Shown one piece after another: positions 1-64,000 of a stretch of 64,000 nucleotides of DNA. This stretch comes from Desulfomonilia bacterium (GTDB taxonomy: Bacteria; Desulfobacterota; Desulfomonilia; UBA1062). Every line of letters starts with the position of its first letter. The first letter of the stretch is position 1. Where the stretch lies: the NCBI GenBank assembly GCA_050014195.1, contig JBEKDT010000007.1, forward strand, positions 32,001 to 96,000. The letters are read 5' to 3'. The notes below the pieces were generated by a model, which was not told where the DNA came from, did not search any database, and was given only the letters and a program-made list of their open reading frames with translations. Made by a program: the position numbers and the translations under genes.

Positions 1-88
1 TGGCGCTTTGATGATCCATGACAACGGCTAAGCCCACAGACAATCAAACAATTGCCGTTTTTTGATCTTACGCTAATATTCCCAGTAC

Positions 89-119
89 AAGCCCGGATCT
101 TTCCGGGCTTTCTTTTGTT
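89..119 (+). terminator. Rho-independent terminator
   Basis: AAGCCCGGA-TCTT-TCCGGGCTT hairpin followed by TCTTTTGTTT. Confidence 0.7.
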
Positions 120-257
120 TTCAACTACCCTCGCCATAATGGGGATATCCCTGAGATGACTTGTAATGACTTTATGATTGAATGATCAAAGTGCATTAAA
201 GGCTGTTCTCGTATAGGCCTTTTTTGCACTTTGATTCTTGATGGGTAGGGGATGTGC

Positions 258-686
258 TTACGCAACTATGTTTGGATTCCTTTTCTGGCGCTTCTCAAAA
301 CTGTCATCCTCGATGTGACCTGTTATCTGCATTATTTTCCTCAGGATCCTGACATCTTTCTGTTTCGTGATGAGTTTACTCCTTACCAGATCGAGGATAT
401 TTTCTTCGTCAGTATCAAGCATCTTTGACCAGCCTGTTGCTTGTTTTTCTATATAATTCCAATGCTTATTCAACTGTTTTCTTTTTACATCGATGTACTT
501 TGTGAGATCTTTTAATAGATCCGGCTTTTCCACTATTCTCCTTCCGTGTAAATATCTCATCTCGATTTCTTTGAGTATCTGCTTTGTCTTTACTTCCCAT
601 GATCCATTAATCCTTGAGTTCCATAGCCTAGTGTCGATGTAAGCCTCTAATTTTGACTTCTTCCGTGATGCGGGTTTTGGGTTCAT
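258..686 (-). CDS. Hypothetical basic protein (142 aa)
   Basis: ORF with GGAGG RBS upstream; no family recognised. Confidence 0.6.
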   Translation of the reverse strand: MNPKPASRKKSKLEAYIDTRLWNSRINGSWEVKTKQILKEIEMRYLHGRRIVEKPDLLKDLTKYIDVKRKQLNKHWNYIEKQATGWSKMLDTDEENILDLVRSKLITKQKDVRILRKIMQITGHIEDDSFEKRQKRNPNIVA

Positions 687-1599
687 TTTGCCTCCAGAAT
701 GTTCGATTTTTAAAAAAGGTTCTTTATAAAATAATAATAAATAGTATATATAATAAATAAGTAGTTGCTGTTCAAAATCATATTTTCACTCCCCATCTGT
801 TTTGGGATATATTTTGTCCCGAGCATCTGTAAAATATAATGTGACTGACTTTAAATCCGTGTCTTGTTTTTTGGGGTCCCTGATTTCAGCATATCCCTAT
901 TACGATCTGAAAATGGATTCGAGGTGATTGATGAAAAATATACGACCTAATTTTTTGTACCTTCATTATCGGCTCATCAATTTTCATCCTGGTCATGTGC
1001 ATTATTGCTCTTGTCTTCCATTCCTCTCCCGCCCCGCTGTTGTTGGTGTTTGTGAAGCCATAACAATGGATGCCCTGAAAAAACATACACCCATCCCAAG
1101 TGTTGAAATTGTATCAAAGAAAGATGTCTTGGGTATGTGCAGAGATTTATGATCTCATTGACCCCTTAAAATCCCCCAGGATCGTTTTTTAGGGTCAGAT
1201 AGAATTATAATAGAGTGCGATGCTCTGTGCAGGCACCTGCCAAGCATAGATCTTTATTTCATAATCTCTGGTCGAGCGTTTACTCATGGAACCGTAGGTT
1301 ATATTGCTTACTCTACACTTTGCCCAACCTATAGATTTGTAAACATAATCTCTGGTTGAGGGAGTGGAGATGTAGCCGATGATTTAGTGCAAAAATCATC
1401 GGTATTAGAAAAGTGATGATTATATTGCATAATCATCGCTTTAGCGCCTAGGCTTGACTGAGGCCGTCCGGCGACGACCTCAAATTTTGTTTGTAGTTCT
1501 GGCAAGGGCAGGGATTTCAACTCTTACTTCGCATTGAGCTTCGATCTGGGAGCCTGGGCTGATTGGTCTTGGTTTCCATAATTGGTATTCTTCTGTTTG

Positions 1600-2628
1600 T
1601 CATACCCATCTCTTTTCCATCTCGGCATTGTATTCGCCGCGGCGCGCAGCCTTGTTACACATGGCTCGATGATACAGAGCCTGCTGTGCCAGCAACACGT
1701 GGGCCTCATTGCCTTGCCAAATCTCTAAAGCCGGTTGCTGGATGGCACGGGCAAACGAAAAGGCCAATGCCCAAGGCAGTCGCGACTTGAATCTAACATT
1801 CATGGCATTCAACCGGGCTGAAGCCAGTTCACCGGATTGGCCGCCCGACAAGAACGCAATCCCCGGAACGGCAGCGGGAACGGCTCGCTTTAGACATCTC
1901 ACCGTGGCGTCGGCCACCTCGTCCACCGCTTCTTGCTTGGGGCAGGTCAATCCCGGAAGCACCATGTTTGGCTTCAGGATCATTCCCTCAAGCATCACCC
2001 GTTGTGTGTAAAGATGGTTGAAAACTGTTCGCAGGACTTCCTCCGTTACCTCGAAGCACCGCTCCAGGGTATGCTCGCCGTCCATGAGCACTTCCGGCTC
2101 GACGACCGAGACCAGTCCGGCTTCCTGACACAAGGCAGCATAGCGAGCTAACGCCTGCGCATTGGCCTCGATACAACCCCGACTGGGAATGCCATCGGTT
2201 ATGGTAATCACCGCGCGCCATTTGGCAAAACGGGCACCCATTTGAGAGTATTCAACCAGTCGGTCGCGCAATCCGTCCAGACCTTCGGATATTTTCTCTC
2301 CGGGATGACCGGCCATGTCCTTTGCACCGGTATCCACTTTGATGCCGGGAATGATTCCCGCATCGATGATGGCTTTAACAAAGGGAGTGCCATCTTTCTT
2401 CTGCTGGCGGATTGTTTCGTCATAGAGGATCGCACCACTAATGCACTCTCCGAGACCGAGCGTGGTCACAATCAACTCTCGATAGGCGCGCCGGGCCTCG
2501 ACGGTCTGGGGAATTCCCAACCTGGCAAATCGTTTGTTGCAGGTTGGAGTGCTTTCATCCATTGCTAGCAGGCCCTTGTCGCCTGCGACCAGCGTCCTCG
2601 CGGTGTTTATAAGCTCTTGTGCATTCAT
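1600..2628 (-). CDS. Fructose-bisphosphate aldolase, class I
   Basis: KGLLAMDES, GIKVDTG, FAKWR, VEPEVL, ILKPNMV, FLSGGQ, FSFARA motifs; start trimmed to MNAQ (ORF track begins at 2736). Confidence 0.95.
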   Translation of the reverse strand: MNAQELINTARTLVAGDKGLLAMDESTPTCNKRFARLGIPQTVEARRAYRELIVTTLGLGECISGAILYDETIRQQKKDGTPFVKAIIDAGIIPGIKVDTGAKDMAGHPGEKISEGLDGLRDRLVEYSQMGARFAKWRAVITITDGIPSRGCIEANAQALARYAALCQEAGLVSVVEPEVLMDGEHTLERCFEVTEEVLRTVFNHLYTQRVMLEGMILKPNMVLPGLTCPKQEAVDEVADATVRCLKRAVPAAVPGIAFLSGGQSGELASARLNAMNVRFKSRLPWALAFSFARAIQQPALEIWQGNEAHVLLAQQALYHRAMCNKAARRGEYNAEMEKRWV

Positions 2629-2637
2629 TTGGGGTAG

Positions 2638-2716
2638 CCTCACTTCCATGCCAGATTTCCGGCATGTCTTGGCCATGCTTGTCGATGTACTGCTTGTGCT
2701 CGATGAGCTTGTCCTG
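2638..2716 (-). pseudogene. 3' remnant of a phosphoketolase (xfp) gene
   Basis: Alternative frame reads QDKLIEHKQYIDKHGQDMPEI, the typical C-terminal signature of XFP phosphoketolases; the rest of the gene is absent. Confidence 0.75.
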
Positions 2717-2939
2717 CCAGTTAGATGACCTCTCATTAGTTTTTACTTATTTTATGATCATATTACACCCTCTTCAAGGGCTTTTCTAGGATCATCAAGC
2801 TGATAGATCTCAGGAAATCGTCAGGCCCAGTGAAGATGATAACCATGCGCTAGTAAAGATGTAAAAGTATGGCAGGGTATACCGAGCTGATAAAATCTCC
2901 GGTTGCATCCTGTTCGATCATGCCACATAAGAGGAAGAC

Positions 2940-4220
2940 ATGGATCTCACACATATCTTCTACCGGTTCGGGGTGGCGCTGACCATCGGATTTCTTATCG
3001 GTTTGCAGCGGGAATATGCATCCGAAAAGGAAGACGACCTCAAGGATTCGGAGCAGTTTCTTTTTGCAGGAGCCCGCACCTTTGCACTCATGGCGCTCTT
3101 TGGATGCACCTCGGCATTCATCGGGGAGATGGCAGGTTCGTACTGGGCTGCCATTGTCCCGATGGCAGTTCCCGGAGTGCTCATCACGGTTGCCTACGTC
3201 ATGAATGCCAGTCGCGGGAAGTTGGGCATGACCACCGAGATGGCCGCACTCATGACGATCCTCATCGGCGCCATGTGCTACTGGGATCACATTGTTCTGG
3301 CCACGGCTCTCGGGGTCGTCACCATGACACTCTTGTCCGTGAAGATGCAGACTCACAAGCTGGCCCACATGATATCCCGTGAAGATCTCTACGCCACCAT
3401 CAAGTTCGCCATCATCACGGCCATCATCCTGCCGATCCTACCGCAAACGGGATATGGCCCGGCTCCATTCAATGTTCTCATCCCATTCAACATCTGGCTC
3501 ATGGTTGTCTTTGTCTCAGGCATCAGCTTTTTCGGATATATTCTCATAAAGTTCATCGGGCCCGGACGCGGGGTCGGGCTGACAGGCCTGCTTGGCGGTT
3601 TCGTATCAAGCACGGCCGTAACCTTGAGCTTTTCGCAGCGTAGCCACAACTCGCAGCAGCTCTCACGGGCATTAGCCCTTGGGATCATGGCCGCATGGGC
3701 GGTGATGTTTCTTCGCATCATAGTCATTGCGGCCGTGCTCAACAGGAATCTGCTCACCTATCTGTGGATGCCCATGACCGTGGCACTGCTCGTCTCGGTT
3801 TGCTACTGCACATATCTCTTCGTGTACAGGAAGGACCAGGACTCGTCCGGCTTAGAGGATTTCAAGAACCCCTTTGACCTCATTCCGGCCATAACCTTCG
3901 GCCTGCTCTATGCGGTCATCCTGCTCTTGGCCCATTGGGCGCAGATCTACTTCGGGGAGGCAGGTGCATACGCCTCGGGCGTCTTGTCAGGCCTGGTGGA
4001 TGTTGATGCAATCACTGTATCCATGTCCGAACTCAGCTTACAGAGGACTGGCCTGGCTCCGGCAACAGCATCCCGCGCCATCGTCTTCGCTGCAGCCTCG
4101 AACACACTTATCAAGGGCTGCATCGTGCTCTTTACGGCAACGGCATCGCTGCGCAAGATAATACTTCCAGGTATGGTCCTCATCCTGGCAACTGCAGTCG
4201 GGGTGGCGATGCTCATCTGA
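2940..4220 (+). CDS. MgtC/SapB family membrane protein with DUF4010 domain
   Basis: LIGLQRE, FAGARTF, GMTTE, GGFVSSTAVT, GLVDVDA motifs; many TM segments. Confidence 0.9.
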   Translation: MDLTHIFYRFGVALTIGFLIGLQREYASEKEDDLKDSEQFLFAGARTFALMALFGCTSAFIGEMAGSYWAAIVPMAVPGVLITVAYVMNASRGKLGMTTEMAALMTILIGAMCYWDHIVLATALGVVTMTLLSVKMQTHKLAHMISREDLYATIKFAIITAIILPILPQTGYGPAPFNVLIPFNIWLMVVFVSGISFFGYILIKFIGPGRGVGLTGLLGGFVSSTAVTLSFSQRSHNSQQLSRALALGIMAAWAVMFLRIIVIAAVLNRNLLTYLWMPMTVALLVSVCYCTYLFVYRKDQDSSGLEDFKNPFDLIPAITFGLLYAVILLLAHWAQIYFGEAGAYASGVLSGLVDVDAITVSMSELSLQRTGLAPATASRAIVFAAASNTLIKGCIVLFTATASLRKIILPGMVLILATAVGVAMLI

Positions 4221-4430
4221 TCCTCTAGGACCAAACAGCAGAGAGAATAGGTATTGATTGTCAGACAAACCCTTGTCATTCTGGCAAGTTTAATGGTGCC
4301 CTTTAGGGTATTTTGTCATTTTGTTCCTGCCCATGTCCTGACAGGAGGCCTTTCTGCCAAAGTGGCAGTCTCAGAAAAAGTCGGCTGTTTATTATCCCCT
4401 GTTATAATTGAGTTATAAGTTGTCAGAACC

Positions 4431-4446
4431 TGGCATGCCCCTTGCT
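4431..4446 (+). promoter_or_regulatory. sigma54 (-24/-12) promoter
   Basis: TGGCATG-CCCC-TTGCT matches TGGCACG-N4-TTGC; about 50 bp upstream of the ATG at 4495. Confidence 0.8.
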
Positions 4447-4494
4447 TTAGGTAAGGTAGAAAGAAAAAAACAAACCCCAAGGGAGGGAATAACC

Positions 4495-4671
4495 ATGATG
4501 ACATTGTGGATCGTAATAGGCGCACTGTTCATAACCGGCATCGGCATCAGGTTCACCTACAAGGTATTGGGACTCACTCCGACAGAAGCAACCGCAGTGT
4601 TCGTCCTGGTGGTCACTCTGGTAACCATCAATACCGGCCCGGCACGTGAGATCCTCATGAACCTGTTCTAA
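4495..4671 (+). CDS. Small two-TM hypothetical membrane protein (58 aa)
   Basis: GGAGG RBS; hydrophobic segments; first gene after the sigma54 promoter. Confidence 0.7.
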   Translation: MMTLWIVIGALFITGIGIRFTYKVLGLTPTEATAVFVLVVTLVTINTGPAREILMNLF

Positions 4672-4709
4672 GGTAGGACAGGATAGAAAAACGGATTAGA
4701 AGGAAGGCC

Positions 4710-4946
4710 ATGAAACGGATCAAGAAAGTAAAGATCGAAAGGGCTAACAGACTGGTTCGGATCAGCGGCTACAGCTTAGTGCTCGTTACGATGACCTTCC
4801 TCGGACTCTACGGTGGCATGTATCTCGATAGGGTTCTCGGCATGGCACCAAATTTCACGCTGGTCGGTCTGGTGGCCGGCATCGTGCTGGGCTTCACGGG
4901 GTTCATCCATGAAGTCTTGATTGAGAGAAAGGAAAAGAAGGCTTAG
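4710..4946 (+). CDS. AtpZ/AtpI-family small membrane protein
   Basis: GLYGGMYLDRVLG..P.FTLVGL..G pattern typical of ATPase_gene1/AtpZ. Confidence 0.75.
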   Translation: MKRIKKVKIERANRLVRISGYSLVLVTMTFLGLYGGMYLDRVLGMAPNFTLVGLVAGIVLGFTGFIHEVLIERKEKKA

Positions 4947-4948
4947 CT

Positions 4949-5053
4949 ATGAAAATCATCTTCATCACTATCGGCATCATAGCATTCCTGGCCTTGGCAA
5001 TAAGGTTCCTGAATCGCTTGGGGCACGCTCCCAGAACAGTACATAGCCGGTAA
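4949..5053 (+). CDS. Small single-TM protein (34 aa, MKIIFITIGIIAFLALAIRF...)
   Basis: Starts 2 nt after the previous stop; hydrophobic N-terminus; below ORF-track cutoff. Confidence 0.45.
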   Translation: MKIIFITIGIIAFLALAIRFLNRLGHAPRTVHSR

Positions 5054-5216
5054 TTAATTAATCAACTACATCTCTTCTACGGTGTACTGCTCTCCTGGAA
5101 CTATCCATATCACACACCACGGCCCCCAATGGGTCGTGCTTTTTGTACAACTTCTCCAGCAAAAAAAAGCAACGAGCTGCCTGATATTGGCAACCCGCTT
5201 TCGTGATGCCGCTTCT

Positions 5217-7016
5217 TCAGGAGGCCCCTCCCATCAGTGCCTTGATCTCGTCGTGGTCGATCTTTTCCTTGTCCAGCAACAGACTCGCGCCTTTGGCAAG
5301 CACGTCCTTCCTCTGCTTAAGGATATCCATGGCGACTTTATACTGGGCAAAGACGATCTGCCGGATCTCTGTATCAATGGCCTGTGCCGTTGATTCGCTG
5401 TAATCGCCGCGATTATCCATGCCGAAGTCCATGAACTGTGAACGTCTGTCATGGGCGAGGTAAACCTGACCGAGCGAATCGCTCATGCCGTATTCCTTGA
5501 CCATGCTCTTTGCGATATCCGTTGCACGGGAAAGGTCGTTTTGCGCACCAGTGGATATATCGCCGAAGATGATCTCTTCCGCAGCCCTGCCGCCCAGCAG
5601 GGATGCAACCTTGTTCAGGAGCTCGGTTTTGCTCATGAGAAACCGGTCCTCTGTGGGCACCTGCATGGTGTAACCGAGTGCTGCAATACCCCGGGGGATG
5701 ATGGAGATCTTCTGGACCGGGTCAGTGCCGGGAAGGCTCATGGCGACTATTGCGTGGCCCATCTCATGGTGCGCGACTACGTCTCGCTCATGTGGATTGA
5801 TGACCCGGTTCTTCTTCTCGAGCCCACCGATGATACGTTCCACTGCCTCCTGGAACTCGCTCATGCCCACGAGCTTCTTGTTACGCCTGACCGCAAGCAG
5901 TGCCGCTTCGTTTGCGAGGTTCGCCAGGTCGGCTCCCACCATACCGGGTGTCATGGCTGCAAGCTTCTCAATATCGACATCGGGTTCGGTTTTGACCGTG
6001 CGCAGGTGAACCTTGAGGATGTCCTCCCTTCCCTTTTTATCGGGACGATCCACCAGGATATGGCGGTCGAACCTTCCCGGTCTGAGCAAGGCCGGGTCCA
6101 GGATCTCGGGCCTGTTGGTGGCTGCCATGAGGATGACCCCCACCTTCGAGTCGAAACCGTCCATCTCCACCAGGAGCTGGTTCAGCGTCTGCTCGCGTTC
6201 GTCATGGCCGCCCATGACTCCGCCAATCCCCCGCGCCTTGCCCAGGGCATCGAGCTCGTCGATAAATATGATGCAGGGGGCCTTCTCCTTGGCCTGGACA
6301 AAGAGGTCTCTCACCCGGGCGGCGCCAAGGCCCACGAACATCTCCACGAAGTCGGAACCGCTCATGCTGAAAAACGGCACACCGCTTTCCCCGGCCACGG
6401 CCTTTGCCAGCAGGGTCTTGCCGGTGCCCGGAGGCCCCACTAAAAGGATGCCCTTGGGGATCTTACCCCCGAGCTCGCCGAATTTGGCAGGGTGCTTGAG
6501 GAAGTCGATCACCTCCACGAGCTCCTGCTCCGCCTCATCCACGCCTGCTACATCGGTGAACCTCACATTGAGCTCGTTTTCCATATAGATCTTGGCCTTG
6601 TTCTTGCCGAGCGACATGAAACCCGGCTGCTGGGCCCCCATGCGCTTCATGAAAAAGTACCAAATCCCGATGAACAGGAATATAGGCAGCACCCAGGAGA
6701 TGATATCGCGCAGAAAGTTAGACTCGATCTCACCTTTGAATGTGACATTGTACTGCTCAAGCGTCTTCGAGAGCTCCTGATCGACCCGCACGGTTTTAAA
6801 TTCTTCAGTCTTTCCCTGAGAGTCCTTCATTTTCCCCTGGATCTTGTTCTGAGAGACGGCGATCTCGGTGACCTTGCCTGTCTTTAACAGCGTCATGAAC
6901 TGGCTGTAGGGTATGGTCTTCACTGCGAACATCGATGCTATGTAGCTCTGAATGATGATCACCACCCAGACCCCGATAAGTATGTAAAAAAAAGAAAATT
7001 TATGCTGTTTCTCCAA
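5217..7016 (-). CDS. ftsH: ATP-dependent zinc metalloprotease FtsH
   Basis: Two N-terminal TMs, Walker A GPPGTGKT, Walker B FIDELD, SRH, HEMGH zinc motif; TTG start. Confidence 0.97.
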
Positions 7017-7210
7017 GTAGGATCCTCCCCTCCATCTATGGCTTATGGCGAAGTGAATAATACTATAGTTAAGTTCGCCGCTATCATCATGGCTTCCAGA
7101 AATCGGAATATTCTTAAGCGTATTGCCTGTCCGCTGAATTCCCGGCTTCTTTATTTAAAGAGCCGAGGAATTCTGTATGCCTCTTACAAGCCATTAAAAG
7201 CAATTACTTA

Positions 7211-8146
7211 CTATACTGCGGGAGCAAGCTTGCTCTTTCCAACTTTCTTGTACGAAGGAAGATTTGTATAGATCTCTTCTTTGAGCGGGTTGCGTTTGTA
7301 CTTAAGAACTGTATACACCTGGTAAACAAATACTGCGGCGTTGGAAGCCAGAGCGAGGCTGCTGACAACCCACAGAGCAGTTGCATTGTGTGATGACTTA
7401 ACAGCAAACATTGATGTATCGATGAAATTCGGAAAGGTCATGGCGAACATGCACCAGATGGCAAGGGTCTGGGCACGGTGCTGCAGCCAGGCACCAGTCC
7501 TGATGACGAAAGCGGGAATGGTACAAGAGATCAGAAGAGCTGCTCCGGCATAAAATGCGTGATCGGAAAGACAGTTGTACACATATGCGAAGTTCCAGAG
7601 ATCATATGCAATGATCCAGAACCAGAGCATATCAGGCCATAGCATATCTTTCTTCTTGTCGTTACTTATGAAAATTCCCTGCCAGCCGCAAATAGTGATG
7701 ATATTCAGAAGTCCGGCAATGCCGTTCATGACATTCCATGGACCGCTGAACATAAATACGCCGTCAACCATTCCTCGAGCATGCATGCCGAACACCTGGA
7801 AATCACGAGTACAGGCTTCCAGTATGTTGAGCGCGAGAATAAACGGAGGGAACATCAGGAGATATTTGTTTTTTGCCGCACCCTTGATATGACGAATGAC
7901 AAGGAAGCCAAGGCATCCGGCCAACGCCGAATACACCTTTGCCCAATGAAACCAATCGTTCATGCTGGTGCCTTCTCCGGCAGTGGTCGGCCATAAAGCA
8001 AATGTTAGAATAAGAGGCAGTACAAGAAAAATCAAAAGGGAACACCATTTGTTTAAACGGGCCAGTTCATTGACAAGCATCAAACCGCCAAGAACGGCGA
8101 ACCACATTAGGGCGGAGTACCATGGGATCGGTTGAAATAAAAACAT
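7211..8146 (-). CDS. DUF5692-family membrane protein
   Basis: WFHWAKVYSALAG, LNILEAC, YDLWNFAYVYNC, WLQHRAQTL motifs; start trimmed to MFLFQ. Confidence 0.8.
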   Translation of the reverse strand: MFLFQPIPWYSALMWFAVLGGLMLVNELARLNKWCSLLIFLVLPLILTFALWPTTAGEGTSMNDWFHWAKVYSALAGCLGFLVIRHIKGAAKNKYLLMFPPFILALNILEACTRDFQVFGMHARGMVDGVFMFSGPWNVMNGIAGLLNIITICGWQGIFISNDKKKDMLWPDMLWFWIIAYDLWNFAYVYNCLSDHAFYAGAALLISCTIPAFVIRTGAWLQHRAQTLAIWCMFAMTFPNFIDTSMFAVKSSHNATALWVVSSLALASNAAVFVYQVYTVLKYKRNPLKEEIYTNLPSYKKVGKSKLAPAV

Positions 8147-8198
8147 CGTAATAGCCTTCCTTTCAGAGGAAAATCTGCTGCCAAGATCGATCCTTCGA

Positions 8199-8588
8199 TC
8201 AGACGATGACCACCGGACAATGGGCATTGATGATCACGTGCTGGGCCACAGAGCCCAACAGGAACTTCTCAACCCTGGATTTCTTCTCGGTCCCGATAAC
8301 GATCTCGTCCACATGGTGCTCCTTGGCAAAGCGTATCACGTCATCGCCAGCATCGTTTCCTTTGATCAGTAGGTGCGTCTCGGCAACAATCTTCTCCTTT
8401 TCCAGGACGCCCTTGAGATATGCAAGATCGGTTTCCATTTTATCAATCTCATCAAGCTGCGGCTCTCCACCCTTGTGAAGGGAGCACACAATATCTACTG
8501 CGGCCTGAAAGGCCTTTGCATGCATTTTCACCAAAGGCAGGGCATCCTTGGCATACTCTGTCCCATCATAGTACATCAGTATTCTCAT
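8199..8588 (-). CDS. Universal stress protein
   Basis: ILMYYDGT...IVIG...LLGSVAQHVI..AHCPVVIV. Confidence 0.92.
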   Translation of the reverse strand: MRILMYYDGTEYAKDALPLVKMHAKAFQAAVDIVCSLHKGGEPQLDEIDKMETDLAYLKGVLEKEKIVAETHLLIKGNDAGDDVIRFAKEHHVDEIVIGTEKKSRVEKFLLGSVAQHVIINAHCPVVIV

Positions 8589-8679
8589 AGTCTGTTACTT
8601 CCTTTCTCCTGGCTGATCCGCAGTACATCATGCATCATGCGTCTCCCATGCCTCTCATAAGATCTGGCTCAGTATCCTT

Positions 8680-9180
8680 CTATTTCTTGAAGATCTTTTT
8701 CAGGAGCTGCTTTTCTTTTCCAGCATTCTCCACGGTCTTGCCCAATTCCTCCTGGTACCCGGTAACAAGGGCATGGATGATCCGGTCAAAGAACAGGTTC
8801 CCGTAGTAGTTAATCTCCAAGAGCTGGTTCAGGGTAAAACCGCTGTCTACCGCGATTTGGTCCCTGAGCTCATGCCAGATAGCCCTCTTGATGAGAAGAA
8901 AGACCATGACTACCTCGTCCAGCGGGATGCCTTCCATGCACCGGTGCGCACCCAAATCGGAATAGTAGGCGAACAAGGTGTTTTTGGGCTTGTTCTTGTT
9001 CAGCCAGTTTCCGAGCCTCACGTGCACATTGCGGATCACTTGGGCGATGCGCTCTTCAGTGACATCCTCTGAGAGCTCACGGTAATGCCTTGTCTCTTCC
9101 CTCTTCTGGATCTCCTGCTCAACGTTCTTCGTTATCTTCTCCGCATGGTTTTCAATGAGGGCCATGAATCGTTCGTACAT
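8680..9180 (-). CDS. Hypothetical helical protein (globin/RsbRD_N-like sensor candidate)
   Basis: YxxLGxxRxxEGIPLxEV motif; RBS; paralogue of 9208-9711. Confidence 0.75.
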   Translation of the reverse strand: MYERFMALIENHAEKITKNVEQEIQKREETRHYRELSEDVTEERIAQVIRNVHVRLGNWLNKNKPKNTLFAYYSDLGAHRCMEGIPLDEVVMVFLLIKRAIWHELRDQIAVDSGFTLNQLLEINYYGNLFFDRIIHALVTGYQEELGKTVENAGKEKQLLKKIFKK

Positions 9181-9207
9181 CGTTGATTCCTCCTTTCTCA
9201 GGTTTAA

Positions 9208-9711
9208 CTAATGATTGTATATGCTACCTGTCTTTTCGTTAGTCCTTCCTTGTTCGTCCTGATAGCCAATGACCGTAGAATGGATGATCTGATCAAAGAA
9301 CAGATTTACATAGAAATTGATCTCCAAGAGCTGATTGAGCGTTAAGCCAATGAACACCTCAGGCTCATTTTTAATTGCATCCAATATCTGTCTTTTGATC
9401 AGCATGATCAGCATGATAACCTCTTCAAGGGGTATGCCTTCCCTGCATCTCTGTGCACCTAGATCCGAATAATAGGCAAACATAGTATCCGAAGAATTCA
9501 TTTCCCATGTAATTCGCAATGTGTATGAAATACTAGGAAACTGGGTCAATAAGAACAAACCGAAAGACACCTCTTTCGAGATATCACGATCACGATAATG
9601 CCTGACTTCCTCTCTCTCTTGGATCTCCCGCATGAGATTTTTTGTTATCTTCTCAGAACCGTTTTCGATGAGCTTCATGAATCTTTCGTACATGACCTTT
9701 CCCCCCTTCAT
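9208..9711 (-). CDS. Paralogue of 8680-9180 carrying an internal 86-bp inversion
   Basis: N- and C-terminal parts align with the neighbour; the middle 28 aa align only when 9485-9570 is read on the + strand. Confidence 0.8.
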   Translation of the reverse strand: MKGGKVMYERFMKLIENGSEKITKNLMREIQEREEVRHYRDRDISKEVSFGLFLLTQFPSISYTLRITWEMNSSDTMFAYYSDLGAQRCREGIPLEEVIMLIMLIKRQILDAIKNEPEVFIGLTLNQLLEINFYVNLFFDQIIHSTVIGYQDEQGRTNEKTGSIYNH

Positions 9712-9730
9712 CTGTATGAGTTAGTTAAAA

Positions 9731-9746
9731 GGCATTATTTATGCCA
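9731..9746 (-). promoter_or_regulatory. sigma54 (-24/-12) promoter for the leftward operon
   Basis: Minus strand TGGCATA-AATA-ATGCC with correct GG/GC spacing. Confidence 0.7.
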
Positions 9747-9831
9747 AGACATAAACGATTTATAACTTATTAAAATGACGATTATATTTATCTTTCCTAT
9801 ATATCTACCAACCCTGAATGACCGGGCAATA

Positions 9832-9867
9832 TTTGAATTTTTACAAGGTTTCTTTGCAATTTTTTAA
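9832..9867 (-). promoter_or_regulatory. Paired enhancer (UAS) for a sigma54 activator
   Basis: TTAAAAAATTGCAAA-N6-TTGTAAAAATTCAAA, 121 bp upstream of the -24 motif; same layout as 12630-12665. Confidence 0.6.
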
Positions 9868-10012
9868 AAGATCAAACCATCAAGGGATTTTCTCATGATC
9901 TCATGATAATGTCAGGTCACCTTTTCCTCTACAAGGATGATAAGGCATCCTATTGGCAATTCTCAATAGCTTCCCTGCCAGGGTCGTATTATAATTATAA
10001 AAGATTATTAAG

Positions 10013-11221
10013 ATGACTTCAGACTGTAAGGAGACAATAAGGATGCCGCGAAAACCGTCATATGCCGAGCTGCTGCAGAGGATAAGGGATCTTGAGGCCC
10101 GGCAGGACGCTCTTATAGAGAATAACCCTTCGGAGTATGGCATCGATGATCCCTTCAGGAAGAATGAGGAACATTTCAGAGACCTGGTGGAGAATTCGCC
10201 TACCGGCATTTCCATTGTCGTGGACGAGAAGGTCGTGTACAGAAACCTGGAACAGCAGAGGATCTTCGGGCCGCTGACCGGCGGTCTGCCGTCCATATAC
10301 GAGCGGGTCCACCCTGATGACCGACAAAAGCTTAAGGAACATTATCAATCGACCCTTGAAGGTCATACCGCAGGCATTGACCTCAGATTCATCGGCATAC
10401 GCAGTGAAGCAGCGGGTGACCACGCAACAATATGGATCCACGGCCGTTCAAGCCTTATAAGATATCAGGGCAGAAGGGCGATACTGTTCAACATGATGGA
10501 TGTCACTGCTGCCAGGGAGATGGAGCGCCTCCTGAACATCCAGGACCGGATGGCGTCCCTGGGCCATGTAGCAGCGGGCATTGCCCATGAGATCCGCAAT
10601 CCCCTTTCAGGGATCAACATTTATCTTGATAACGCTGAACAGATTCTGGAAAAAGGTGGGGACATAGAGAAGCTTAAGGAGGTTCTTAAAAAAATACAGT
10701 CCGCTTCATCCAAGATCGAATCCATAATCAAGCGTGTCATGGATTTCTCCAAGCCCTCCGAGCCGAAGCTCATGCACATCGATATCAACAGGCCTATTGA
10801 GGATGCTTTGGGGCTCTCCTCTGTCATGCTCAGAAAGACAGGTATTGAGATAATAACGGATCTTGCAAAAGGCCTTTCACCATGCATCGCAGATTCCCAG
10901 CTTATCGAGCAGGTGATCCTCAACCTTATAACGAATGCTGCAGAGGCTATGAAAGACATGGAACAGGGAAAGAAGATCAAAGTCAGCTCATCTTGTAAAG
11001 GGAACCATATCATTGTTTCTGTGGCGGATTCCGGACCAGGTGTACCGGCGGATCTGGCTCAAAAGATTTTCGACCCGTTCTTTACGACCAAGGGTAGCTC
11101 AACCGGCATCGGGCTGAGCCTCTGCCAGCGGATAATCCATGATCATAAAGGGACATTGAATATATCCTCCGGCACACTTGCCGGGGTTGAATTTACATTC
11201 ACCATACCTTTGGATATATGA
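10013..11221 (+). CDS. PAS-domain sensor histidine kinase
   Basis: AHEIRNPL H-box, NLITNA N-box, DSGPG, FDPFFTTK, GIGL. Confidence 0.93.
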   Translation: MTSDCKETIRMPRKPSYAELLQRIRDLEARQDALIENNPSEYGIDDPFRKNEEHFRDLVENSPTGISIVVDEKVVYRNLEQQRIFGPLTGGLPSIYERVHPDDRQKLKEHYQSTLEGHTAGIDLRFIGIRSEAAGDHATIWIHGRSSLIRYQGRRAILFNMMDVTAAREMERLLNIQDRMASLGHVAAGIAHEIRNPLSGINIYLDNAEQILEKGGDIEKLKEVLKKIQSASSKIESIIKRVMDFSKPSEPKLMHIDINRPIEDALGLSSVMLRKTGIEIITDLAKGLSPCIADSQLIEQVILNLITNAAEAMKDMEQGKKIKVSSSCKGNHIIVSVADSGPGVPADLAQKIFDPFFTTKGSSTGIGLSLCQRIIHDHKGTLNISSGTLAGVEFTFTIPLDI

Positions 11222-12624
11222 TGGGAGGAAGCATGATCAGGTTCTCTCTCGTTCTCATTGATGATGAGAAGACGATCAGGGATGGAATCAGCATGGCCCT
11301 TGATTCTGAATATGATGTCAGGACCTTTGCTACTGCGGAAGAAGCCCTTGACGCTATCAGAACCGCCCCTCCCGACCTCATCCTTCTTGATATCGGGCTC
11401 CCGAGCATGAACGGCATCGATGCCCTGGACAAGATTAAGGAAATGTACCCTGATATGCTGGTCATCATGATAACGGCATACGAAGACATCAAAACCGTCA
11501 TATCGGCCATGAAGCTCGGAGCCTATGACTATGTGGTAAAACCCATCGTCATGGGTGGACTGAGGGTTACTATACAAAACGCCCTGGAGTCTATCCGCCT
11601 CAGAAAGGAAGTGAGGCTCCTCCAGGAACACTACCTGAAAGACAACCTGCCTTTTTTCATTGCACAGAGCAATGAGATCCAGGAGGTCATGGACTTCATC
11701 ACAAGGGCTGCCAAGAGCCCTGACACGCCCATACTCATCCTGGGGGAGACCGGTACGGGCAAGGAGCTCATTGCGAGCGCCATCCACTACCACAGCCCGA
11801 ATTTCAAGGGTCCTTTTCTGACACTCAATTGCGCAGCCATCCCTAAGGAACTCATTGAAAGCGAGCTTTTCGGATATGAAAAAGGCGCTTTCAGCGGCGC
11901 AGGCCCTTCGGGGAAACGTGGCCTTATTGAGGAGGCAGCGGATGGAACCCTGTTTCTCGATGAAGTGGGTGATTTGAGCCTTCAGGCCCAGGCAAAACTC
12001 CTGCGCTTTCTGGAAGACGGGGAATTCTACCGTGTTGGTTCAACCCAGAAACACCATATCCGAACACGGATCGTGTCCGCAACAAACAAGGACCTGAGCG
12101 ACATGATGGAGCAGAGTTTATTCAGGAATGACCTATACTTCAGGCTGGGTGTGATCACAGTCCATGTTCCCTCCCTGAACGAGCGCAAGGAAGACATCAT
12201 GGCCCTGGCGAACCATTTTCTCGTTACGTTCAGCGCCAAGTTTCACAAAAAATATAAAGGCATATCAAAGGAGGCCAAGCAGGCCCTTCAAGAGCATCAC
12301 TGGGTGGGTAATGTACGCGAGTTGAAAAATCTCATTGAGCGGGGCGTACTTATCGGGAAAGGTCCTGAGCTGAAACTTGAGGATATGGGTATGAACATGT
12401 CAGGACGGGGAGGAGGTAAGCGCGCTGCAGAAAAGGTGTACTTTCCGGATGAAGATCCGGCCATTCCTCCTGAAGGCATCGATCTCATACAGGCAGTCAC
12501 TGAATATGAAAGACGTTATATAAAAGCCGCACTCAAGTATGCAGAGGGCAATGAGAGCAAGGCTGCAAGGCTTCTCCACATGAACCACTACACATTCCGC
12601 TACCAGAAAAAAAAGATCCTGTAG
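11218..12624 (+). CDS. NtrC-family sigma54-dependent response regulator
   Basis: Receiver domain, GETGTGKE, ESELFGYEKGAFSGA, FLDEV, GNVRELKN, C-terminal HTH. Confidence 0.95.
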   Translation: MMGGSMIRFSLVLIDDEKTIRDGISMALDSEYDVRTFATAEEALDAIRTAPPDLILLDIGLPSMNGIDALDKIKEMYPDMLVIMITAYEDIKTVISAMKLGAYDYVVKPIVMGGLRVTIQNALESIRLRKEVRLLQEHYLKDNLPFFIAQSNEIQEVMDFITRAAKSPDTPILILGETGTGKELIASAIHYHSPNFKGPFLTLNCAAIPKELIESELFGYEKGAFSGAGPSGKRGLIEEAADGTLFLDEVGDLSLQAQAKLLRFLEDGEFYRVGSTQKHHIRTRIVSATNKDLSDMMEQSLFRNDLYFRLGVITVHVPSLNERKEDIMALANHFLVTFSAKFHKKYKGISKEAKQALQEHHWVGNVRELKNLIERGVLIGKGPELKLEDMGMNMSGRGGGKRAAEKVYFPDEDPAIPPEGIDLIQAVTEYERRYIKAALKYAEGNESKAARLLHMNHYTFRYQKKKIL

Positions 12625-12629
12625 ACATT

Positions 12630-12665
12630 TTGAAAAATTATCAAGGATCTTTGTGAATTTTGCAA
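12630..12665 (+). promoter_or_regulatory. Paired enhancer (UAS) for a sigma54 activator
   Basis: TTGAAAAATTATCAA-N6-TTGTGAATTTTGCAA (two TTG-N9-CAA dyads), 121 bp upstream of the -24 motif. Confidence 0.65.
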
Positions 12666-12750
12666 ATATCTGAGTAACCGAATTCTATCCAGTTTCTTAA
12701 TAGAGCAGCTAACAGATTGAATGGACATATGATCTCGTAATACGCTTATC

Positions 12751-12766
12751 TGGCATGCCCTATGCT
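12751..12766 (+). promoter_or_regulatory. sigma54 (-24/-12) promoter
   Basis: TGGCATG-CCCT-ATGCT upstream of the ATG at 12796. Confidence 0.75.
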
Positions 12767-12795
12767 CTATACACAGTTCAGAGGCAAGAAAATTT

Positions 12796-13185
12796 ATGAA
12801 CCTGTTTGAAGAGATCAGAGATAAGAAAATTTTACTCATTGATGATGATGAGAGTATCAGGGACTCCATGAGCATGTTTTTTCTCGGTGAAGGCATTTCG
12901 ATCGATACTCTGGAGACAGCGGAAGAAGGAGTCAATGCCATAAAAAAACAGCACTACGACATCATAATCACCGACTACAAACTGCCCAGCATGGACGGAC
13001 TGAGTTTTCTCAAGCACATTCATGTGCTATGCCCTGATTCCTTTAAGATTTTCCTAACTACATATGGGAACAAAGAAGAGTTCTCAGAGGCAACCCGGCT
13101 AGGAGCAGACGAATACATAGTAAAGCCCTTTACCACCAAGCTCATCAAGGATGTCCTGACACGATTTATGGAAAGAAGGAGATAA
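12796..13185 (+). CDS. Single-domain response regulator
   Basis: LLIDDD, ITDYKLP.MDG, YIVKPF. Confidence 0.92.
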   Translation: MNLFEEIRDKKILLIDDDESIRDSMSMFFLGEGISIDTLETAEEGVNAIKKQHYDIIITDYKLPSMDGLSFLKHIHVLCPDSFKIFLTTYGNKEEFSEATRLGADEYIVKPFTTKLIKDVLTRFMERRR

Positions 13186-13208
13186 AGAGTCGTATATAGG
13201 AGGACTGT

Positions 13209-13643
13209 ATGTTTGATAAAATCTTGTATCCAACTGACTTTTCAGAAATAGCACATAAAGCATTACCCTATATTGAGGCATTAAAGAGTGCTGGGGCGAA
13301 TGAGGTGATCATTTTGCATGTAAACGATGAGACATGCGTAAATACTCTTCGCATATTTACGGCACAAGATGTTCTTGCTTTAGAAAAACGCTTGAAGGAT
13401 TCAGCACTCAACCAGATTGCCCCCCTTGAAGATGAGTTGAGGAGTAAAGGATTTCGAGTCAAATCCCACATCGATAATGGTATCCCTTTCAGAGAGATTC
13501 TGAAGGTGGCAGAGGAAGAGAATGTTTCTATTATCATTATGGGCTCTCATGGAAAGAACAGCATCATCGAGATTATGCTGGGCTCTGTTGCTGAAAAAGT
13601 GGCCAGTAGAGCCCATAAGCCTGTACTCATAGTAAGGAGATGA
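13209..13643 (+). CDS. Universal stress protein
   Basis: KILYPTDFS...MGSHGK...LGSVAEKV...PVLIVR. Confidence 0.93.
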   Translation: MFDKILYPTDFSEIAHKALPYIEALKSAGANEVIILHVNDETCVNTLRIFTAQDVLALEKRLKDSALNQIAPLEDELRSKGFRVKSHIDNGIPFREILKVAEEENVSIIIMGSHGKNSIIEIMLGSVAEKVASRAHKPVLIVRR

Positions 13644-13703
13644 GAAGTTTTCCAAATAACAGGACCAGCGAGAGCGGGCCTACTGCTGAACCGTATAAAT
13701 CAG

Positions 13704-16700
13704 ATGATAAAAACATGGATAAATAAATATCTGAAAAAGGAAGGGACAGAGGCATTCAATGACATCGAAGGTTGGAGAACATATTACTTTGACCTGATAT
13801 TGTTCCTTGCCTGTATCCTTTTGCCCATAGCTCTTGCTGTTAATCTTTCGACTTACATCGAGGAAAACAGATGGGGAACCCTTATATTTCAGGTAGGGAT
13901 ATTCTTTTTCCTGGCGATCTTGTTTTTCATACGGAATCCCCTTGTCCGCTGGGGTATGTTCTTTTTCTTTCTTTATGCAACTGTCATCACATTCTTCATT
14001 TCTCTTGGACCCTTCTATGCCCGTCCCGGATGGCTTGTTCTCTGTACTGTCACTGCCGCCCTTCTCTTCGGAGTGCCTGCTGCAGTGGCATCCGTTGGAC
14101 TTAATGCCATACTACTTCTTGTCCTCTATTACTTTATTGGGCCGCATCTGCAATCATGGGCGACAGCCTATACAGAGCCTGATCTGAAATGGATCATATT
14201 CACCGTGAATATCTCTTTTGTCTCCCTTGTGGCAAGTGTGCCTGTCAGCCTGCTCTTGAGAAGGCTGAATACTTCCTTTCAACATGAACAGGATATGCAC
14301 CAGCAGCTTTTAAATGAAAGTGAATCGCAGAGAGAAACAAACGCCATTCTCTCCAATGAGATCGCTGAACGTAAGCGTATAGAAGGAGAATTGAAAGAGA
14401 GTCAAAAAAGCTACCGGCTTCTTGCAGAGAATGTTCGTGACGTTATGTGGATCTTTGACCTGAATCTTGACTACGCCTTCGTGACACCGTCTGTACAGAG
14501 GTTGAGAGGTTACACCGTCGAAGAGGCATTGAAACAGACCATTGATCAGATCCTGACGCCGGAATCCTATCAAAAGGCCAAGGCGATTCTGGATAGAGAA
14601 ATTGCGCTGGAATTCAGTGGAAAACGCCATGGGCCTGAATGGTCATTAACCACTGAACTCGAGATGGTCCGTAAAGATGGCTCTACCGTCTGGACAGAGG
14701 CTACCATGAACATGGTCTACCATGAGGATGGCGAGCCTACAGGAATCATAGGGGTAACCCGTGACATCACCGAACGCAAGCGGACGGAGAAGGCGCTTAC
14801 GGAATCAAAAAACTATCTGGACAGGATCATCAATTCTGTTGCCGATCCCATTTTTGTTAAAGACAGACAACACCGCTGGGTATTACTGAACGACGCTATG
14901 TGCAATTTTATGGGGCACAACCGAGAGGAATTGATAGTGAAATCTGACTATGATTTCTTCCCGAAAAGTGAAGCCGATACCTTCTGGGAAAAAGATGAGG
15001 CCGTCTTTAATTCGGGTAAAGAAAACATCAATGAGGAAAAATTCACTGATGTAAAAGGAGTTGTTCATACTATCGTTACAAAAAAAACATTGTACACGGA
15101 CGATAAGGGAGAGAAGTTCATAGTTGGTATCATCAGGGATATTACAGGGAGAAAGCAGGTCGAGGGAATAATCCGAAAGAGCGAAGAGCGATATCGGACG
15201 ATCTTTGAGAGCACGGCGACAGCCAACATCATTGTGGCTGAGGATACGACAATCCTTCTAGCAAACTCGAACTTCGAGAGAATGACGGGGTATTCGAGGA
15301 GTGAATTGGAAGGGAAAATGAGCTGGACGAGTCTTGTGGTGGACGAGGACCTTGAGAGGGCAAAAATGAATCACAGGATGCGTCGAGAAAAGCCGGGATC
15401 AGCAGCTAACTCCTATGAATTGCGGTGTGTCAATCGGCAGGGCCAAATAAGGGATCTCTATATGAGTGTTGCCGTCATCCCTGATACACAAGAGAGTGTT
15501 ACCTCCTTAATAGACATATCTGAACGAAAGCAGGCTGAAGAAGATCTCCGAAGGAGTGAAGAGCGATATCGTACCATGTTTGAGCACACAGGCAATGCAT
15601 CGGTACTCTTTGGTGAGGACACAACTCTCCTGCTGGTAAATTCAAATTTCGAGAAGCTCTCCGGGTACTCAAAAAAGGAACTTGAAGGCAAGATGAGCTG
15701 GACCGCTTTCGTTGATAAGGAAGATCTGGAGAGGATGCGGCAATATCATGAGATGCGCAGGAATGAACAGGGGTCTGTCCCTGATTCCTATGAATTCGGC
15801 TTCATTAATCGCTGTGGGGAGAAGAAAGACATATTCCTGAACATAGCCCTCATCCCTGGAACCAAAGTAAGTGTCTGCTCCCTGATAGATATCACCGAGC
15901 GCAAGAAGGCAGCTGAAGAGAAGAAGCGGCTTGAGGATCAACTCACCCAAGCCCAGAAAATGGAGTCCATAGGGACATTAGCTGGCGGGATCGCACATGA
16001 CTTCAATAATATCCTTACAGCAATAATCGGATATTCAGAACTCGCCCTCGACGATGTCTCAGATCCAGAAAAGGCGAAGACAGAAATCAGAGAGGTGATC
16101 AAGGCGGGTGATCGTGCCAAAAACCTCGTGAGTCAAATCCTTACATTCAGTCGCAAGACTGAGACCACATATTCTCCATTGGAACTCCCAACTCTTATCA
16201 AGGAATCGCTCAAGATGCTTCGATCAGTTATCCCAGCGACCATTGAGATTCGCCGGGGTATCATCAAGTCGGGTCTGGTCATGGTAGATCCTACCCAGAT
16301 TCATCAATTGATGATGAACCTGTGCACCAATGCGGCTCATGCAATGGATGAGACTGGGGGTGTGCTTTCCGTAAGCTTGCATAAAGACAATATAGATGCA
16401 GAGATAGCTAGTGATCTTGAAGTATCTCCCGGACCTTATTTAAGGCTCACCGTCAGTGACACCGGTCATGGCATGACCCCTGAGGTCATGGAAAGGATCT
16501 TCGAGCCTTATTTTACTACCAAGGAACTTGGGCGTGGAACAGGCCTTGGACTGTCGGTTGTTCATGGGATTGTAAAAAGTCATGGTGGCGCTATCATTTG
16601 TAAGAGTGCATCTGGAGAAGGGACAACCTTTGATATTTATCTACCTGAACTTGTATTGGAGACAAAAGCTCCAGAATCTACCAAGGAAGAATCTCTTCCG

Positions 16701-17075
16701 AGGGGAACCGAGCGTATACTTTACATTGATGATGAACCAGCTCTGGCTAACTTAGCAGAAAAGATGCTGAGTAAACTGGGATACGATGTAACCACTTTGA
16801 CAAGCAGCCTTGAGGCATTGAATATCTTTAAATCAAGGGCAGATAAGTTCGACCTGGTCATCACTGACATGACCATGCCAGGCATGACAGGAGATACCCT
16901 GGCCCAGAAGCTTATGGAAATTCGACCTGATATTCCTGTGATTCTGTGTACCGGATATAGCGAGCACGTCTCGGGTGAGGGAGCAAAAAAGATCGGTATT
17001 CGGAAATTTGTCATGAAGCCCTTAGAAATGAAAGTGTTGGCGAAGGCCATCCGTAAGGTGCTCGATGACAAATAA
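13704..17075 (+). CDS. Membrane-bound multi-PAS hybrid histidine kinase/response regulator
   Basis: N-terminal TMs, four PAS/PAC domains, AHDFNNIL, NLCTNA, GTGLGL, C-terminal receiver. Confidence 0.95.
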   Translation: MIKTWINKYLKKEGTEAFNDIEGWRTYYFDLILFLACILLPIALAVNLSTYIEENRWGTLIFQVGIFFFLAILFFIRNPLVRWGMFFFFLYATVITFFISLGPFYARPGWLVLCTVTAALLFGVPAAVASVGLNAILLLVLYYFIGPHLQSWATAYTEPDLKWIIFTVNISFVSLVASVPVSLLLRRLNTSFQHEQDMHQQLLNESESQRETNAILSNEIAERKRIEGELKESQKSYRLLAENVRDVMWIFDLNLDYAFVTPSVQRLRGYTVEEALKQTIDQILTPESYQKAKAILDREIALEFSGKRHGPEWSLTTELEMVRKDGSTVWTEATMNMVYHEDGEPTGIIGVTRDITERKRTEKALTESKNYLDRIINSVADPIFVKDRQHRWVLLNDAMCNFMGHNREELIVKSDYDFFPKSEADTFWEKDEAVFNSGKENINEEKFTDVKGVVHTIVTKKTLYTDDKGEKFIVGIIRDITGRKQVEGIIRKSEERYRTIFESTATANIIVAEDTTILLANSNFERMTGYSRSELEGKMSWTSLVVDEDLERAKMNHRMRREKPGSAANSYELRCVNRQGQIRDLYMSVAVIPDTQESVTSLIDISERKQAEEDLRRSEERYRTMFEHTGNASVLFGEDTTLLLVNSNFEKLSGYSKKELEGKMSWTAFVDKEDLERMRQYHEMRRNEQGSVPDSYEFGFINRCGEKKDIFLNIALIPGTKVSVCSLIDITERKKAAEEKKRLEDQLTQAQKMESIGTLAGGIAHDFNNILTAIIGYSELALDDVSDPEKAKTEIREVIKAGDRAKNLVSQILTFSRKTETTYSPLELPTLIKESLKMLRSVIPATIEIRRGIIKSGLVMVDPTQIHQLMMNLCTNAAHAMDETGGVLSVSLHKDNIDAEIASDLEVSPGPYLRLTVSDTGHGMTPEVMERIFEPYFTTKELGRGTGLGLSVVHGIVKSHGGAIICKSASGEGTTFDIYLPELVLETKAPESTKEESLPRGTERILYIDDEPALANLAEKMLSKLGYDVTTLTSSLEALNIFKSRADKFDLVITDMTMPGMTGDTLAQKLMEIRPDIPVILCTGYSEHVSGEGAKKIGIRKFVMKPLEMKVLAKAIRKVLDDK

Positions 17076-17149
17076 CATAAGTGAGAATGTATTATTTTAG
17101 GGATAACTATAGATTGATTTAAAAGGCATTCTCATAATCGAGGTATTCA

Positions 17150-18265
17150 ATGAAACATAAAGAACCAACAAAGGAGGATCTCATAAAAGAGTTGGCTGCT
17201 GCACGCCAGTTGATAGGAGAATTGAAAATTGCAGATTCTAAACACAAGCGGACAGAGGAGGCGCTCCGTGAATCAGAAGAAAAATACCGTTTGCTTGCGG
17301 AAAATGCTCATGAGGCTATTTTCGTTGTACAGGATGACATGATTCGATATGCTAATGTAAAGGCCAGTGAACTCTCAGGTTATTCAAAAGAGGATTTAAC
17401 CTTTAACCAATTCTTGTCTTTTTTACATCCGGAAGACCGGGAGATGGTTCTGGATCGTCACCAGAAAAAGATTAGGGGCGAGACACTCACTGAAATCTAT
17501 TCCTTCAGAATTGTGAATAAAGATGGAACTATTAGGTGGGTAGAAACCAACACGGTCTTAATCTTTATGGAAGGCAGACCAGCCACGTTGAATTTCCTTT
17601 CGGACATCACCGATCGCAAGCAGTCTGAGGAGGAACTTAAGGAGAGCGAGAGACGCTATCAGACACTGGCCGAGAACGTGCATGACATGATCTTGGTCTT
17701 TGACCTCAATTTGGAACCTACCTACATCAGCCCATCGGTCAAGTACCTGAGTGGATACAATGTAGAAGAGGCCATGAAACACAGACTCGATCAGATCCTC
17801 ACACCCGAGTCATACAAGAGACTCATGGAGATTTTTGAAAGAGAAATCTCATTTGAAAGGAGTGGACAAAAACACGGTCCTGGATGGTCTCAGACCATCG
17901 AACAAGAGATACTCAGGAGGGATGGCGCTACAGTCTGGATAGAGGTTACCCTTAACCTTATCTATGATGAAGAGGGTATACTCAAGAGCATCGTAGGTAT
18001 CGCCCGAGATATCACTGAACGCAAGCTCGCTGCTCTGGAACGAGAACAACTTCTCAGTGAACTGCAGCAAGCCCTGGCAAATGTCAAAACCCTGAGCGGG
18101 TTGCTTCCCATCTGTGCCAACTGCAAGAAAATACGTGATGACAAAGGTTATTGGAATCAGATCGAGAGTTATATCTCAGAGCATTCTGAAGCTGTTTTCA
18201 GTCATGGTATCTGCCCAGAGTGCACCAAGCAGCTCTATCCTGATTTTTATAATCGAAAAAAATAA
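17150..18265 (+). CDS. Two-PAS protein with C-terminal CxxC...HGICPxC domain
   Basis: Two PAS/PAC repeats; LPICANCKKIRDD..YW..IE.YI..HS...FSHGICPEC tail; no kinase domain. Confidence 0.85.
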   Translation: MKHKEPTKEDLIKELAAARQLIGELKIADSKHKRTEEALRESEEKYRLLAENAHEAIFVVQDDMIRYANVKASELSGYSKEDLTFNQFLSFLHPEDREMVLDRHQKKIRGETLTEIYSFRIVNKDGTIRWVETNTVLIFMEGRPATLNFLSDITDRKQSEEELKESERRYQTLAENVHDMILVFDLNLEPTYISPSVKYLSGYNVEEAMKHRLDQILTPESYKRLMEIFEREISFERSGQKHGPGWSQTIEQEILRRDGATVWIEVTLNLIYDEEGILKSIVGIARDITERKLAALEREQLLSELQQALANVKTLSGLLPICANCKKIRDDKGYWNQIESYISEHSEAVFSHGICPECTKQLYPDFYNRKK

Positions 18266-18336
18266 CAATGCACTACACCCAGATCCGGCTGGCCCAAGAA
18301 TAAAATTATTTTGAATAGAAAGCAAAGGAGACGGAT

Positions 18337-19980
18337 ATGAACTACAGTGAAAGGCCATGGTTACAATCGTATACGGTTGGTGTTCCTCAGAAAATCACCT
18401 TTGAGGAGTTGTGTATTCCTGACTTTCTTGAAAGAGCTGCCCGGGACTTCCCCAAAAACGTGGCGCTCTCTTTTATGGGATATACGCTGACCTATCTTCA
18501 ATTAAAAGACACAGTGGACCGCTTTGCTACATGTCTGGCTGATTTCGGTATCAAGAAGGGTGACAGTGTTGCAATCCTTCTTCCCAACACCATCCAATGT
18601 GTGGTGGCGTACTATGCGATATTGAAGATCGGCGGCATCGCGGTCATGAACAATCCGCTTTACTCAGATAAGGAGCTTCTGCATCAGTTTAATGATTCCG
18701 GTGCAAAGATTCTTGTCACCATCGACCTGCTGGCAAACAGGATGATCGATCTGAGGCCACAGACAGCTATCAAGCAGATTGTGGTTGCATCGATCGGTGA
18801 CTATCTGCCCGTTCCCATCACCGACTTTAAGCCGGCTGAGAACGTGTACCGGTGGAAGGATGTTATCGATCAATATCAACCCAACCCGCCTGCAGTGAGA
18901 ATTACCCTGGACGATATTGCTCAGTATCAGTACACCGGTGGAACAACGGGCGTCTCAAAGGGTGTCGAGCTCACGCACGAAAACCTGAGCAAGAATGTCC
19001 AACAGATTGCTTCGTGGTTTCCCAATCTCAAACGGGGTGAGGAAGTGATGCTTGGCGCGTTGCCGTTCTTCCACGTGTTCGGTCTGACGGTAGCCATGAA
19101 CTATGCTATGTATATGGCCTGGGGTGATATACTCGTGCCGAGACCCCAGCCTGATCAGCTCATTGAGACATTCGAAAAATTCAAGCCCAAGTTCCTTCCC
19201 ATGGTACCCACCATGTACATCGGGATACTCAATCATCCGAAAATAAATGACCTCGATCTCTCTTTTATTGGGGGCTGCTTTTCGGGAAGTGCACCTTTGC
19301 CTGTGGATGTAATAAAACAGTTCGAGGAGAAGACAGGGGTTGCTATCTGCGAGGGTTTCGGTATGACTGAATCCTCTCCGGTGACACATGTCAACCCTTT
19401 TGCAAAAGGAAAGACAAAACCCGGGAGTATAGGGGTTCCCCTACCCGATACCGAGTGCCGACTGGTTGATATCAATGACCGGAAGACCGATGTGCCGGTC
19501 GGAGAATCTGGAGAGCTTATCATACGAGGCCCTCAGGTCATGCGGGGGTATAAAGGTAAGCCCGATGAGACCAGGGAAACAGTCCGCGATGGCTGGCTCC
19601 ATACCGGAGATATCGCCAGGATGGATGAAGACGGCTATTTCTACATCGTTGACAGGCTCAAGGACATGATCATATCAGGCGGATACAACGTGTATCCCAG
19701 GGATATCGATGAAGTGCTATACCAGCATCCGAAGGTGGCGGAGGCCTGTTCGATCGGCGTGCCGCATCCGAGCCGCGGTGAGGCAGTTAAGGTCTTCGTG
19801 GTTCTCAAGGAAGGTCAGACAGCAACCCAGGATGAGATCATCAACTTCTGTAAAGACAAACTTGCAAAGTACAAGTGGCCGGATGAGGTGGAGTTCAGAG
19901 CGTCTCTCCCGAAGAGTGCGGTAGGCAAGATCCTCAGGAAGGACCTCCGGACAGAGGAATTGGCTAAGTGCGGCACATGA
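18337..19980 (+). CDS. Long-chain fatty-acid--CoA ligase (FadD-like)
   Basis: YTGGTTGVSKG AMP-binding motif, EGFGMTE, TGD, DRLKDMIISGG, GKILR. Confidence 0.93.
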   Translation: MNYSERPWLQSYTVGVPQKITFEELCIPDFLERAARDFPKNVALSFMGYTLTYLQLKDTVDRFATCLADFGIKKGDSVAILLPNTIQCVVAYYAILKIGGIAVMNNPLYSDKELLHQFNDSGAKILVTIDLLANRMIDLRPQTAIKQIVVASIGDYLPVPITDFKPAENVYRWKDVIDQYQPNPPAVRITLDDIAQYQYTGGTTGVSKGVELTHENLSKNVQQIASWFPNLKRGEEVMLGALPFFHVFGLTVAMNYAMYMAWGDILVPRPQPDQLIETFEKFKPKFLPMVPTMYIGILNHPKINDLDLSFIGGCFSGSAPLPVDVIKQFEEKTGVAICEGFGMTESSPVTHVNPFAKGKTKPGSIGVPLPDTECRLVDINDRKTDVPVGESGELIIRGPQVMRGYKGKPDETRETVRDGWLHTGDIARMDEDGYFYIVDRLKDMIISGGYNVYPRDIDEVLYQHPKVAEACSIGVPHPSRGEAVKVFVVLKEGQTATQDEIINFCKDKLAKYKWPDEVEFRASLPKSAVGKILRKDLRTEELAKCGT

Positions 19981-20201
19981 ATATTGCAACAATCAGGGTA
20001 AGTATTTGAAATAAAATTCAGGTGCTTGATGGATATTGACTTTAGGGATCATCAAACTATTAGTAATATTTATATCACCCATGAAGAATGTCTTATGCAA
20101 CAAAATTCCCACTGAGAAGGACGATATGAATGCAGATGTACAAACCGTAACCGCCCATGCCACTGTGGTCTATGACTACGACAACAGAAAGGAGAAAAAT
20201 T

Positions 20202-20972
20202 ATGAATAAGATGATCATGACAATATTCGACAACGAAAGCAGAGCCTACGAAGGCATCAAAGCTCTCAAGGAACTCCACGCCGAAGGCAGCATCACACTC
20301 TACGCATCCGCCGTCATTGCTAAAGACTCAAAAGGCAAGGTCAGCGTCAAGCAAGCGGCTGATCAAGATCTTCTCGGGACTATTCTCGGATTTGCCACGG
20401 GGAGTCTTATCGGGTTGCTCGGAGGCCCTGTGGGGCTAGCTGTCGGAGCAACGACCGGAACCCTTGCGGGTTCGCTGTACGATATAGCGCAGCTCGGCGT
20501 CGGCAACGATTTCTTAGCTGAAGTTTCGCAGCAACTTTTGCCTGGCAAAACGGCTGTGGTCGCCGAGATCGATGAAGAGTGGGTCACTCCGTTGGACGCT
20601 CGCATGGAAACCCTCGGTGGGGTCGTGTTTCGACGCGCGCGCGGTGAGTTCATTGACGCTCAAATCGAGAAAGAGATCGCAGCCGACAAAACCGAAATCG
20701 CTAAACTGAAAGCTGAGCGCGACCAAGCCATCGGGGAAGCCAAAGCCAAGCTTCAGGCTAAAATCGATGCCGCTCAAAACAGGCTGCAGGCTAGACGAGA
20801 TCGGCTCAATGAGAAAATCGAAGCCATCAAGCGCGAAGGAGAAGCCAAGATCAAATCTCTGCAAGAACAAGCGGCGAAGGCGAAAAGTGAAACGAAAGCA
20901 AAGCTGGAAAAGCGTCTCGCCGAGGCACGTGCTGATAACGAAGCACGTGTTGACAAGCTGAGCAAAACTTGA
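20202..20972 (+). CDS. DUF1269-family membrane/coiled-coil protein
   Basis: Gly-rich GSLIGLLGGPVGLAVG segment plus coiled-coil tail; AAGGAG RBS before MNKM. Confidence 0.8.
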   Translation: MNKMIMTIFDNESRAYEGIKALKELHAEGSITLYASAVIAKDSKGKVSVKQAADQDLLGTILGFATGSLIGLLGGPVGLAVGATTGTLAGSLYDIAQLGVGNDFLAEVSQQLLPGKTAVVAEIDEEWVTPLDARMETLGGVVFRRARGEFIDAQIEKEIAADKTEIAKLKAERDQAIGEAKAKLQAKIDAAQNRLQARRDRLNEKIEAIKREGEAKIKSLQEQAAKAKSETKAKLEKRLAEARADNEARVDKLSKT

Positions 20973-21035
20973 CGACGCACCAAGGAAACACTGGCATTGT
21001 GATGTTCTGCGTTTGGGCTGCGGTTACTTCCTCAC

Positions 21036-21611
21036 ATGACAGTGAAAGGAGATGAAGAAATGATTATAAACACATTGCTCCCGGGATGGGAGGAGATCCG
21101 GCAGAAGTGGGGATGGTTCCTCGTTTTAGGAATTACCTTGATTGTCCTTGGGGCCGTTGCGCTAGCCGTGCCCCGACTGATGACGCTCACCTCGGTCTTG
21201 CTGTTCGGCTGGCTCATCGTTTTGGGCGGCGTCTTCGAGACAGTCGCCGCGTTCGCAGCGCGGAAGTGGATTGGATTTTTCCTCCACCTGCTCAGCGGCA
21301 TCCTGGGCATCGTCGTCGGCGCCCTGATGGTAACCCACCTCAACGCCGCTGCGGGGGCTTTGACGCTGCTCCTTGCGGCGTTTTTCTTGATAAGTGGGTT
21401 GTTTAGAATCGTCGCCGCAGTTATGGTGCAGTTCCCGGGTTGGGGTTGGGCAGTCTTCGGAGGCATAGTCTCGACGTTTCTGGGCGTTTTGATCTGGGCA
21501 GAATGGCCGTCGTCCGCCCTCTGGGTGATCGGCACGTTCGTGGCCATCGATTTACTCTTCCGCGGATGTGCATGGATGATGTTTGCCCTCGCCGCCCGGC
21601 AAACTCCGTAG
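21036..21611 (+). CDS. HdeD/DUF308 acid-resistance membrane protein
   Basis: WGWFLVLG...WPSSALWVIG pattern; multiple TMs. Confidence 0.88.
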   Translation: MTVKGDEEMIINTLLPGWEEIRQKWGWFLVLGITLIVLGAVALAVPRLMTLTSVLLFGWLIVLGGVFETVAAFAARKWIGFFLHLLSGILGIVVGALMVTHLNAAAGALTLLLAAFFLISGLFRIVAAVMVQFPGWGWAVFGGIVSTFLGVLIWAEWPSSALWVIGTFVAIDLLFRGCAWMMFALAARQTP

Positions 21612-21691
21612 CCAGCCGACTTGCGGTGCGAGCCGGCACTGCAGCGGGTGAGTTGAAAGACGTATTAAAAACGAAGTAAGGAGATATTGTA

Positions 21692-22246
21692 ATGAGCGAG
21701 ATTGATACGCTGATGGTTGGAATTCCCCCCGAGATGATTCACAACTGGGGGTGGTTCCTGGCATTCGGCATCGGATTGGTGCTGCTGGGGACCGCCGCGA
21801 TTTTCCGGTCCGTGAAAGCCACGGTAATCTCGATGTCGTTCTTCGGATGGCTGCTGGTGATTGCGGCTGGAATCGAGATTGCGCAGGCTTTCCTGGTCGG
21901 TAAGTGGGCAGGCTTCTTCCTGCATTTGCTGGCTGCGGTTCTCTTCGGAGTAACCGGCGCTCTGTTTGTGAGGAGACCGGTGATCAGCGCCGAAGTTGCG
22001 ACCCTTTTCATGGCCATGTTCTTCCTGATGTCCGGGCTGTTTCAACTGATCAGCTCGCTGGTGATCCACCTGCCAGGTTGGGGTTGGTACGCGCTGAACG
22101 GAATCATCACCTTTGTATTGGGGGTTCTCGTCCTTGCGCAGTGGCCAATCTCAGGCCTGTGGGCGATCGGCCTTTTCATCGGAATCGATCTGGTGTTTTT
22201 CGGCTTGGCTTGGGTCACGCTGGCACTTGACCTTCACAAGATGTGA
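21692..22246 (+). CDS. HdeD/DUF308 acid-resistance membrane protein (paralogue)
   Basis: WGWFLAFG...WPISGLWAIGLFIGIDL. Confidence 0.88.
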   Translation: MSEIDTLMVGIPPEMIHNWGWFLAFGIGLVLLGTAAIFRSVKATVISMSFFGWLLVIAAGIEIAQAFLVGKWAGFFLHLLAAVLFGVTGALFVRRPVISAEVATLFMAMFFLMSGLFQLISSLVIHLPGWGWYALNGIITFVLGVLVLAQWPISGLWAIGLFIGIDLVFFGLAWVTLALDLHKM

Positions 22247-22360
22247 GAGTCTGGGCCTTGCAGTCGTTTATGAAGAGGGAATCAAAACTGTGAGGTAACA
22301 AGGTAAGAGATACTATTGCTTATCGCAACAACCACAGTTTTAAGTCCTTCAAATACTCCT

Positions 22361-24883
22361 TTAAAATTTCACCTTCTTATAGAAAATCTTCTTCGCTATT
22401 TCCGCTGTTATAATGTAACATATCGTAATTAGTCCTACTATCAGAAGGAACGAGATCGGCAACCGGCTGAATCCAAAAATATCACCAAGCGGCGTAAAGG
22501 GTACTATAAGCGTCATGACAACAATTAACAGAGTTGTCAGCAAGAGATATTTCCCAGGCATGCTTTTAAAGAAGGGCCTCCTTGTACGGATAACCAGCAC
22601 AATGAGTGCTGCTGAGATGACAGACTCCACAAACCATCCTGCCCTGAATTCCTTAGGGTTAGCATGAAGAACGAATAACAATACACCAAAGGTGAGATAG
22701 TCAAACACCGAGCTCACTATTCCGAAGGTAAACATAAACTCGCGGATTGCCTTAATGTCCCAGCGCCGGGGATGATCAACCATTTCGTTATCCACCCTGT
22801 CGGAAGCGATGGTCATCTCAGGGAAATCGGTCATGAGATTGGTGAGCAAGATCTGCTTGGGCAGTAAGGGGAGGAACGGCAGGAACAGGGATGCTCCGGC
22901 CATGCTGAACATGTTTCCGAAATTGGCGCTGGTCGCCATGAACACATACTTGAGCGTGTTAGCAAACGTCGTCCTGCCTGCGCGCACGCCCTCAACAAGA
23001 ACGCCCAGATCCTTTTCGAGTAAAACGATATCAGCCGCATCTTTGGCAACATCAACAGCGCTATCGACGGAAATGCCGACATCGGCAACATGGAGTGCCG
23101 AGGCATCATTGATGCCGTCTCCCATATAACCCACCACATTACCGGCTTTTCTCAGCGCGAGGATGATGCGCTCTTTCTGATTGGGTTCGATTTCGGCAAA
23201 GACATCCACGTCAGCCACACGTTTGAGGAGCGCGGCATCGCTCAACTGACTGAGCTCCGGACCAGTAATGATCCCTGTCTTCGATAATCCCATCTGCCCA
23301 CTGACGTTGGCTGCTACAAGGTGGTTGTCTCCCGTTATGATCTTCAGGGAAACACCGAGGTTTTTCAGATTGGTAATGGTCTCGATAATATTGGGCTTGG
23401 GCGGATCAAAAAGGACAAGGAATCCTGAAAACGTCATGCCTGCTTCGTGGTCTTTGCTTATGCGTGAGTCAGCCCCCATATTCTTATAAGCGACGCCCAG
23501 CGTTCGCAGACCCTTACTACTGAATTCCTCAAAGTGTTGCTGAATTCGGTCCCGCGCTGCAATAATCTCGATGATTTCTCCTCCTTCGGTTTCTACCGAT
23601 GAACAGACGGCAAGCACATTTGAGAGCGCACCTTTGGTCACCATCAAATGCGTATCATCATGTGAAACCAGGATACTTAAACGTTTACGGAAAAAATCAT
23701 ACGGGATTTCATCCTGCTTCCGGTAACCGGACAGGTCAAATTTGCGATGGGTGCGGATGGCTTCATCGATCGGGTTGGTAAACCCTGTTTCATAAAAGGC
23801 GTTGAGATAAGCATAAAGCAGAACTTTATCGCTTGGCGCTCCTTCCACATCAAGGGCGGATTGCAGCTGTACGACCCCTTCGGTCAGGGTGCCGGTTTTA
23901 TCGGAGCAGATCACGTTCATGCTGCCGAAGTTTTCAATCGAGGCGAGCCGTTTGACAATGACCTTTTTTTGAGCCATCCGTTTGGCCCCATGGGCGAGGT
24001 TGATGCTGATAATCGCCGGCAACAATTGCGGGGTCAGTCCGACAGCAAGTGCCAGGGAAAAGAGGAAGGAGTCCAGGACCGGCCGTACCAAGTAGACGTT
24101 GATGGCAAAGATGACCACCACCAGCACCAGTGTGACCTCCATGAGAAAATAGCCGAATCGCCGTATGCCGTGTTCAAATTCCGTTTCAAGCGGCCTGAGT
24201 TTCAATCGCTCAGACACCTTGCCGAATTCGGTTTCCTTGCCTGTGCTTATAACAAGGGCCTGTGCACTGCCACTCACCACATGGGTTCCCATGAAGAGCG
24301 AGTTTGTCCGCTGCCCGAGCGGTATCTCGGCCGCCAATACTGCAACGGTTTTTTCTACGGGGAACGTCTCACCGGTCAGCATTGCTTCATCGACAAAGAG
24401 ATCTTTGGATTCCAGAATCAAACAGTCACCGGGAACAATATCACCAGCGCCTAAGATGACGATATCTCCGGGAATAATCTCTTCTACCGGGATATCTTTG
24501 GGGCCTCCATCACGAAGCACGGAAGCCTTGATTTGCACGATGGCCAGTAACTTCTCTACAGCGTTTGCCGCACCGCGTTCCTGCCAGAACCCGAGTAAGC
24601 CGCTGACGAGAACAATGGTGAGAATAATAAAGGCATCGACAGGATCATGTAAAAAGAATGACAATCCCGTTGCAAATAAAAGCATGAGAATAATAGGACT
24701 CTTGAATTGAGCAAGGAGGAGGGTTACTACATCTGTCCGCTTTGGCGGCTTCAGAAGATTGGAACCATGCTGCGCGAGCCGCTGTCTCGCTTCATCACCG
24801 GTCAATCCTTTATTTGTTGTATTCAGTTGCTGGAGCATCTCCATCGTGGAGCAACTCCAAAAGGGCAGCCGATGCTGGTTCAT
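22361..24883 (-). CDS. mgtA: Magnesium-translocating P-type ATPase
   Basis: LTGET, GLTPQLLP, DKTGTLT, GDGIND, ASANFGNMFS (P3B type). Confidence 0.9.
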   Translation of the reverse strand: MNQHRLPFWSCSTMEMLQQLNTTNKGLTGDEARQRLAQHGSNLLKPPKRTDVVTLLLAQFKSPIILMLLFATGLSFFLHDPVDAFIILTIVLVSGLLGFWQERGAANAVEKLLAIVQIKASVLRDGGPKDIPVEEIIPGDIVILGAGDIVPGDCLILESKDLFVDEAMLTGETFPVEKTVAVLAAEIPLGQRTNSLFMGTHVVSGSAQALVISTGKETEFGKVSERLKLRPLETEFEHGIRRFGYFLMEVTLVLVVVIFAINVYLVRPVLDSFLFSLALAVGLTPQLLPAIISINLAHGAKRMAQKKVIVKRLASIENFGSMNVICSDKTGTLTEGVVQLQSALDVEGAPSDKVLLYAYLNAFYETGFTNPIDEAIRTHRKFDLSGYRKQDEIPYDFFRKRLSILVSHDDTHLMVTKGALSNVLAVCSSVETEGGEIIEIIAARDRIQQHFEEFSSKGLRTLGVAYKNMGADSRISKDHEAGMTFSGFLVLFDPPKPNIIETITNLKNLGVSLKIITGDNHLVAANVSGQMGLSKTGIITGPELSQLSDAALLKRVADVDVFAEIEPNQKERIILALRKAGNVVGYMGDGINDASALHVADVGISVDSAVDVAKDAADIVLLEKDLGVLVEGVRAGRTTFANTLKYVFMATSANFGNMFSMAGASLFLPFLPLLPKQILLTNLMTDFPEMTIASDRVDNEMVDHPRRWDIKAIREFMFTFGIVSSVFDYLTFGVLLFVLHANPKEFRAGWFVESVISAALIVLVIRTRRPFFKSMPGKYLLLTTLLIVVMTLIVPFTPLGDIFGFSRLPISFLLIVGLITICYIITAEIAKKIFYKKVKF

Positions 24884-24952
24884 ACGCGATTCTTCATTTT
24901 ATTCATAGCTTGCTCCATTCGGTGGCTCACCAATGCATCATTTTGTCAGGCG

Positions 24953-25330
24953 TCAGGTCCCATTCGCAATCAGCCATTCGATTGCATCTTCGAAAGAAGT
25001 GAACGCCCTGACTTGGAAGCCTCTGTTTTGGGCGCAGAGAGCGAAGAACCCTGCGTTGTCAAATTGTTCAAGTGGACAAAGAACGGCTATTTTGTTGTGA
25101 GAAAAGGCCTTACGAAGGTTGCTGAGTTCAGTCGTCAGATTCCAAAGGTCGGCTATAGACATTCCTATCTGCGCCTTTCGAGTGTCTAGGATTATTTCGT
25201 AGTCCATCATAGGGGCCACGGCTGAAGCGATCTCCATAAGCACTTTCTTAGACTCTTCGAAATCGAACTGTCCTTCTGGGGTCACTTTGATGAAGTCGTG
25301 TGCATGGATAATTCTGATATTAGTTGACAT
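24953..25330 (-). CDS. Hypothetical protein (SpoIIAA/STAS-like)
   Basis: IILDTR...KIAVL...RAFTSFEDAIEWL tail; start trimmed to MSTN. Confidence 0.7.
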   Translation of the reverse strand: MSTNIRIIHAHDFIKVTPEGQFDFEESKKVLMEIASAVAPMMDYEIILDTRKAQIGMSIADLWNLTTELSNLRKAFSHNKIAVLCPLEQFDNAGFFALCAQNRGFQVRAFTSFEDAIEWLIANGT

Positions 25331-25498
25331 TACTTTCCCCTTCTGTATTTGTTGACGCCCATGACTATAATGCAATTATATTTTGCTTATAAAATATCTG
25401 AAGCAAGATTACATTATATCTAGATAATGAGTGCAAGACAATATGCAGTTAAATTAGGTCTTGGAAAAGATCCGGTTAGTTGACTCACACACACTTTT

Positions 25499-26899
25499 AT
25501 GCATAAGCTCTTTTCCATGGCCATCTTAAGCACGGGTTTTTTCTCGGCTGCGCGTACGCTCCCCAGCCTATGCCTTACACACCTGGTTGACGGCCATCCC
25601 GCTCCAGACGCGGATATCCTCTCCAGTGCCAATCAGGAGATCCTCGACCAACTTTCGGTTTCGAGATCGGTTCCTGGCAATCATATCGAGGTTCTTGATC
25701 ACGGCCCCTCGGCCTTTAACCGGTGGATCGATATCCTGCAATCGGCGAACACCTCTATTTTTCTGCAGACGTACTACCTGGAAAACGAAGGCAGGTGTGC
25801 CAACCTGATCAACATACTCAAGGATAAGGCGGCCCAGGGTGTGGCAGTCGCTGTGATCATTACCCGTTATTCGCAGCTGGGCAAATCTCCGCTGACCTTC
25901 CTAGAGCTAAAACGTGCCGGCATCGATGTCCTCTTGGTCGGCGATATCGGGTTTCCCAAGAACAGTACGCCACGGCAGGACTCCTGGCTCAATAGGATGC
26001 TCGAGGAGGACCGCATATTCAAGTCATTGCCCCGGGAAGCCCCCTTCCGCCAATGGTTTGAAGATAAGAAGAACAGTGATCTCATGGTGGATTATGCCCT
26101 GCATGAAAAGATGCTGATCGTCGATGGGAAATCCGCCATTACCGGCGGCCGGAACTTAAGCGACTGTTATTTCTTCTGGTGGCAGGACCTCGACATAGCC
26201 CTGGCCGGTCCGATCGTTACCGAGCTTGGAAAAGCCTTTGAACGAAACTGGCACGAATTCGGGGGAAAACCCCTCCCGCCGGCACCCTTCACACCAGAGA
26301 CATTCCCCGGAGGTATAACCCTGCGGCTCACCCAGTCCCGACCGTGGGTCGGTGTTTACAACAATCTCGATATGCTCTGCGGTGCTATCGACATTGCCAA
26401 ACAGCGGGTATATATTTCCTCACAGTATCTTGCTTTGCCGTCCAAGCTCAGCCAGGCCCTCACAGAGGCTGCCGCTCGCGGGGTTGATGTGCGCATCCTC
26501 ACCAATTCGCTGGAGACCGGCCACGAAGTCAATCTATCCCTTTGCCACTTTATATCACTCAACTACTACCGCGAACTACTGCATGCCGGCGCAAGCATCT
26601 TCGAATACCAGTGTCCACCGGGACAGAAACTAAGGCCATATTGCCATGCCAAACAGTTCATCATCGACGGCAAATTCCTGTCGATTGGATCGTTCAACCT
26701 GTCTATCCGCAGTTCCTACCTGGAATCCGAACTAATGTTCGGTATTCTGGATCCTTCCTTGGCTCAGATCCAGGAAAGTAAGTTCCTCAAAGATCTTGAT
26801 CAGCACGCCCATCAAGTCAACCTTGATGATTATACCAAAGAGGAGAAGGCCTACCGTGTGTTCATGGACATTGCCAGGCATCTGGAGATTCTTTATTAA
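25499..26899 (+). CDS. Phospholipase D / cardiolipin-synthase-like protein
   Basis: Two HKD motifs: HEKMLIVD...GGRN and HAKQFIID...GSFN. Confidence 0.88.
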   Translation: MHKLFSMAILSTGFFSAARTLPSLCLTHLVDGHPAPDADILSSANQEILDQLSVSRSVPGNHIEVLDHGPSAFNRWIDILQSANTSIFLQTYYLENEGRCANLINILKDKAAQGVAVAVIITRYSQLGKSPLTFLELKRAGIDVLLVGDIGFPKNSTPRQDSWLNRMLEEDRIFKSLPREAPFRQWFEDKKNSDLMVDYALHEKMLIVDGKSAITGGRNLSDCYFFWWQDLDIALAGPIVTELGKAFERNWHEFGGKPLPPAPFTPETFPGGITLRLTQSRPWVGVYNNLDMLCGAIDIAKQRVYISSQYLALPSKLSQALTEAAARGVDVRILTNSLETGHEVNLSLCHFISLNYYRELLHAGASIFEYQCPPGQKLRPYCHAKQFIIDGKFLSIGSFNLSIRSSYLESELMFGILDPSLAQIQESKFLKDLDQHAHQVNLDDYTKEEKAYRVFMDIARHLEILY

Positions 26900-27229
26900 A
26901 ATGCATTGATAATTCGGTGGTAGATTACGCTGCCCCACAACCGCAGCCCACAATTTCGTCGCATGCCCCTTTATTGGATCAGATCGCTCCTTCTTGGTCT
27001 TGCCCGAAATTTAATAGCTCTCAGTGGCAACTTGATAAAAGATAAGTTTTAACATGAAAACGAAGGTTCCCAGGTAGCCCAATCTATTAAGCTATACACA
27101 GCGTCATAATTAATTGCGGTTTATGTACCGACCAAACGATGAACTTCGGCGTCTATGCGCAATATATTAAGACGCTATGTATAGTTCATTATTGATCATG
27201 TCATGATGTGTCTAATAATTTACTATCTC

Positions 27230-27599
27230 GGGCTACCTAGGCGCAGCTGGAGCTACGGCTGCCTTGACTAAACGTGCGAAAGAAGGAGGTAGTTACCACG
27301 TTAATGTTAGTTTGACGCGCAGCGCTATGTGGTATCAAACCTTAGGGCTCATTCCAGAGAGTGAGAGAGCTTCCTCACAAAACTATATGCAACGGATATG
27401 GGATTTGTCCGAAAAAGATATGCCAGCTATTGCTAAGGAACTTAAACTACGCCTTATCGATCCAGACACCTTTATTAAAGATACCCCTTTGGAAAGGGTT
27501 CGGCGACTAGCACCAGCCGTTACCTACTCGAAAACACCAGCTTATTGGAGTGATCCTATACTTGTACCACGAGGCTCTTCTATTGCTTCATGGAGGTAA
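27230..27599 (+). pseudogene. C-terminal fragment of a family III (CaiB/BaiF) CoA-transferase
   Basis: GAAGATAAL..RAKEGGSYHVNVSLTRSAMW motif; N-terminal part missing. Confidence 0.65.
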
Positions 27600-27782
27600 A
27601 TTGTCCGTTAACCCGGATTTCCCAGACCCAATGCCTAGACCTTGTAAAATGGTGGCTGAAAGTGACGGTTTTGATGCCAATGGCGATATTGGCTGTCTAT
27701 CTGGAAAATCTCGGGTGAAGCGAGCCTGCAAGAGACACTGACCATAGACACCGAAAAGGGCGCCAGACGAAAGGAGGCCAAT

Positions 27783-28139
27783 ATGGCAATGAGAGCGATC
27801 ATCGGCTGCGTAGGCAGGGAATGGATGCTGCGAGAGCAGGAACTCCCGCTTATAAGGCTTGGGCCGGTGCGCGGGTGCGTCGTCGCCGCGGGCCTTAATA
27901 GGGCCGACCTCTTAATGCTCGATGGAAAGTACGGCCTGAACAGCAAGATCAACGACCTATACGGGGCCGGCATGGAACTGGCCGGCATCGTCGAGACATC
28001 CAGTCCTCTGTCTCCGCATTTGCCTGTAGGAGCACGGGTGATGGGCGTTACGCAAGGCGCGTTCGTGGACTATGCGCTCTGCCACCCTGGCACGCTCATG
28101 CCCATTCCCGACAATGTCTGCCATAGTAAGACACAATAA
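27783..28139 (+). pseudogene. N-terminal fragment of an MDR-family quinone oxidoreductase/alcohol dehydrogenase
   Basis: AAGLNRADL, GMELAGIV, VGARVMG..GAF.DY; truncated before the NAD(P)-binding domain. Confidence 0.7.
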
Positions 28140-28191
28140 AGGCAGGGTCGAGAATAACTCCACCTATGATCTCCAATTATTATGCTGTGTT

Positions 28192-28270
28192 CCTTTTCAA
28201 TATTCTTCCTTAACCCTGCAAGTCCGAGCAGTCCAGACCCGATGAGTATCAAAGAAGTTGGGGGGTGACT
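28192..28270 (-). pseudogene. Orphan PEP-CTERM-type sorting signal remnant
   Basis: PPTSLILIGSGLLGLAGLRKN: Pro-rich motif, TM helix and basic tail, with no upstream passenger ORF. Confidence 0.6.
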
Positions 28271-28534
28271 CTTGTCATAAATTTAGAATGCTCAACCAGG
28301 GATTACAGCTGACAACCACTTCGTGGACTTTTAAATCCATTCTCATTGACACACAAAACCGCTTTCTTATACTCTGAACATTAAAAACAATGTCCTATCA
28401 ATTTCAATCAGGTGAGGGTCAGGATGGACGACGATTCTCCTATGGATAGGATCAGAGTCCTGAAGCGGATTGGTGAAGTACACTTTTTGTAATCACTCAT
28501 ACCGCCAATTGGTGTAAAGTGTTTGAGGTAGAGA

Positions 28535-29854
28535 ATGTCATCTTCAGGTGAAAATATCGTTGCCTGTCTCAACTGTGATCTCTTACAGCGAATTCCTCCA
28601 CTTCCGACCGGAGCTACGGCATGCTGTAAACGCTGCGGCCATTCAATGGCCTTCAACAAACCAGATTCTCTTAACAGGACCATGGCCCTGACATTTGCTG
28701 CAGCCATCGTTCTCATTATAGCCAACGTGACACCATTGATGGGACTTTCGGTTTCAGGGCGGCAGGCAAGTACAACGATTATCGGCGGCGCCTGGCAAAT
28801 GTGGCTCCAGGGTCAGCTGATAACGGCCATGCTCGTTGTATTCTGCACAGTGGTTTCGCCCGCCGTTTATATCGGGATCATGTGCATTATCCTGCTTTTT
28901 GTATGGCGGACTCAGGTTCCATGGTGGGTCTCTACACTTCTGCGCTGGTCTGAGTGGAATCAGTCCTGGGCCATGGTAGAGGTGATGATGCTCGGTATCC
29001 TAGTGTCGCTGATCAAGATTGGTGATCTTGCAACAGTGATTCCCGGGGTTGGCATGTTTGCAGCAGGCGCTCTTGTTGTACTGATTGCTGCGATGACGGT
29101 CAGTTTTGACCCGCATGAAGTGTGGCAGAGGGTTGAGTGGGTGGGCAATGAAATCCCACCAGATTTATCAGGCAGTCAATCCACTGCCTCAAGTGATAGA
29201 GCATCCATACATATACATACAGGCATGCTGACCGGAATCAACCTGGGACTAGTATCGTGCGAATCCTGCGGGCTTCTGACAACGCCGCTCGATATCAATG
29301 AGCCCGGCTATTGCCCTCGCTGCGGCGAAGAGCTTTCCCTCAGACGGTACGATTCAATCCAGCGTACATGGGCGCTCATCATCGCAGCGGTGATTTGCTA
29401 TGTCCCGGCCAACCTGCTACCTGTAATGGTGACGACCACGCTGATTGCCTCAGAGGGGACTACCATCATGAGTGGCGTTGTGTGGTTCTATATGACTGGT
29501 TCGTGGCCTCTGGCGCTGATTGTTCTTATCGCGAGCGTTGTTATTCCGCTCGCCAAAATTATCGCTCTAGCCTATCTGCTCATAACTGTCCAGCGCCGTT
29601 CGATCAAAGGGCAGCATGATCGGCTGCGGCTTTACAAGCTGATCGAGTTTGTGGGACGATGGTCCATGCTCGACGTGTTCGTCGTCACATTCACCGCGGC
29701 CCTGATTCAGATGCAACCGCTTATGTCTATCAAACCTGGAGCTGGAGTCCTTTTTTTCGCATCAGTGGTCGTGCTTTCCATGATAGCAGCCAGAAGCTTT
29801 GATCCCCGCGTGATATGGGATTCCGGCAACGAACAAGGAGTTCAATATGACTGA
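28535..29854 (+). CDS. pqiA: Paraquat-inducible protein A (two PqiA domains)
   Basis: Two CxxC...CxRC pairs, WAMVEV and GRWSMLDVF motifs. Confidence 0.92.
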   Translation: MSSSGENIVACLNCDLLQRIPPLPTGATACCKRCGHSMAFNKPDSLNRTMALTFAAAIVLIIANVTPLMGLSVSGRQASTTIIGGAWQMWLQGQLITAMLVVFCTVVSPAVYIGIMCIILLFVWRTQVPWWVSTLLRWSEWNQSWAMVEVMMLGILVSLIKIGDLATVIPGVGMFAAGALVVLIAAMTVSFDPHEVWQRVEWVGNEIPPDLSGSQSTASSDRASIHIHTGMLTGINLGLVSCESCGLLTTPLDINEPGYCPRCGEELSLRRYDSIQRTWALIIAAVICYVPANLLPVMVTTTLIASEGTTIMSGVVWFYMTGSWPLALIVLIASVVIPLAKIIALAYLLITVQRRSIKGQHDRLRLYKLIEFVGRWSMLDVFVVTFTAALIQMQPLMSIKPGAGVLFFASVVVLSMIAARSFDPRVIWDSGNEQGVQYD

Positions 29855-31472
29855 CAAGATCGATCTTGCGAATGTCCCGGAGGCCTCCACCATACCGATG
29901 AGGCGAATGAGGCTTTCGGTGGTCTGGATCATTCCGCTCCTTGCTGCAATCGTCGCCTTGGGGATAGCGGTTCAGCGGATCATGACAGAGGGGCCGACTA
30001 TCACCATAATCTTCAATCAGGCCGAGGGTATTGAGGCGGGGAAAACCTTTGTTAAATACAAGGAAGTCAACATCGGCCAGGTGACGAAAGTAAAACTTTC
30101 AAAAGACTTCCGGAAAGTTGTGGTCACTGCGAAGATTGATAAAAGTGCGGCAAATCTCCTTGTTGATGATGCAAGATTCTGGATAGAGCAGCCACGCGCC
30201 ACCTTGAGCGGAGTATACGGCATCGGTACGCTGCTGTCAGGCAACTACATAGGATTGGAACCCGGAAAGTCCAAAAGTCAAAGGCGTGAGTTCACAGGCC
30301 TCGAGGTACCGCCAGCGATCACAATTGATCAGCCGGGCAGACGGTTTGTGTTGCAGGCTGACAGTTTCGGCTCGATAGGGAACGGCTCCCCTTTGTATTA
30401 CCGGCAGTTGAATGTGGGACAGGTGATCGACTATGATCTTACGGAGGGCGGGGGGGCAGTCAAGATGGAGATCTTCGTGCGCGCGCCTTACGATAAATTC
30501 GTCACAGATCAGACTCGTTTCTGGCAGTCCGGCGGCATCGACGTGTCTCTTGGGACAGAGGGTTTTTCCGTTCATACTCAGCCGGTATTGTCGATGTTGA
30601 TCGGCGGGATCGCCTTTGAAACGCCCCTCTCTGCTGTTAATCCCAAGCCTGCAGCCGAGAAAGCCGTCTTTAAACTCTTCAGCAACCGTACCGAGGCACT
30701 GGCGAATCCCGAAACGATTGTTTCGTATTACGTCCTGTATTTCAACGAGACGTTGCACGGACTCAATGTTGGTGCACCCGTTATGTTCCTCGGATTACCA
30801 ATAGGCGAAGTCACAGCCGTGGGTCTCGACTATAACCCAGATACGAATATTATTCGACCACGTGTTGACATAGTAATATACCCAACACGGTTCCTGAAAC
30901 ACGTGAAGAACCCATCTGATCTTTATGCAAGGGTCCAGAGCAAGACAGGGCGACATGACTTAATTCAAAATGCGACAGACCGAGGCTTCCGGCCCCAGTT
31001 GCGAAATGCGAATCTGTTGACAGGACAGCTCTATGTCGCATTTGACATCTTTCCGGATGCACCCAAGGTGAGTATTGACTGGACCAAGTCTCCAATTGAG
31101 CTGCCGGTGGTGTCGAGCGGTATGCAGGATTTGCAGAACAAGATAAGCAGCATTCTGGCCAAGATCGATAAAATCCCGATCGATGCCATTAGCGAAGATA
31201 TGAGGAATTCCCTTGCAAGGCTCAATGGGATGGTTCAGCGTATCGACGGAGAAACCCTCCCAGAGTTTAAAACCACGCTTGAAGAACTCAAGCGGGTACT
31301 CTCAAATACCAATGCCACGATGGTCGGCAAGGATGCGCCGACGCAACAGCAACTTCGAGAGACTCTCCAGGAGATCACAAAAGCTGCTCAGGGTGTCAGT
31401 GGACTCACCGAATATCTCGAGAGAAACCCCGAAGCCCTCATTCGAGGAAAAGCAGAGGAGAATCCACGATGA
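29847..31472 (+). CDS. pqiB: PqiB MCE/MlaD-domain intermembrane transport protein
   Basis: VWIIP TM, three MCE domains, TLLSGNYI, NLLTGQLYV, LERNPEALIRG. Confidence 0.92.
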   Translation: MTDKIDLANVPEASTIPMRRMRLSVVWIIPLLAAIVALGIAVQRIMTEGPTITIIFNQAEGIEAGKTFVKYKEVNIGQVTKVKLSKDFRKVVVTAKIDKSAANLLVDDARFWIEQPRATLSGVYGIGTLLSGNYIGLEPGKSKSQRREFTGLEVPPAITIDQPGRRFVLQADSFGSIGNGSPLYYRQLNVGQVIDYDLTEGGGAVKMEIFVRAPYDKFVTDQTRFWQSGGIDVSLGTEGFSVHTQPVLSMLIGGIAFETPLSAVNPKPAAEKAVFKLFSNRTEALANPETIVSYYVLYFNETLHGLNVGAPVMFLGLPIGEVTAVGLDYNPDTNIIRPRVDIVIYPTRFLKHVKNPSDLYARVQSKTGRHDLIQNATDRGFRPQLRNANLLTGQLYVAFDIFPDAPKVSIDWTKSPIELPVVSSGMQDLQNKISSILAKIDKIPIDAISEDMRNSLARLNGMVQRIDGETLPEFKTTLEELKRVLSNTNATMVGKDAPTQQQLRETLQEITKAAQGVSGLTEYLERNPEALIRGKAEENPR

Positions 31473-32062
31473 AAAGACCAGCACACATACTAACATTTAT
31501 AGTAATTGCTTATCTAATCACGGGATGCGCATCGTCTTCACCGTCACGTTTTTATACACTGAATTCCACTGTAGCACCGTCCGTGTTACCGCAGACTAAA
31601 TACTCGGTTTCAGTAGGTCCCGTCTCAGTACCGGCCGCCATCGATCGACTGCAAATAGTTGTTCGGACCGGTCCGAATCAGGTGTTCATCAACGAGTTTG
31701 ACCGTTGGGCCTCACCGCTCAAGGACGATATCGGGCGTGTCGTGGTTGATAACCTCGTTTCACAGCTTGGAACTACGCAAGTATCCACATACACCCAGGC
31801 GACGGCCGCAGGTGCATCATATCGCGTCATGATCGACGTTCTGCGTTTCGATTCGGAACTCGGTAAAGCAGCTACCCTGGATGCTCTTTGGACTGTGAGT
31901 TCCGTGAAGGATGGTAAGTATTATTGGGGTCGCACAACGCATACCGAAGCTACGCAAGGTGACGACTATGCAGCCCTTGTTGCGGCGCATAGCCGCACAC
32001 TCGGTCAGTTGAGCACTGAAATTGCCAAGATAATCGAGGAGATGGAAGCCCAAAAGCCTTGA
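31469..32062 (+). CDS. pqiC: PqiC family lipoprotein
   Basis: LITGC lipobox, FYTL, VGPVSVP..DR, RWASPL; third gene of the operon. Confidence 0.9.
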   Translation: MKRPAHILTFIVIAYLITGCASSSPSRFYTLNSTVAPSVLPQTKYSVSVGPVSVPAAIDRLQIVVRTGPNQVFINEFDRWASPLKDDIGRVVVDNLVSQLGTTQVSTYTQATAAGASYRVMIDVLRFDSELGKAATLDALWTVSSVKDGKYYWGRTTHTEATQGDDYAALVAAHSRTLGQLSTEIAKIIEEMEAQKP

Positions 32063-32078
32063 CACATTCTATTCTGAG

Positions 32079-32300
32079 CACTTCGCTGATCACGAGAGAG
32101 GATTAAGGGCCAAGATATTTTTACTGGTTAAGATAGAAAGACCGACATCATCAATGTACTTACAACCATGACAATTTATGATTCAGAGTGGAAAGCGATA
32201 TCTCTTGATAAAATTACAGAAAGTCAATCGATGAGAGTGAATTACATTATAATTAAAGAAGGGTTCCTAGTAGCACTATCCTTTAAGCCTGTTTATTTGG
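32079..32300 (+). pseudogene. Decayed paralogue of the 55965-56353 lipoprotein
   Basis: TIYDSEWKAISLDKITESQSMRVNYIIIKEGFLVALSFKP aligns to TIYGPDWKAISLEKLTVGQQVRVHYITNKEGFQVAKSIKP; contains a frameshift and a stop. Confidence 0.75.
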
Positions 32301-32522
32301 TTATAAGCAAAAGGTTTTGTCTCAAACACCCTTCCACTTAGCCATTATTTCAGTATAGCAAATTGTTCTCTATGATATTCCAAGTTGTCTAGTAGAAGTC
32401 CTACTTGATTTGAAATTTGTTGAGTGATGTTTGGATCTTGTGTCAGAGGCAACTAACTGAGTTGGGATTTTAAAACCATATATAACATTTGATACATTAA
32501 TATGGAGTGCCTAGCTGCATAG

Positions 32523-32563
32523 GTTTCAACACAAGATTACCAGTTTTCAGAGATTTCAAAACC
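32523..32563 (+). repeat. Dispersed intergenic repeat, copy 1 (GTTTCAA-N28-AAAACC core)
   Basis: Ungapped 41-bp alignment with the copies at 34099, 35867 and 37294. Confidence 0.85.
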
Positions 32564-32711
32564 GTGATGAGATCGAAGAATCTTCAATCTTGGCTAATCG
32601 TAATGTGTGGAACTAAATCTTCACATAGGTATATTATTTCAAAGCCTCCAGGTTGGCACATGATATATGATTTCGTGATATGGATATGCGCTATTCAGAG
32701 GAGAACTAATT

Positions 32712-33800
32712 ATGGGAACGATACCATTGAGGTATTTGATGATAGTCCTTCTCGTCATAAACTTATTTCTTTCGTCTTGCATAACAGAGCATGAGCTCTA
32801 TCAATCAGCAAGCGGCGAAAAGGAGTTGCCTAAATGGCGCATCCTGTCAAGGGCTCGAGAAGAATTCGGGCCATATACTCAATGGAAGGAAGCCCTGATA
32901 AAGGAGCTCATAGACGGCAGCCGGATTGTTTATACCAAGATGGGTCCTGTAGAATATTCCATCAATGGAGAAAGCGGGCCATACCTTATCGTCATGCACG
33001 GAGCCCCGGGCGGATATGACCAGACAGCTGCCCTGTTCAGCGATATGTTCGGTAAAGGGTTGCGTATCCTCAGTTGGTCTCGGCCCGGCTATCTCCGTAC
33101 CCCCTTACAAGACGGGAATATGTATGAAGAGCAGGCCGACGTTGCAGCCGCCCTTATGGATAATTTAGGCATTAAGCGGGCTTCTGTTCTCGGGTATTCT
33201 GCCGGAGGACCGGTGGCTGTCTATTTTGCTACCCGGTACCCCAAGCGTATCTGGGCGCTTATCCTTGAATGTGCAGTGACCCAGAAATGGGTTGTCAGTT
33301 CCGAGAATCTGGAGGAAAAGATCTACTTCGGATACCTGATGTACAATGATCCTTTCCTCTGGACTTCCGAGATCACCGGACGGATTGCACCACGGCTCAT
33401 CGGTATGTCGACTATCGAGATGGAAAGCACTCTTGATAAAGCGGCAGCACAGAAGCTGATGGATGATATTATGCATGATCCGCGAAGGGTGAAGGTGCTC
33501 AAAGACCTTATGAACAGCATGAGCCCTGGAAACCTCCGCAGAGATGGCATGGAGAACGATGTGGAGCAGCTCAAGAAGGTGAAAGACCTTCCTCTCGATA
33601 AAATCAAGGCGCCTACCTTGATTATCCATGGGACCGACGATGCAGATGTCTCAGTTGCAGATGCAGCGCTTGCATCCAATACAATACCCAATGCGAAGTT
33701 ATATCTCGTGCATGGTGGGTTTCATGTCATGGCCCTGACAGATACGATTGATGAGATAACTGAAAAGAGGGTCATGTTCTTAAAAAAATACTCCCCTTAA
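32712..33800 (+). CDS. Exported alpha/beta hydrolase
   Basis: Possible lipobox LSSC; HGAPGG, GYSAGG nucleophile elbow, HGTDD, GGFH. Confidence 0.88.
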   Translation: MGTIPLRYLMIVLLVINLFLSSCITEHELYQSASGEKELPKWRILSRAREEFGPYTQWKEALIKELIDGSRIVYTKMGPVEYSINGESGPYLIVMHGAPGGYDQTAALFSDMFGKGLRILSWSRPGYLRTPLQDGNMYEEQADVAAALMDNLGIKRASVLGYSAGGPVAVYFATRYPKRIWALILECAVTQKWVVSSENLEEKIYFGYLMYNDPFLWTSEITGRIAPRLIGMSTIEMESTLDKAAAQKLMDDIMHDPRRVKVLKDLMNSMSPGNLRRDGMENDVEQLKKVKDLPLDKIKAPTLIIHGTDDADVSVADAALASNTIPNAKLYLVHGGFHVMALTDTIDEITEKRVMFLKKYSP

Positions 33801-34098
33801 TGAGAACCTGGGGGAGAGATGAGTATCATTTCTGCAGAACTATTCACCTTGGTTAAAATTTATATTTAACATGTATGTTCATGTGGTATATCGCTGGGTT
33901 CAATCTCTAACTATCAACTGTAGATCCCTACGATAACTTATGGGTTTAACAAGACCTGAGAAACCGTAGATTTTGCCAAGGCCAATAGTTATTCCAGACC
34001 ATAGCTTATTTTCCATAACCTACGAAAAAGAGGGGCATGCAGAAGTGAAGATTACATACCAGATGTCACGCTCTGATATAGAGCGCCTTGTAGCATAG

Positions 34099-34139
34099 GT
34101 TTCAAAACAAGATCTTCAGTTTTCTTTCATCTTAAAACC
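34099..34139 (+). repeat. Dispersed intergenic repeat, copy 2
   Basis: 41-bp core; similarity to copy 3 extends about 85 bp upstream (CCATAA...GGGCATG...ACATACCAGATGT.ACGCTCTG). Confidence 0.85.
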
Positions 34140-34252
34140 TTGAAGAAATCGCATTTATCTACAATTGACCATCAAAGATTGAGACCACCGCAGGATGTGT
34201 GGTTTAGCTGTTTCATGAATAACTCTTTCATCATTCTGTAATCTGCCCATCC

Positions 34253-35728
34253 TTACACCACTCTCTTAAAGTCTATATATCCACGTTCCACATTAGTATG
34301 GACCAGTTTCACGCGGATCCGGTGGCCGACATCCAGGCCTTTAAAACCACTCTCCAGTCTTCCCTCGATGGGTAGGTGCAGAAGACGGACCCACGTACCT
34401 TTTTCCGCTGCGCCGGTTACAATGGCATCAAACTGTTCCCCAATCCTCGATTCGAGCAATATTGCTGCTGCGGATTTTGTGACCTGCCGTTCTACTTTTT
34501 TAGCTGTGTGTTCTGCTTCGGTGCAGTGCTTGGCGAGTTCAGCCAACTCGTCGTTTTCGTAAGGTCGGGCACGTCCCGAAATAGCCGCTTTCAGCAACCG
34601 TTGGGTAATAACATCGGGGTATCTGCGGTTCGGTGCGGTGGAGTGTTCGTAATCCTTGACTGCAAGACCGAAGTGCCCGGCGACACTGCCTTCCGGAAGT
34701 TGGATGACATATTCACCCGGACCAAGGAGTTTGATGACGCTGAGAGAGAGATCGGGAAAGCGGAGAGGATCAGCAGCTTTCGCCGATACTAAGAATTGCT
34801 CCAGTGCCTTTGCGTTGGATTCCTTGGGCAACGCTAAGCCCCGCTCTGCGGCAAGCTCGATGATCCGATCCCAGCGTTTGGGTGTGCGAACCGCACGCCT
34901 CAGCGACGGGAACTTTTTAGAAGCGAGGTATCGTGCGGTAACGCCGTTAGCCGCGATCATGAACTCCTCAATAATTTCTGTGGCCCTGTTCTTCTTTTCT
35001 GCTTCCAAGTCCTTTAGTTTATCTCCATCAAAGACCGGACGTGCTTTTATTGTTTCGAGGTCAAGCGCACCATGCAGGTGCCTAAGTGCTTTCAGTTTCT
35101 GGGCCACGAGGTCCTGAAGTCGAAGGTTCTCGTCAAGCCCCTTAACCGCGTCGATCCCTTGCGGCATCGGGCCATTACCTTCAATCCAAGCAGCAACACT
35201 ATTGTAAGCAAGCTTGGCCCGATTACAGACTATCGCACCATAGAGGTCTGAACTCTGGAGCGATCCATCCCCTGTGAGAACCATTTCAATGACCACGGCA
35301 AGGCGGTCTGATTCATAGTTGAGAGAGGTAAGATCCGTGGAGAGTTTCTCTGGCAACATCGGAAACGTCCCGCCAACGGTATAGACCGAGGTTGTGTTTT
35401 GCCGTGCATGATCGTCAAGTGCCGATTGCTTCTTGACGAGTGCATCCACGTCGGCAATGGCGACATAGATCTTTGCGGACTCATTGGGCATGGATTCGGC
35501 AACGGTAAGCTGGTCCAGATCCAGCGAATCATCGTTATCGATGGAGCACCAGAGAAGGTTCCTGAGATCACGTGTCGATTCCTCAGTTCGCATCGCTGGA
35601 GCGTTGATTCCATCGAGTTCGGCGATTGCCTGGGGCGGAAAATCTGGAGCAAGGCCTCTTTCAAGCATAGCCCAATGGGCAATTCTTTGTAGGGTCGAGC
35701 GGTGTTGCCTGTCGTCGGTATTCGTCAT
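34253..35728 (-). CDS. RNB-domain (RNase II/R family) ribonuclease
   Basis: SIDNDDSLDLDQ, AIADV, EEFMIAAN, HFGL...HSTAPNRRYPD, C-terminal S1-like domain. Confidence 0.9.
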   Translation of the reverse strand: MTNTDDRQHRSTLQRIAHWAMLERGLAPDFPPQAIAELDGINAPAMRTEESTRDLRNLLWCSIDNDDSLDLDQLTVAESMPNESAKIYVAIADVDALVKKQSALDDHARQNTTSVYTVGGTFPMLPEKLSTDLTSLNYESDRLAVVIEMVLTGDGSLQSSDLYGAIVCNRAKLAYNSVAAWIEGNGPMPQGIDAVKGLDENLRLQDLVAQKLKALRHLHGALDLETIKARPVFDGDKLKDLEAEKKNRATEIIEEFMIAANGVTARYLASKKFPSLRRAVRTPKRWDRIIELAAERGLALPKESNAKALEQFLVSAKAADPLRFPDLSLSVIKLLGPGEYVIQLPEGSVAGHFGLAVKDYEHSTAPNRRYPDVITQRLLKAAISGRARPYENDELAELAKHCTEAEHTAKKVERQVTKSAAAILLESRIGEQFDAIVTGAAEKGTWVRLLHLPIEGRLESGFKGLDVGHRIRVKLVHTNVERGYIDFKRVV

Positions 35729-35866
35729 AATCTCACCTTTCTGGAATAATAGCTAATTGGGCTCAGCCGTTGATTATGTACCATAATCAACGCAAAAGGT
35801 GGGCATGGAAAATCATAGATAACATACCAGATGTGACGCTCTGGCATGAAGTGATAAGTTTCGTAT

Positions 35867-35907
35867 GTTTCAACACATGATCTTCAGTTTCCAGGCATCT
35901 TAAAACC
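35867..35907 (+). repeat. Dispersed intergenic repeat, copy 3
   Basis: 41-bp core plus upstream extension. Confidence 0.85.
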
Positions 35908-36001
35908 GATATGAATCGAAGAAAACTCAAAGTCTTGCGTCGATGATGGTCGCAAATAATTTGCCTTAGAGTGAAAATTTGCACCAATGTTCTTAGTACA
36001 C

Positions 36002-37048
36002 TTAGTGGGAGGATTTGAATATATTATACGTATCCGGATAGGTCGAGTTCAGTAGTTTCATTCCAGATTCAAACCTCTTTACCCATCCTTTTCCTCGTGA
36101 TCGTAATGATTCCATCGCCATCGGGAGATCTCCAGGCCTATCTTCTATAAGGAGTTTTATGAGTTGAGATGCCTGGAAGAGATCTTTTGTGGCTTTGATG
36201 CTGCTCGAAACCGGACGCTCCCCGGAAATCAGAAGTTTATGGACAGCGAATCTTGCAGGATCTGGTATGCTCACTAAAATTCCTCCCCCGTTTGTCACAG
36301 CTGCCTGTATCTGAGATTCTATGAGATAATCGAGGTACATGAGAGGTTGTGCTGCAGTCTTTAACCTCGGGATAAAAATAGGTGTTACCTGGTCAGGTTT
36401 TTTTGCAGGAGTGAGAACATCAACTCTGAGTTCCTTACCTCGGATATGAAATGACGTTGAGGGATGTTTATGATTCAAAGGGGGAATAGGCAGAAAACCC
36501 ATCTGGAGGCTCTCGAGAACCCCTGGAACGTCAGTTGAGAGGTCAGGGACAGCAACTTCCATATGTAATGATCCAGCGATGTCAATATCCTGAGTACGGA
36601 GAGAAGGCTTCTCCCATTTAACTCCGAGGGTATTGCCCATGATTAGAAATGCATGGGTACCGATAAGAACACCGCCTAATTTGAAAAAACCACTATCGGA
36701 TAATGCCTTCAATACCCTGGCCGTTTCTGGATCAGTGATATTTGCACCGCCAATGCGAAGCTGACTGCATAGCCTATTGATGTTATCGACTTCCTCCTTA
36801 ACATTTTGGCGATCGCTGATATAATTTTCAATAAAGCTGTCAATTACAGGACTGCGGGGACCTATATAAATCTGGCGTGCCACACCTCCTGGCTCGCTCG
36901 ACTGGAAATAGCAATACTCTTTTCCCTTAACAGGTTTAACAGTAAAACAGCCTGATAGACTCCCAATCGATCTATGCGCTTCCGCGATAATGAGTTGTTC
37001 TACAAGCTCGGCATAAAGTGTTTGAGTAACCAGGGGTATTCTATTCAT
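36002..37048 (-). CDS. GSU2403-family nucleotidyltransferase-fold protein
   Basis: LIGTHAF...RTQDIDIA, VDVLTP, PDPARFAVHKL, KDLFQA. Confidence 0.8.
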   Translation of the reverse strand: MNRIPLVTQTLYAELVEQLIIAEAHRSIGSLSGCFTVKPVKGKEYCYFQSSEPGGVARQIYIGPRSPVIDSFIENYISDRQNVKEEVDNINRLCSQLRIGGANITDPETARVLKALSDSGFFKLGGVLIGTHAFLIMGNTLGVKWEKPSLRTQDIDIAGSLHMEVAVPDLSTDVPGVLESLQMGFLPIPPLNHKHPSTSFHIRGKELRVDVLTPAKKPDQVTPIFIPRLKTAAQPLMYLDYLIESQIQAAVTNGGGILVSIPDPARFAVHKLLISGERPVSSSIKATKDLFQASQLIKLLIEDRPGDLPMAMESLRSRGKGWVKRFESGMKLLNSTYPDTYNIFKSSH

Positions 37049-37084
37049 AGTTATACGTAGAGTGTCATAATTCTATGTATAACT
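37049..37084. promoter_or_regulatory. Inverted-repeat operator abutting the start codon
   Basis: AGTTATACGTAGA-N10-TCTATGTATAACT (12/13 complementary). Confidence 0.6.
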
Positions 37085-37293
37085 CAAGGATGAAGTTTAT
37101 TCTTTTCATTGTGTGTGCTTGCATTTGTATATCCTTATGCCCGCAATCATTGTTTGTTCTCTGCTCACATTAAGTGATTTTATCCGAGTTCTATGCTCAA
37201 ATTAAATGCGAATAGGAAAATATAAATTATCAACATAGGCATCATAAAGGGCATGCCAAAACACACGCTCTGATGTAGTGCATTGCTGGATAT

Positions 37294-37334
37294 GTTTCAA
37301 CTCAAGATCTTCAGTATTCAGACCTCATAAAACC
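37294..37334 (+). repeat. Dispersed intergenic repeat, copy 4
   Basis: 41-bp core plus upstream GGGCATG and ACGCTCTG. Confidence 0.85.
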
Positions 37335-37489
37335 GAAATGAAATGCGGTTATGTTTTCTTAGGCTTGTAGATAAGTTTTCTACTTCAAGGTATTATTTAA
37401 TTTATTATAGTTACCTTATTCCGCCCCATCTGGCGCTAAACCTTATCTCAAAAATACAAAAAGTTCTGGGTAGAGCTTCTGGAGGTTTA

Positions 37490-37771
37490 TCAGGTCTTGC
37501 CATTTACCCGGTCTCTCATATCTTTGCCGGTTTTAAAGAAGGGCAGGGTCTTTTTCTTAACCTGAATTTTCTCGCCACTCTTTGGATTTCTCCCGGTATA
37601 GGGTTTGTAATCCCTCATGACAAAGCTTCCGAACCCACGAATTTCGACCCGCTGCTTGCCCTTCATGGCAATAATCATGGCATTGAGGGTGGAGTTCACC
37701 AAGGCCTCTGCCTTTTTCGGGTGGAGAGCCATTCGCATGGAAAGTTCTTCAATCAGTTCCGATTTGTTCAT
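37490..37771 (-). CDS. Integration host factor beta / HU family protein
   Basis: MNKSELIE, EIRGFGSF, GRNPKSG, PFFKTGK. Confidence 0.92.
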   Translation of the reverse strand: MNKSELIEELSMRMALHPKKAEALVNSTLNAMIIAMKGKQRVEIRGFGSFVMRDYKPYTGRNPKSGEKIQVKKKTLPFFKTGKDMRDRVNGKT

Positions 37772-38080
37772 GTATCTCCTCCAACTTTTGTATAATTATT
37801 CATAGATTATAAAGACATCCATGCACATGTCAAGGAATTATGGCTGACCCCCCAGGAACGGATGAGGGTAAAGGTACCCAATATTTTTTACAGAGAACAT
37901 TCGACAATACTAAAAAAATCAAAGTTCTCATAATTTGAGCTAGATCGCATTCTTTGTGAATGAGATTGCATCTCCAAATTGACCTGAGAGAAATGCAGTG
38001 AGCAAATGCATTAATAGCTATACAAAAGGTATCTTTCCTATAGCGATATGTGTTATAGTGATTATCTGAGAGGGGTTGGA

Positions 38081-39142
38081 ATGGGTGAAAATCAGCATCA
38101 AATCGCTATACGAAATAATTCTTATGAGATCAGCATCCCTGAAGGTGATCAGGACACCTTATACTTCTGGCTGAAAAATTATCTCGAGCATGCCGTCACT
38201 ACCGCAGAGAACTCCCGCAAAGTTCAGGTGAGGGACCTATCGCTCTTCATCCGGTTCGCTGAAAAAGAAGGCGCTCTCATGAGATCGGTGTGGACTCCCA
38301 GGTTATCCCGGGCGTTCATAGACTTCCTGAGGACAACCCTCAGGTCCGGAGGACAACGGTACTGGGCAGACAGGACTATCAACCGGATCCTGGCGCACGT
38401 GAAGACCTTTGCGAAGTGGATCCACAAGCTTGCTCCTTTTCCGCTTGGGAACCCCATGGGGAATATCAGGCTCATGGGGGTAGGGGAGAACCTCGATATC
38501 GAACGGGCATTCTCCGATGGCGAACGTCGCAAGCTGCTCGATGCTGCAGACCTTCTGCCTTCGGTCTGGGGGAAGAGTAGGGACCGTAGGAGAAATAAGA
38601 ATACTGAACCTGTGGCCAGGCCCAGGAGGAAGTACGCACGCCCATGGCGCAACCGGGCCATGATGTATACCTTGATCGAAACCGGCATGCGCAGGGCTGC
38701 ATTAGTGAATATCAATATCAGTGACATTGACTGGGATCATCATCTTATCATTACAGTAGAGAAGGGTGGGTATTCCCATTCCTATTCAATCAGTGATCAG
38801 GGATTGAAGGCGATCCTAGATTATCTGGCCGATGAGCGTGAAGTGGATAAAGGAGAGGGATTGAATGCTCTGTTCCTGCCGGCAAGTACCATCCGGAACA
38901 GCAGTGGCCGTCTTACACCCCTCGTGGTCAACCATGTATGGGACGAGGTGTGCACTCTTGCCCAGGTCTCAGGTAAAACACCGCACTCTGCCCGGCATGC
39001 TATGGGGAGGCACATTATTGAGAAGACCGGGAACATTGCTGCAGTCCAGAGGCAGCTTGGGCATAGGAATGTAGCTTACTCGGTGCAATATGCGAGGGTG
39101 TCAAATAAAGAGTTGAGGGATGTGCTGAACAATAGATCTTGA
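38081..39142 (+). CDS. Tyrosine recombinase/integrase
   Basis: Complete catalytic set R (ETGMR), K (EKGG), HSAR, LGH, Y (VQY); N-terminal SAM-like domain; start trimmed to MGEN. Confidence 0.92.
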   Translation: MGENQHQIAIRNNSYEISIPEGDQDTLYFWLKNYLEHAVTTAENSRKVQVRDLSLFIRFAEKEGALMRSVWTPRLSRAFIDFLRTTLRSGGQRYWADRTINRILAHVKTFAKWIHKLAPFPLGNPMGNIRLMGVGENLDIERAFSDGERRKLLDAADLLPSVWGKSRDRRRNKNTEPVARPRRKYARPWRNRAMMYTLIETGMRRAALVNINISDIDWDHHLIITVEKGGYSHSYSISDQGLKAILDYLADEREVDKGEGLNALFLPASTIRNSSGRLTPLVVNHVWDEVCTLAQVSGKTPHSARHAMGRHIIEKTGNIAAVQRQLGHRNVAYSVQYARVSNKELRDVLNNRS

Positions 39143-39288
39143 TTTCTAAATTCAAAGACTTGCGCAAGAGAATACTCCTTACTCCTCTATTTTTAGCAGG
39201 AATGATGTTGATATCCGTCGGCTATGGCCTCTCACCTCGGTTGGAACGAATACCTGCGGTGCTTATAATTTTATCCTCTACCCTTTAT

Positions 39289-42219
39289 TCATGAATTTAT
39301 AATCCACGCTGCGTTAGCAGCACCGCCTCGCCGAACATATTCAAGACCATAAAGCATGAGATCAGCAAGATGTTCGTCTATTTGGCTTTGCGCAATTCCT
39401 GGCTGTACTGCATACACATCGAAAAAGAGCTTATTTGCAGGAGTATCCTTGAGAATCCTTTGCAGGATTGGGAAATCTCCCACGATGAATCGGGAAGGGC
39501 AACTGTGACGGTGTTCATTGATCCTGTGTTCAACATGATTGCAAAGAACAGAGGCTTCGCAATAAGCTACAGATTTAAGCACTTGCCCGGCCACTTCACA
39601 TACATCGTCAAAGCGGCCACCTGAGGGAGAACCTCCCGCCCCTTTGCAGTGATATAAAGATACACGAAAAATCTCGTCTTCACATTTCGTTATGGCTATA
39701 AAGTCAGCAGCCTCTCCACTACGGTGGTCATAAATCAGGGCCTGAAGACCAGCCAAGTTCTGAAGGTGATGCTCTAGATACTGATGAACCGTCATTTGCC
39801 CGTTAGCCCTTGCTTCATCGCATTCAACCTGGATTGCACATCCGTCCCAGTCTAAAATTGTTGTATCGTCGGGAGCGAGAGTAGCAGCAGTTATTTTTGG
39901 TGGACGCATTAGGTTCATTCCTTCAAAAGAGGATTTATCTGCTGCGTAAAATATCGGTGGATGCATTGCCATCCATGTTCCTATAGGCATCCAGTCGTCT
40001 AAACCTGACAAAATTTCAATGGTCCAATCCTGCGAGTCCTGCTTGACTAGAACCCCACCAGTGAGTGTAAAAATGAATTTTGTAGCGAATGAATCATTGC
40101 CGATTTCGAAACGAAGAAACTGTTTATCGTCTGAGGTATTGAAGTTAGCAAATTCAAGATCAGTGACCTGTGAATAATGCCATCCATCTTCATTCTCGCG
40201 TCGGTACCTGACTCGAGGAGCGGATCGATAAGCTACCTTGTTCCAACCGGCAGCGATGATTCTTTCGGGAATCTTTTGTAATAATCGTGCATGTTGCACT
40301 ATATCGAGTTGAGAGGCTGCAATCTCATCATCACCGTTAAGTCGATTGTTTAAAATGGTTATCCAATCAAGATATTCAGCAACCGTAAGTCGCTTATTAC
40401 TCCAAATTCGCGAACTACTACTTGCACCAATTGTTTCTCGTTCCTGGTTAGAAACTCCACTGCCGAAGAAGTGCCCTTGGACATATGCCCGACCATCGCC
40501 AGCCGTCACTGCCCGCTCGGCGTGTGGTCCGGTAAGCATTCTATAAGATTCAGCCTGAGTGTTAATTGCTGTGTTCTTAAATCCAAGATTGTAAAACCGA
40601 AGCCCTGTGAGTCCAGCAAGTGCTCGGCGTGTAACTTCATAGCTTAATGGACGATGTTTTTCTGGACAGACTGTTTCCATCAGTTCCAGATAGATTCTTT
40701 TAGTTCGTCTAGTAGAACCAATAAAACAAAGCCTCGTGGCATCATTGAATGCTAGAAGGAATGCATCGTGTCGTGAATTAGCCAAAGCGTCTGAAGCAGC
40801 CCAGTCGGGTGGAGAGTGATCTATAGTAAGAAGGAGGGTAATCAGACCATCTTCGGAAATCCATTGTTTTACGAGTTGCAGATTCCTCCCTACAATAGGC
40901 TGGACTGCTGAAAAATCCGGTTTTTCGCTGCAATGAAAAATCTGGGCATGCGCATAAAGTTTTAAGAGTAGGGGCGATACTGCGTCATAATCTGACAAAG
41001 CTTGTTTCTTTACTTTCAGGATTTGAAGGATTTCTCTATCGGCTTCAGCTTCCGCTACTTGAGCCTGTGCAACATCATCAATCAATTCTGCCACATCGAC
41101 GCCTTCTTGGAAGAGCTTGAAAATTGCGTCTTTTAACTTACTGATAGGCGCAATCAGCGTAGCGTCTCCTGTACTAACATCATTTGTACGGGCGAAACGG
41201 CCAATAAATTGCAGTGTGGGTACAAGTGATCTATGTGGCTCATGTAAAGCTGCTATCTTGAGCTTCGGAAAATCGTATCCCTCGCCAAACATGTCCACGC
41301 ACACCACCCCATCAAGCTCTCCATCAATAAGTCGTTTTTCGATCACATCCTGATATCGCCTTGATACATGACTAGCAATGGCTTCAATATTTGCCCCGAT
41401 ATCGGCGTATACCTTAACCAGTGCCTTTGCTGATTTGATGGAACCAGTCCGAGCGAAGATGCGATGATCGAATCCAGCCGTACGGTCTCTTGAGAGCTGT
41501 TCGAAAGCCAACTGTGCGACGGACTGCTCAATCTCCGACTCGTCTTGATCATTGACAACGGGAGCAGCCATGAAACGTACCTTACCAAATGCTTTCTCAC
41601 GAGATGCTTTAGTGACAGGATAGCAATAGGCAAGGCGTCCAGGAATTGGTAGCCGATCACGCCTAAATGGAGTAGCAGTGAGGAATACAAATCGTGCTTC
41701 CGAGAAGTGTTCAAGGTATGCATTCCATGTTTGAGCTGGTGCATGGTGTGCCTCATCAAGGATGATCAAATCAAAAAGGTCAATAGGAGGATTCGGCGCG
41801 AGGCTAGGAGAGGTGCTATTAGGAGTTGAGACAACGATGTCAACCTTCCGCATATTATCCCATTGGGCTTCAGAAGTAGGTCTTCCTTTTTGCCCAAGAA
41901 CCTTGGGATTAGGAAACATATCATCTACAACACTGATCTTATGAAGGATTGATAATACTCTAAAATGCCCAGTAGTTTGCTTGCGTAAAGCATCAGATGG
42001 TTCCACTATAAGTAATCGCCTGGACTTGAGTATAAAAGGTAAAGCCATCATTACAGCTGTTTTACCATAACCAGTTGGAAGCGAAAGCAATGCAGGCTCC
42101 TCGTAAACAGAAAAATGCGACATCACAGCATGCAATGCACCCAATTGGCCTGGCCTGAAACCATTGTTTGGCGAGGTTAGTAGCCGAATAGATAATGAGT
42201 TGTCTTCAAAGTAACCCAT
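39289..42219 (-). CDS. SF2 DEAH helicase with putative C-terminal nuclease domain
   Basis: PTGYGKT, DEAHH, TATP, EGYD, QFIGRFAR; C-terminal D..SGEAADFI...YHCK. Confidence 0.85.
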   Translation of the reverse strand: MGYFEDNSLSIRLLTSPNNGFRPGQLGALHAVMSHFSVYEEPALLSLPTGYGKTAVMMALPFILKSRRLLIVEPSDALRKQTTGHFRVLSILHKISVVDDMFPNPKVLGQKGRPTSEAQWDNMRKVDIVVSTPNSTSPSLAPNPPIDLFDLIILDEAHHAPAQTWNAYLEHFSEARFVFLTATPFRRDRLPIPGRLAYCYPVTKASREKAFGKVRFMAAPVVNDQDESEIEQSVAQLAFEQLSRDRTAGFDHRIFARTGSIKSAKALVKVYADIGANIEAIASHVSRRYQDVIEKRLIDGELDGVVCVDMFGEGYDFPKLKIAALHEPHRSLVPTLQFIGRFARTNDVSTGDATLIAPISKLKDAIFKLFQEGVDVAELIDDVAQAQVAEAEADREILQILKVKKQALSDYDAVSPLLLKLYAHAQIFHCSEKPDFSAVQPIVGRNLQLVKQWISEDGLITLLLTIDHSPPDWAASDALANSRHDAFLLAFNDATRLCFIGSTRRTKRIYLELMETVCPEKHRPLSYEVTRRALAGLTGLRFYNLGFKNTAINTQAESYRMLTGPHAERAVTAGDGRAYVQGHFFGSGVSNQERETIGASSSSRIWSNKRLTVAEYLDWITILNNRLNGDDEIAASQLDIVQHARLLQKIPERIIAAGWNKVAYRSAPRVRYRRENEDGWHYSQVTDLEFANFNTSDDKQFLRFEIGNDSFATKFIFTLTGGVLVKQDSQDWTIEILSGLDDWMPIGTWMAMHPPIFYAADKSSFEGMNLMRPPKITAATLAPDDTTILDWDGCAIQVECDEARANGQMTVHQYLEHHLQNLAGLQALIYDHRSGEAADFIAITKCEDEIFRVSLYHCKGAGGSPSGGRFDDVCEVAGQVLKSVAYCEASVLCNHVEHRINEHRHSCPSRFIVGDFPILQRILKDTPANKLFFDVYAVQPGIAQSQIDEHLADLMLYGLEYVRRGGAANAAWIINS

Positions 42220-42478
42220 AACAAGTCCTCCAATACCTTCTTTCTCATTTTCTTAAGTAGGTGCTGAAAACCTTGTAGATATTACTTCTTCAATATCGGT
42301 CCGTCCATCCTACACGGAAGAAAACCAATCGAATAGAAAATGGAACAATTTGTTTTTTCATAGGAATCAATTCCTTTAAATTAAAGTCCATAAGATGTTA
42401 TATTATATATTATTTTATATTATAATATATAATTAATTATTTCAATTTGTTACTTTGATCCAGAAAAGAGGATTAGTA

Positions 42479-43426
42479 ATGCCACTATACAAGTATGTAA
42501 CGCCTGAAAGAACTGATATTTTAAAAAATGGGTTAATTCGCTTTACACAGCCAGTAGCCTTCAATGATCCTTTCGAAACCTTGCCATGTTTTTTGGGTGG
42601 TTTACCAGACGACATTGTAAAAGGTCTTCTTGAGGATAATCTAGCCGATCCGAATCTATATAAAGGAACACTATTATCAATTTTTAAAACAGAAATGAAC
42701 AAAAGACACCCGGAAACAATAGTCCCAGCTGAGGCTTGGGATGTTATTAACAATTTAATTCCCGCTAAGGATGCTGCAAAAATAATGCAACCTATTGCTT
42801 CCATAGTATCTAATCAATTTGCTCAATTCATGGGCGAAGGAGATTTATTTAAGAAATATACCCTCAAATCTGTCTTAAAATCAATAAATAAGGATTACGG
42901 CTTATTATGTTTAGCGGAAAACCCCAATAACCTCCTCATGTGGGCTCATTATGCAGCTAGCCATACTGGATTCGCAATTGAATTTAATGAAAAACACCCT
43001 TTTTTCGACAAACGGGAAAAACAAGAAGAATTAGGTCGTTGCCTGACAAAGGTTACTTATACAAAAGTGAGGCCAAAAACATTCCTTCTTGATCCAAAAA
43101 TTGAGGAAGAACAATTCCGAAAGAGGTGGGCTCACGATATTTTCTTCACGAAGAGCGAGCATTGGGAATATGAAGAAGAATGGCGCATGTTGGAGTTCTT
43201 GAAGAATTGCTCTCATATCGAACGAAACGAACCCTATGATATCTGTTTATTTCCAATACCATTTGATTGCATTACGGGTGTTATTTTCGGTTGCAGAGCT
43301 TTAGATAATCTGAAATCTGATATCGGGCACTTGAAGCAAACAAATTCTTCCTATTCGCATATACAACTTTTTGAGGCCTATATTGATGAAAAAGAATACA
43401 TGCTTAATTTCAGAGCTATTATTTGA
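42479..43426 (+). CDS. DUF2971 domain protein
   Basis: LYKY, FNDPFE, MWAHYA..HTGFAIEF, KSEHWEYEEEWR. Confidence 0.85.
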   Translation: MPLYKYVTPERTDILKNGLIRFTQPVAFNDPFETLPCFLGGLPDDIVKGLLEDNLADPNLYKGTLLSIFKTEMNKRHPETIVPAEAWDVINNLIPAKDAAKIMQPIASIVSNQFAQFMGEGDLFKKYTLKSVLKSINKDYGLLCLAENPNNLLMWAHYAASHTGFAIEFNEKHPFFDKREKQEELGRCLTKVTYTKVRPKTFLLDPKIEEEQFRKRWAHDIFFTKSEHWEYEEEWRMLEFLKNCSHIERNEPYDICLFPIPFDCITGVIFGCRALDNLKSDIGHLKQTNSSYSHIQLFEAYIDEKEYMLNFRAII

Positions 43427-43460
43427 CCCTACAAATTACCTCATATCCTCATAGCCTTAA

Positions 43461-43556
43461 TTACTAATAAGTGCGTTATTAACTGAACTTATTATGGGCT
43501 TGGAAGTGGCTAAATAAGCCATACTCGAAACCTCCCAATTATGCACTTATCAGTAA
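43461..43556. mobile_element. MITE-like remnant with 20-bp terminal inverted repeats
   Basis: TTACTAATAAGTGCGTTATT versus reverse complement TTACTGATAAGTGCATAATT (17/20). Confidence 0.45.
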
Positions 43557-43675
43557 CTCGGATTTAACCCTCTAAGTTAGAGATCCTTCCTGATAGTTGG
43601 ATGGTTTATCTTTGATGTCGAGCACGTAATTCTCTCTGATTATGTAAGACCTGGTATTTTTAATCACTTCGGGTT

Positions 43676-43757
43676 TATTCCCAGCAGCTTGCTGCGAATG
43701 GCCTGTTCCTTATAAAAGGTCTTTTATACCCCGCTGCTTGCGGCGGGGTAGTTTATT
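43676..43757. repeat. REP / IS200-IS605-end-like hairpin pair
   Basis: GCAGCTTGCTGC and TACCCCGCTGC-TT-GCGGCGGGGTAGTTTATT hairpins about 50 bp apart. Confidence 0.5.
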
Positions 43758-43981
43758 AGATTGTGGTCCTTACGCTCTGATAAAAGTGCTGAATTGTATT
43801 TCGATTTCATTCGATGATTATAAATCTTTTGGATCTAGAAAAGCTCTAATACGTTAAAGATATCTAGTATTTTATTTAATTACAAAAACCAATATGTTAT
43901 AATTTGATAGTATACCCTCGCCAATAAGGGCAAAGCAACATACCCGTTTAAATGATCCTCTAAGATTCAGGGAGGTCTGAA

Positions 43982-44200
43982 ATGAACAGAGGTGGTTTCT
44001 CTTGGAAGAGAGCTTTAGGGGTCTCGGCCGCCAAATCCCGCATTTCCCGACAGATCGGCATTCCTTTAACCAAGAGCGGCCGGGAGAGAAAGATCGGAAA
44101 AATAGTAACGGGAAGTGGCTGTCTTGTTGTAATTACTAAATGGGCAGCAGTTCCAGCAGCTGTAGGGGCATTTTTTATTTTATTTTTTGCTAATTTATAG
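43982..44200 (+). CDS. Small basic hypothetical protein with C-terminal hydrophobic tail
   Basis: GGAGG RBS; GFSWKRALGVS..K..ISR..GIPLTKSGR.RKIG. Confidence 0.75.
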   Translation: MNRGGFSWKRALGVSAAKSRISRQIGIPLTKSGRERKIGKIVTGSGCLVVITKWAAVPAAVGAFFILFFANL

Positions 44201-44278
44201 AGGCTATATTACATTGATAGAATTATTAATTTGCTCTCTATTTGATTGAATAGTGAGACTGATGGAGAAAAATGGATA

Positions 44279-46534
44279 ATGGGTGATTCTTTTTGGACCT
44301 TTGTTATCATCTGTTTAGTTATTTACTTTATCTACAAATATACAAGATCCAACAATGTAAAACGTACAAAAGAATCATATCCGGAACAACAGGAAATCAA
44401 AGTCAACATCAGCGTTTCTGGGTCAAGTAGCTATAAGACGGATCGATATGGTCCTCCAAAGGGGTCTCCGGCCATATGGTATGGATATGATCAAAGTGTT
44501 ATTGTCTGTGGGTTCAAGATTCCGCATGGATTGATCTATGTAGGGGAGGTCCTTCTTGATAGCGCCGGGTATGGTAATGACGCCTGTCTTATCAATCCAA
44601 AACTTGATGTAGTGCCTGCAATATCTTCATTTATCAGCCCTGAGATGGGGTACTGGCCAAAGTACGAAAGCATCCCGGCACAATGCCGTGGAGCTTATTT
44701 GTCATGGCTTGCAGGGGACAGAAGGGACCCCCAGGCCAATATTGGTTACGTTTTTCTGTTCTTTTATGGTCTTGAACGAAGGTTGCTCCTGGACAGGATG
44801 AAAACAGCCCTCTCTGAACAAGACCATGCTGCCATTGTTGCTGAAATAGGCAGGTTGCTGGAAATATACGGAGAAAATCATTCCTTCCGTGGATATGCCA
44901 AAAACCTTCTGGCTCTTGATTGGACAATGAATTATCCCGATCAGACCTTCCCTGATTATATTGATATATACGACAGGTTTTGCATTGAACCATTCAAGAT
45001 TACACTTGCTAAGATCGTGGATGCGGGGAACCCAGTGCCAGCAGATATAGCCCTTCAATGGTTTATTCTGCATCCTGAATTTCATGTGAAAACACCAGTT
45101 CGACGCTGTCCAAAAGAATTCAGGGCACTCTTTCTTCGTAAATATTTCGGTAAATTTGGTGAAGGGATCATAGTAAAGCCGAATAAAACCAAGCTGAAGT
45201 TTCAATTGTTTACGGCGAGTCCTTCGCTGAGAGGTATACTTTTGAAGGTCAAGATGCCAGAACTTCCGGACCCTTTTCTTTTGACTGGTCCCATGAATAA
45301 AATAAGCCCATTAATAGAAGAATGTACGGTTTCTTTGGAACCGTACAGCCGCTATCTCGGACGCAAGGAAAACGATCCCAACTCTCTGTCTGCTTTGGCG
45401 TTACTTCCCCAAGAGCTCACAAGCCAAAATTCTTCCTTATCCCGGATAAAAACGATTCTTACCGAAAAGTGCCTGGGGGGTTTTGGTGTTATCCCTACAA
45501 AGGACCTGTACAGCTGTCTCGGTGAAACGATACCTCCGCAGATCGGCAAGAAAGATGCAGAGAACCTGTCCTCATTACTTGAATCGATTGGATTTGGGAT
45601 AGCACCGGATATGCGTTTTCACAACATCAAGCCAGTTACTGACGGCAAAGTTTTGATCTTCCCACAGGAGACCGTTCCCCAACCATCGAAGTCTTATTCC
45701 TTGATGAGTGTGATCATACGCCTTGGGGCTATAGTCAGCCAGATAGATGAGGAAGTGACTCAGTCCGAGGAATCAACCTTGCAAGACTTCATCCAGGGAA
45801 ATGCAGATTTGTCGCCACTTGAGAAGACTTCATTGCACGCCTTTTTATATTGGGCACTACGAACACCGCAGAGTGTTTCAGGCATGAAGCAGAAGCTGTC
45901 TGATGCCAGCCCGGTAGAGAAAAAGGCGATAAGCAGGATTTTGATATCTGTCGTACTTGCGGATGGGCGCATAGATCCGAGAGAAGTAAAGCAGGTGGAA
46001 AAACTGTATGCAACCTTAGGGCTGGACAAAGATCAGGTGATAAGCGACATCCATAATCTCTCGTTCGCAACAGAGCCGGTCACAGTGGGCCAGCGTGAAG
46101 CCGAAGCATCTTTTACCATCCCGAAACCTGCAACTGGGGTTGAATCAAAGCGCTTCAGTTTGAATGACGCCTTGATCAGGATCAGGGAGGAAGAGACCCA
46201 ACAGGTAAAGAGCTTGCTCGAAGATATCTTCACGGAAAAGGAAGATGAAAATCTAGAAGCAACCTCTGTACCAGGGGCCGGAACAATCAAAGTCACGCCG
46301 ATTTCAGCATTGGACCAGGCTCACCTGAATCTTTTCAATTTCCTGATCTCCAAGGAGAAATGGGACAGGGAAACGCTCCATGATAAATGCAGAGAAATGG
46401 GCCTGATGATCGACGGGGCAATGGAAGTCCTCAACGAGTGGTCCTTTACCTACGCGAATGCCCCGCTTATTGAGGACGGCGACCCCGTTTTCATTGACGT
46501 ACAACTTGCAAGGGAGATAGTCGATGGCCAGTGA
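44279..46534 (+). CDS. sngA: Shango SngA-like protein (TerB_N + TerB + TerB_C)
   Basis: N-terminal TM, YWPKY...AYL.WL, YVFLFFYGLERR (TerB_N), ADGRID..E (TerB), GAMEVLNEW (TerB_C). Confidence 0.88.
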   Translation: MGDSFWTFVIICLVIYFIYKYTRSNNVKRTKESYPEQQEIKVNISVSGSSSYKTDRYGPPKGSPAIWYGYDQSVIVCGFKIPHGLIYVGEVLLDSAGYGNDACLINPKLDVVPAISSFISPEMGYWPKYESIPAQCRGAYLSWLAGDRRDPQANIGYVFLFFYGLERRLLLDRMKTALSEQDHAAIVAEIGRLLEIYGENHSFRGYAKNLLALDWTMNYPDQTFPDYIDIYDRFCIEPFKITLAKIVDAGNPVPADIALQWFILHPEFHVKTPVRRCPKEFRALFLRKYFGKFGEGIIVKPNKTKLKFQLFTASPSLRGILLKVKMPELPDPFLLTGPMNKISPLIEECTVSLEPYSRYLGRKENDPNSLSALALLPQELTSQNSSLSRIKTILTEKCLGGFGVIPTKDLYSCLGETIPPQIGKKDAENLSSLLESIGFGIAPDMRFHNIKPVTDGKVLIFPQETVPQPSKSYSLMSVIIRLGAIVSQIDEEVTQSEESTLQDFIQGNADLSPLEKTSLHAFLYWALRTPQSVSGMKQKLSDASPVEKKAISRILISVVLADGRIDPREVKQVEKLYATLGLDKDQVISDIHNLSFATEPVTVGQREAEASFTIPKPATGVESKRFSLNDALIRIREEETQQVKSLLEDIFTEKEDENLEATSVPGAGTIKVTPISALDQAHLNLFNFLISKEKWDRETLHDKCREMGLMIDGAMEVLNEWSFTYANAPLIEDGDPVFIDVQLAREIVDGQ

Positions 46535-47846
46535 TCCAACAAAACGTATACGCCCTCGTGAGCGTGATGCAATTATCCAATCCCTCCGGGCCGGGGTAAC
46601 ACCACGTACAGGCCTGCAGCATATCCAGGTCGGAAGGGTTCGTGAAGTAGAGGCCTTGCTCAAAGATATCGAGCGTATATCAGATGGGGGATCTTCTTTT
46701 CGTCTTATAATCGGCGAATTCGGTTCAGGTAAGACCTTTTTCCTGCAATTAATACGCACAATCGCTTTGGAAAAAGGTCTCGTGACGGTTCATGCCGATC
46801 TTTCGCCTGACAGACGGCTCTACGCAACCGGAGGCAAGGCGAGGAACCTCTATGCAGAGCTCATGCGAAATGTCTCGACACGAACCAAACCGGAAGGCAA
46901 CGCACTGAGCAGTGTTGTCGAGCGGTTCATCACAGAGGCAAGAAAAGAGGCCGACCAGGCAGGTGCAGCGGTTGCTACGGTTATTTCAAACCGGTTGGCA
47001 AATCTTTCCGAACTTGTTGGCGGTTATGATTTTGCCCACGTGGTGGGAGCATATTGGAAAGGGCACGATCAAAATAATGAACAGCTCAAGTCGGATGCCC
47101 TTCGTTGGCTCAGGGCTGAATTCACCACGAAAACCGATGCCAGGAACGCATTGGGCGTGAGGACGATCATAGATGATTTCAATTTCTATGACAGCCTGAA
47201 GCTCATGAGCTTGTTTGTCAGGCAAGCCGGCTATAATGGCTTGCTGATCAACTTGGATGAAATGGTCAATCTCTATAAACTTTCCAGCCAAGCTGCCCGC
47301 GTATCGAACTATGAGCAGATCCTGAGGATACTCAATGACTGCCTGCAAGGCAGCGCACAGTATATTGGCTTCATCATGGGAGGCACTCCAGACTTCTTAT
47401 TCGATCCCAGGAAAGGTCTTTACAGTTATGAAGCCTTGCAATCAAGGCTTGCTGAGAATGCATTTGCCAAGAAAGTAGGGGTGGTTGACTACACATCCCC
47501 GGAACTGCACCTGGCCAATCTTGCCCCGGAGGAGCTGCTGATCCTGCTGAGGAACCTACGGCATGTCTTTGCCAGTGGTGATCCCTCAAAATACCTTGTC
47601 CCGGATGAAGCGCTGACTCTTTTCCTGGCTCATTGCTCCAAACGCATTGGCGACGCTTACTTCAAGACGCCCCGCAATACCATTAAAGCTTTCGTGGACC
47701 TTCTTGCTACTCTGGATCAAAGTTCCGGCCTTGTTTGGAACCAGTTGATAGATCAGGTACAGGTGACTGAGGAGATCTCGACGGATATGCCTGAGATCAA
47801 CATTGAAGATAACGGAACAGACGAGTTGGCCAAGTTTTCCATCTGA
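46524..47846 (+). CDS. sngB: Shango SngB-like P-loop ATPase (DUF2791/BrxD-like)
   Basis: SLRAGVTP..G...IQVGR, GEFGSGKT, LDEMVN, YEALQSRL; overlaps sngA. Confidence 0.88.
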   Translation: MASDPTKRIRPRERDAIIQSLRAGVTPRTGLQHIQVGRVREVEALLKDIERISDGGSSFRLIIGEFGSGKTFFLQLIRTIALEKGLVTVHADLSPDRRLYATGGKARNLYAELMRNVSTRTKPEGNALSSVVERFITEARKEADQAGAAVATVISNRLANLSELVGGYDFAHVVGAYWKGHDQNNEQLKSDALRWLRAEFTTKTDARNALGVRTIIDDFNFYDSLKLMSLFVRQAGYNGLLINLDEMVNLYKLSSQAARVSNYEQILRILNDCLQGSAQYIGFIMGGTPDFLFDPRKGLYSYEALQSRLAENAFAKKVGVVDYTSPELHLANLAPEELLILLRNLRHVFASGDPSKYLVPDEALTLFLAHCSKRIGDAYFKTPRNTIKAFVDLLATLDQSSGLVWNQLIDQVQVTEEISTDMPEINIEDNGTDELAKFSI

Positions 47847-47858
47847 GCCGGGTAATCT

Positions 47859-50036
47859 ATGAGCGAGTCTTCTGGCTTCAACAAGCTGCACCCGGGAGTA
47901 CAGAAATGGATATGGAACCAGCAATGGACTGAACTCCGTGACATTCAGGAGCGTTCAATTGAACCGATTTTATCCGCAGACCGTGATGTTGTAATCTCTG
48001 CATCAACAGCTGCCGGGAAGACAGAAGCGGCATTTCTCCCGGCATGTTCAAGTATAGCTAGTAGGTCTCCTGATGGCATAGGAATCTTGTATATCAGCCC
48101 CCTGAAAGCACTGATCAATGATCAGTACCGGAGGCTTCAGGGTCTTTGTGACATCCTAAATCTGCAGGTGACCCCGTGGCATGGGGATGTTCTTCAGTCG
48201 AAAAAGGAAAAACAGAAAAAGAAGCCTGGCGGTATTGTGCTAATAACCCCTGAATCTCTGGAATCTCTTATGTTGAGCAATGCAGGGTGGTGCCAGCAGG
48301 CTTTTAAAGGGCTATGCTATGTCATTATCGATGAGTTTCACGCCTTTATCGGGACAGAGCGTGGCTGCCAACTGCAATCCCTTATGCATCGCATAGAATT
48401 CCTTCTTCAAAGAGACATACCAAGAATAGCTTTGAGCGCAACGCTGGGAGATATGGAGCATATCGCTCAGTACTTGAGGCCCCTTAAAAAATTACCATGT
48501 GAAATCATCGAATCAACGTCTCTGAAATCAGATCTGAAGATCCAGCTTCGAGGGTATGTTTCTCGCTCGTCTGATAATGAAGAAACAGCTACGGTCAGTG
48601 ATGAGATAACCGATGATCTTTACAGAAACCTCCGCGGCAAATCGCACCTGATCTTTGCCAACAGCCGGGCAAATACAGAATTGTTTGCTTCAAAACTCGC
48701 TGACTGCTGTGAAAGGGACGGAGTTCTCAATGAGTTCTTCCCACATCATGGGAGTCTTTCAAAAGAGTTTCGAGAGGGCCTTGAGAAAAGATTTCAGGAG
48801 ACCAAACTACCTACCTCCGCAGTCTGCACCATGACCCTTGAGCTGGGGATCGATATAGGAAGTGTCGACTCAATAGCTCAAGTGACAGCACCGCATTCAG
48901 TTACCAGTCTTCGCCAGCGTCTCGGGCGATCAGGTCGCAGGGGAGATGCAGCAGTTCTCAGGATGTTCATTGCTGAAGAGGAACTCTCAGGTAAGATCCA
49001 TCTCATTGACCGATTGCGAATGGAAACATTCCAATGCATTGCCATGGTCAATTTGTTGCTGAAAAAGTGGTATGAACCTCCCATTTCGAATCAATATCAC
49101 TTATCAACCCTTGTACAGCAGACTCTTTCTGTCATTGCCCAGTATGGAGGGGTACGGGCCAATCAACTCTGGACTCTTTTATGTGAGACCGGACCTTTCT
49201 CTCTGGTCGATCAGACGGCATATGGTAATTTTCTCCGGGCTCTCGGTCAAAAAGGCATGATTACCCAAATGCAGGATGGGCAATTGGTACTCGGACATAA
49301 AGGAGAGATCCTGGTGGATCATTTTACCTTCCTATGTGCTTTCAATACCCCTGAGGAATACCGGTTGGAAAGCAACGGGCATGTTTTAGGCTCATTGCCG
49401 ATTGATAAGCCTTTGATGGTTGATCAGATGATAATTTTTGCAGGGAAGAAGTGGAAAGTTTTGAGTGTGGATCCGGGGAAAAAATTGATTATGCTTCAGC
49501 CAGCCCCTAGTGGCCACCCTCCACAATTTGACGGTGGGCCTCAGACTGTACATGATATCGTGAGACAGGAAATGCTATCTGTTTATCGTCTAGGGATTGT
49601 ACCAGTTTACCTCGATAAGGTGGCAAAGGAATTCTTTGAGGAAGGAGTTGATTTTTTCAAGGAACTTCATCTGGATAAATTGCCTGCAATACAAATGGGG
49701 AGTTCTGTATATGTTCTCCCATGGCTCGGGGATAGGATTACGAGTACAATAAATATCCTTCTTAGAAAAGAAGGGCTCAAGGCTAATAGCTACTGTGGCA
49801 TTATTGAGTTAGAGGGCATTTCTATTGAAGGTTTGCATGATGCCATAGGAAGTATCCTGAATGGTCCTAAACCATCTCCTGCTGATTTAGCGAAGGAGAT
49901 CCCAGATACATTCGTAGAAAAACATGACTGGTTGCTCCCTAAAGAAATGCGTGAATTGGGCTATGGAACAAGGTTCTTTGATATTGATGGAGCATGTAAG
50001 TGGATGAATGTCAAAATAAGATGCAAATTTAGTTGA
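47859..50036 (+). CDS. sngC: Shango SngC-like Lhr-type DEAH helicase
   Basis: TAAGKTEA, SPLKALINDQ, DEFH, LSAT, HHGSLS, LELGIDIG, QRLGRSGR; third gene of the operon. Confidence 0.88.
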   Translation: MSESSGFNKLHPGVQKWIWNQQWTELRDIQERSIEPILSADRDVVISASTAAGKTEAAFLPACSSIASRSPDGIGILYISPLKALINDQYRRLQGLCDILNLQVTPWHGDVLQSKKEKQKKKPGGIVLITPESLESLMLSNAGWCQQAFKGLCYVIIDEFHAFIGTERGCQLQSLMHRIEFLLQRDIPRIALSATLGDMEHIAQYLRPLKKLPCEIIESTSLKSDLKIQLRGYVSRSSDNEETATVSDEITDDLYRNLRGKSHLIFANSRANTELFASKLADCCERDGVLNEFFPHHGSLSKEFREGLEKRFQETKLPTSAVCTMTLELGIDIGSVDSIAQVTAPHSVTSLRQRLGRSGRRGDAAVLRMFIAEEELSGKIHLIDRLRMETFQCIAMVNLLLKKWYEPPISNQYHLSTLVQQTLSVIAQYGGVRANQLWTLLCETGPFSLVDQTAYGNFLRALGQKGMITQMQDGQLVLGHKGEILVDHFTFLCAFNTPEEYRLESNGHVLGSLPIDKPLMVDQMIIFAGKKWKVLSVDPGKKLIMLQPAPSGHPPQFDGGPQTVHDIVRQEMLSVYRLGIVPVYLDKVAKEFFEEGVDFFKELHLDKLPAIQMGSSVYVLPWLGDRITSTINILLRKEGLKANSYCGIIELEGISIEGLHDAIGSILNGPKPSPADLAKEIPDTFVEKHDWLLPKEMRELGYGTRFFDIDGACKWMNVKIRCKFS

Positions 50037-50211
50037 AGTTGAAAGGCAAAAAAATGAGAGGATACCCTGAAGATACATTCTGGCAAAGTCTGATCATATA
50101 TTACAAGGCATGCATAGCCCAAGAACGCGGGCTTTCCGAGTTGTAAAGAAGATCCATACTTGAGAAATATGCTTTCATAAAAATCTGTTATAACTATTTG
50201 ATTATATTGTA

Positions 50212-50239
50212 TGCGCCGATAACAAGGAGTATGTAAAGC
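50212..50239 (+). other. dif-like XerC/XerD site (degenerate)
   Basis: TGCGCCGATAA-CAAGGA-GTATGTAAAGC, 11-6-11 layout; XerC arm 10/11 identical to the 56525 site. Confidence 0.6.
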
Positions 50240-50360
50240 TGGCGAGGTCAAGGTATTTTACATAGACTGTACTAAACTGTGGATTTTGAGCTGGAGAACA
50301 AGATCTGCCATCCGGACTCTTAACTCAATGATTTGACTTGTCTCGAATTAATGATTCAGT

Positions 50361-50822
50361 TTATTGTTCTATGATCAAATCATCCCTGATATCTATACAG
50401 CCTATGACGCTTTGAGCTGCAGGACAAAAGGGGAGATAAAGAGAAAAGGCCTCTTTTGCCTCTCCGATCTTCTCCTGAGGCAATCTGAGATGGTAATTCA
50501 CTCTTATCCGAGTAATCTTGAGTATACCATTGACGTTCTCGATATCACCTTCAACATCTGCCCAGAATTTATCTTCGGGGGTGGGGATCTTTTTTCCGGC
50601 CAGCACCGTGGCCAGTGTTCCCATCATTCAGGCAGCTACTGCTGCTACGATATGATCAAGGGTCGCAGCATGTTCCTTTTCAGGTTCAACTTTATAAAAC
50701 TTCTTTATCCCCCCATGAACACCATAATATACAGGCTCATTAAACCCTTCAATGAGTGCTTTTCGGGTGGGGCCTTTTTCCCGAAAAATCTTGATGCGTG
50801 AAGTGTGAACGATCTCTCCCAT
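50361..50822 (-). CDS. OsmC-family selenoprotein (UGA at 50628-50630)
   Basis: Two in-frame ORFs joined by TGA: AAVAA-U-MMGT with downstream FCPAAQS Cys; SECIS-like hairpin at 50596-50615. Confidence 0.85.
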
Positions 50823-50911
50823 TTTTCACCACCTCTTTTCATCATATTCAGGATATCAGTTTATTACCGTTTGATCACCATGTGCTGAGCAAAGGTATCT
50901 CCAGTTGTAAA

Positions 50912-51904
50912 CTATTTTTCAAGAGCTCCCTGGCAGGATGAACCTGCACCTGCAGTACAGGAAAAGCAGTGATTGCCGATGACGATCTTCCGGTTTCTCA
51001 ATCTTTCAAAATCAAAATTGTTGATATAGTTTGAGGGAGTACATTCAACCGTCAGACCCAGCATCTGGTTAAAGTCACAGTCATACAAGTGCCCATCCCA
51101 TCCTACGGACAGGGTATTCCGGCACATCAGACAATGAATGGTAGAAGGGTTAAAGGATGTATCGAGGGCATGCATGTAATCTTCAAAATTCTCCGACCGT
51201 ATAAGATAGTCGAGATATCTTCCCACTGGGCAGTTGACAAGGCAGTAGAGGGTATTGAAGACTACCCTGTGTTCGCTTTCCAGTCTGGTTTTATATTCAT
51301 GCTCAAGGGCCTGCTGTGTCCCGGGCAGGTAGGTGCCCACGGGATTGTAGACCAGATCCAGGACCAGGCCACTCCCAGGTTTACCATATCCCCGCTCATT
51401 GAGCAGCCGCATCACTTCCAGGATTCGTTTGAAAACACCTTCACCCCTTTGTCTGTTGACCCGTTCTTCATGGTAATCGGGCAGGGAGGCAATGATCTCG
51501 ACTTTGTTATCTGCATAAAGATCAATGAGGTGCTCATAGGGCTCTTCAAGGAGGATCACAAGGTTTGAGCGAACCATCAGCCTGCGATTCAATCCGGCAG
51601 CTTCCTGAATAAACCAGGGAAGCTCCGGATTCATTTCCGGAGCACCACCGGTAATATCTATGGTGCCGATCGGATGATCACGGAGCACCTGAAGGCATTT
51701 CTCGAAAACTTGCCTGTCCATTACCTCTGGCCGGTTAGGCCCGGCCTCAACATGGCAGTGCCTACACGAGAGGTTGCATCTCTTACCAACATTTATCTGG
51801 AGTATGTCGATGGAATTAGCGCAGAGAGGTGAGATAATCCTCTTATGAAACGATATATTCAAAGGATTGTCATTGAGCAGCCTGACCTGTTCAGAAGACG
51901 TCAT
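50912..51904 (-). CDS. ArsS-family radical SAM protein (DUF3641)
   Basis: LQINVGKRCNLSCRHCHV, DITGGAPE, MCR, YDCDFNQML, HCFSCTAGAGSSC. Confidence 0.9.
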   Translation of the reverse strand: MTSSEQVRLLNDNPLNISFHKRIISPLCANSIDILQINVGKRCNLSCRHCHVEAGPNRPEVMDRQVFEKCLQVLRDHPIGTIDITGGAPEMNPELPWFIQEAAGLNRRLMVRSNLVILLEEPYEHLIDLYADNKVEIIASLPDYHEERVNRQRGEGVFKRILEVMRLLNERGYGKPGSGLVLDLVYNPVGTYLPGTQQALEHEYKTRLESEHRVVFNTLYCLVNCPVGRYLDYLIRSENFEDYMHALDTSFNPSTIHCLMCRNTLSVGWDGHLYDCDFNQMLGLTVECTPSNYINNFDFERLRNRKIVIGNHCFSCTAGAGSSCQGALEK

Positions 51905-51905
51905 G

Positions 51906-52241
51906 CTACATTTCCTTCTTCTTGATGACCTTTCTCATCTGGGTGGAATGGGCCAGGACATCACCGGCTGTCATGGCAGCTCCGACATGTACTGCTTCCA
52001 TCATCTCATCGCTGGAAACACCAAGCGAGAGGCACTTATTGGTGTATGCATCAATGCAATACGGACAGTGACGCACAGTCGCCACCGTAAGAGCTATTAA
52101 TGCCTTTTCTCGCTCAGTGAGCACACCGGGTCCTGTTGCCTCGGCGTAATATTCAAAGAAATTTTTACCCTGTTCATGGGCATACTCTGTTATGTTCGGG
52201 AAGTCCGCCAGATCCTTAGGCTCATAGTAGTTATCCGACAT
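51906..52241 (-). CDS. CMD/AhpD-family peroxidase-like protein associated with ArsS-family radical SAM
   Basis: LTEREKALIAL...CPYCIDAY, MMEAVHV. Confidence 0.88.
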   Translation of the reverse strand: MSDNYYEPKDLADFPNITEYAHEQGKNFFEYYAEATGPGVLTEREKALIALTVATVRHCPYCIDAYTNKCLSLGVSSDEMMEAVHVGAAMTAGDVLAHSTQMRKVIKKKEM

Positions 52242-52355
52242 TCATGTTTCCTCCTTAAAGGTATATGTTCCACTGAAAAGCTTCAATATGAGACTATTCA
52301 CCATTCATTATTAACATTATGAAAAGGATCGTTCAATTTATCAGGAAAATGCATT

Positions 52356-53429
52356 TTATTTCTCAAACAGTTTAAGGTACTGGCCGTATCCCTCCTTCTG
52401 CAGGTCTTCCTTGGGGATGAACCGCAAGGCAGCCGAGTTCATGCAATAGCGCAGTCCCGTAGGAGGTGGGCCATCATTGAACACATGCCCAACATGAGAA
52501 TCTGCATGCTTGCTCCTGACCTCTGTCCTTGTAGTGAACAGGGTATTGTCCTGCTTCTCCACGATATTGCCCGGCTCCAGAGGCCGGGTAAAGCTTGGCC
52601 AGCCGGTGCCGGAGTCATACTTATCCTTGGAGCTGAACAGTGGTTCTCCGGAGACGATGTCCACATAGATCCCTTCATGTTTGTTGTTCCAATATGCATT
52701 ATCAAAAGCCGGTTCTGTTCCATCTTTCTGGGTTACCTTGAACTGCATTGGCGTGAGCTTCTTTTTCAGAACCTCTGCACTCGGCTTGGTATACGAACCT
52801 GTTCCGGTCTTACCCGGCACATACTCCCTGTCTTTCCCCCAGACCTCGTCAAGAAACTTGTCACGGCCCGAGTTGAACCGGTAGTACTTATACCGGATCG
52901 GGTTTTTCTTGTAGTAATACTGGTGGTATTCTTCTGCCTTATAGAACGGGCCAGCCTTCACGATCTCTGTGACTATGGGCTTATTAAATCTGCCGGATCT
53001 TGCAAGCCTATCCCTGGACTCCTCGGCGAGCTTCTTCTGCTCATCGTTATGATAGAAGATGGCGCTCCTATACTGGTTTCCCCTGTCCACAAACTGCCCC
53101 CCTGCGTCAGTCGGGTCTATCTGTCTCCAAAACACCTCCAGCAGTTCCGCATACGAGATCTTCGCAGGATCATAAGTTATCTGGATGGATTCTGCATGCC
53201 CTGTTGTCCCGGATGAGTTCTCCTCATAAGTGGGGTTGACAGTATGCCCCCCGGTATATCCAGAGAAAACCTCCTTCACCCCAGGGAGCTTATCAAAGGG
53301 ATGCACCATGCACCAGAAGCATCCCCCGGCAAAGGTGGCCAGTTCATATTTTGTGTTAGCTGCGTTCCCGGTAGATAGTGGTAATACAAGCAGCATGGGT
53401 ATCAATCCTTTCATGATTTTTCTAATCAT
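52356..53429 (-). CDS. msrAB: Exported bifunctional methionine sulfoxide reductase MsrA/MsrB
   Basis: Signal peptide; [18 protein letters not shown] (MsrA); GWPSF, HVF.DGP, RYCMNS (MsrB). Confidence 0.95.
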
Positions 53430-53595
53430 CTTTTATTCCTCCTGAATCATTGGAAACTTGTAGATGTTTATGTAGGGTTGCCTTGTGTAAAAAGAAACCC
53501 ATATCTAACTATCTTTAATTTTCAGCGAACATAAAACTGAGATGACACGACCCGGACATTCATACACCTCATTCCCGGCTTGACAGGAAGGATGC

Positions 53596-53904
53596 TCATG
53601 GATTCGTTCCCAGTGTCTCCTTATATGTTCCTGCCTTCTTCAACGCCTTTTCCATTTCGACGACGGTTACCTTTGCCGGGTCATAGAAAACAGTGTTTAT
53701 TTCTTGAGAACGATAAAATCCTTTTTCGACCCTTGTTACGCCTGGAAGCCTCTCCAAGGCCTCTTTGCCGACGTCATATCAAGCCACAACAAATATAACC
53801 TTTTTCTCTTCATCAGAAGCCTGCGCAGTCCAATGTACCCCGCATAGGAGTAAAAGCAGGAACCCAGCAATGGCAAACTTCCTCATAAGAAAGCCATTAT
53901 TCAT
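53596..53904 (-). CDS. Secreted 102-aa mini-MsrA/HMA-fold selenoprotein candidate (UGA at 53779-53781)
   Basis: GAAAGGAG RBS, signal peptide ending AQA, in-frame TGA at codon 42, SECIS-like hairpin at 53745-53763, ungapped alignment to the neighbouring MsrA active site; absent from ORF track. Confidence 0.8.
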
Positions 53905-54066
53905 TGAGCATGCTCCTTTCGTCTTGGTTTTTGATCTCTCCTAATAAAATTAAGGTTCTTATTTGAATAAACCAGAGAGACTTGAGATGCCCAATAAATA
54001 CCGAAGTCCTACAACGAAACTACTAAGGAAAGGCTTTACCTTGAATATGATTAGGAGTGGTGTTCT

Positions 54067-55146
54067 TTAGAATCCATTATCTCTTTTGAAAAGAGCAAGA
54101 TACCGTCCGTAACCTTCTTTTGTCAGGTCTTCTTTTGGAATAAACAGCAGAGCAGCAGAATTCATGCAGTAACGCAGTCCTGTTGGTGCAGGACCATCCG
54201 TAAAGACATGGCCAAGGTGTGAGTCAGTAAGCTTACTCCTGACCTCCTTCACATCGATTCTCAGCATGTACGAGCTTCTATCCTGCTTCTCTACAATGTT
54301 TCCAGGTTCGAGCGGTTTTGTGAAGCTAGGCCATCCAGTACCGGAGTCATACTTGTCAAGAGAGCTGAATAGAGGCTCACCGGACACTATATCAACATAG
54401 ATCCCATCATGCTCGTTATTCCAGTACTCATTATCGAATGGTGTTTCCGTGCCCTGTTTCTGGGTCACAGCAAATTGCAGGGGTGTGAGTTCCTTTTTCA
54501 GTTCAACTATTGAAGGTTTTTTATAATCCTTATCTGTATATCGTGGGAGCGCAACACTGTTTTTCTCTGTCCATATCTTTTTCAGATAATTATCACGTCC
54601 CGAGTTATAACCAAGGGGATTCTTCTTGAAATAATGCTGATGGTATTCTTCTGCGGGATAGAACTCCGTTGCCTTAGTAATTTCTGTCACAATAGGTCTA
54701 TCAAACCTTCCTGATTCTTTAAGGGCCTGTTTTGACTGCTCGGCAAGCCGCTTTTGATTATCTGTATGATAGAAGATCTCAGTTCGATATTGTGAGCCCC
54801 TGTCAACCATCTGACCGCCACGATCTGTAGGGTCTACTTGCTTCCAGAAGACATCCAGGAGCTGTGGATAGGTAATCTGAGCAGGATCGTATGTGACCTG
54901 GATTGCTTCAGCATGTCCTGTCCTACCGGCTGATACTTCTTCATAGGTTGGGTTTTTAGTATGACCACCGGTGTATCCGGTTATCACTTCAATGACACCT
55001 GGGATATCTTCGAACGCAGCATCCATGCACCAGAAGCAGCCGCCTGCAAATGTAGCTATCTCGTATTTTGTGTCAACCGTATAGCCGGAAGAGACTGGCA
55101 GAATAAAAAGCATTGCTGTCAATCCTATCAATATTTTCCCGATCAT
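54067..55146 (-). CDS. msrAB: Exported bifunctional MsrA/MsrB (paralogue)
   Basis: Signal peptide; [18 protein letters not shown]; GWPSF, RYCMNS. Confidence 0.95.
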
Positions 55147-55544
55147 CGTTTATTCCTCCTGAATCGTAGCTTATTCGTAGAGTTTTATTGTAGGGTTCCT
55201 ATTCTCAAAAAGAAACCCATGCCTTTGCTGGTATAATGAAGACCATACTTGAGTATGTTAAGTTATCCGGTGAAATACATTTCCAGAACAGCCTGTGGAA
55301 AAATGGGGAAGGTGTATCTATAGGTAGATTCAAGAAACACAAAAGCAAATAATCAACCCATGACAGCAATTCCCACGATTAGACTTATTGGAGAATTTTA
55401 TGAGAAGGTATTATCAATGTCTTATAAGCTTCCTATCTTTCACATTCATAAAATTAGAATATTCTAATTTTATTTTAATCATTCTTTAATCAACATATGC
55501 ATATAGGAGAACCATAAATAAATAATTCACAGGAGGATCAACCC

Positions 55545-55940
55545 ATGAAAAAAGTTATTAGTTTAATCGCAGTAATCGCACTGGTTTGCTTCACCACGAT
55601 GGTCTTCGCAGCTGATGCAGCAAAGCCCGCTGCGGCAGCACCGATGGCAGCGGCACCCGCAAAAGCCGAGATGGCAAAGGCCGATGTAATCAAGGGCAAG
55701 ATCACCAAGATCGACACTGCAGCCAACACGATCGTTGTAAAGGGCAAGACTTTCACCATAAAGGCAGAAGATATGGCCAACCTGAAAAAGGGTGAGATGG
55801 TAAAGATTACAGCAGCAGCAGGCACCCTGAACGCAGACAAGATCGAGGTTATTAAGGCAAAAAAAGCAATGAAGAAGGCTGTAAAGAAAGAAGCAGCGAA
55901 GAAAGCAGAAGAAGCACCAGCAGCTAAGCCTGCAGAATAA
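55545..55940 (+). CDS. Secreted Ala/Lys-rich small protein with an OB-fold-like core
   Basis: AGGAGG RBS, signal peptide (VFA), IKGKITKID...IVVKG...LKKGEMVKI. Confidence 0.8.
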   Translation: MKKVISLIAVIALVCFTTMVFAADAAKPAAAAPMAAAPAKAEMAKADVIKGKITKIDTAANTIVVKGKTFTIKAEDMANLKKGEMVKITAAAGTLNADKIEVIKAKKAMKKAVKKEAAKKAEEAPAAKPAE

Positions 55941-55964
55941 TACAAGTAAAGTAGTGAATGGAGG

Positions 55965-56353
55965 ATGAAGAGGGTTGCAATATTAATCTGCATCGTCGGG
56001 GTTCTCATCTTCTCCTGCAATGGACAGAATACAGACATGTCCCAGCAGAAAGGGGGAACCCCTCCTCCTGTATCTAAGAAAGTAATCACCCCGTTAGAAG
56101 TGATGGGGAAGTTTTTTTAAATAACATCCAACTCGCTGATCCTTCCTTAGGTCTAAGACCAAAGATATTTCTCACTGGTGAAGAAGGAAGGAGATACATC
56201 TTCATTATAAGGCCCACTACAACAATTTATGGACCAGATTGGAAAGCAATATCACTTGAGAAGCTTACAGTTGGGCAGCAGGTAAGAGTCCACTATATTA
56301 CTAACAAGGAAGGGTTCCAAGTAGCTAAATCTATTAAGCCTATTCAATATTGA
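55965..56353 (+). pseudogene. Lipoprotein gene frameshifted at a T7 tract (56112-56118)
   Basis: GGAGG RBS, lipobox IFSC; stops at 56120; one extra T restores a 129-aa ORF whose second half matches the 32.1 kb remnant. Confidence 0.7.
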
Positions 56354-56524
56354 TAATGGGTGCCAAGGCAATCCTTTAGCGATATTATATAGTTCTAAAC
56401 ATAATCGATACTCGTCAATGAATCAGATGATGTGTAACTAACTTTAAGTTATTTGTAATTCCTCAGATCTACTTATTCAGTTCAAAGACATGGTATGATT
56501 GATTGAGGACTTATATTGGAAAAT

Positions 56525-56552
56525 CGCGCCGATAATTAAGGTTATGTTAAAT
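56525..56552 (+). other. dif/cer-like XerC/XerD recombination site
   Basis: CGCGCCGATAA-TTAAGG-TTATGTTAAAT; XerD arm identical to the canonical E. coli dif arm. Confidence 0.8.
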
Positions 56553-56623
56553 AAGAACTGTATTATTCAATAGTTACATGTTATTAACATTTACACCATG
56601 CGTTTGCAACAATTTTCTCTCTG

Positions 56624-57208
56624 CTATCTGCCGGCGTATAAATCTGAATGAGCTCGATGTTCAAGGTAGTTCTTAATATACCTTTCTGTGAGTGGTTTGT
56701 TGCCCTTGATGATAAGCAAATTCTCGGCATTCTTTTCCTCAGCGGCCTTAGTAAAATTGAACGATCCGGATATGAGAGTATCACGGTCCAAACACATTAT
56801 TTTATTGTGAGCTATGGCGTGGGCTGTGTCTATATAGGTGGTTATCCCAGCATGAGCCATGAAATCTGCAGATGAATACTTTTCACTTCTCTGACTCTTG
56901 TCCAGGATCACCTCTACCTTAACACCTCTCTTGTGGGCATCAAGTAAGGCCTTGGCAATCGGCTTGCTTGTGAAAGAATATGCCTGCACCAGAATTTCTT
57001 TCTTGGCATGATTGATCTCCTGCACTATTGCCTCGGTGCAGCCACCTTTTGGGCTGAAGTAAACATCGGTGGTCCCTACTGATTTGAATTCTTCTGCCTG
57101 AGCCTGGCTTAAAGGCATAATGTAAAAGAACACCAGGAAAAGTAATGAATAGGCGATTAATTTCTGTTGAGTACAAGATTCTGATTTCATCTTTCCGAGC
57201 TTCATCAT
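56624..57208 (-). CDS. Exported PLD-family endonuclease (Nuc-like)
   Basis: Signal peptide; VYFSP.GG, AYSFT, single HNK....D...SGSFNF...A...N.EN. Confidence 0.9.
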   Translation of the reverse strand: MMKLGKMKSESCTQQKLIAYSLLFLVFFYIMPLSQAQAEEFKSVGTTDVYFSPKGGCTEAIVQEINHAKKEILVQAYSFTSKPIAKALLDAHKRGVKVEVILDKSQRSEKYSSADFMAHAGITTYIDTAHAIAHNKIMCLDRDTLISGSFNFTKAAEEKNAENLLIIKGNKPLTERYIKNYLEHRAHSDLYAGR

Positions 57209-57348
57209 CTTAACTTCTCCTTCTATAGTTAAAATTGCTCCAATGGCGCATTATCATTCAAGGGAAAAGTAAAAGTGGGCATAGGGTTGAGGAGGCCGGG
57301 AACCGACAGACTGTAACCTAGAGCCGGCAATCCTTGTAAAGAGCCATG

Positions 57349-57768
57349 TTAAGAGCATTTATTAGATAAATTATCATTGATTTTACATGCGATATTATCA
57401 AGGTTTTTCAGCTCGCACTCCCATACAACCAGAACATTCCAGCCAAGAGATTGTAATTCAGCTTGGTTTTTTGCGTCTCTCTCGATATTTTTTCTTATTT
57501 TATCAATCCAGTATCCGGCGTTTGCTTTTGGGGTTCGCTTTCCTCTTGGGCAGTCATGGCCGTGCCAGAAGCAGCCGTTAACGAAGATCACCTTTTTTCG
57601 GGAGGGGAATACGAGATCCGGTTTGCCTGGGAGATCTTTACGGTGAAGACGGAAACGATACCCAAGTCTGTGCGTTAACGAACGAACCTTCATTTCGGGA
57701 GATGTTCCCTTCCCCCGAATACGACTCATAACCCAACTACGTTTCTCCTTGGAAAAAACATCGGTCAT
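57349..57768 (-). CDS. vsr: Very short patch repair endonuclease
   Basis: RS.VMSRIR, LPGKPDLV, GCFWHGH, VWECE. Confidence 0.93.
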   Translation of the reverse strand: MTDVFSKEKRSWVMSRIRGKGTSPEMKVRSLTHRLGYRFRLHRKDLPGKPDLVFPSRKKVIFVNGCFWHGHDCPRGKRTPKANAGYWIDKIRKNIERDAKNQAELQSLGWNVLVVWECELKNLDNIACKINDNLSNKCS

Positions 57769-58694
57769 TGGGTCAAGTCAATCCGAAGGCCAGGATCGGT
57801 TTCACACTCGTCAATGATGGAGTTGTACTCGGAAATTAGTTGCTCCGCGGTGGTTCGCCTTCCTGCCTGAGCAAATTTACCGATTTCGTACAGGTTACCC
57901 GCAAGGAACTGTTCTGCCTCGAACACATCAACCCTGTCCGCCATATCGGCCTGGTCGGCCAGCCCCTCAGCGAGCAAAGCACCACGATATGTGGTGATGA
58001 TGACGGGTTTCATGCCATTATCCAAATTCCTTCGGCATTTTCGAATCAAAGCCTCGGAGGGAGAAGTGGTGACATGGATTACAACATCTTCAACAATGAA
58101 GTCGCCCTCACGCCCTGAAACGTCATCTGCGACGTTTGCCCCATGATGCTGAAGCGGTGAATCAAGAAGAATGTTCAGTTTCGCCCCGACCAGGTGTTGC
58201 AGCATGGTTCCTACATATGTCGATCCGTTGGCCTGCGCTTGCCGCTTTTCAGCTTGTAATAGTAGATCTCTTATCACCGTCCTTAACGATTTGGAGGCGT
58301 CGAATCTAAGCACAAATGGTTTTCCAGAGAAAAACTCCTTAACACGCTCAATCCACCATGCTTCAACTTGTTCAAAATCAATAGGATTTTCGGAGTGGAG
58401 ATTGTTTAGAAAATTAACGTACTTCCGCATGTTGCCCACGCTGCCTCTGCTGGTGCGCCCACCTTCCTCGGCCAGAACGCGATCAACCCCATGCTCTTTA
58501 AGAATAGACTGAACAGCCGACTTACCTAAACCCATAACCTGTCCGCCACCATCAGTGAGCAATGCTTCCGGGTCAAGCGGCATCCCGATTTTATTGCCAT
58601 GCCGCGTAACGACCAGCGCCACGCAAATAGGCCCTTTGCCCTTCATGCGATTTTTCTGAGCGAATTCCTTCAGCTTTTCATCAATGGACATCAA
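57765..58694 (-). CDS. DUF4928-family protein (putative restriction endonuclease)
   Basis: EGGRTSRGS, LQHLVGAKL, AD....R.GDF....IHVT; lies between MTase and vsr with overlapping stop/start codons. Confidence 0.75.
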   Translation of the reverse strand: MMSIDEKLKEFAQKNRMKGKGPICVALVVTRHGNKIGMPLDPEALLTDGGGQVMGLGKSAVQSILKEHGVDRVLAEEGGRTSRGSVGNMRKYVNFLNNLHSENPIDFEQVEAWWIERVKEFFSGKPFVLRFDASKSLRTVIRDLLLQAEKRQAQANGSTYVGTMLQHLVGAKLNILLDSPLQHHGANVADDVSGREGDFIVEDVVIHVTTSPSEALIRKCRRNLDNGMKPVIITTYRGALLAEGLADQADMADRVDVFEAEQFLAGNLYEIGKFAQAGRRTTAEQLISEYNSIIDECETDPGLRIDLTQ

Positions 58695-59905
58695 AGACCT
58701 CTTTCCTTAATCAAATCGGCGAGTGGAGAAAGCAGCTTTTCCGCCAGATAGCGCGAAACGGGAACGGCGACCGCATCTCCCATGGCTTTATAACCGTCGT
58801 TATAGGTTCCGGGTATCTTATAGGTCTTACGAGCCCCCATCAAGGCGGCGGCTTCCCTTACTGCCAACAGACGTGTTTTGATGGAGCCGTTCTCCTTAAT
58901 GACAAGAAACTGCCTGCTACTTCCTCCCTCTGGAGTTCTCAGGCATCCAGCCAAGCCATCGAAGCGGAGCTCCAATACCTGCCGGCCATGCCTTATGCGC
59001 TTGTACCCGGGGAAAACTTTTATCCCGTTCTTTCCAGCAACCGTCATTTTTTCAAGGTGCTTTTCAGGAACGAGACTCAGAAGACGTTCGCTTTTTTCCG
59101 GCTCATCACAAAGCGTATTGATATCAATCATATCATCAAGTGTGGTTTTTCTGGCTTTGGGCTTTGGAAGATTCCACCACACCCAGTTTTCAAGTTCATT
59201 CGCCGCCTGTACTATCGACGCAGGATGACACCAGATTGGACAATCCGTTTCAAACTGCTCCGTTGGAATCTGGCTGTCCACTGCAACAACGAAAACCCTT
59301 TTGCGTGATTGCGGCACCCAATAGGAAGCATCAAGAACAACCGCACCAACCTTGTAACCACGCTCGACCAACGCATTATGCAGTTTGCGATAATGCTCGC
59401 CCTTTGCGGTTGATATCAGGCCAATAACATTTTCAGCAACCACTAGCGGAGGCTTCTTTGACTGTTCGTCCATCACACGAAGCCACTGCCAGACTAACCC
59501 GCTTCGGGAACTGGACAGGCCACCCATGTTGCCTGCAAGTGAAAGGTCCTGACACGGGAAACTGCCCCATGACAAAAGAGCCGCTGGAACACCCTCGCCT
59601 CGCACCTGTTCTATCGGACCGAGGTGGAAAACCTCTTTGTCATGGTTGGCGCAAAAAACCTTTGCTTTCTTCTCGCAGACGTCATTGGCCCATATCGTTT
59701 GAAAGAATTCTTTCAACCCCTCGGCCACAAGTCCGCTTCCTGCAAAAAAATCAAGGCAAGTTGGTTTTGAGGTTATCGCCTTCATGTGATTAGATTCCTT
59801 AATTTTGCGCATTCCAATTTTATCTGATGTCAATATTTTACTCCTCATTTTTATTAAGCCCAATGGAATTATTTTGAGTGATTCCGGTGCTTCTGTCCGG
59901 AACAA
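58691..59905 (-). CDS. DNA (cytosine-5) methyltransferase
   Basis: FFAGSG, FPCQDLS, ENV, PQSRKRVF, GDAV; true start probably near 59785. Confidence 0.93.
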   Translation of the reverse strand: MFRTEAPESLKIIPLGLIKMRSKILTSDKIGMRKIKESNHMKAITSKPTCLDFFAGSGLVAEGLKEFFQTIWANDVCEKKAKVFCANHDKEVFHLGPIEQVRGEGVPAALLSWGSFPCQDLSLAGNMGGLSSSRSGLVWQWLRVMDEQSKKPPLVVAENVIGLISTAKGEHYRKLHNALVERGYKVGAVVLDASYWVPQSRKRVFVVAVDSQIPTEQFETDCPIWCHPASIVQAANELENWVWWNLPKPKARKTTLDDMIDINTLCDEPEKSERLLSLVPEKHLEKMTVAGKNGIKVFPGYKRIRHGRQVLELRFDGLAGCLRTPEGGSSRQFLVIKENGSIKTRLLAVREAAALMGARKTYKIPGTYNDGYKAMGDAVAVPVSRYLAEKLLSPLADLIKERGL

Positions 59906-59993
59906 TAGGATGAAGTACGATCATAAGTGCCTTTCCTTATTAATATTTTCGTTTTGACTTATCCTAAAGACTATACCTTTTCAATATCTCCTC

Positions 59994-62888
59994 TTATTTT
60001 TCGAACCCTTTGCCTATCCCCTTGATGAGGTCTTTAACTGTTTGGACATAACTTATCTGTTTACCGTCAAATGCAACTGACCTGAACTTTAAGAGCTTAT
60101 CCATCTCAGGACTGTAGGGCACCATGTATCGCACCCCCTTCGTTGGGTCCGGGTGTGTATCTATGACACCAAACCGTTTGCCATTGACCTTAGTAATGCC
60201 CATGTAATTGCCCTCTACGGACTTGTCCTTTGGAAAGTCCACCTGAATACCTTTCTGCTCCATAAGCTGTCGATAGGACCTCTCCTCGGGAGTTAGCTGG
60301 CTTTCAGGAGTCAGCGTAATGGGTTTCCCCTGACCAAGTTCCTTCTCCAGGATCGGGGTCTTATCCTGCGGGATTTTCATGCGGTTGCCGTCATACTCCA
60401 CCTGACGGAATTTCATCATCTGATCGTATTCCTTGTCATAGGGAATCATGTATCGGACCCCTTTTGTTGGGTCTGCATGAGTATCAATAACGGCATACTT
60501 CCTGCCATCGACATCCTTTAACCCCATATAGTTCCCCTCGACAGACCTCTCCCTGGGAAATTCTACTTTGACCCCCTGCCCTTTCATCTGTTTGACATAT
60601 TGTTCTTCAGCCCTTTGTTGCTGCCATTCCTGGGCCTGTATATTTCTTTCCGCAGTGCTCATGGACCTCTCAGCCTGGATAAGCCTGTCATCGATCTGGA
60701 TGCCTCTTGGTAGCCCGTAGTCTGCAATAAGACCCTTGGGCCTTTCTCTTCCCATTACTTTCTGCAGGTCCTCAAAATTCTTGAATTCATCTTTAGAGTA
60801 ATACATGGTCACATCTTCTCTATGCCTGCTCATGGCAACATAGGCGGTGTGCTTGTCATAATGCCTTGACCCCAGCACAAAGGTCCTATCTATAGTTGCA
60901 CCTTGGGTCTTGTGCACCGTAGCTGCGTAGCCGTGATCGAAATCCTTGTACATATGGGTATCAAAGGCCACCATATCGCCCTTATCGAGCCTTACCGCCA
61001 TGCTCCCCTTGTTGATGCGTTCTACTGTTCCCAAGGCCCCGTTCCGTACTCCCATGGAAACTTCATTTCTTAAGAAAATAATCCGGTCACCGGCAGAAAA
61101 CGTCCTCTCTCCTCTTTCTGTTATGAATGTGTGCTCTGCCCCCCTGAGTTCACCAACTAATTTTCTGTACTGCCGTGCCCCCAGGTTCAGGTCAGCTACG
61201 TCCTTGTTTGTGTAGGCCATCATGAGACTGGTCCCCTGCCCTCTCTGACTGGTCCAATCTTTCATCAGTTGTTCTTTTGCTTCTTCCTTTGTCAAAAGCT
61301 CCTGGATTTTTCCATGTTCCTGATACAACATAAGAGCTTTCTCCACGTGTTCTCGCCCTCCGGAAAACTCCTTAGTTGCTTCCTTCTGCCAATCAATATT
61401 CTGTCTCCGGATCTCCGCGAGCTCCACATATCCTGTCTTCTGAATGATCCCCCGGAACGATCCCCCAGCTTCTATACTTTGTAGCTGCTCGTTGTCCCCT
61501 ACCAGGATCACTTTTGCATCGGCCTCATGTGCATGCCCAAGAACCTCATGCATCAATCTGGTTCCGACCATTCCTGCCTCATCAACCACGATGATCTCAT
61601 TCTTGCTTAACCGGTCCCGGTTATTATTCCAGTCCCAAAGCTGTCTGTGAATGGTCTTACTTTGTATCCCGCTTTCATTCTGGAGACTCTCTGCTGCAAT
61701 CCCTGAAAGGGCCAGTCCTCTCACTCGGTAACCCTGAGCCTCGCAGGCCTCACGTACTGCACCTAAGGTATAACTTTTCCCTGTTCCGGCACGGCCTATC
61801 ATGACTTCAACGTCTCCGCCGGTTGTTATTTTTCTGAAGGCCTCCTCCTGCTCCGTGGTCATGCTGAAATTGGCAATTGCCTGCTCAATGTATTGCCCCC
61901 CTACCCCGTGCGATATTTCTTTGTGCATCTCCTGGGCGGTATCCAGCATGGCCTTCTCTGATTCGAGCATGGTCCTGGTAGTGAAGAGGTCCTCTCCCCT
62001 CTCATTCTTCCCCAGCCTTATGAGCTCAGGACTGTTTTCAAGGGCATTCAAGACTTTGTTAAACTGTTCTGCGTCTTCACTGTGCCTGAATGCAAAGTCC
62101 ATGAGGTCTTCTCTCTTGAAGACTGCATCGTAATGCCCGACATGCTTCAATGCCTTTGACGGATCACTGATGATCCGTTCACCGTTCTCCCGGCATATCC
62201 GCTGGTACTCTTCGAGTCGTTCAAGTCCCCTGGTGTCTTTAAGGTGGAGATAGCCATCGGGAAGGAATTTTGCAGCTATACCGATCTTAATTTGAGGCTC
62301 AAGGTCGATGCCCCTTTCGGCATAGCTTCTATGGTCAACCTGGATATCATAACCGGCTTCCAGTAAACGCCGGTTTTGAACTATCGCCCACTCTTCTCGC
62401 CACTTGATAAGTTCGTACCTGTTGTTCCATGCTGTTACCTTTTTCCCAAAACCATCCTCGGTGATTTCTCTCGTTGTAAGCATGATATGAACATGTGGGT
62501 TGTTCTCACTTTTGTGGATACAAATATCTGCTATCATCCCTTTGTCAACGAACTGGGCCTGCGCATATTCTCTTACAAGTGCAATCTGTTGCTCCAGGTT
62601 CAATTCCTTGGGGAGGGCAAGCTCGACCTCGCGTGATAGTTGAGAATCGATTCGTTTTTCTGCTCTCTCAACTTCATTCCAGAGAGTCTGCCGGTCTTTC
62701 AAGCGCTCAGGGGCATTTTCAGGAAGAAGTATTTCACAATGGGCAAGATCCCTCTTTTTCGTATAGTCGAATTCCATCCCCGACCGTTCATCAAGCAGTT
62801 TATCTCTTGAACGATATGCTGCAGCGGCAACAGCACATTTGCCCCCTCCTCTGCTGATAATCTTCACACTGATATGATAACACGCCAT
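59994..62888 (-). CDS. traA: MOBQ (MobA/MobL, Ti TraA-type) relaxase-helicase
   Basis: YH.SVK...AAAAYR, E.ALP.EL, H...NPHVH (HUH), VDHRS; GRAGTGKS, VDEAGM, GD.EQL, HKTQG. Confidence 0.92.
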   Translation of the reverse strand: MACYHISVKIISRGGGKCAVAAAAYRSRDKLLDERSGMEFDYTKKRDLAHCEILLPENAPERLKDRQTLWNEVERAEKRIDSQLSREVELALPKELNLEQQIALVREYAQAQFVDKGMIADICIHKSENNPHVHIMLTTREITEDGFGKKVTAWNNRYELIKWREEWAIVQNRRLLEAGYDIQVDHRSYAERGIDLEPQIKIGIAAKFLPDGYLHLKDTRGLERLEEYQRICRENGERIISDPSKALKHVGHYDAVFKREDLMDFAFRHSEDAEQFNKVLNALENSPELIRLGKNERGEDLFTTRTMLESEKAMLDTAQEMHKEISHGVGGQYIEQAIANFSMTTEQEEAFRKITTGGDVEVMIGRAGTGKSYTLGAVREACEAQGYRVRGLALSGIAAESLQNESGIQSKTIHRQLWDWNNNRDRLSKNEIIVVDEAGMVGTRLMHEVLGHAHEADAKVILVGDNEQLQSIEAGGSFRGIIQKTGYVELAEIRRQNIDWQKEATKEFSGGREHVEKALMLYQEHGKIQELLTKEEAKEQLMKDWTSQRGQGTSLMMAYTNKDVADLNLGARQYRKLVGELRGAEHTFITERGERTFSAGDRIIFLRNEVSMGVRNGALGTVERINKGSMAVRLDKGDMVAFDTHMYKDFDHGYAATVHKTQGATIDRTFVLGSRHYDKHTAYVAMSRHREDVTMYYSKDEFKNFEDLQKVMGRERPKGLIADYGLPRGIQIDDRLIQAERSMSTAERNIQAQEWQQQRAEEQYVKQMKGQGVKVEFPRERSVEGNYMGLKDVDGRKYAVIDTHADPTKGVRYMIPYDKEYDQMMKFRQVEYDGNRMKIPQDKTPILEKELGQGKPITLTPESQLTPEERSYRQLMEQKGIQVDFPKDKSVEGNYMGITKVNGKRFGVIDTHPDPTKGVRYMVPYSPEMDKLLKFRSVAFDGKQISYVQTVKDLIKGIGKGFEK

Positions 62889-62923
62889 TAATCAGCTTCC
62901 ATCTTGTTTAATCTCAAGCACAA

Positions 62924-62952
62924 AGGTAGCCTGTTACCTATAAGTGCGCCTT
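62924..62952 (+). other. MOBQ-type oriT
   Basis: Inverted repeat AGGTAGC-CT-GTTACCT followed by TAAGTGCG^CCTT (RSF1010 core TAAGTGCG^CCCT), between divergent relaxase and accessory genes. Confidence 0.8.
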
Positions 62953-63133
62953 TCACTTTGTTCAAGTATTGGCTCTCGCGTTGCTCGCTCATGGAATCAC
63001 TTCGTTCCTTCTTCTTTTTTACTCTCTGAGGGACTTGAAAGGAAAAGGCCTTTGAATTCTGTTGCTTGACTTCCTCTCATACATATTTTATGACATATCA
63101 TATAGTTACTCATATAAACTTTGAGAGGTTAGA

Positions 63134-63394
63134 ATGCAATCAAAAAAGGCAGACTCACTTGGTAAACTCCTGGAGAAGAAACAGAAACTTGAACAACAGA
63201 TAGCCAGCGCAAAGGCCCTTGTGAAAAAAGTTGACCGGGCCAATGACACACGGAAAAAGATCCTTGTGGGCGCTTACTTCCTTGATATCAAATACAAGGA
63301 TAAAGAGGATGAGCTGAAAAAGCTTATGGATGGATTCCTTGTCCGTGATAACGACAGGTCTCTTTTCGACCTGCCGCCTAAAGATTCTAAATAA
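63134..63394 (+). CDS. Relaxosome accessory/mobilisation protein (MobS/TraD-like)
   Basis: R..DTRKKILVGA...D.FL.R..DR.LF motif; divergent from the relaxase. Confidence 0.8.
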   Translation: MQSKKADSLGKLLEKKQKLEQQIASAKALVKKVDRANDTRKKILVGAYFLDIKYKDKEDELKKLMDGFLVRDNDRSLFDLPPKDSK

Positions 63395-63475
63395 AAATCT
63401 CCAGAGTGTAGCTGGTTTTGTCTGATCTTATATTATCTGGTCCGTATGAATTGAGACCAGGACACTTCATTTTAG

Positions 63476-63522
63476 GGGGGTATACTCTCACTTCACTTTC
63501 CAGGCAGTGAAAGTATACCCCC
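63476..63522. terminator. Long hairpin between convergent genes
   Basis: GGGGGTATACT...TTCACT-N8-AGTGAA-AGTATACCCCC. Confidence 0.45.
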
Positions 63523-63553
63523 TGCCCTACTTAAATACCCTGGAGATCTCCAT

Positions 63554-64000
63554 TTAGGTCAGGAGCTTGTCTGCTCTTATCAGGACAAGCCCTTCTTCTT
63601 TTGCCTTCTTCATCACGGTTGGAGTAAATCCGGATCTGCTGACAAGGCAGAACGTTTCCTTTCTATCCTTACTCCCCCACACTACCTTTTCAGCCTTCCT
63701 TTTCAGATCATCAAAGATATCGTTACCAATCGGTTTCTCACTCCATTTGACCTCACCAAACAGGATAGAATCTCTCTCCTTGTTTACTGCCACGATGTCG
63801 ATCTCTTCCTGCCGATCCCACCACCTTCCTACTGCTGAGAACGGGAACATATTGTCCTGCCTGCCAGAGAGTATCTGCGTGGCCACTTTTTCATAAACAC
63901 CTCCGAGATACTGGGGCAGATCTTTGGTGATAGTGCCAAGAACTTCATCTATCCGGCCCATCTCCAGTTCCGATCTCTTTGGGAACACAAACCTGAACCA
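63554..64000 (-). CDS. C-terminal part of an archaeal-type ATPase with DUF234/PD-(D/E)XK domain (partial)
   Basis: G.VYE, GRWW...EIDIV.....FGEVKW, SRSGFT; runs off the window edge. Confidence 0.8.
   Translation of the reverse strand, partial: WFRFVFPKRSELEMGRIDEVLGTITKDLPQYLGGVYEKVATQILSGRQDNMFPFSAVGRWWDRQEEIDIVAVNKERDSILFGEVKWSEKPIGNDIFDDLKRKAEKVVWGSKDRKETFCLVSRSGFTPTVMKKAKEEGLVLIRADKLLT

Follow-up and report, generated by a model that had tools for sequence, protein, structure and literature searches.

RUP and BOX of Streptococcus pneumoniae are elements of the MITE type, and BOX is modular, with A, B and C modules. attC sites, which fold as imperfect hairpins through paired R″/R′ and L″/L′ boxes, also occur as clusters without an integrase (CALINs), while the integrases of the IntI clade carry an extra domain inside their catalytic domain. 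The pdif sites of Acinetobacter plasmids are 28-bp XerC/XerD sites in alternating orientation. The Correia elements (CREE) are MITE-type elements, and the intergenic mosaic elements of Neisseria (NIMEs) are composed of RS elements flanked by dRS3 (PMC1797815). The same paper contains its authors' proposal that NIMEs are substrates for homologous or site-specific recombination exchanging adjacent genes (PMC1797815). Four direct repeats are compared here with these systems. They lie in a 64,000-nt stretch of DNA from a Desulfomonilia bacterium, analysed whole and referred to as the window (JBEKDT010000007.1:32001–96000; coordinates on this contig, C7, were converted to window positions). The four repeats are probably members of a genus-restricted, non-coding, modular interspersed family, a new MITE-like or NIME-like mosaic that marks recombination junctions. 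The searches and comparisons reported below demonstrate that the repeat is dispersed and modular, that it carries neither a coding nor a folded-RNA signal, that it is independent of the neighbouring recombinase and that homology breaks at its ends. Copies lie between genes throughout the genome, typically at the edges of gene- or operon-sized blocks that are placed differently in related genomes.

The four copies share one orientation, with cores at 32523, 34099, 35867 and 37294. A repeat search recovered them as one family of 76-nt copies at 32500, 34076, 35844 and 37271, spaced 1576, 1768 and 1427 nt apart, in which copies 2, 3 and 4 are 76%, 66% and 71% identical to copy 1; copies 2 and 3 have 141 nt in common at 74%. 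A degenerate 26-nt core pattern matches the window at exactly these four sites, all on the + strand, against 0.01 matches expected from shuffles and four matches reached in 0 of 100 shuffles, which confirms the four direct repeats described in an earlier note on this DNA. Profile searches (nhmmer) extend each copy beyond the core. Copy 1 (32429–32596, +; C7:64429–64596) covers profile positions 9–185 (E 1.9e-27), carries a C-type 5′ extension and, in alignments, has a diverged left module. Copy 2 (33994–34180, +; C7:65994–66180; profile 4–192, E 6e-41) has an A-type 5′ extension and is the most complete of the four. Copy 3 (35768–35924, +; C7:67768–67924) covers profile positions 10–169, and copy 4 (37190–37369, +; C7:69190–69369; profile 16–187) is degenerate at its 5′ end.

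Each interval between the window copies holds one long ORF, as called with a crude in-house script, and the three genes are mutually unrelated. Between copies 1 and 2 lies an alpha/beta hydrolase gene (32712–33800, +; Pfam Abhydrolase_1, 3.6e-14). Its 85% identical paralogue at C11:6607–7634 also has a repeat copy beside it, with the relative orientation of gene and repeat reversed. Because the genome was assembled as a MAG of 29 contigs with 2.26% contamination, some apparent paralogues could stem from a co-binned strain. Homologues of the hydrolase at 78–79% occupy unrelated places in two relatives (G007 and G013). The gene between copies 2 and 3 (34253–35728, −) encodes an RNB/RNase II-type protein of 491 aa with an RNB domain and a C-terminal S1 domain (Pfam RNB, 3.1e-78; RNase_II_C_S1, 3.5e-19), and has a DNA match in none of the five related genomes searched. 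Between copies 3 and 4 is an NTP_transf_8 nucleotidyltransferase gene (36002–37048, −; Pfam PF12281, 1.7e-54). The earlier description of one unrelated gene per interval holds for the window but not in general, since intervals at other repeat loci include operons of four to five genes. The Mla operon, an operon for a NiFe hydrogenase and single genes, a lipid A acyltransferase among them, occupy such intervals, and other copies adjoin a class I aldolase and citrate synthase.

Beyond copy 4 follow an IHF-beta-like gene (−) and then a tyrosine recombinase (+). Direct orientation, one gene per window interval and an adjoining tyrosine recombinase transcribed away from the array would suit a divergent integron or CALIN, with the repeats as attC-type sites and the neighbour as their integrase; attC arrays and CALINs resemble the repeats here in that direct repeats separate single genes and clusters occur far from any integrase. 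Such an origin is nevertheless extremely improbable. The repeats have no conserved hairpin and no R/L-box pairing with covariation, and, unlike attC arrays, they have housekeeping operons between copies and no IntI. Against the integron integrase models the recombinase scores 31.1 bits with TIGR02249 (cut-off 265), matching only over residues 311–359, and 23.5 bits with NF011946 (cut-off 435). It has partial matches to XerC, XerA and XerD, and its PDB match, to a XerC-like structure, covers only the catalytic domain (residues 189–360), continuously and with small gaps. No large insertion inside the catalytic domain appears in the alignment to Xer structures; the unusual basic insertion recorded earlier is present, and is positioned before that domain. 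By these comparisons the recombinase is Xer-like, not an IntI, and, in contrast to the integrase of an integron, it is part of another element. The earlier judgement that this is no classical integron stands. Integron or CALIN membership was rejected on the features tested, namely attC fold, IntI clade and co-occurrence of the integrase with the repeat (0/14 versus 7/14).

The recombinase (gene 38048–39142, +) belongs to a duplicated unit with about 120 nt of upstream DNA (37927–39142), and this unit is the left boundary of an island with relaxase and defence genes. A second copy of the unit lies at C7:130613–131839, 97.5% identical in DNA and identical in protein, and a broken fragment is found at C1:121982; contig depth over the unit is about 1.4–2 times that of its flanks in all four metagenome runs. 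No repeat copies were found near these two other places in the genome. To the right of the window recombinase, Pfam matches over 39289–62888 reveal a helicase, DUF2971, a trio of TerB-N, BrxC/D-like ATPase and DEAD helicase, a Vsr–DUF4928–cytosine methylase group and a MobA/MobL relaxase, and neither pattern nor profile search found a repeat copy in this segment. The recombinase is probably the integrase of this island. The ihf block (37446–37835, −; gene 37490–37771) is, by its similarity, a gene-sized duplicate of the host ihfB, not a dedicated accessory factor. It scores 105.9 bits with the NCBIfam IHF beta model, under the cut-off of 115, and is 90% identical in protein and 85% in DNA to the resident copy at C8:106276–106554, whose syntenic region contains the ihf gene in four relatives. 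A 12/12 sigma-70 match (37833–37806, −) predicts that the window ihfB has its own promoter. The adjacency of recombinase and ihf to the repeat array is probably incidental.

The earlier note had read the array as recombination sites left by serial single-gene capture tied to the adjacent IHF and recombinase, an interpretation that is only partly supported. The recombinase clade (E ≤ 1e-20) occurs in none of 14 same-genus genomes, seven of which bear the repeat, and the co-occurrence that a profile check was expected to reveal is thereby contradicted. Across the genome the 26-nt pattern has 24 matches (13 forward, 11 reverse), compared with none for a reversed control. The family profile built from these matches recovers 61 copies (E < 1e-3) grouped into 38 loci, 26 of which are single copies. 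The recombinase adjoins only the window locus, and a Phage_integrase domain is found in 0 of 134 ORFs at 11 further loci with several copies. Copies are thus dispersed over the whole genome without regard to the recombinase, an outcome that the earlier note itself had named as refuting, and the inference of a cassette system in the form first proposed fails. Outside the genus, the repeat was found neither in the 10 genomes from other genera of the family nor in the 16 from a second family. When 185,579 species genomes were scanned with a strict pattern, all 14 stretches recovered lay in two Desulfomonilia or 'delta proteobacterium' MAGs, and no match was found in plasmids or phages. The copies are old, with a mean pairwise identity of about 66%, and neighbouring copies are no more alike than other pairs (67.6% versus 65.8%, permutation p 0.17).

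The repeat is a mosaic of about 125–260 nt around a core of about 125 nt that runs from (T)AGAT(T/A)AC to ATCG(C/A)AGNNATC. Its modules include at least three alternative types of 5′ extension, left-only and right-only forms and one inverted junction, and a short form of about 65 nt is inferred to be an internal-deletion derivative. Column identity is 0.67–0.74 within the element, compared with 0.32–0.39 in the flanks, and conservation along the element is uniform, without a peak at a core. Read by eye, the termini are short inverted sequences, 7 bp in the consensus (GAT(T/A)AC ... GT(T/A)ATC), which one subfamily lengthens to a 13-bp pair, AGATCTCTGCGAT / ATCGCAGAGATCT, and which take the form TCTGCGA...TCGCAGA in one pair of copies on contigs C14 and C19. 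Also by eye, a motif ATAGAT(T/A)A / AAGATC recurs at module borders, and the types of left and right module are combined differently from copy to copy. In one copy the right terminus is doubled in tandem.

Short, non-coding, multi-copy and dispersed, the family is MITE-like, in line with one alternative raised in the earlier note. It resembles the MITE-type elements Correia/CREE, RUP and BOX in its narrow lineage as well as in its defined ends, apparent short inverted termini, internal-deletion-like shorter forms and modular build. It differs from them in that the termini are inverted over only about 7 bp in most copies, neighbours are co-oriented, the copies do not fold stably, searches for a parent IS or transposase gave none and no target duplication was established. 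Among the copies compared, no consistent flanking target-site duplication was seen; of those read by eye, only about half have TA before the left end. An autonomous element, sought as an inverted pair of either terminus 0.3–5 kb apart, was not found in the genome, nor was a match to an IS630-type DDE_3 transposase, although a MAG can lack collapsed IS copies. A genome k-mer scan for CRISPR arrays (at least three 20-mers spaced 45–100 nt) found none, its single match lying inside an ankyrin-repeat gene. On the preferred reading of a mosaic interspersed family, the elements may have spread with a putative transposase supplied in trans, or have been carried along with blocks of DNA.

Neither a fold nor a reading frame is conserved. 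RNAalifold gives a consensus structure of 0 pairs for 29 copies, and hand-picked hairpins are paired in 73.9% of cells, compared with 73.4% in shuffles. The imperfectly inverted core ends noticed earlier do exist in the consensus, but they show no covariation (79.9% of cells paired versus 80.3% in shuffles). Single-stranded DNA fold z-scores are near zero on both strands in three of the four window copies, and the fold varies from copy to copy; copy 2 alone folds better than shuffles (z −3.2 and −2.8). Rfam 15 gives no relevant match at E ≤ 1 in window positions 30000–40000, where two chance-level matches (E 0.29–0.4) are unrelated, lie outside the repeats and fall well under gathering scores. 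These results speak against the structured RNA offered earlier as an alternative. The repeats could instead be a functional transcript or regulatory element: a terminator or insulator, for example, or small RNAs of one family under selection at the ends of genes. Many copies sit right beside the 3′ end of a gene, repeat–gene distances of 3–50 nt being common on both sides, three of the four window copies lie just downstream of minus-strand genes, and the left modules of copy 3 and copy 4 contain two terminator-like hairpins on the minus strand. We consider this role quite improbable, however: terminator-like sites are not enriched in copies (6 versus 4.1 ± 1.9 expected), copies face their neighbouring genes either way round (3′ side, 36 opposite and 23 same; 5′ side, 31 same and 30 opposite), and no consensus structure, covariation or Rfam family was found. 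Descent from the decayed 3′ end of a repeated gene had been suggested by a frame that ends just before the core of copy 2. This is very improbable, given that any one of the six frames is open in at most 6 of 29 copies, with none preferred; the longest stretch common to copies is about 230 nt and similarity never reaches a shared upstream ORF.

Of 23 pairs of neighbouring copies separated by less than 8 kb, 22 share one orientation (two-sided binomial 6e-6), while pairs farther apart are 9 same and 10 different by hand count. A hand count in relatives gives about 12–13 same and 1 different for pairs within 8 kb. Independent transposition leaves this local co-orientation unexplained.

Comparison of the genome under study (G000) with five relatives (G002, G003, G007, G011 and G013) shows homology blocks that end at or beside repeat copies, and agrees with the earlier expectation of variable gene content between copies. 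The point at which homology with G003 or G007 stops coincides exactly with a copy's 5′ or 3′ end; at other loci it lies inside or beside copies. An orthologue of copy 3 adjoins the same nucleotidyltransferase gene in G007, where the block (G007:C13) is 88% identical over window positions 35812–37213, as is the gene, and its flanking genes differ. This homology begins at the 5′ boundary of copy 3, ATCATAGATA, and stops about 35 nt before the core of copy 4. An SdrD-like ORF with a repeat is common to G003:C17 at 88%, in a different context and with a break at the 5′ edge of the repeat. A radical-SAM module has a different context in each of four genomes, two of which have co-oriented copies on its flanks. 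At no otherwise collinear site did the orthologous comparisons show one copy cleanly present in one genome and missing from another; they show one-sided breaks and replaced blocks rather than the plain insertion of a single copy. Movement of blocks is not confined to places with the repeat: in G002, G007 and G003 the citrate-synthase slot is occupied with no repeat copy there, and the window P-type ATPase block, also a moving block, has no adjoining copy. The repeat may therefore merely accompany variable DNA and not cause the shuffling.

These patterns can also be read as the work of a chromosomal cassette system, in which an enzyme acting in trans (a host Xer-type recombinase or another), and not the neighbouring recombinase, would cut out units of a repeat and its adjacent gene and place them at resident copies with a set orientation, giving co-oriented arrays. 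Gene modules bounded by short sites and a host-encoded recombinase would then recall pdif modules, although the repeats here are at least 125 nt long, chromosomal and co-oriented. The confinement of co-orientation to distances below 8 kb, the G007 unit that extends from the 5′ edge of copy 3 to that of copy 4, the SdrD-like and radical-SAM modules, the shuffled module types and the doubled terminus all fit such a system, and the same idea has been put forward for NIME arrays (PMC1797815). We nevertheless regard it as unlikely. No candidate enzyme was found, break points fall at the 5′ edge, at the 3′ edge and inside the repeat, with no fixed position, and the uniform conservation lacks a core peak; most loci are single-copy, intervals include housekeeping operons, the same slot is filled in three genomes without a repeat, and the order of the window array is identical in all four metagenome runs (2017–2025) wherever contigs bridge it. 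It is also rather unlikely that the repeat ends are crossover points of integrase-independent chromosomal gene capture, through which repeat-plus-gene or repeat-plus-operon units would enter at resident copies in fixed orientation, by means of an enzyme whose gene lies elsewhere or, following DNA uptake, of recombination assisted by homology. If that were so, it would account for co-oriented arrays at about a dozen loci, and housekeeping as well as accessory genes would move between species of this peat genus.

Under the preferred reading of a MITE-like or NIME-like mosaic, the repeat ends, together with homology between copies, may act as junctions at which recombination shuffles adjacent genes. 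Two features of the NIME type, alternative module combinations and association with variable flanking genes, are both found in the family. NIMEs are likewise non-coding and modular, form intergenic arrays beside genes that vary between genomes, and differ in their arrays between related genomes (PMC1797815). The family here is distinguished from them by the lack of an evident 20-bp dRS3-type inverted repeat between modules, by about 61 copies versus many hundreds in Neisseria, by units of 125–260 nt with genes and not just RS spacers between copies, by strict local co-orientation and by its host, an uncultured peat Desulfomonilia bacterium. Exchange between copies is apparent at one place: the C14 and C19 copies are 97% alike, and their G003 orthologues, assigned by flanks, resemble each other and not their G000 counterparts. 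This demonstrates gene conversion between two neighbouring copies (concerted evolution).

The array in the window is a four-member direct repeat family, recovered by a repeat search of the window at positions 32500, 34076, 35844 and 37271, with copy-to-copy spacings of 1576, 1768 and 1427 nt. Copies 2, 3 and 4 share 76%, 66% and 71% identity with copy 1, and copies 2 and 3 have 141 nt in common at 74%. A degenerate 26-nt version of the core described in the earlier note has four matches in the window, which are exactly these copies (32429–32596, 33994–34180, 35768–35924 and 37190–37369), all on the forward strand, against 0.01 expected in shuffles. Both searches thus confirm that the four direct repeats are real. 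Each interval contains one long ORF: an alpha/beta hydrolase (+) between copies 1 and 2, an RNB/RNase II-type protein (−) between copies 2 and 3, and an NTP_transf_8 nucleotidyltransferase (−) between copies 3 and 4. An IHF-beta-like gene (−) comes next beyond the array, followed by a tyrosine recombinase (+). The RNB/S1 protein, which is strain-specific and lacks N-terminal cold-shock domains, lies on the same strand as the nucleotidyltransferase with copy 3 between them (34253–37048), and the two could be a functional pair in defence or RNA turnover.

The array stretch is found in environmental data. At least 0.83 of its words are contained in 24 runs of peat and wetland metagenomes from 23 studies (2017–2025), one of which may be the source sample of the metagenome-assembled genome (MAG); no RNA run is among the array-bearing runs listed. 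Contigs of four metagenome runs from four studies bridge the array in identical order, and in three of the four a 2491-nt contig crosses copies 3 and 4 with zero differing letters. Three long joints were also seen in contigs of four runs (32475>37291, 32530>35879 and 37323>34067), with sides of only 25–33 letters and loose ends that match other genomic copies of the repeat. Their interpretation as excision products or circles was rejected in favour of cross-alignment of other copies, the search being of contigs, in which rare junctions are invisible.

Copies of the repeat are dispersed throughout the host genome, a 4.2-Mb MAG in 29 contigs with 2.26% contamination. The 26-nt pattern has 24 matches there (13 forward, 11 reverse) and its reversed control none, while an nhmmer profile built from these 24 copies has 61 matches at E<1e-3 in 38 loci, the 24 among them matching by construction. 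A DNA search with copy 2 detects the repeat in 7 of the 14 same-genus genomes (each species is represented by a single genome, and the genomes are not mutually independent), but in none of 10 from other genera of the same taxonomic family and none of 16 from a second one. When one genome from each of 185,579 species was scanned with a strict pattern, 14 stretches matched, all of them in two MAGs with the titles Desulfomonilia bacterium or uncultured delta proteobacterium, and plasmid and phage collections gave no match. The proposal that the array is a cassette system tied to the adjacent recombinase is refuted by this distribution, and by a criterion that the earlier note itself set: the recombinase clade is found in none of the 14 same-genus genomes at E<=1e-20, 7 of which carry the repeat. 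The window contains a cluster of one newly seen family of modular interspersed repeats, restricted to the genus, to which the recombinase is unrelated. Among the titles listed in a literature search none concerned repeats in Desulfomonilia, and if this plain reading is right, the family is an undescribed one in an uncultured lineage of that group.

The recombinase belongs to another element. It has partial matches only to XerC, XerA and XerD models, and scores 31.1 bits against the integron-integrase model TIGR02249, for which the cut-off is 265. The basic stretch remarked on in the earlier note is placed just before the catalytic domain by alignment to Xer structures, and the domain itself (residues 189–360) aligns to them without a large internal insertion. 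The gene and ~120 nt upstream occur twice in C7, the contig whose positions 32001–96000 are the window, at 69927–71142 (window 37927–39142) and, 60.7 kb downstream in direct orientation, at 130613–131839. The two units are 97.5% identical in DNA and identical in protein, the last six codons differing only synonymously, and a ~60-nt segment upstream of both is conserved. This duplication points to elements in tandem or to an island edge that is repeated. A broken recombinase fragment is present on contig C1, and among the profile matches in the host genome none is near this fragment or the second unit. The integrase segment assembles as its own contig in all four metagenome runs, at a depth ~1.4–2 times that of its flanks. 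To the right of the recombinase (window 39289–62888) are a ResIII helicase, DUF2971, a trio of TerB-N, BrxC/D-like ATPase and DEAD helicase, a Vsr-DUF4928-cytosine methylase (Dcm) module, and a MobA/MobL relaxase. This region is an integrated mobilisable/defence island with the recombinase at its edge, and the repeat cluster abuts the integrase of this separate island by coincidence. The case is a caution: two mobile features with no relation to each other can, by coincidence, place a direct-repeat array beside a tyrosine recombinase.

The IHF-beta-like gene is a duplicated host gene. Its product is 90% identical to that of a second copy on contig C8, and the similarity in DNA (85% over 379 nt; window 37446–37835, C8:106213–106591) comprises the gene and promoter only, with a 12-of-12 sigma-70 consensus match upstream of the window copy. 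In four related genomes the ihf gene lies in a region syntenic with C8. The gene therefore behaves as one more gene-sized block in the array and not as a dedicated accessory factor. The host genome has 10 HU/IHF-family matches, and that at C3:49550–49873 is also within 1.5 kb of a repeat copy.

Alignment of 29–35 copies gives a core of ~125 nt, with a mean column identity of 0.67–0.74 against 0.32–0.39 in the flanks. The 41-nt core of the earlier note is conserved at 0.73, marginally above the rest of the element, and the idea that a more conserved centre forms a binding site was dropped, conservation being nearly flat. Termini, module borders and the shuffling of left and right types were assigned by eye from the alignments. 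On this basis the core runs from (T)AGAT(T/A)AC to ATCG(C/A)AGNNATC, and its ends form short inverted repeats, GAT(T/A)AC/GT(T/A)ATC. One subfamily has a 13-bp inverted end pair, and the copies on contigs C14 and C19 end in TCTGCGA...TCGCAGA. The extension modules found 5′ of the core, roughly 50–90 nt long, are of at least three alternative types, of which the A type (e.g., window 33950–34045) is also found alone and is 83–93% identical across species, above the core. At one locus the right module is inverted relative to the left. Thirteen of the 61 profile matches start at positions 117–126 and so comprise only the 3′ third of the element (~65 nt); most short forms are read as internal-deletion derivatives.

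The properties of the core do not fit a structured RNA or an attC site: there are no predicted pairs, covariation or relevant Rfam match. RNAalifold predicts zero pairs on a 29-copy alignment, and three hairpins picked by eye pair in 73.9% of cells versus 73.4% in shuffles, with a covariation score equal to that of shuffles. The inverted core ends of the earlier note pair no better than chance (79.9% versus 80.3% in shuffles). In single-stranded DNA folding, copy 2 alone beats shuffles (z −3.2 and −2.8); copies 1, 3 and 4 range from −1.07 to +1.14 on both strands, and folds vary from copy to copy. The two Rfam matches at E<=1 (0.29 and 0.4) are to unrelated families beyond the repeats. Nor are the copies gene remnants, as no frame is favoured: none of the six is open in more than 6 of the 29 copies. 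A small ORF in the core (ATG TTT CAA ...) was discarded, since many copies lack its start codon and the substitutions, judged by eye, are without codon periodicity. CRISPR-like solitary repeats were rejected as the host genome is without any CRISPR array.

The suggestion of one gene per interval holds in the window but fails at other loci. Intervals elsewhere contain a five-gene Mla operon, a NiFe hydrogenase operon, a lipid A acyltransferase, a radical-SAM enzyme, PAS histidine kinases and chemotaxis genes, and class I fructose-bisphosphate aldolase and citrate synthase genes directly adjoin other copies. The presence of operons therefore makes single-gene intervals a property of this window only. 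A Pfam scan of 134 ORFs from 11 multi-copy loci, called with a simple and crude script (greedy choice of the longest ORFs, minimum 80 aa), found no Phage_integrase domain. On the 3′ side of copies, 36 genes are opposite and 23 the same in orientation, and on the 5′ side 31 are the same and 30 opposite. Neighbouring copies less than 8 kb apart are co-oriented in 22 of 23 pairs (two-sided binomial 6e-6), and by our count pairs beyond 8 kb are random (9 same, 10 different). In relatives, a count over the best 20 matches tabulated gives about 12–13 same and 1 different within 8 kb. Replication-strand bias does not account for the co-orientation and was rejected, since the GC skew is weak and copy orientation fails to track it (21+15 concordant versus 13+12 discordant). 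Neighbours are 67.6% identical versus 65.8% for other pairs (p 0.17); being no more alike, they are not recent local duplicates, nor are the arrays therefore recent local duplications.

The genome is a mosaic, and repeat copies sit at its seams. A B12-binding radical-SAM gene with ~260 nt upstream (C6:392–2095 in the host genome, G000) is 87–94% identical in the same-genus relatives G002, G011 and G013, with a different context in each of the four genomes. It is flanked by co-oriented copies in G000 and G011, but not in G002 or G013, and its neighbours on either side in G013 are genes that sit next to each other in G000. This module appears to be a gene-sized mobile block. Likewise, the window nucleotidyltransferase with copy 3 is 88% identical to a segment of G007 with other neighbours, the homology running from the exact 5′ edge of copy 3 to a point ~35 nt short of the copy 4 core. 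Homologues of the hydrolase at 78–79% are found elsewhere in G007 and G013, and its 85% paralogue on contig C11 adjoins another repeat copy. Neither the RNB gene nor the pqi operon was found in the relatives searched. PqiB had no match in any of the 14 same-genus genomes at E<=1e-50, and the window flanks are therefore unusable as synteny anchors. In G003, which shares blocks with the host at 93–98%, homology stops exactly at the 3′ end of a copy at one locus; at another it stops at a 5′ edge, and at further loci inside or beside copies.

MITE-like spread by an enzyme supplied in trans is the most likely mechanism; in the host genome, neither a parent element with the same ends nor an IS630-type transposase was found. 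Copies would then be used as junctions in recombination and gene conversion, or would mark such junctions, which resembles the role in recombination and gene exchange proposed for neisserial intergenic mosaic elements (NIMEs; PMC1797815). Strict local co-orientation, together with [repeat + gene] units common to several genomes, would also be expected of an integrase-independent chromosomal capture system, in which such units insert at resident copies in fixed orientation through homology or an enzyme encoded elsewhere. However, the nucleotide of the repeat at which homology breaks is not constant, and we consider such a system improbable beside trans-mobilised MITE-like spread. In these peat genomes gene-sized blocks are exchanged at a high rate, with repeats at many seams, and the seams and co-orientation could allow the NIME-type hypothesis of arrays as gene-exchange engines to be tested in another lineage, unrelated to the first.

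Gene conversion between neighbouring copies does occur. The copies at C14:6306–6426 and C19:89400–89531 are 97% alike in G000, and their G003 orthologues, identified by flanks, are alike mutually and, over the same central segment, unlike the G000 pair, a concerted change from which conversion follows. In G003, a single contig has the sequences matching the C19 end and C14:3862 separated by 178 nt. Other small repeat families, present in several copies in G002 and G003 (72–95% identity), directly adjoin copies at window 32079–32293, C5:35762–36126 and C19:89586–89918.

Blocks also move without the repeat family, which limits the argument from the seams. The slot between a 170-aa ORF and citrate synthase, downstream of the latter, is empty (54–172 nt) in G013, G008 and G001, and is filled in four genomes by three unrelated inserts of 1.1–1.5 kb. 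The G000 insert (C4:218555–220090) carries a PEP-CTERM gene and a short-form copy, and ends in two inward-facing copies of the motif TTTTTCGACA..CTCAA.ACAAGAT, ~150 nt apart; those in G002 and G007 (88% alike) and in G003 are other DNA with no copy of the family. The window P-type ATPase block, shared with G003 at 92%, likewise has no repeat copy beside it. Gene-sized duplicates at 80–97% are found at window 1599–2621, 5224–7084, 22349–24886 and 50291–56354, some of which may stem from a co-binned strain, yet others sit within the single contig C7. They include class I aldolase, FtsH, msrAB and a P-type ATPase that matches two contig ends, as well as an inverted duplication of ~6 kb within C7.

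Follow-up and report, generated by a model that had tools for sequence, protein, structure and literature searches.

The window analysed here, a stretch of 64,000 nucleotides from the genome of a Desulfomonilia bacterium, carries a small minus-strand reading frame lodged between two genes for exported bifunctional methionine sulfoxide reductases (msrAB). The frame runs from an ATG at 53904 to a TGA stop and contains a single internal in-frame TGA (Table 1), so that translation table 11 splits it into two ORFs of 41 aa (53779-53904) and 53 aa (53596-53757). An earlier note on this DNA had proposed a secreted selenoprotein gene at this position, with a strong ribosome-binding site, an in-frame TGA, a hairpin shortly downstream of it and an msrAB gene on either side. 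The frame reads exactly as the note gave it, a Shine-Dalgarno-like AAGGAG precedes the start codon, the hairpin is present at the distance described, and MsrA/MsrB ORFs lie on the same strand on both sides. Scanning positions 52200-55500 for transcriptional signals yielded no terminator-like site, including between the three genes, and seven promoter-like sites against 6.0 expected, which is chance level.

Table 1. Features of the selenoprotein locus and its neighbours, in window coordinates
Feature	Position	Strand	Details
Predicted selenoprotein gene	53596..53904	-	102 codons + TGA stop (53596-53598)
AAGGAG, Shine-Dalgarno-like	53913..53918	-	8 nt ahead of ATG, read from sequence
N-terminus, signal-peptide-like, codons 1-29, MNNGFLMRKFAIAGFLLLLLCGVHWTAQA	53818..53904	-	cleavage predicted after AQA
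UGA, predicted to be read as selenocysteine	53779..53781	-	codon 42, residue 13 of mature domain
SECIS-like hairpin	53745..53763	-	7-bp stem GAGGCCU/AGGCUUC; loop UGGAG 53752-53756; begins 15 nt past UGA
Mature domain, 73 aa, beta-alpha-beta-beta-alpha-beta	53599..53817	-	AlphaFold2 model and structure/profile comparisons
Upstream neighbour, exported bifunctional MsrA/MsrB (PMSR + SelR), hydrophobic N-terminus	54067..55146	-	
Downstream neighbour, second exported bifunctional MsrA/MsrB	52356..53429	-	

A hydrophobic, signal-peptide-like segment opens the protein in every one of the 49 family representatives whose start is readable. This supports the secretion that the note had claimed, and the selenoprotein is predicted to be exported, with cleavage probably falling after AQA. 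The translation of the resulting mature chain, 73 residues long, contains no further Cys, again as the note had said. A lipoprotein reading of the segment LLLLCG was rejected because the Leu at position -1 does not suit the lipobox.

The earlier note had named three findings that would speak against a selenoprotein: Trp, Arg or another non-Cys residue at the TGA codon of relatives, a lack of conservation past that codon, and a host without selenocysteine machinery. We compared 148 related loci (149 with the window) in metagenome-assembled genomes, among them Desulfobacterota, Nitrospirota and Syntrophales. The codon at this position is TGA in 133 of them and a Cys codon (TGT or TGC) in 13; the two others are a degenerate copy with CGA and a broken copy, and TGG occurs in none of the 148. 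Within a set of 61 genomes comprising the host and its relatives, the gene was found in three, all of the host's genus, and TGA is kept in all five copies that these genomes carry, among them a second copy in the host itself that is 86% identical. Paralogues carry Cys at the same position. Both the frame and the invariant residues continue across the TGA, with 15 invariant columns in the family alignment. Downstream of the TGA the median dN/dS is 0.128 (about 0.13), the ratio staying below 0.5 in all 420 pairs with finite dS (946 pairs in total), and, judged by these ratios, purifying selection acts on the sequence past the TGA.

Bacterial SECIS elements, following the rules of bSECISearch, are hairpins near the UGA that bear a G in the apical loop, and by these rules the window holds a hairpin of SECIS type, with a G in its apical loop, shortly past the UGA. 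Taken by itself, the window sequence folds no better than chance (z -1.14; 23 of 200 shuffles fold equally well, which is not significant), so that the case for the hairpin rests on the relatives. Of the 101 distinct TGA forms, 79 pair at all five core stem positions, compared with none of the 10 Cys forms, and the mean minimum free energy of the hairpin is -9.2 kcal/mol in TGA forms versus -2.6 kcal/mol in Cys forms. Across relatives, 81% of the hairpin cells pair, against at most 50% in a control in which the 3' partner was slid, and compensatory changes are seen at four of the seven hairpin pairs. The TGA forms also share an apical loop of the type UGGAR (87 of 101) and the Ala codon GCC (97 of 101). 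Searching Rfam with positions 53500-54000 at E <= 10 returned no SECIS family and a single, chance-level sRNA match.

The host possesses the complete set of genes looked for, all scoring over their cut-offs: selA (525 bits), selB (332 bits, cut-off 242), selD (381 bits), which contains a TGA of its own, and tRNA-Sec (72.9 bits, cut-off 47), for which ARAGORN reports the anticodon tca. Four of the five other genomes carrying the family have selB over cut-off; in the genome of the TGA-bearing locus L071, searches for selA, selB and tRNA-Sec found none. On each of the three points named in the note the outcome favours a selenoprotein. Taken together, the codon pattern, the hairpin and the host complement make it very probable that the gene encodes a genuine selenoprotein in which UGA is read as selenocysteine.

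Two other accounts of the TGA have to be weighed against this reading. The codon could mark a nonsense pseudogene, a sequencing error or an ordinary stop between two unrelated small ORFs, as the two table 11 ORFs, the insignificance of the hairpin in the window sequence and the L071 genome might suggest; the retention of TGA across several phyla and in the diverged second copy of the host, the low dN/dS of a frame that continues past it and the Cys of the paralogues leave that account a negligible probability. The codon could also stand for tryptophan, through an alternative code or local recoding, and predicted proteins do provide material for such a claim. The 126 domain matches, from 124 clusters of predicted proteins, show C in the U column in 51 cases (four of them canonical HMA rows), W in 26 and nothing in 45, the majority of these last starting directly past the TGA, and W occupies the U position in three of the four near-length database homologues. 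Yet the W-bearing proteins overrun the end of the family into unrelated tails, as fits short contigs translated with a table in which TGA is Trp, and the gene and many of its relatives terminate in TGA. The same artefact accounts for six of the seven proteins that turned up when fusions and longer versions were sought, which are read-throughs of this kind with unrelated tails; the seventh is a Cys form whose N-terminus is long, and none of the seven is a true fusion. The locus L098, where the codon is TGA, differs from the predicted protein P0004 at one residue apart from the U codon. The W of database homologues is a mistranslation of TGA as Trp. With no TGG at any related locus, long table 11 ORFs and a full selenocysteine system in the host, and Cys, the classical partner of Sec, as the alternative residue, a tryptophan codon is about as improbable as a pseudogene.

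To place the selenoprotein among known folds we modelled its mature domain with AlphaFold2 (pLDDT 93.2), obtaining strands at residues 5-11, 27-35, 38-45 and 65-69 and helices at 14-22 and 52-62, an arrangement like that of both the N-terminal core of MsrA and the MerP/CopZ type of HMA domain. In VIA-align the top match is the HMA domain of CopA (1opz; Z 9.6, rmsd 2.0 Å), and the Sec-MsrA of C. oremlandii (4lwj) aligns at Z 8.7 and 1.4 Å over 69 residues, model residues 3-73 corresponding to chain residues 6-99; four more MsrA entries score Z 6.8-8.0. Backbone rmsd amounts to 1.4-1.9 Å for MsrA as against 1.7-3.6 Å for most HMA rows. Foldseek places MerP (1osd, E 3.6e-4) and CopA domains at the top, with TM-scores of 0.63-0.75 to the HMA entries in its top rows, and MerP is also the best match of the family profile among PDB sequences (E 7e-4). 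Profile-profile alignment with hhalign relates the family to MsrA at 95.8% (E 8e-9), U falling opposite the first Cys of GCFWC, and to HMA at 95.7% (E 1e-8) over columns 17-63, ending short of the U loop, whereas MsrA and HMA compared directly reach only 33%. Pfam matches at E <= 10 were obtained with PMSR for 21 of 51 members (best 3.9e-4) and with HMA for three of 51 (best 0.042). The window protein itself has no Pfam match, PMSR and HMA included, and P0126, a Cys-form relative, scores just above the PMSR cut-off (24.4 versus 23.7 bits). On this evidence the domain very probably shares ancestry with HMA domains as well as with the catalytic core in the N-terminal part of MsrA, and the earlier note's placement of the protein between the two folds agrees with the profile and structure comparisons alike.

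At the level of residues, the note had aligned the stretch from FVVAU to VEKGF without gaps to the GCFWC region of MsrA, a match that profile-profile alignment reproduces. Provided that the first ten aligned residues contain no gap, U13 of the model would fall on residue 16 of 4lwj (Sec-MsrA, U16C). The note's second correspondence, to the catalytic Glu, is less certain: in the family as in MsrA the invariant Asp of YDP has an invariant Glu seven residues ahead of it, but a 17-residue gap in the hhalign alignment leaves the two Glu in different columns, so that the match is likely rather than certain. The invariant Asp (Sec+2), Glu (start of strand 3) and Thr (start of strand 4) are probably grouped around the Sec, judging by the topology of the model. 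In the HMM alignment the canonical HMA rows P0128 and P0130 have the second Cys of their CxxC in the U column, and the column of the first Cys is occupied in the family by Val or another residue.

Comparison with MsrA (PF01625) reveals a common beta-alpha-beta-beta-alpha-beta core in which the nucleophile, Sec or Cys, stands at the N-terminal end of helix 1 and is followed by an aromatic residue, a PGV turn and the YDP motif. The pocket and residue roles of MsrA involve the Trp after the catalytic Cys, a pair of Tyr residues and recycling Cys. The family domain is half the size (73 against about 150 residues), lacks the loop of about 17-25 residues between strands 2 and 3, the C-terminal half with the second Tyr, and any recycling Cys, and is exported; the invariant Asp stands in place of the Trp of GCFWG, and Phe or Trp in place of the Tyr of GY. 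Although U aligns with the catalytic Cys, the GCFWG-type motif is absent, the motif around Sec being x-U-[YF]-D-[VE]-G, and all 51 family representatives stay below the Pfam cut-off, judged from the best E of 3.9e-4. The Trp and the C-terminal half that the note had listed as missing are indeed lacking, the chain covering only residues 6-99 of 4lwj. The HMA domains (MerP TIGR02052, 1osd, 1afi; CopZ; the N-terminal domains of CopA/ATP7) are alike in topology and in size (about 70 residues), the hhalign match spanning helix 1 to helix 2, MerP shares the periplasmic location, and U falls in the column of the second Cys of the HMA CxxC. The family differs from them in having a single Sec/Cys and no GMxCxxC, in its invariant Asp, Glu, Asn and Thr, which are not HMA features, in staying below the Pfam cut-off and in lying outside mer/cop operons.

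No family in Pfam or NCBIfam release 20 matches the selenoprotein above cut-off. The best NCBIfam match, NF041383 (VPGUxxT thioredoxin-like (seleno)protein type 2; E 2.7e-8, 33.8 bits, cut-off 275), covers 67 residues in the central region of a 287-position model (positions about 141-209); the family has neither a thioredoxin-like part nor a VPGUxxT motif. This region likewise picks up the MsrA domains in the MsrAB proteins of the host and therefore appears to be another MsrA/HMA-like domain; a search of 122 genomes of the host's class found no full NF041383 member, a result of little weight because control genomes gave no match either. NF041115, the UxxU metal-binding (seleno)protein (E 6.5e-7, 29.4 bits, cut-off 95), is likewise small, exported and HMA-like; it carries two Sec in its UxxU motif (PMC13188914), in contrast to the single Sec of U-[YF]-D-[VE]-G. 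MerP (1e-4) and CopZ also match under cut-off, no further selenoprotein model of NCBIfam release 20 does so at E <= 1, and JGI labels some family members 'copper chaperone CopZ'. The main text of a 2026 inventory of 119 selenoprotein families holds no matching entry (PMC13188914), and none of the NCBIfam accessions that it gives for the families of Haft & Tolstoy 2025 matched. We found no description of the family in the main texts of the literature searched, PMC1976440 and PMC12013277 included; supplements may list candidate TGA ORFs of the family, and PMC1976440 mentions '15 additional TGA-containing sequences'. Within this scope, the family is an uncatalogued Sec/Cys family.

The genomic context of the family was assessed on 50 representatives below 80% identity, counting neighbours within 700 nt unless stated otherwise. 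An msrAB gene was found beside 16 of the 50, and another 12 have an Oxidored_molyb gene, which NCBIfam matches best to MsrP. HAMP/HisKA histidine kinases, usually upstream and on the same strand, occur within 700 nt of 12 representatives and in the flanks of 23. Fifteen of the 50, many of them on short contigs, have none of the labelled neighbour families. MsrA/B-like sequence is present in the flanks of 75 of the 149 loci, the window included, and methionine-rich secreted proteins are encoded at 17. The host carries a second cassette in which the small gene is again enclosed by two msrAB genes; at L157 an OmpR-type regulator, a kinase, the selenoprotein gene and msrAB follow one another on the same strand. 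The association with msrAB is real, not universal. In all 24 sequences of adjacent MsrB domains Thr replaces the usual resolving Cys, so that an outside resolving nucleophile is needed, and neighbour clusters found in at least five loci included no thioredoxin-like or CcdA/DsbD gene. Azospira is reported to scavenge hypochlorite in the periplasm by means of an MsrP/YedY-type reductase and a peptide rich in methionine. Some of the neighbourhoods resemble this system in that a secreted protein rich in methionine is encoded together with an MsrP-like molybdoenzyme and a regulator of their own; they differ in that the regulator is two-component and thiol-type MsrAB is often present, and the Azospira system is not known to include a selenoprotein.

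These properties allow a mechanism to be proposed. SelB and tRNA-Sec would recode the UGA under the guidance of the hairpin 15 nt downstream, and removal of the signal peptide would release into the periplasm the 73-residue domain, whose Sec takes the place of the catalytic Cys of MsrA at the start of helix 1. The selenolate would attack either an oxidant (HOCl or peroxide, for example) or an oxidised sulfur centre (a sulfoxide or sulfenic acid), giving a selenenic acid or a selenenylsulfide that a partner thiol would resolve, for instance one in the CxxC of the adjacent exported MsrA domain. Such a cycle would imply a catalytic role rather than that of a metal carrier. From its sequence and context we favour, by a little over even chances, a redox role for the selenoprotein in periplasmic defence against methionine sulfoxide or oxidants; the particular cycle through a selenenic acid in which MsrAB is the partner is put forward tentatively. 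The note had itself suggested that the protein may scavenge oxidants or serve in the recycling of MsrAB. Features of the substrate pocket are absent, so sulfoxide reductase activity is far from assured. Further points run counter to the redox model: a single Sec cannot close a two-electron cycle alone, the neighbour clusters offer no thioredoxin-like or CcdA/DsbD gene, msrAB lies close by in about a third of the representatives only, and the similarity to HMA is as strong as that to MsrA.

The HMA likeness is the core of a different interpretation, in which the protein would be a periplasmic binder of soft metals or metalloids, a one-ligand variant of the MerP/CopZ type holding Cu(I), Hg(II) or another soft metal through Sec, perhaps as a dimer, and protecting or supplying the envelope in metal-linked oxidative stress. 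The structural and profile matches to MerP, CopA and HMA agree with it, as do the sub-cut-off NCBIfam matches, the CopZ names given by JGI, the U column falling on a CxxC Cys, and the YHS-domain (seleno)protein, or MerA-like flavoprotein with a VTT-domain protein, encoded near some loci. A metal site would nevertheless have to be built without GMxCxxC, from one Sec/Cys and with no second invariant Cys, His or Met, and the invariant Asp, Glu, Asn and Thr would seem better suited to acid-base chemistry. The hhalign match to HMA omits the U loop that the MsrA match covers, MsrA superposes at a lower rmsd than most HMA rows do, and it is methionine-sulfoxide reductases and a two-component system that recur beside the gene, with no mer/cop transport gene clusters among the neighbour clusters inspected; we consider metal binding rather unlikely. 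The kinases raise the question of a redox-sensing accessory, whose Sec, once oxidised, would alter binding to the periplasmic domain of the kinase and switch on the msr genes. Their frequency in the flanks and the L157 order, in which the gene directly follows the regulator-kinase pair, accord with such a role, but a position downstream of a kinase is equally expected of a regulated target and neither of the host's two cassettes is adjoined by a kinase, making a sensor the less probable of the two.

Returning to a redox function, a more far-reaching version, which we offer as speculation, would see in the family a living intermediate between HMA domains and MsrA, a free-standing exported core of 73 residues that would work in anaerobes as a minimal selenium-dependent periplasmic reductase of sulfoxides or sulfenic acids, or of HOCl or peroxide, in which selenium may offset the missing substrate pocket and recycling cysteines. 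The family might also serve in trans as the resolving nucleophile of exported MsrB domains that lack the resolving Cys. If the intermediate reading is true, MsrA would have arisen from an HMA-like domain through insertion of a loop and extension at the C-terminus, and a selenium branch of envelope protein repair would have gone unseen by annotation pipelines. One small domain links the MsrA and HMA superfamilies, at about 96% to each as against 33% between them. That the gene so regularly lies near those for exported MsrAB, MsrP-like enzymes, methionine-rich proteins and a two-component system hints at a selenium-dependent step in the repair of oxidative damage to the envelope, in anaerobes of peat, wetland and sediment. 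Gene callers cut the gene at its TGA or read Trp on short contigs, and the family is therefore missed in selenoproteome counts. With 149 loci and at least 124 protein clusters, it would add an exported, non-thioredoxin-fold family to a bacterial selenoproteome described in the main text of the 2026 inventory as mostly thioredoxin-fold (PMC13188914). With only 73 residues and with natural Cys forms to hand, the domain lends itself readily to expression, structure determination and assay.

Comparison across relatives indicates that the short gene (here the mini gene) that is flanked on its own strand by a pair of exported bifunctional msrAB genes encodes a real, conserved and exported selenoprotein of an uncatalogued family. 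Under translation table 11 the stretch yields two ORFs of 41 and 53 amino acids; re-reading the frame through its internal TGA gives, as the earlier note had described, a hydrophobic N-terminus up to AQA followed by 73 residues without Cys, which are used for numbering below (U13 being the internal TGA).

Features of the mini gene and of nearby or related genes (window coordinates; the prefix G000 denotes the host genome outside the window)
Feature	Coordinates	Strand	Basis
Mini selenoprotein ORF	ATG 53904 to stop TGA 53596-53598	-	read from sequence
Single in-frame internal TGA	53779-53781	-	read from sequence
AAGGAG preceding the ATG	53913-53918	-	read from sequence
Hairpin, stem GAGGCCU/AGGCUUC, loop UGGAG, starting 15 nt past the TGA	53745-53763	-	
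msrAB genes	52356-53429 and 54067-55146	-	
Second split gene (its TGA)	50361-50822 (50628-50630)	-	
ArsS-type homologue and AhpD-like companion	50912-52241	-	
Nuclease- and restriction-like ORFs	56624-58694	-	translations by eye
Second msrAB-mini-msrAB cassette (L020)	G000:C7:151461-154766		
Host selD	G000:C2:353599-354516	-	

An initial protein search returned four relatives, three with W printed at the TGA position and one starting just past it. Since Trp at this position resembled what the earlier note had named as evidence against selenocysteine, the DNA of the relatives was examined. Five copies were found in 3 of 61 genomes searched (the host's own and relatives), all three of the host's genus, and a single TGA occupies the same codon in every copy. 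Pattern scans of species-representative genomes recovered 69 loci and those of metagenomes a further 80; in the 148 readable loci (L090, which is cut off, was left out) the codon is TGA in 133, TGT or TGC in 13 and CGA in one degenerate copy (L061); the remaining copy, L088, is broken and holds unrelated sequence there. None of the 148 carries TGG. Besides the TGA codon, locus L098 differs by one residue from the W-bearing protein P0004. The 'longer' database proteins have W at this codon and unrelated tails past the family's usual end, a pattern that would be expected if short contigs had been translated with a table reading TGA as Trp. Exhaustive searching of 1.84 billion cluster representatives with HMMER returned 124 proteins with 126 domain matches. 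Of these matches, 51 have C in the U column (four being canonical HMA domains) and 26 have W; four others have V, G, R or S, one apiece, and in 45, most of which begin directly past the TGA, the column is empty.

The Cys forms read V-H-C-Y-D-E-G, with His before Cys in 12 of the 13 loci, and have a longer N-terminal region. Rather than simple replacements of Sec by Cys, they seem to form a paralogous subfamily, because they are found in genomes that also carry TGA forms: L026 and L057 share one MAG, and L028 and L063 another.

Folded as a single sequence, the hairpin of the window is not more stable than its shuffles (z -1.14, 23 of 200 as good), and the case for it therefore rests on comparing relatives. 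Across 45 representatives its seven-pair helix pairs in 81% of cells, versus at most 50% with the 3' partner slid by 1-3 columns; both sides change at four pairs, the observed score is reached by only 1 of 500 shuffles, and RNAalifold recovers the same helix independently. As the helix overlies the conserved peptide A-L-E-G-L, coding constraint could mimic it, and the Cys forms were used as a control, comparing 101 distinct TGA-form 63-mers (132 loci) with 10 distinct Cys-form 63-mers (13 loci). The complete set of five core pairs is present in 79 of the former and none of the latter, which indicates that the structure goes with the TGA rather than with the peptide. Mean MFE is -9.2 versus -2.6 kcal/mol, and the TGA-form set has the Ala codon GCC in 97 and the loop UGGAR in 87 of its 101 members.

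Neither of the other two objections anticipated in the earlier note, loss of conservation past the TGA and a host without Sec machinery, agrees with the data. Of 946 representative pairs, 420 have finite dS; their median dN/dS past the TGA is 0.128, and all of them lie below 0.5. The host genome carries selA (525 bits), selB (332 bits, cut-off 242), a tRNA-Sec with anticodon tca (72.9 bits, cut-off 47) and selD, whose single in-frame TGA makes its product a Sec-type SelD. SelB scores above cut-off in four of five other family genomes. Searches of the genome carrying L071 (Planctomycetota bin1449 chromosome), a TGA form whose hairpin is intact, found no selA, selB or tRNA-Sec; the bin may be chimeric, or the copy recently transferred or dead.

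The family appears to be undescribed within the literature and inventories reachable. Table 1 of the most recent inventory, which lists 119 selenoprotein families, has no entry with its motif, size or domain, and the NCBIfam accessions of that table, in effect tested by our NCBIfam scan, gave no match beyond two partial ones (PMC13188914). In the portions of text available, the six new families of the Olavius symbiont paper (PMC1976440) do not include it and those of deep-Sep differ from it (PMC12013277). A TGA form (L060) is present in the Olavius Delta 1 symbiont and may be among the unnamed '15 additional TGA-containing sequences' of the former paper. Full-text literature searching found no description of the family. 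It is related to known kinds, namely bacterial Sec/Cys families and MsrA/HMA-like alpha-beta plaits, and its function is one that we infer.

The mini protein of the window has no Pfam match, and its NCBIfam matches, to the central part of NF041383 (E 2.7e-8), to NF041115, a UxxU metal-binding selenoprotein (6.5e-7), and to MerP and CopZ, all fall far below cut-offs. In an alignment of 51 members at <80% identity the domain has no indels, and F9, V11, U13, D15, G17, L21, G26, G33, E39-I-N-T-V43, L59 and T64 are invariant. AlphaFold2 on this alignment predicts a beta-alpha-beta-beta-alpha-beta fold (pLDDT 93.2) with U13 directly ahead of helix 1. Foldseek places MerP and CopA/ATP7 HMA domains on top (E from 3.6e-4) and mouse MsrA at rank 25. 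An independent structure search scores HMA domains at Z values of up to 9.6 (rmsd 2.0 Å); the lowest rmsd, 1.4 Å over 69 residues (model residues 3-73 on chain 6-99), belongs to the Sec-type MsrA of C. oremlandii (Z 8.7), and four further MsrA entries score Z 6.8-8.0. Compared profile to profile, the family scores 95.8% (E 8e-9, 56 columns) with the neighbouring MsrA domains, where U falls on the first Cys of GCFWC, and 95.7% (E 1e-8, 45 columns spanning helices 1 to 2) with HMA domains from related genomes, HMA versus MsrA directly reaching only 32.9%; the placement of the domain between MsrA and HMA in the earlier note is thus borne out. Single-member Pfam scans (E <= 10) match PMSR in 21 of the 51 (best 3.9e-4) and HMA in 3, and the Cys-form relative P0126 (CYWTGE...) lies barely above the PMSR cut-off at profile positions 2-33. 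By their own thresholds and motifs, the domain belongs to neither family. Canonical HMA domains (PF00403) were found in none of the host and 14 other genomes searched of its genus, and several occur in each of the 16 genomes of the neighbouring family.

A hydrophobic segment precedes the domain in all 49 representatives with a readable start, one more being cut by a contig end. No terminator-like sites were found between the three genes of the window cassette, and a second such cassette lies about 67 kb further on the same host contig, its mini gene 86% identical to the window copy and retaining the TGA. MsrA/B-like sequence is present in the fetched flanks of 75 of 149 loci (148 and the window); among 50 representatives, msrAB lies within 700 nt in 16 and within about 4 kb in 19, an Oxidored_molyb gene with a TAT signal, whose best but sub-cut-off NCBIfam match is MsrP, in 12 and 14, and a HAMP/HisKA histidine kinase gene in 12 and 23. 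Locus L157 has the compact same-strand order OmpR-type regulator, kinase, mini gene, msrAB. Rarer neighbours are secreted proteins rich in methionine (17 loci), a (seleno)protein with a YHS domain (15), a flavoprotein resembling MerA (14) together with a VTT-domain protein (13), and a lactonase-like propeller (12).

The analysis shows the recoding signals, the export signal, the fold, its kinship and the neighbouring genes. As to function, the mini protein would most likely serve as a Sec-based redox module in a regulon for methionine sulfoxide and oxidant stress of the envelope. Its Sec nucleophile would take the MsrA catalytic site, next to the invariant Asp; from the order of strands in the fold, Glu39 and Thr64 presumably flank it too, and the pattern resembles an acid-base site more than a soft-metal one. 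The selenolate would attack a sulfoxide, sulfenic acid or oxidant, and the resulting selenenic acid or selenenylsulfide, species readily reduced by thiols, would be reduced in turn. Plausible partners are the CxxC of the exported MsrA domain (GCFWC is kept in all 24 aligned MsrAB sequences) or the one-Cys MsrB, which would need an outside resolving nucleophile because Thr, invariant in SGTGWPSF in the same 24, occupies the place where a resolving Cys is usual.

Against this reading, the MsrA substrate pocket is mostly missing, one Sec alone cannot complete a cycle, and no dedicated reductant gene accompanies the mini gene, with no thioredoxin-like or CcdA/DsbD gene among neighbour clusters found in at least 5 loci. 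About a third of representatives have no labelled neighbours, though often on short contigs. The HMA signal, moreover, is as strong as that of MsrA, which leaves room for a metal-binding role, though we regard it as unlikely. Less likely still, the mini protein might be a sensor accessory of the adjacent kinase.

The second split gene, with ORFs of 64 and 88 amino acids under table 11, is in frame across its TGA, where it reads …VAAVAA-U-MMGTLATV…; read through, it gives 153 residues with a Pfam OsmC match (E 7.9e-9). Table 1 of PMC13188914 includes a family of OsmC-like selenoproteins, and homologous halves lie close to the mini gene in other loci too (neighbour clusters 25 and 66). Directly downstream of msrAB lie an ArsS-type radical SAM (seleno)protein homologue in Cys form (TIGR04167, 423 bits) and an AhpD-like companion (TIGR04169), which with the OsmC-like gene make up a run of redox and selenoprotein-family genes. 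Past the cassette, ORFs resembling a PLD/Nuc-type nuclease, a Vsr-type mismatch endonuclease and a restriction-system protein suggest an adjoining mobile or restriction-modification patch.
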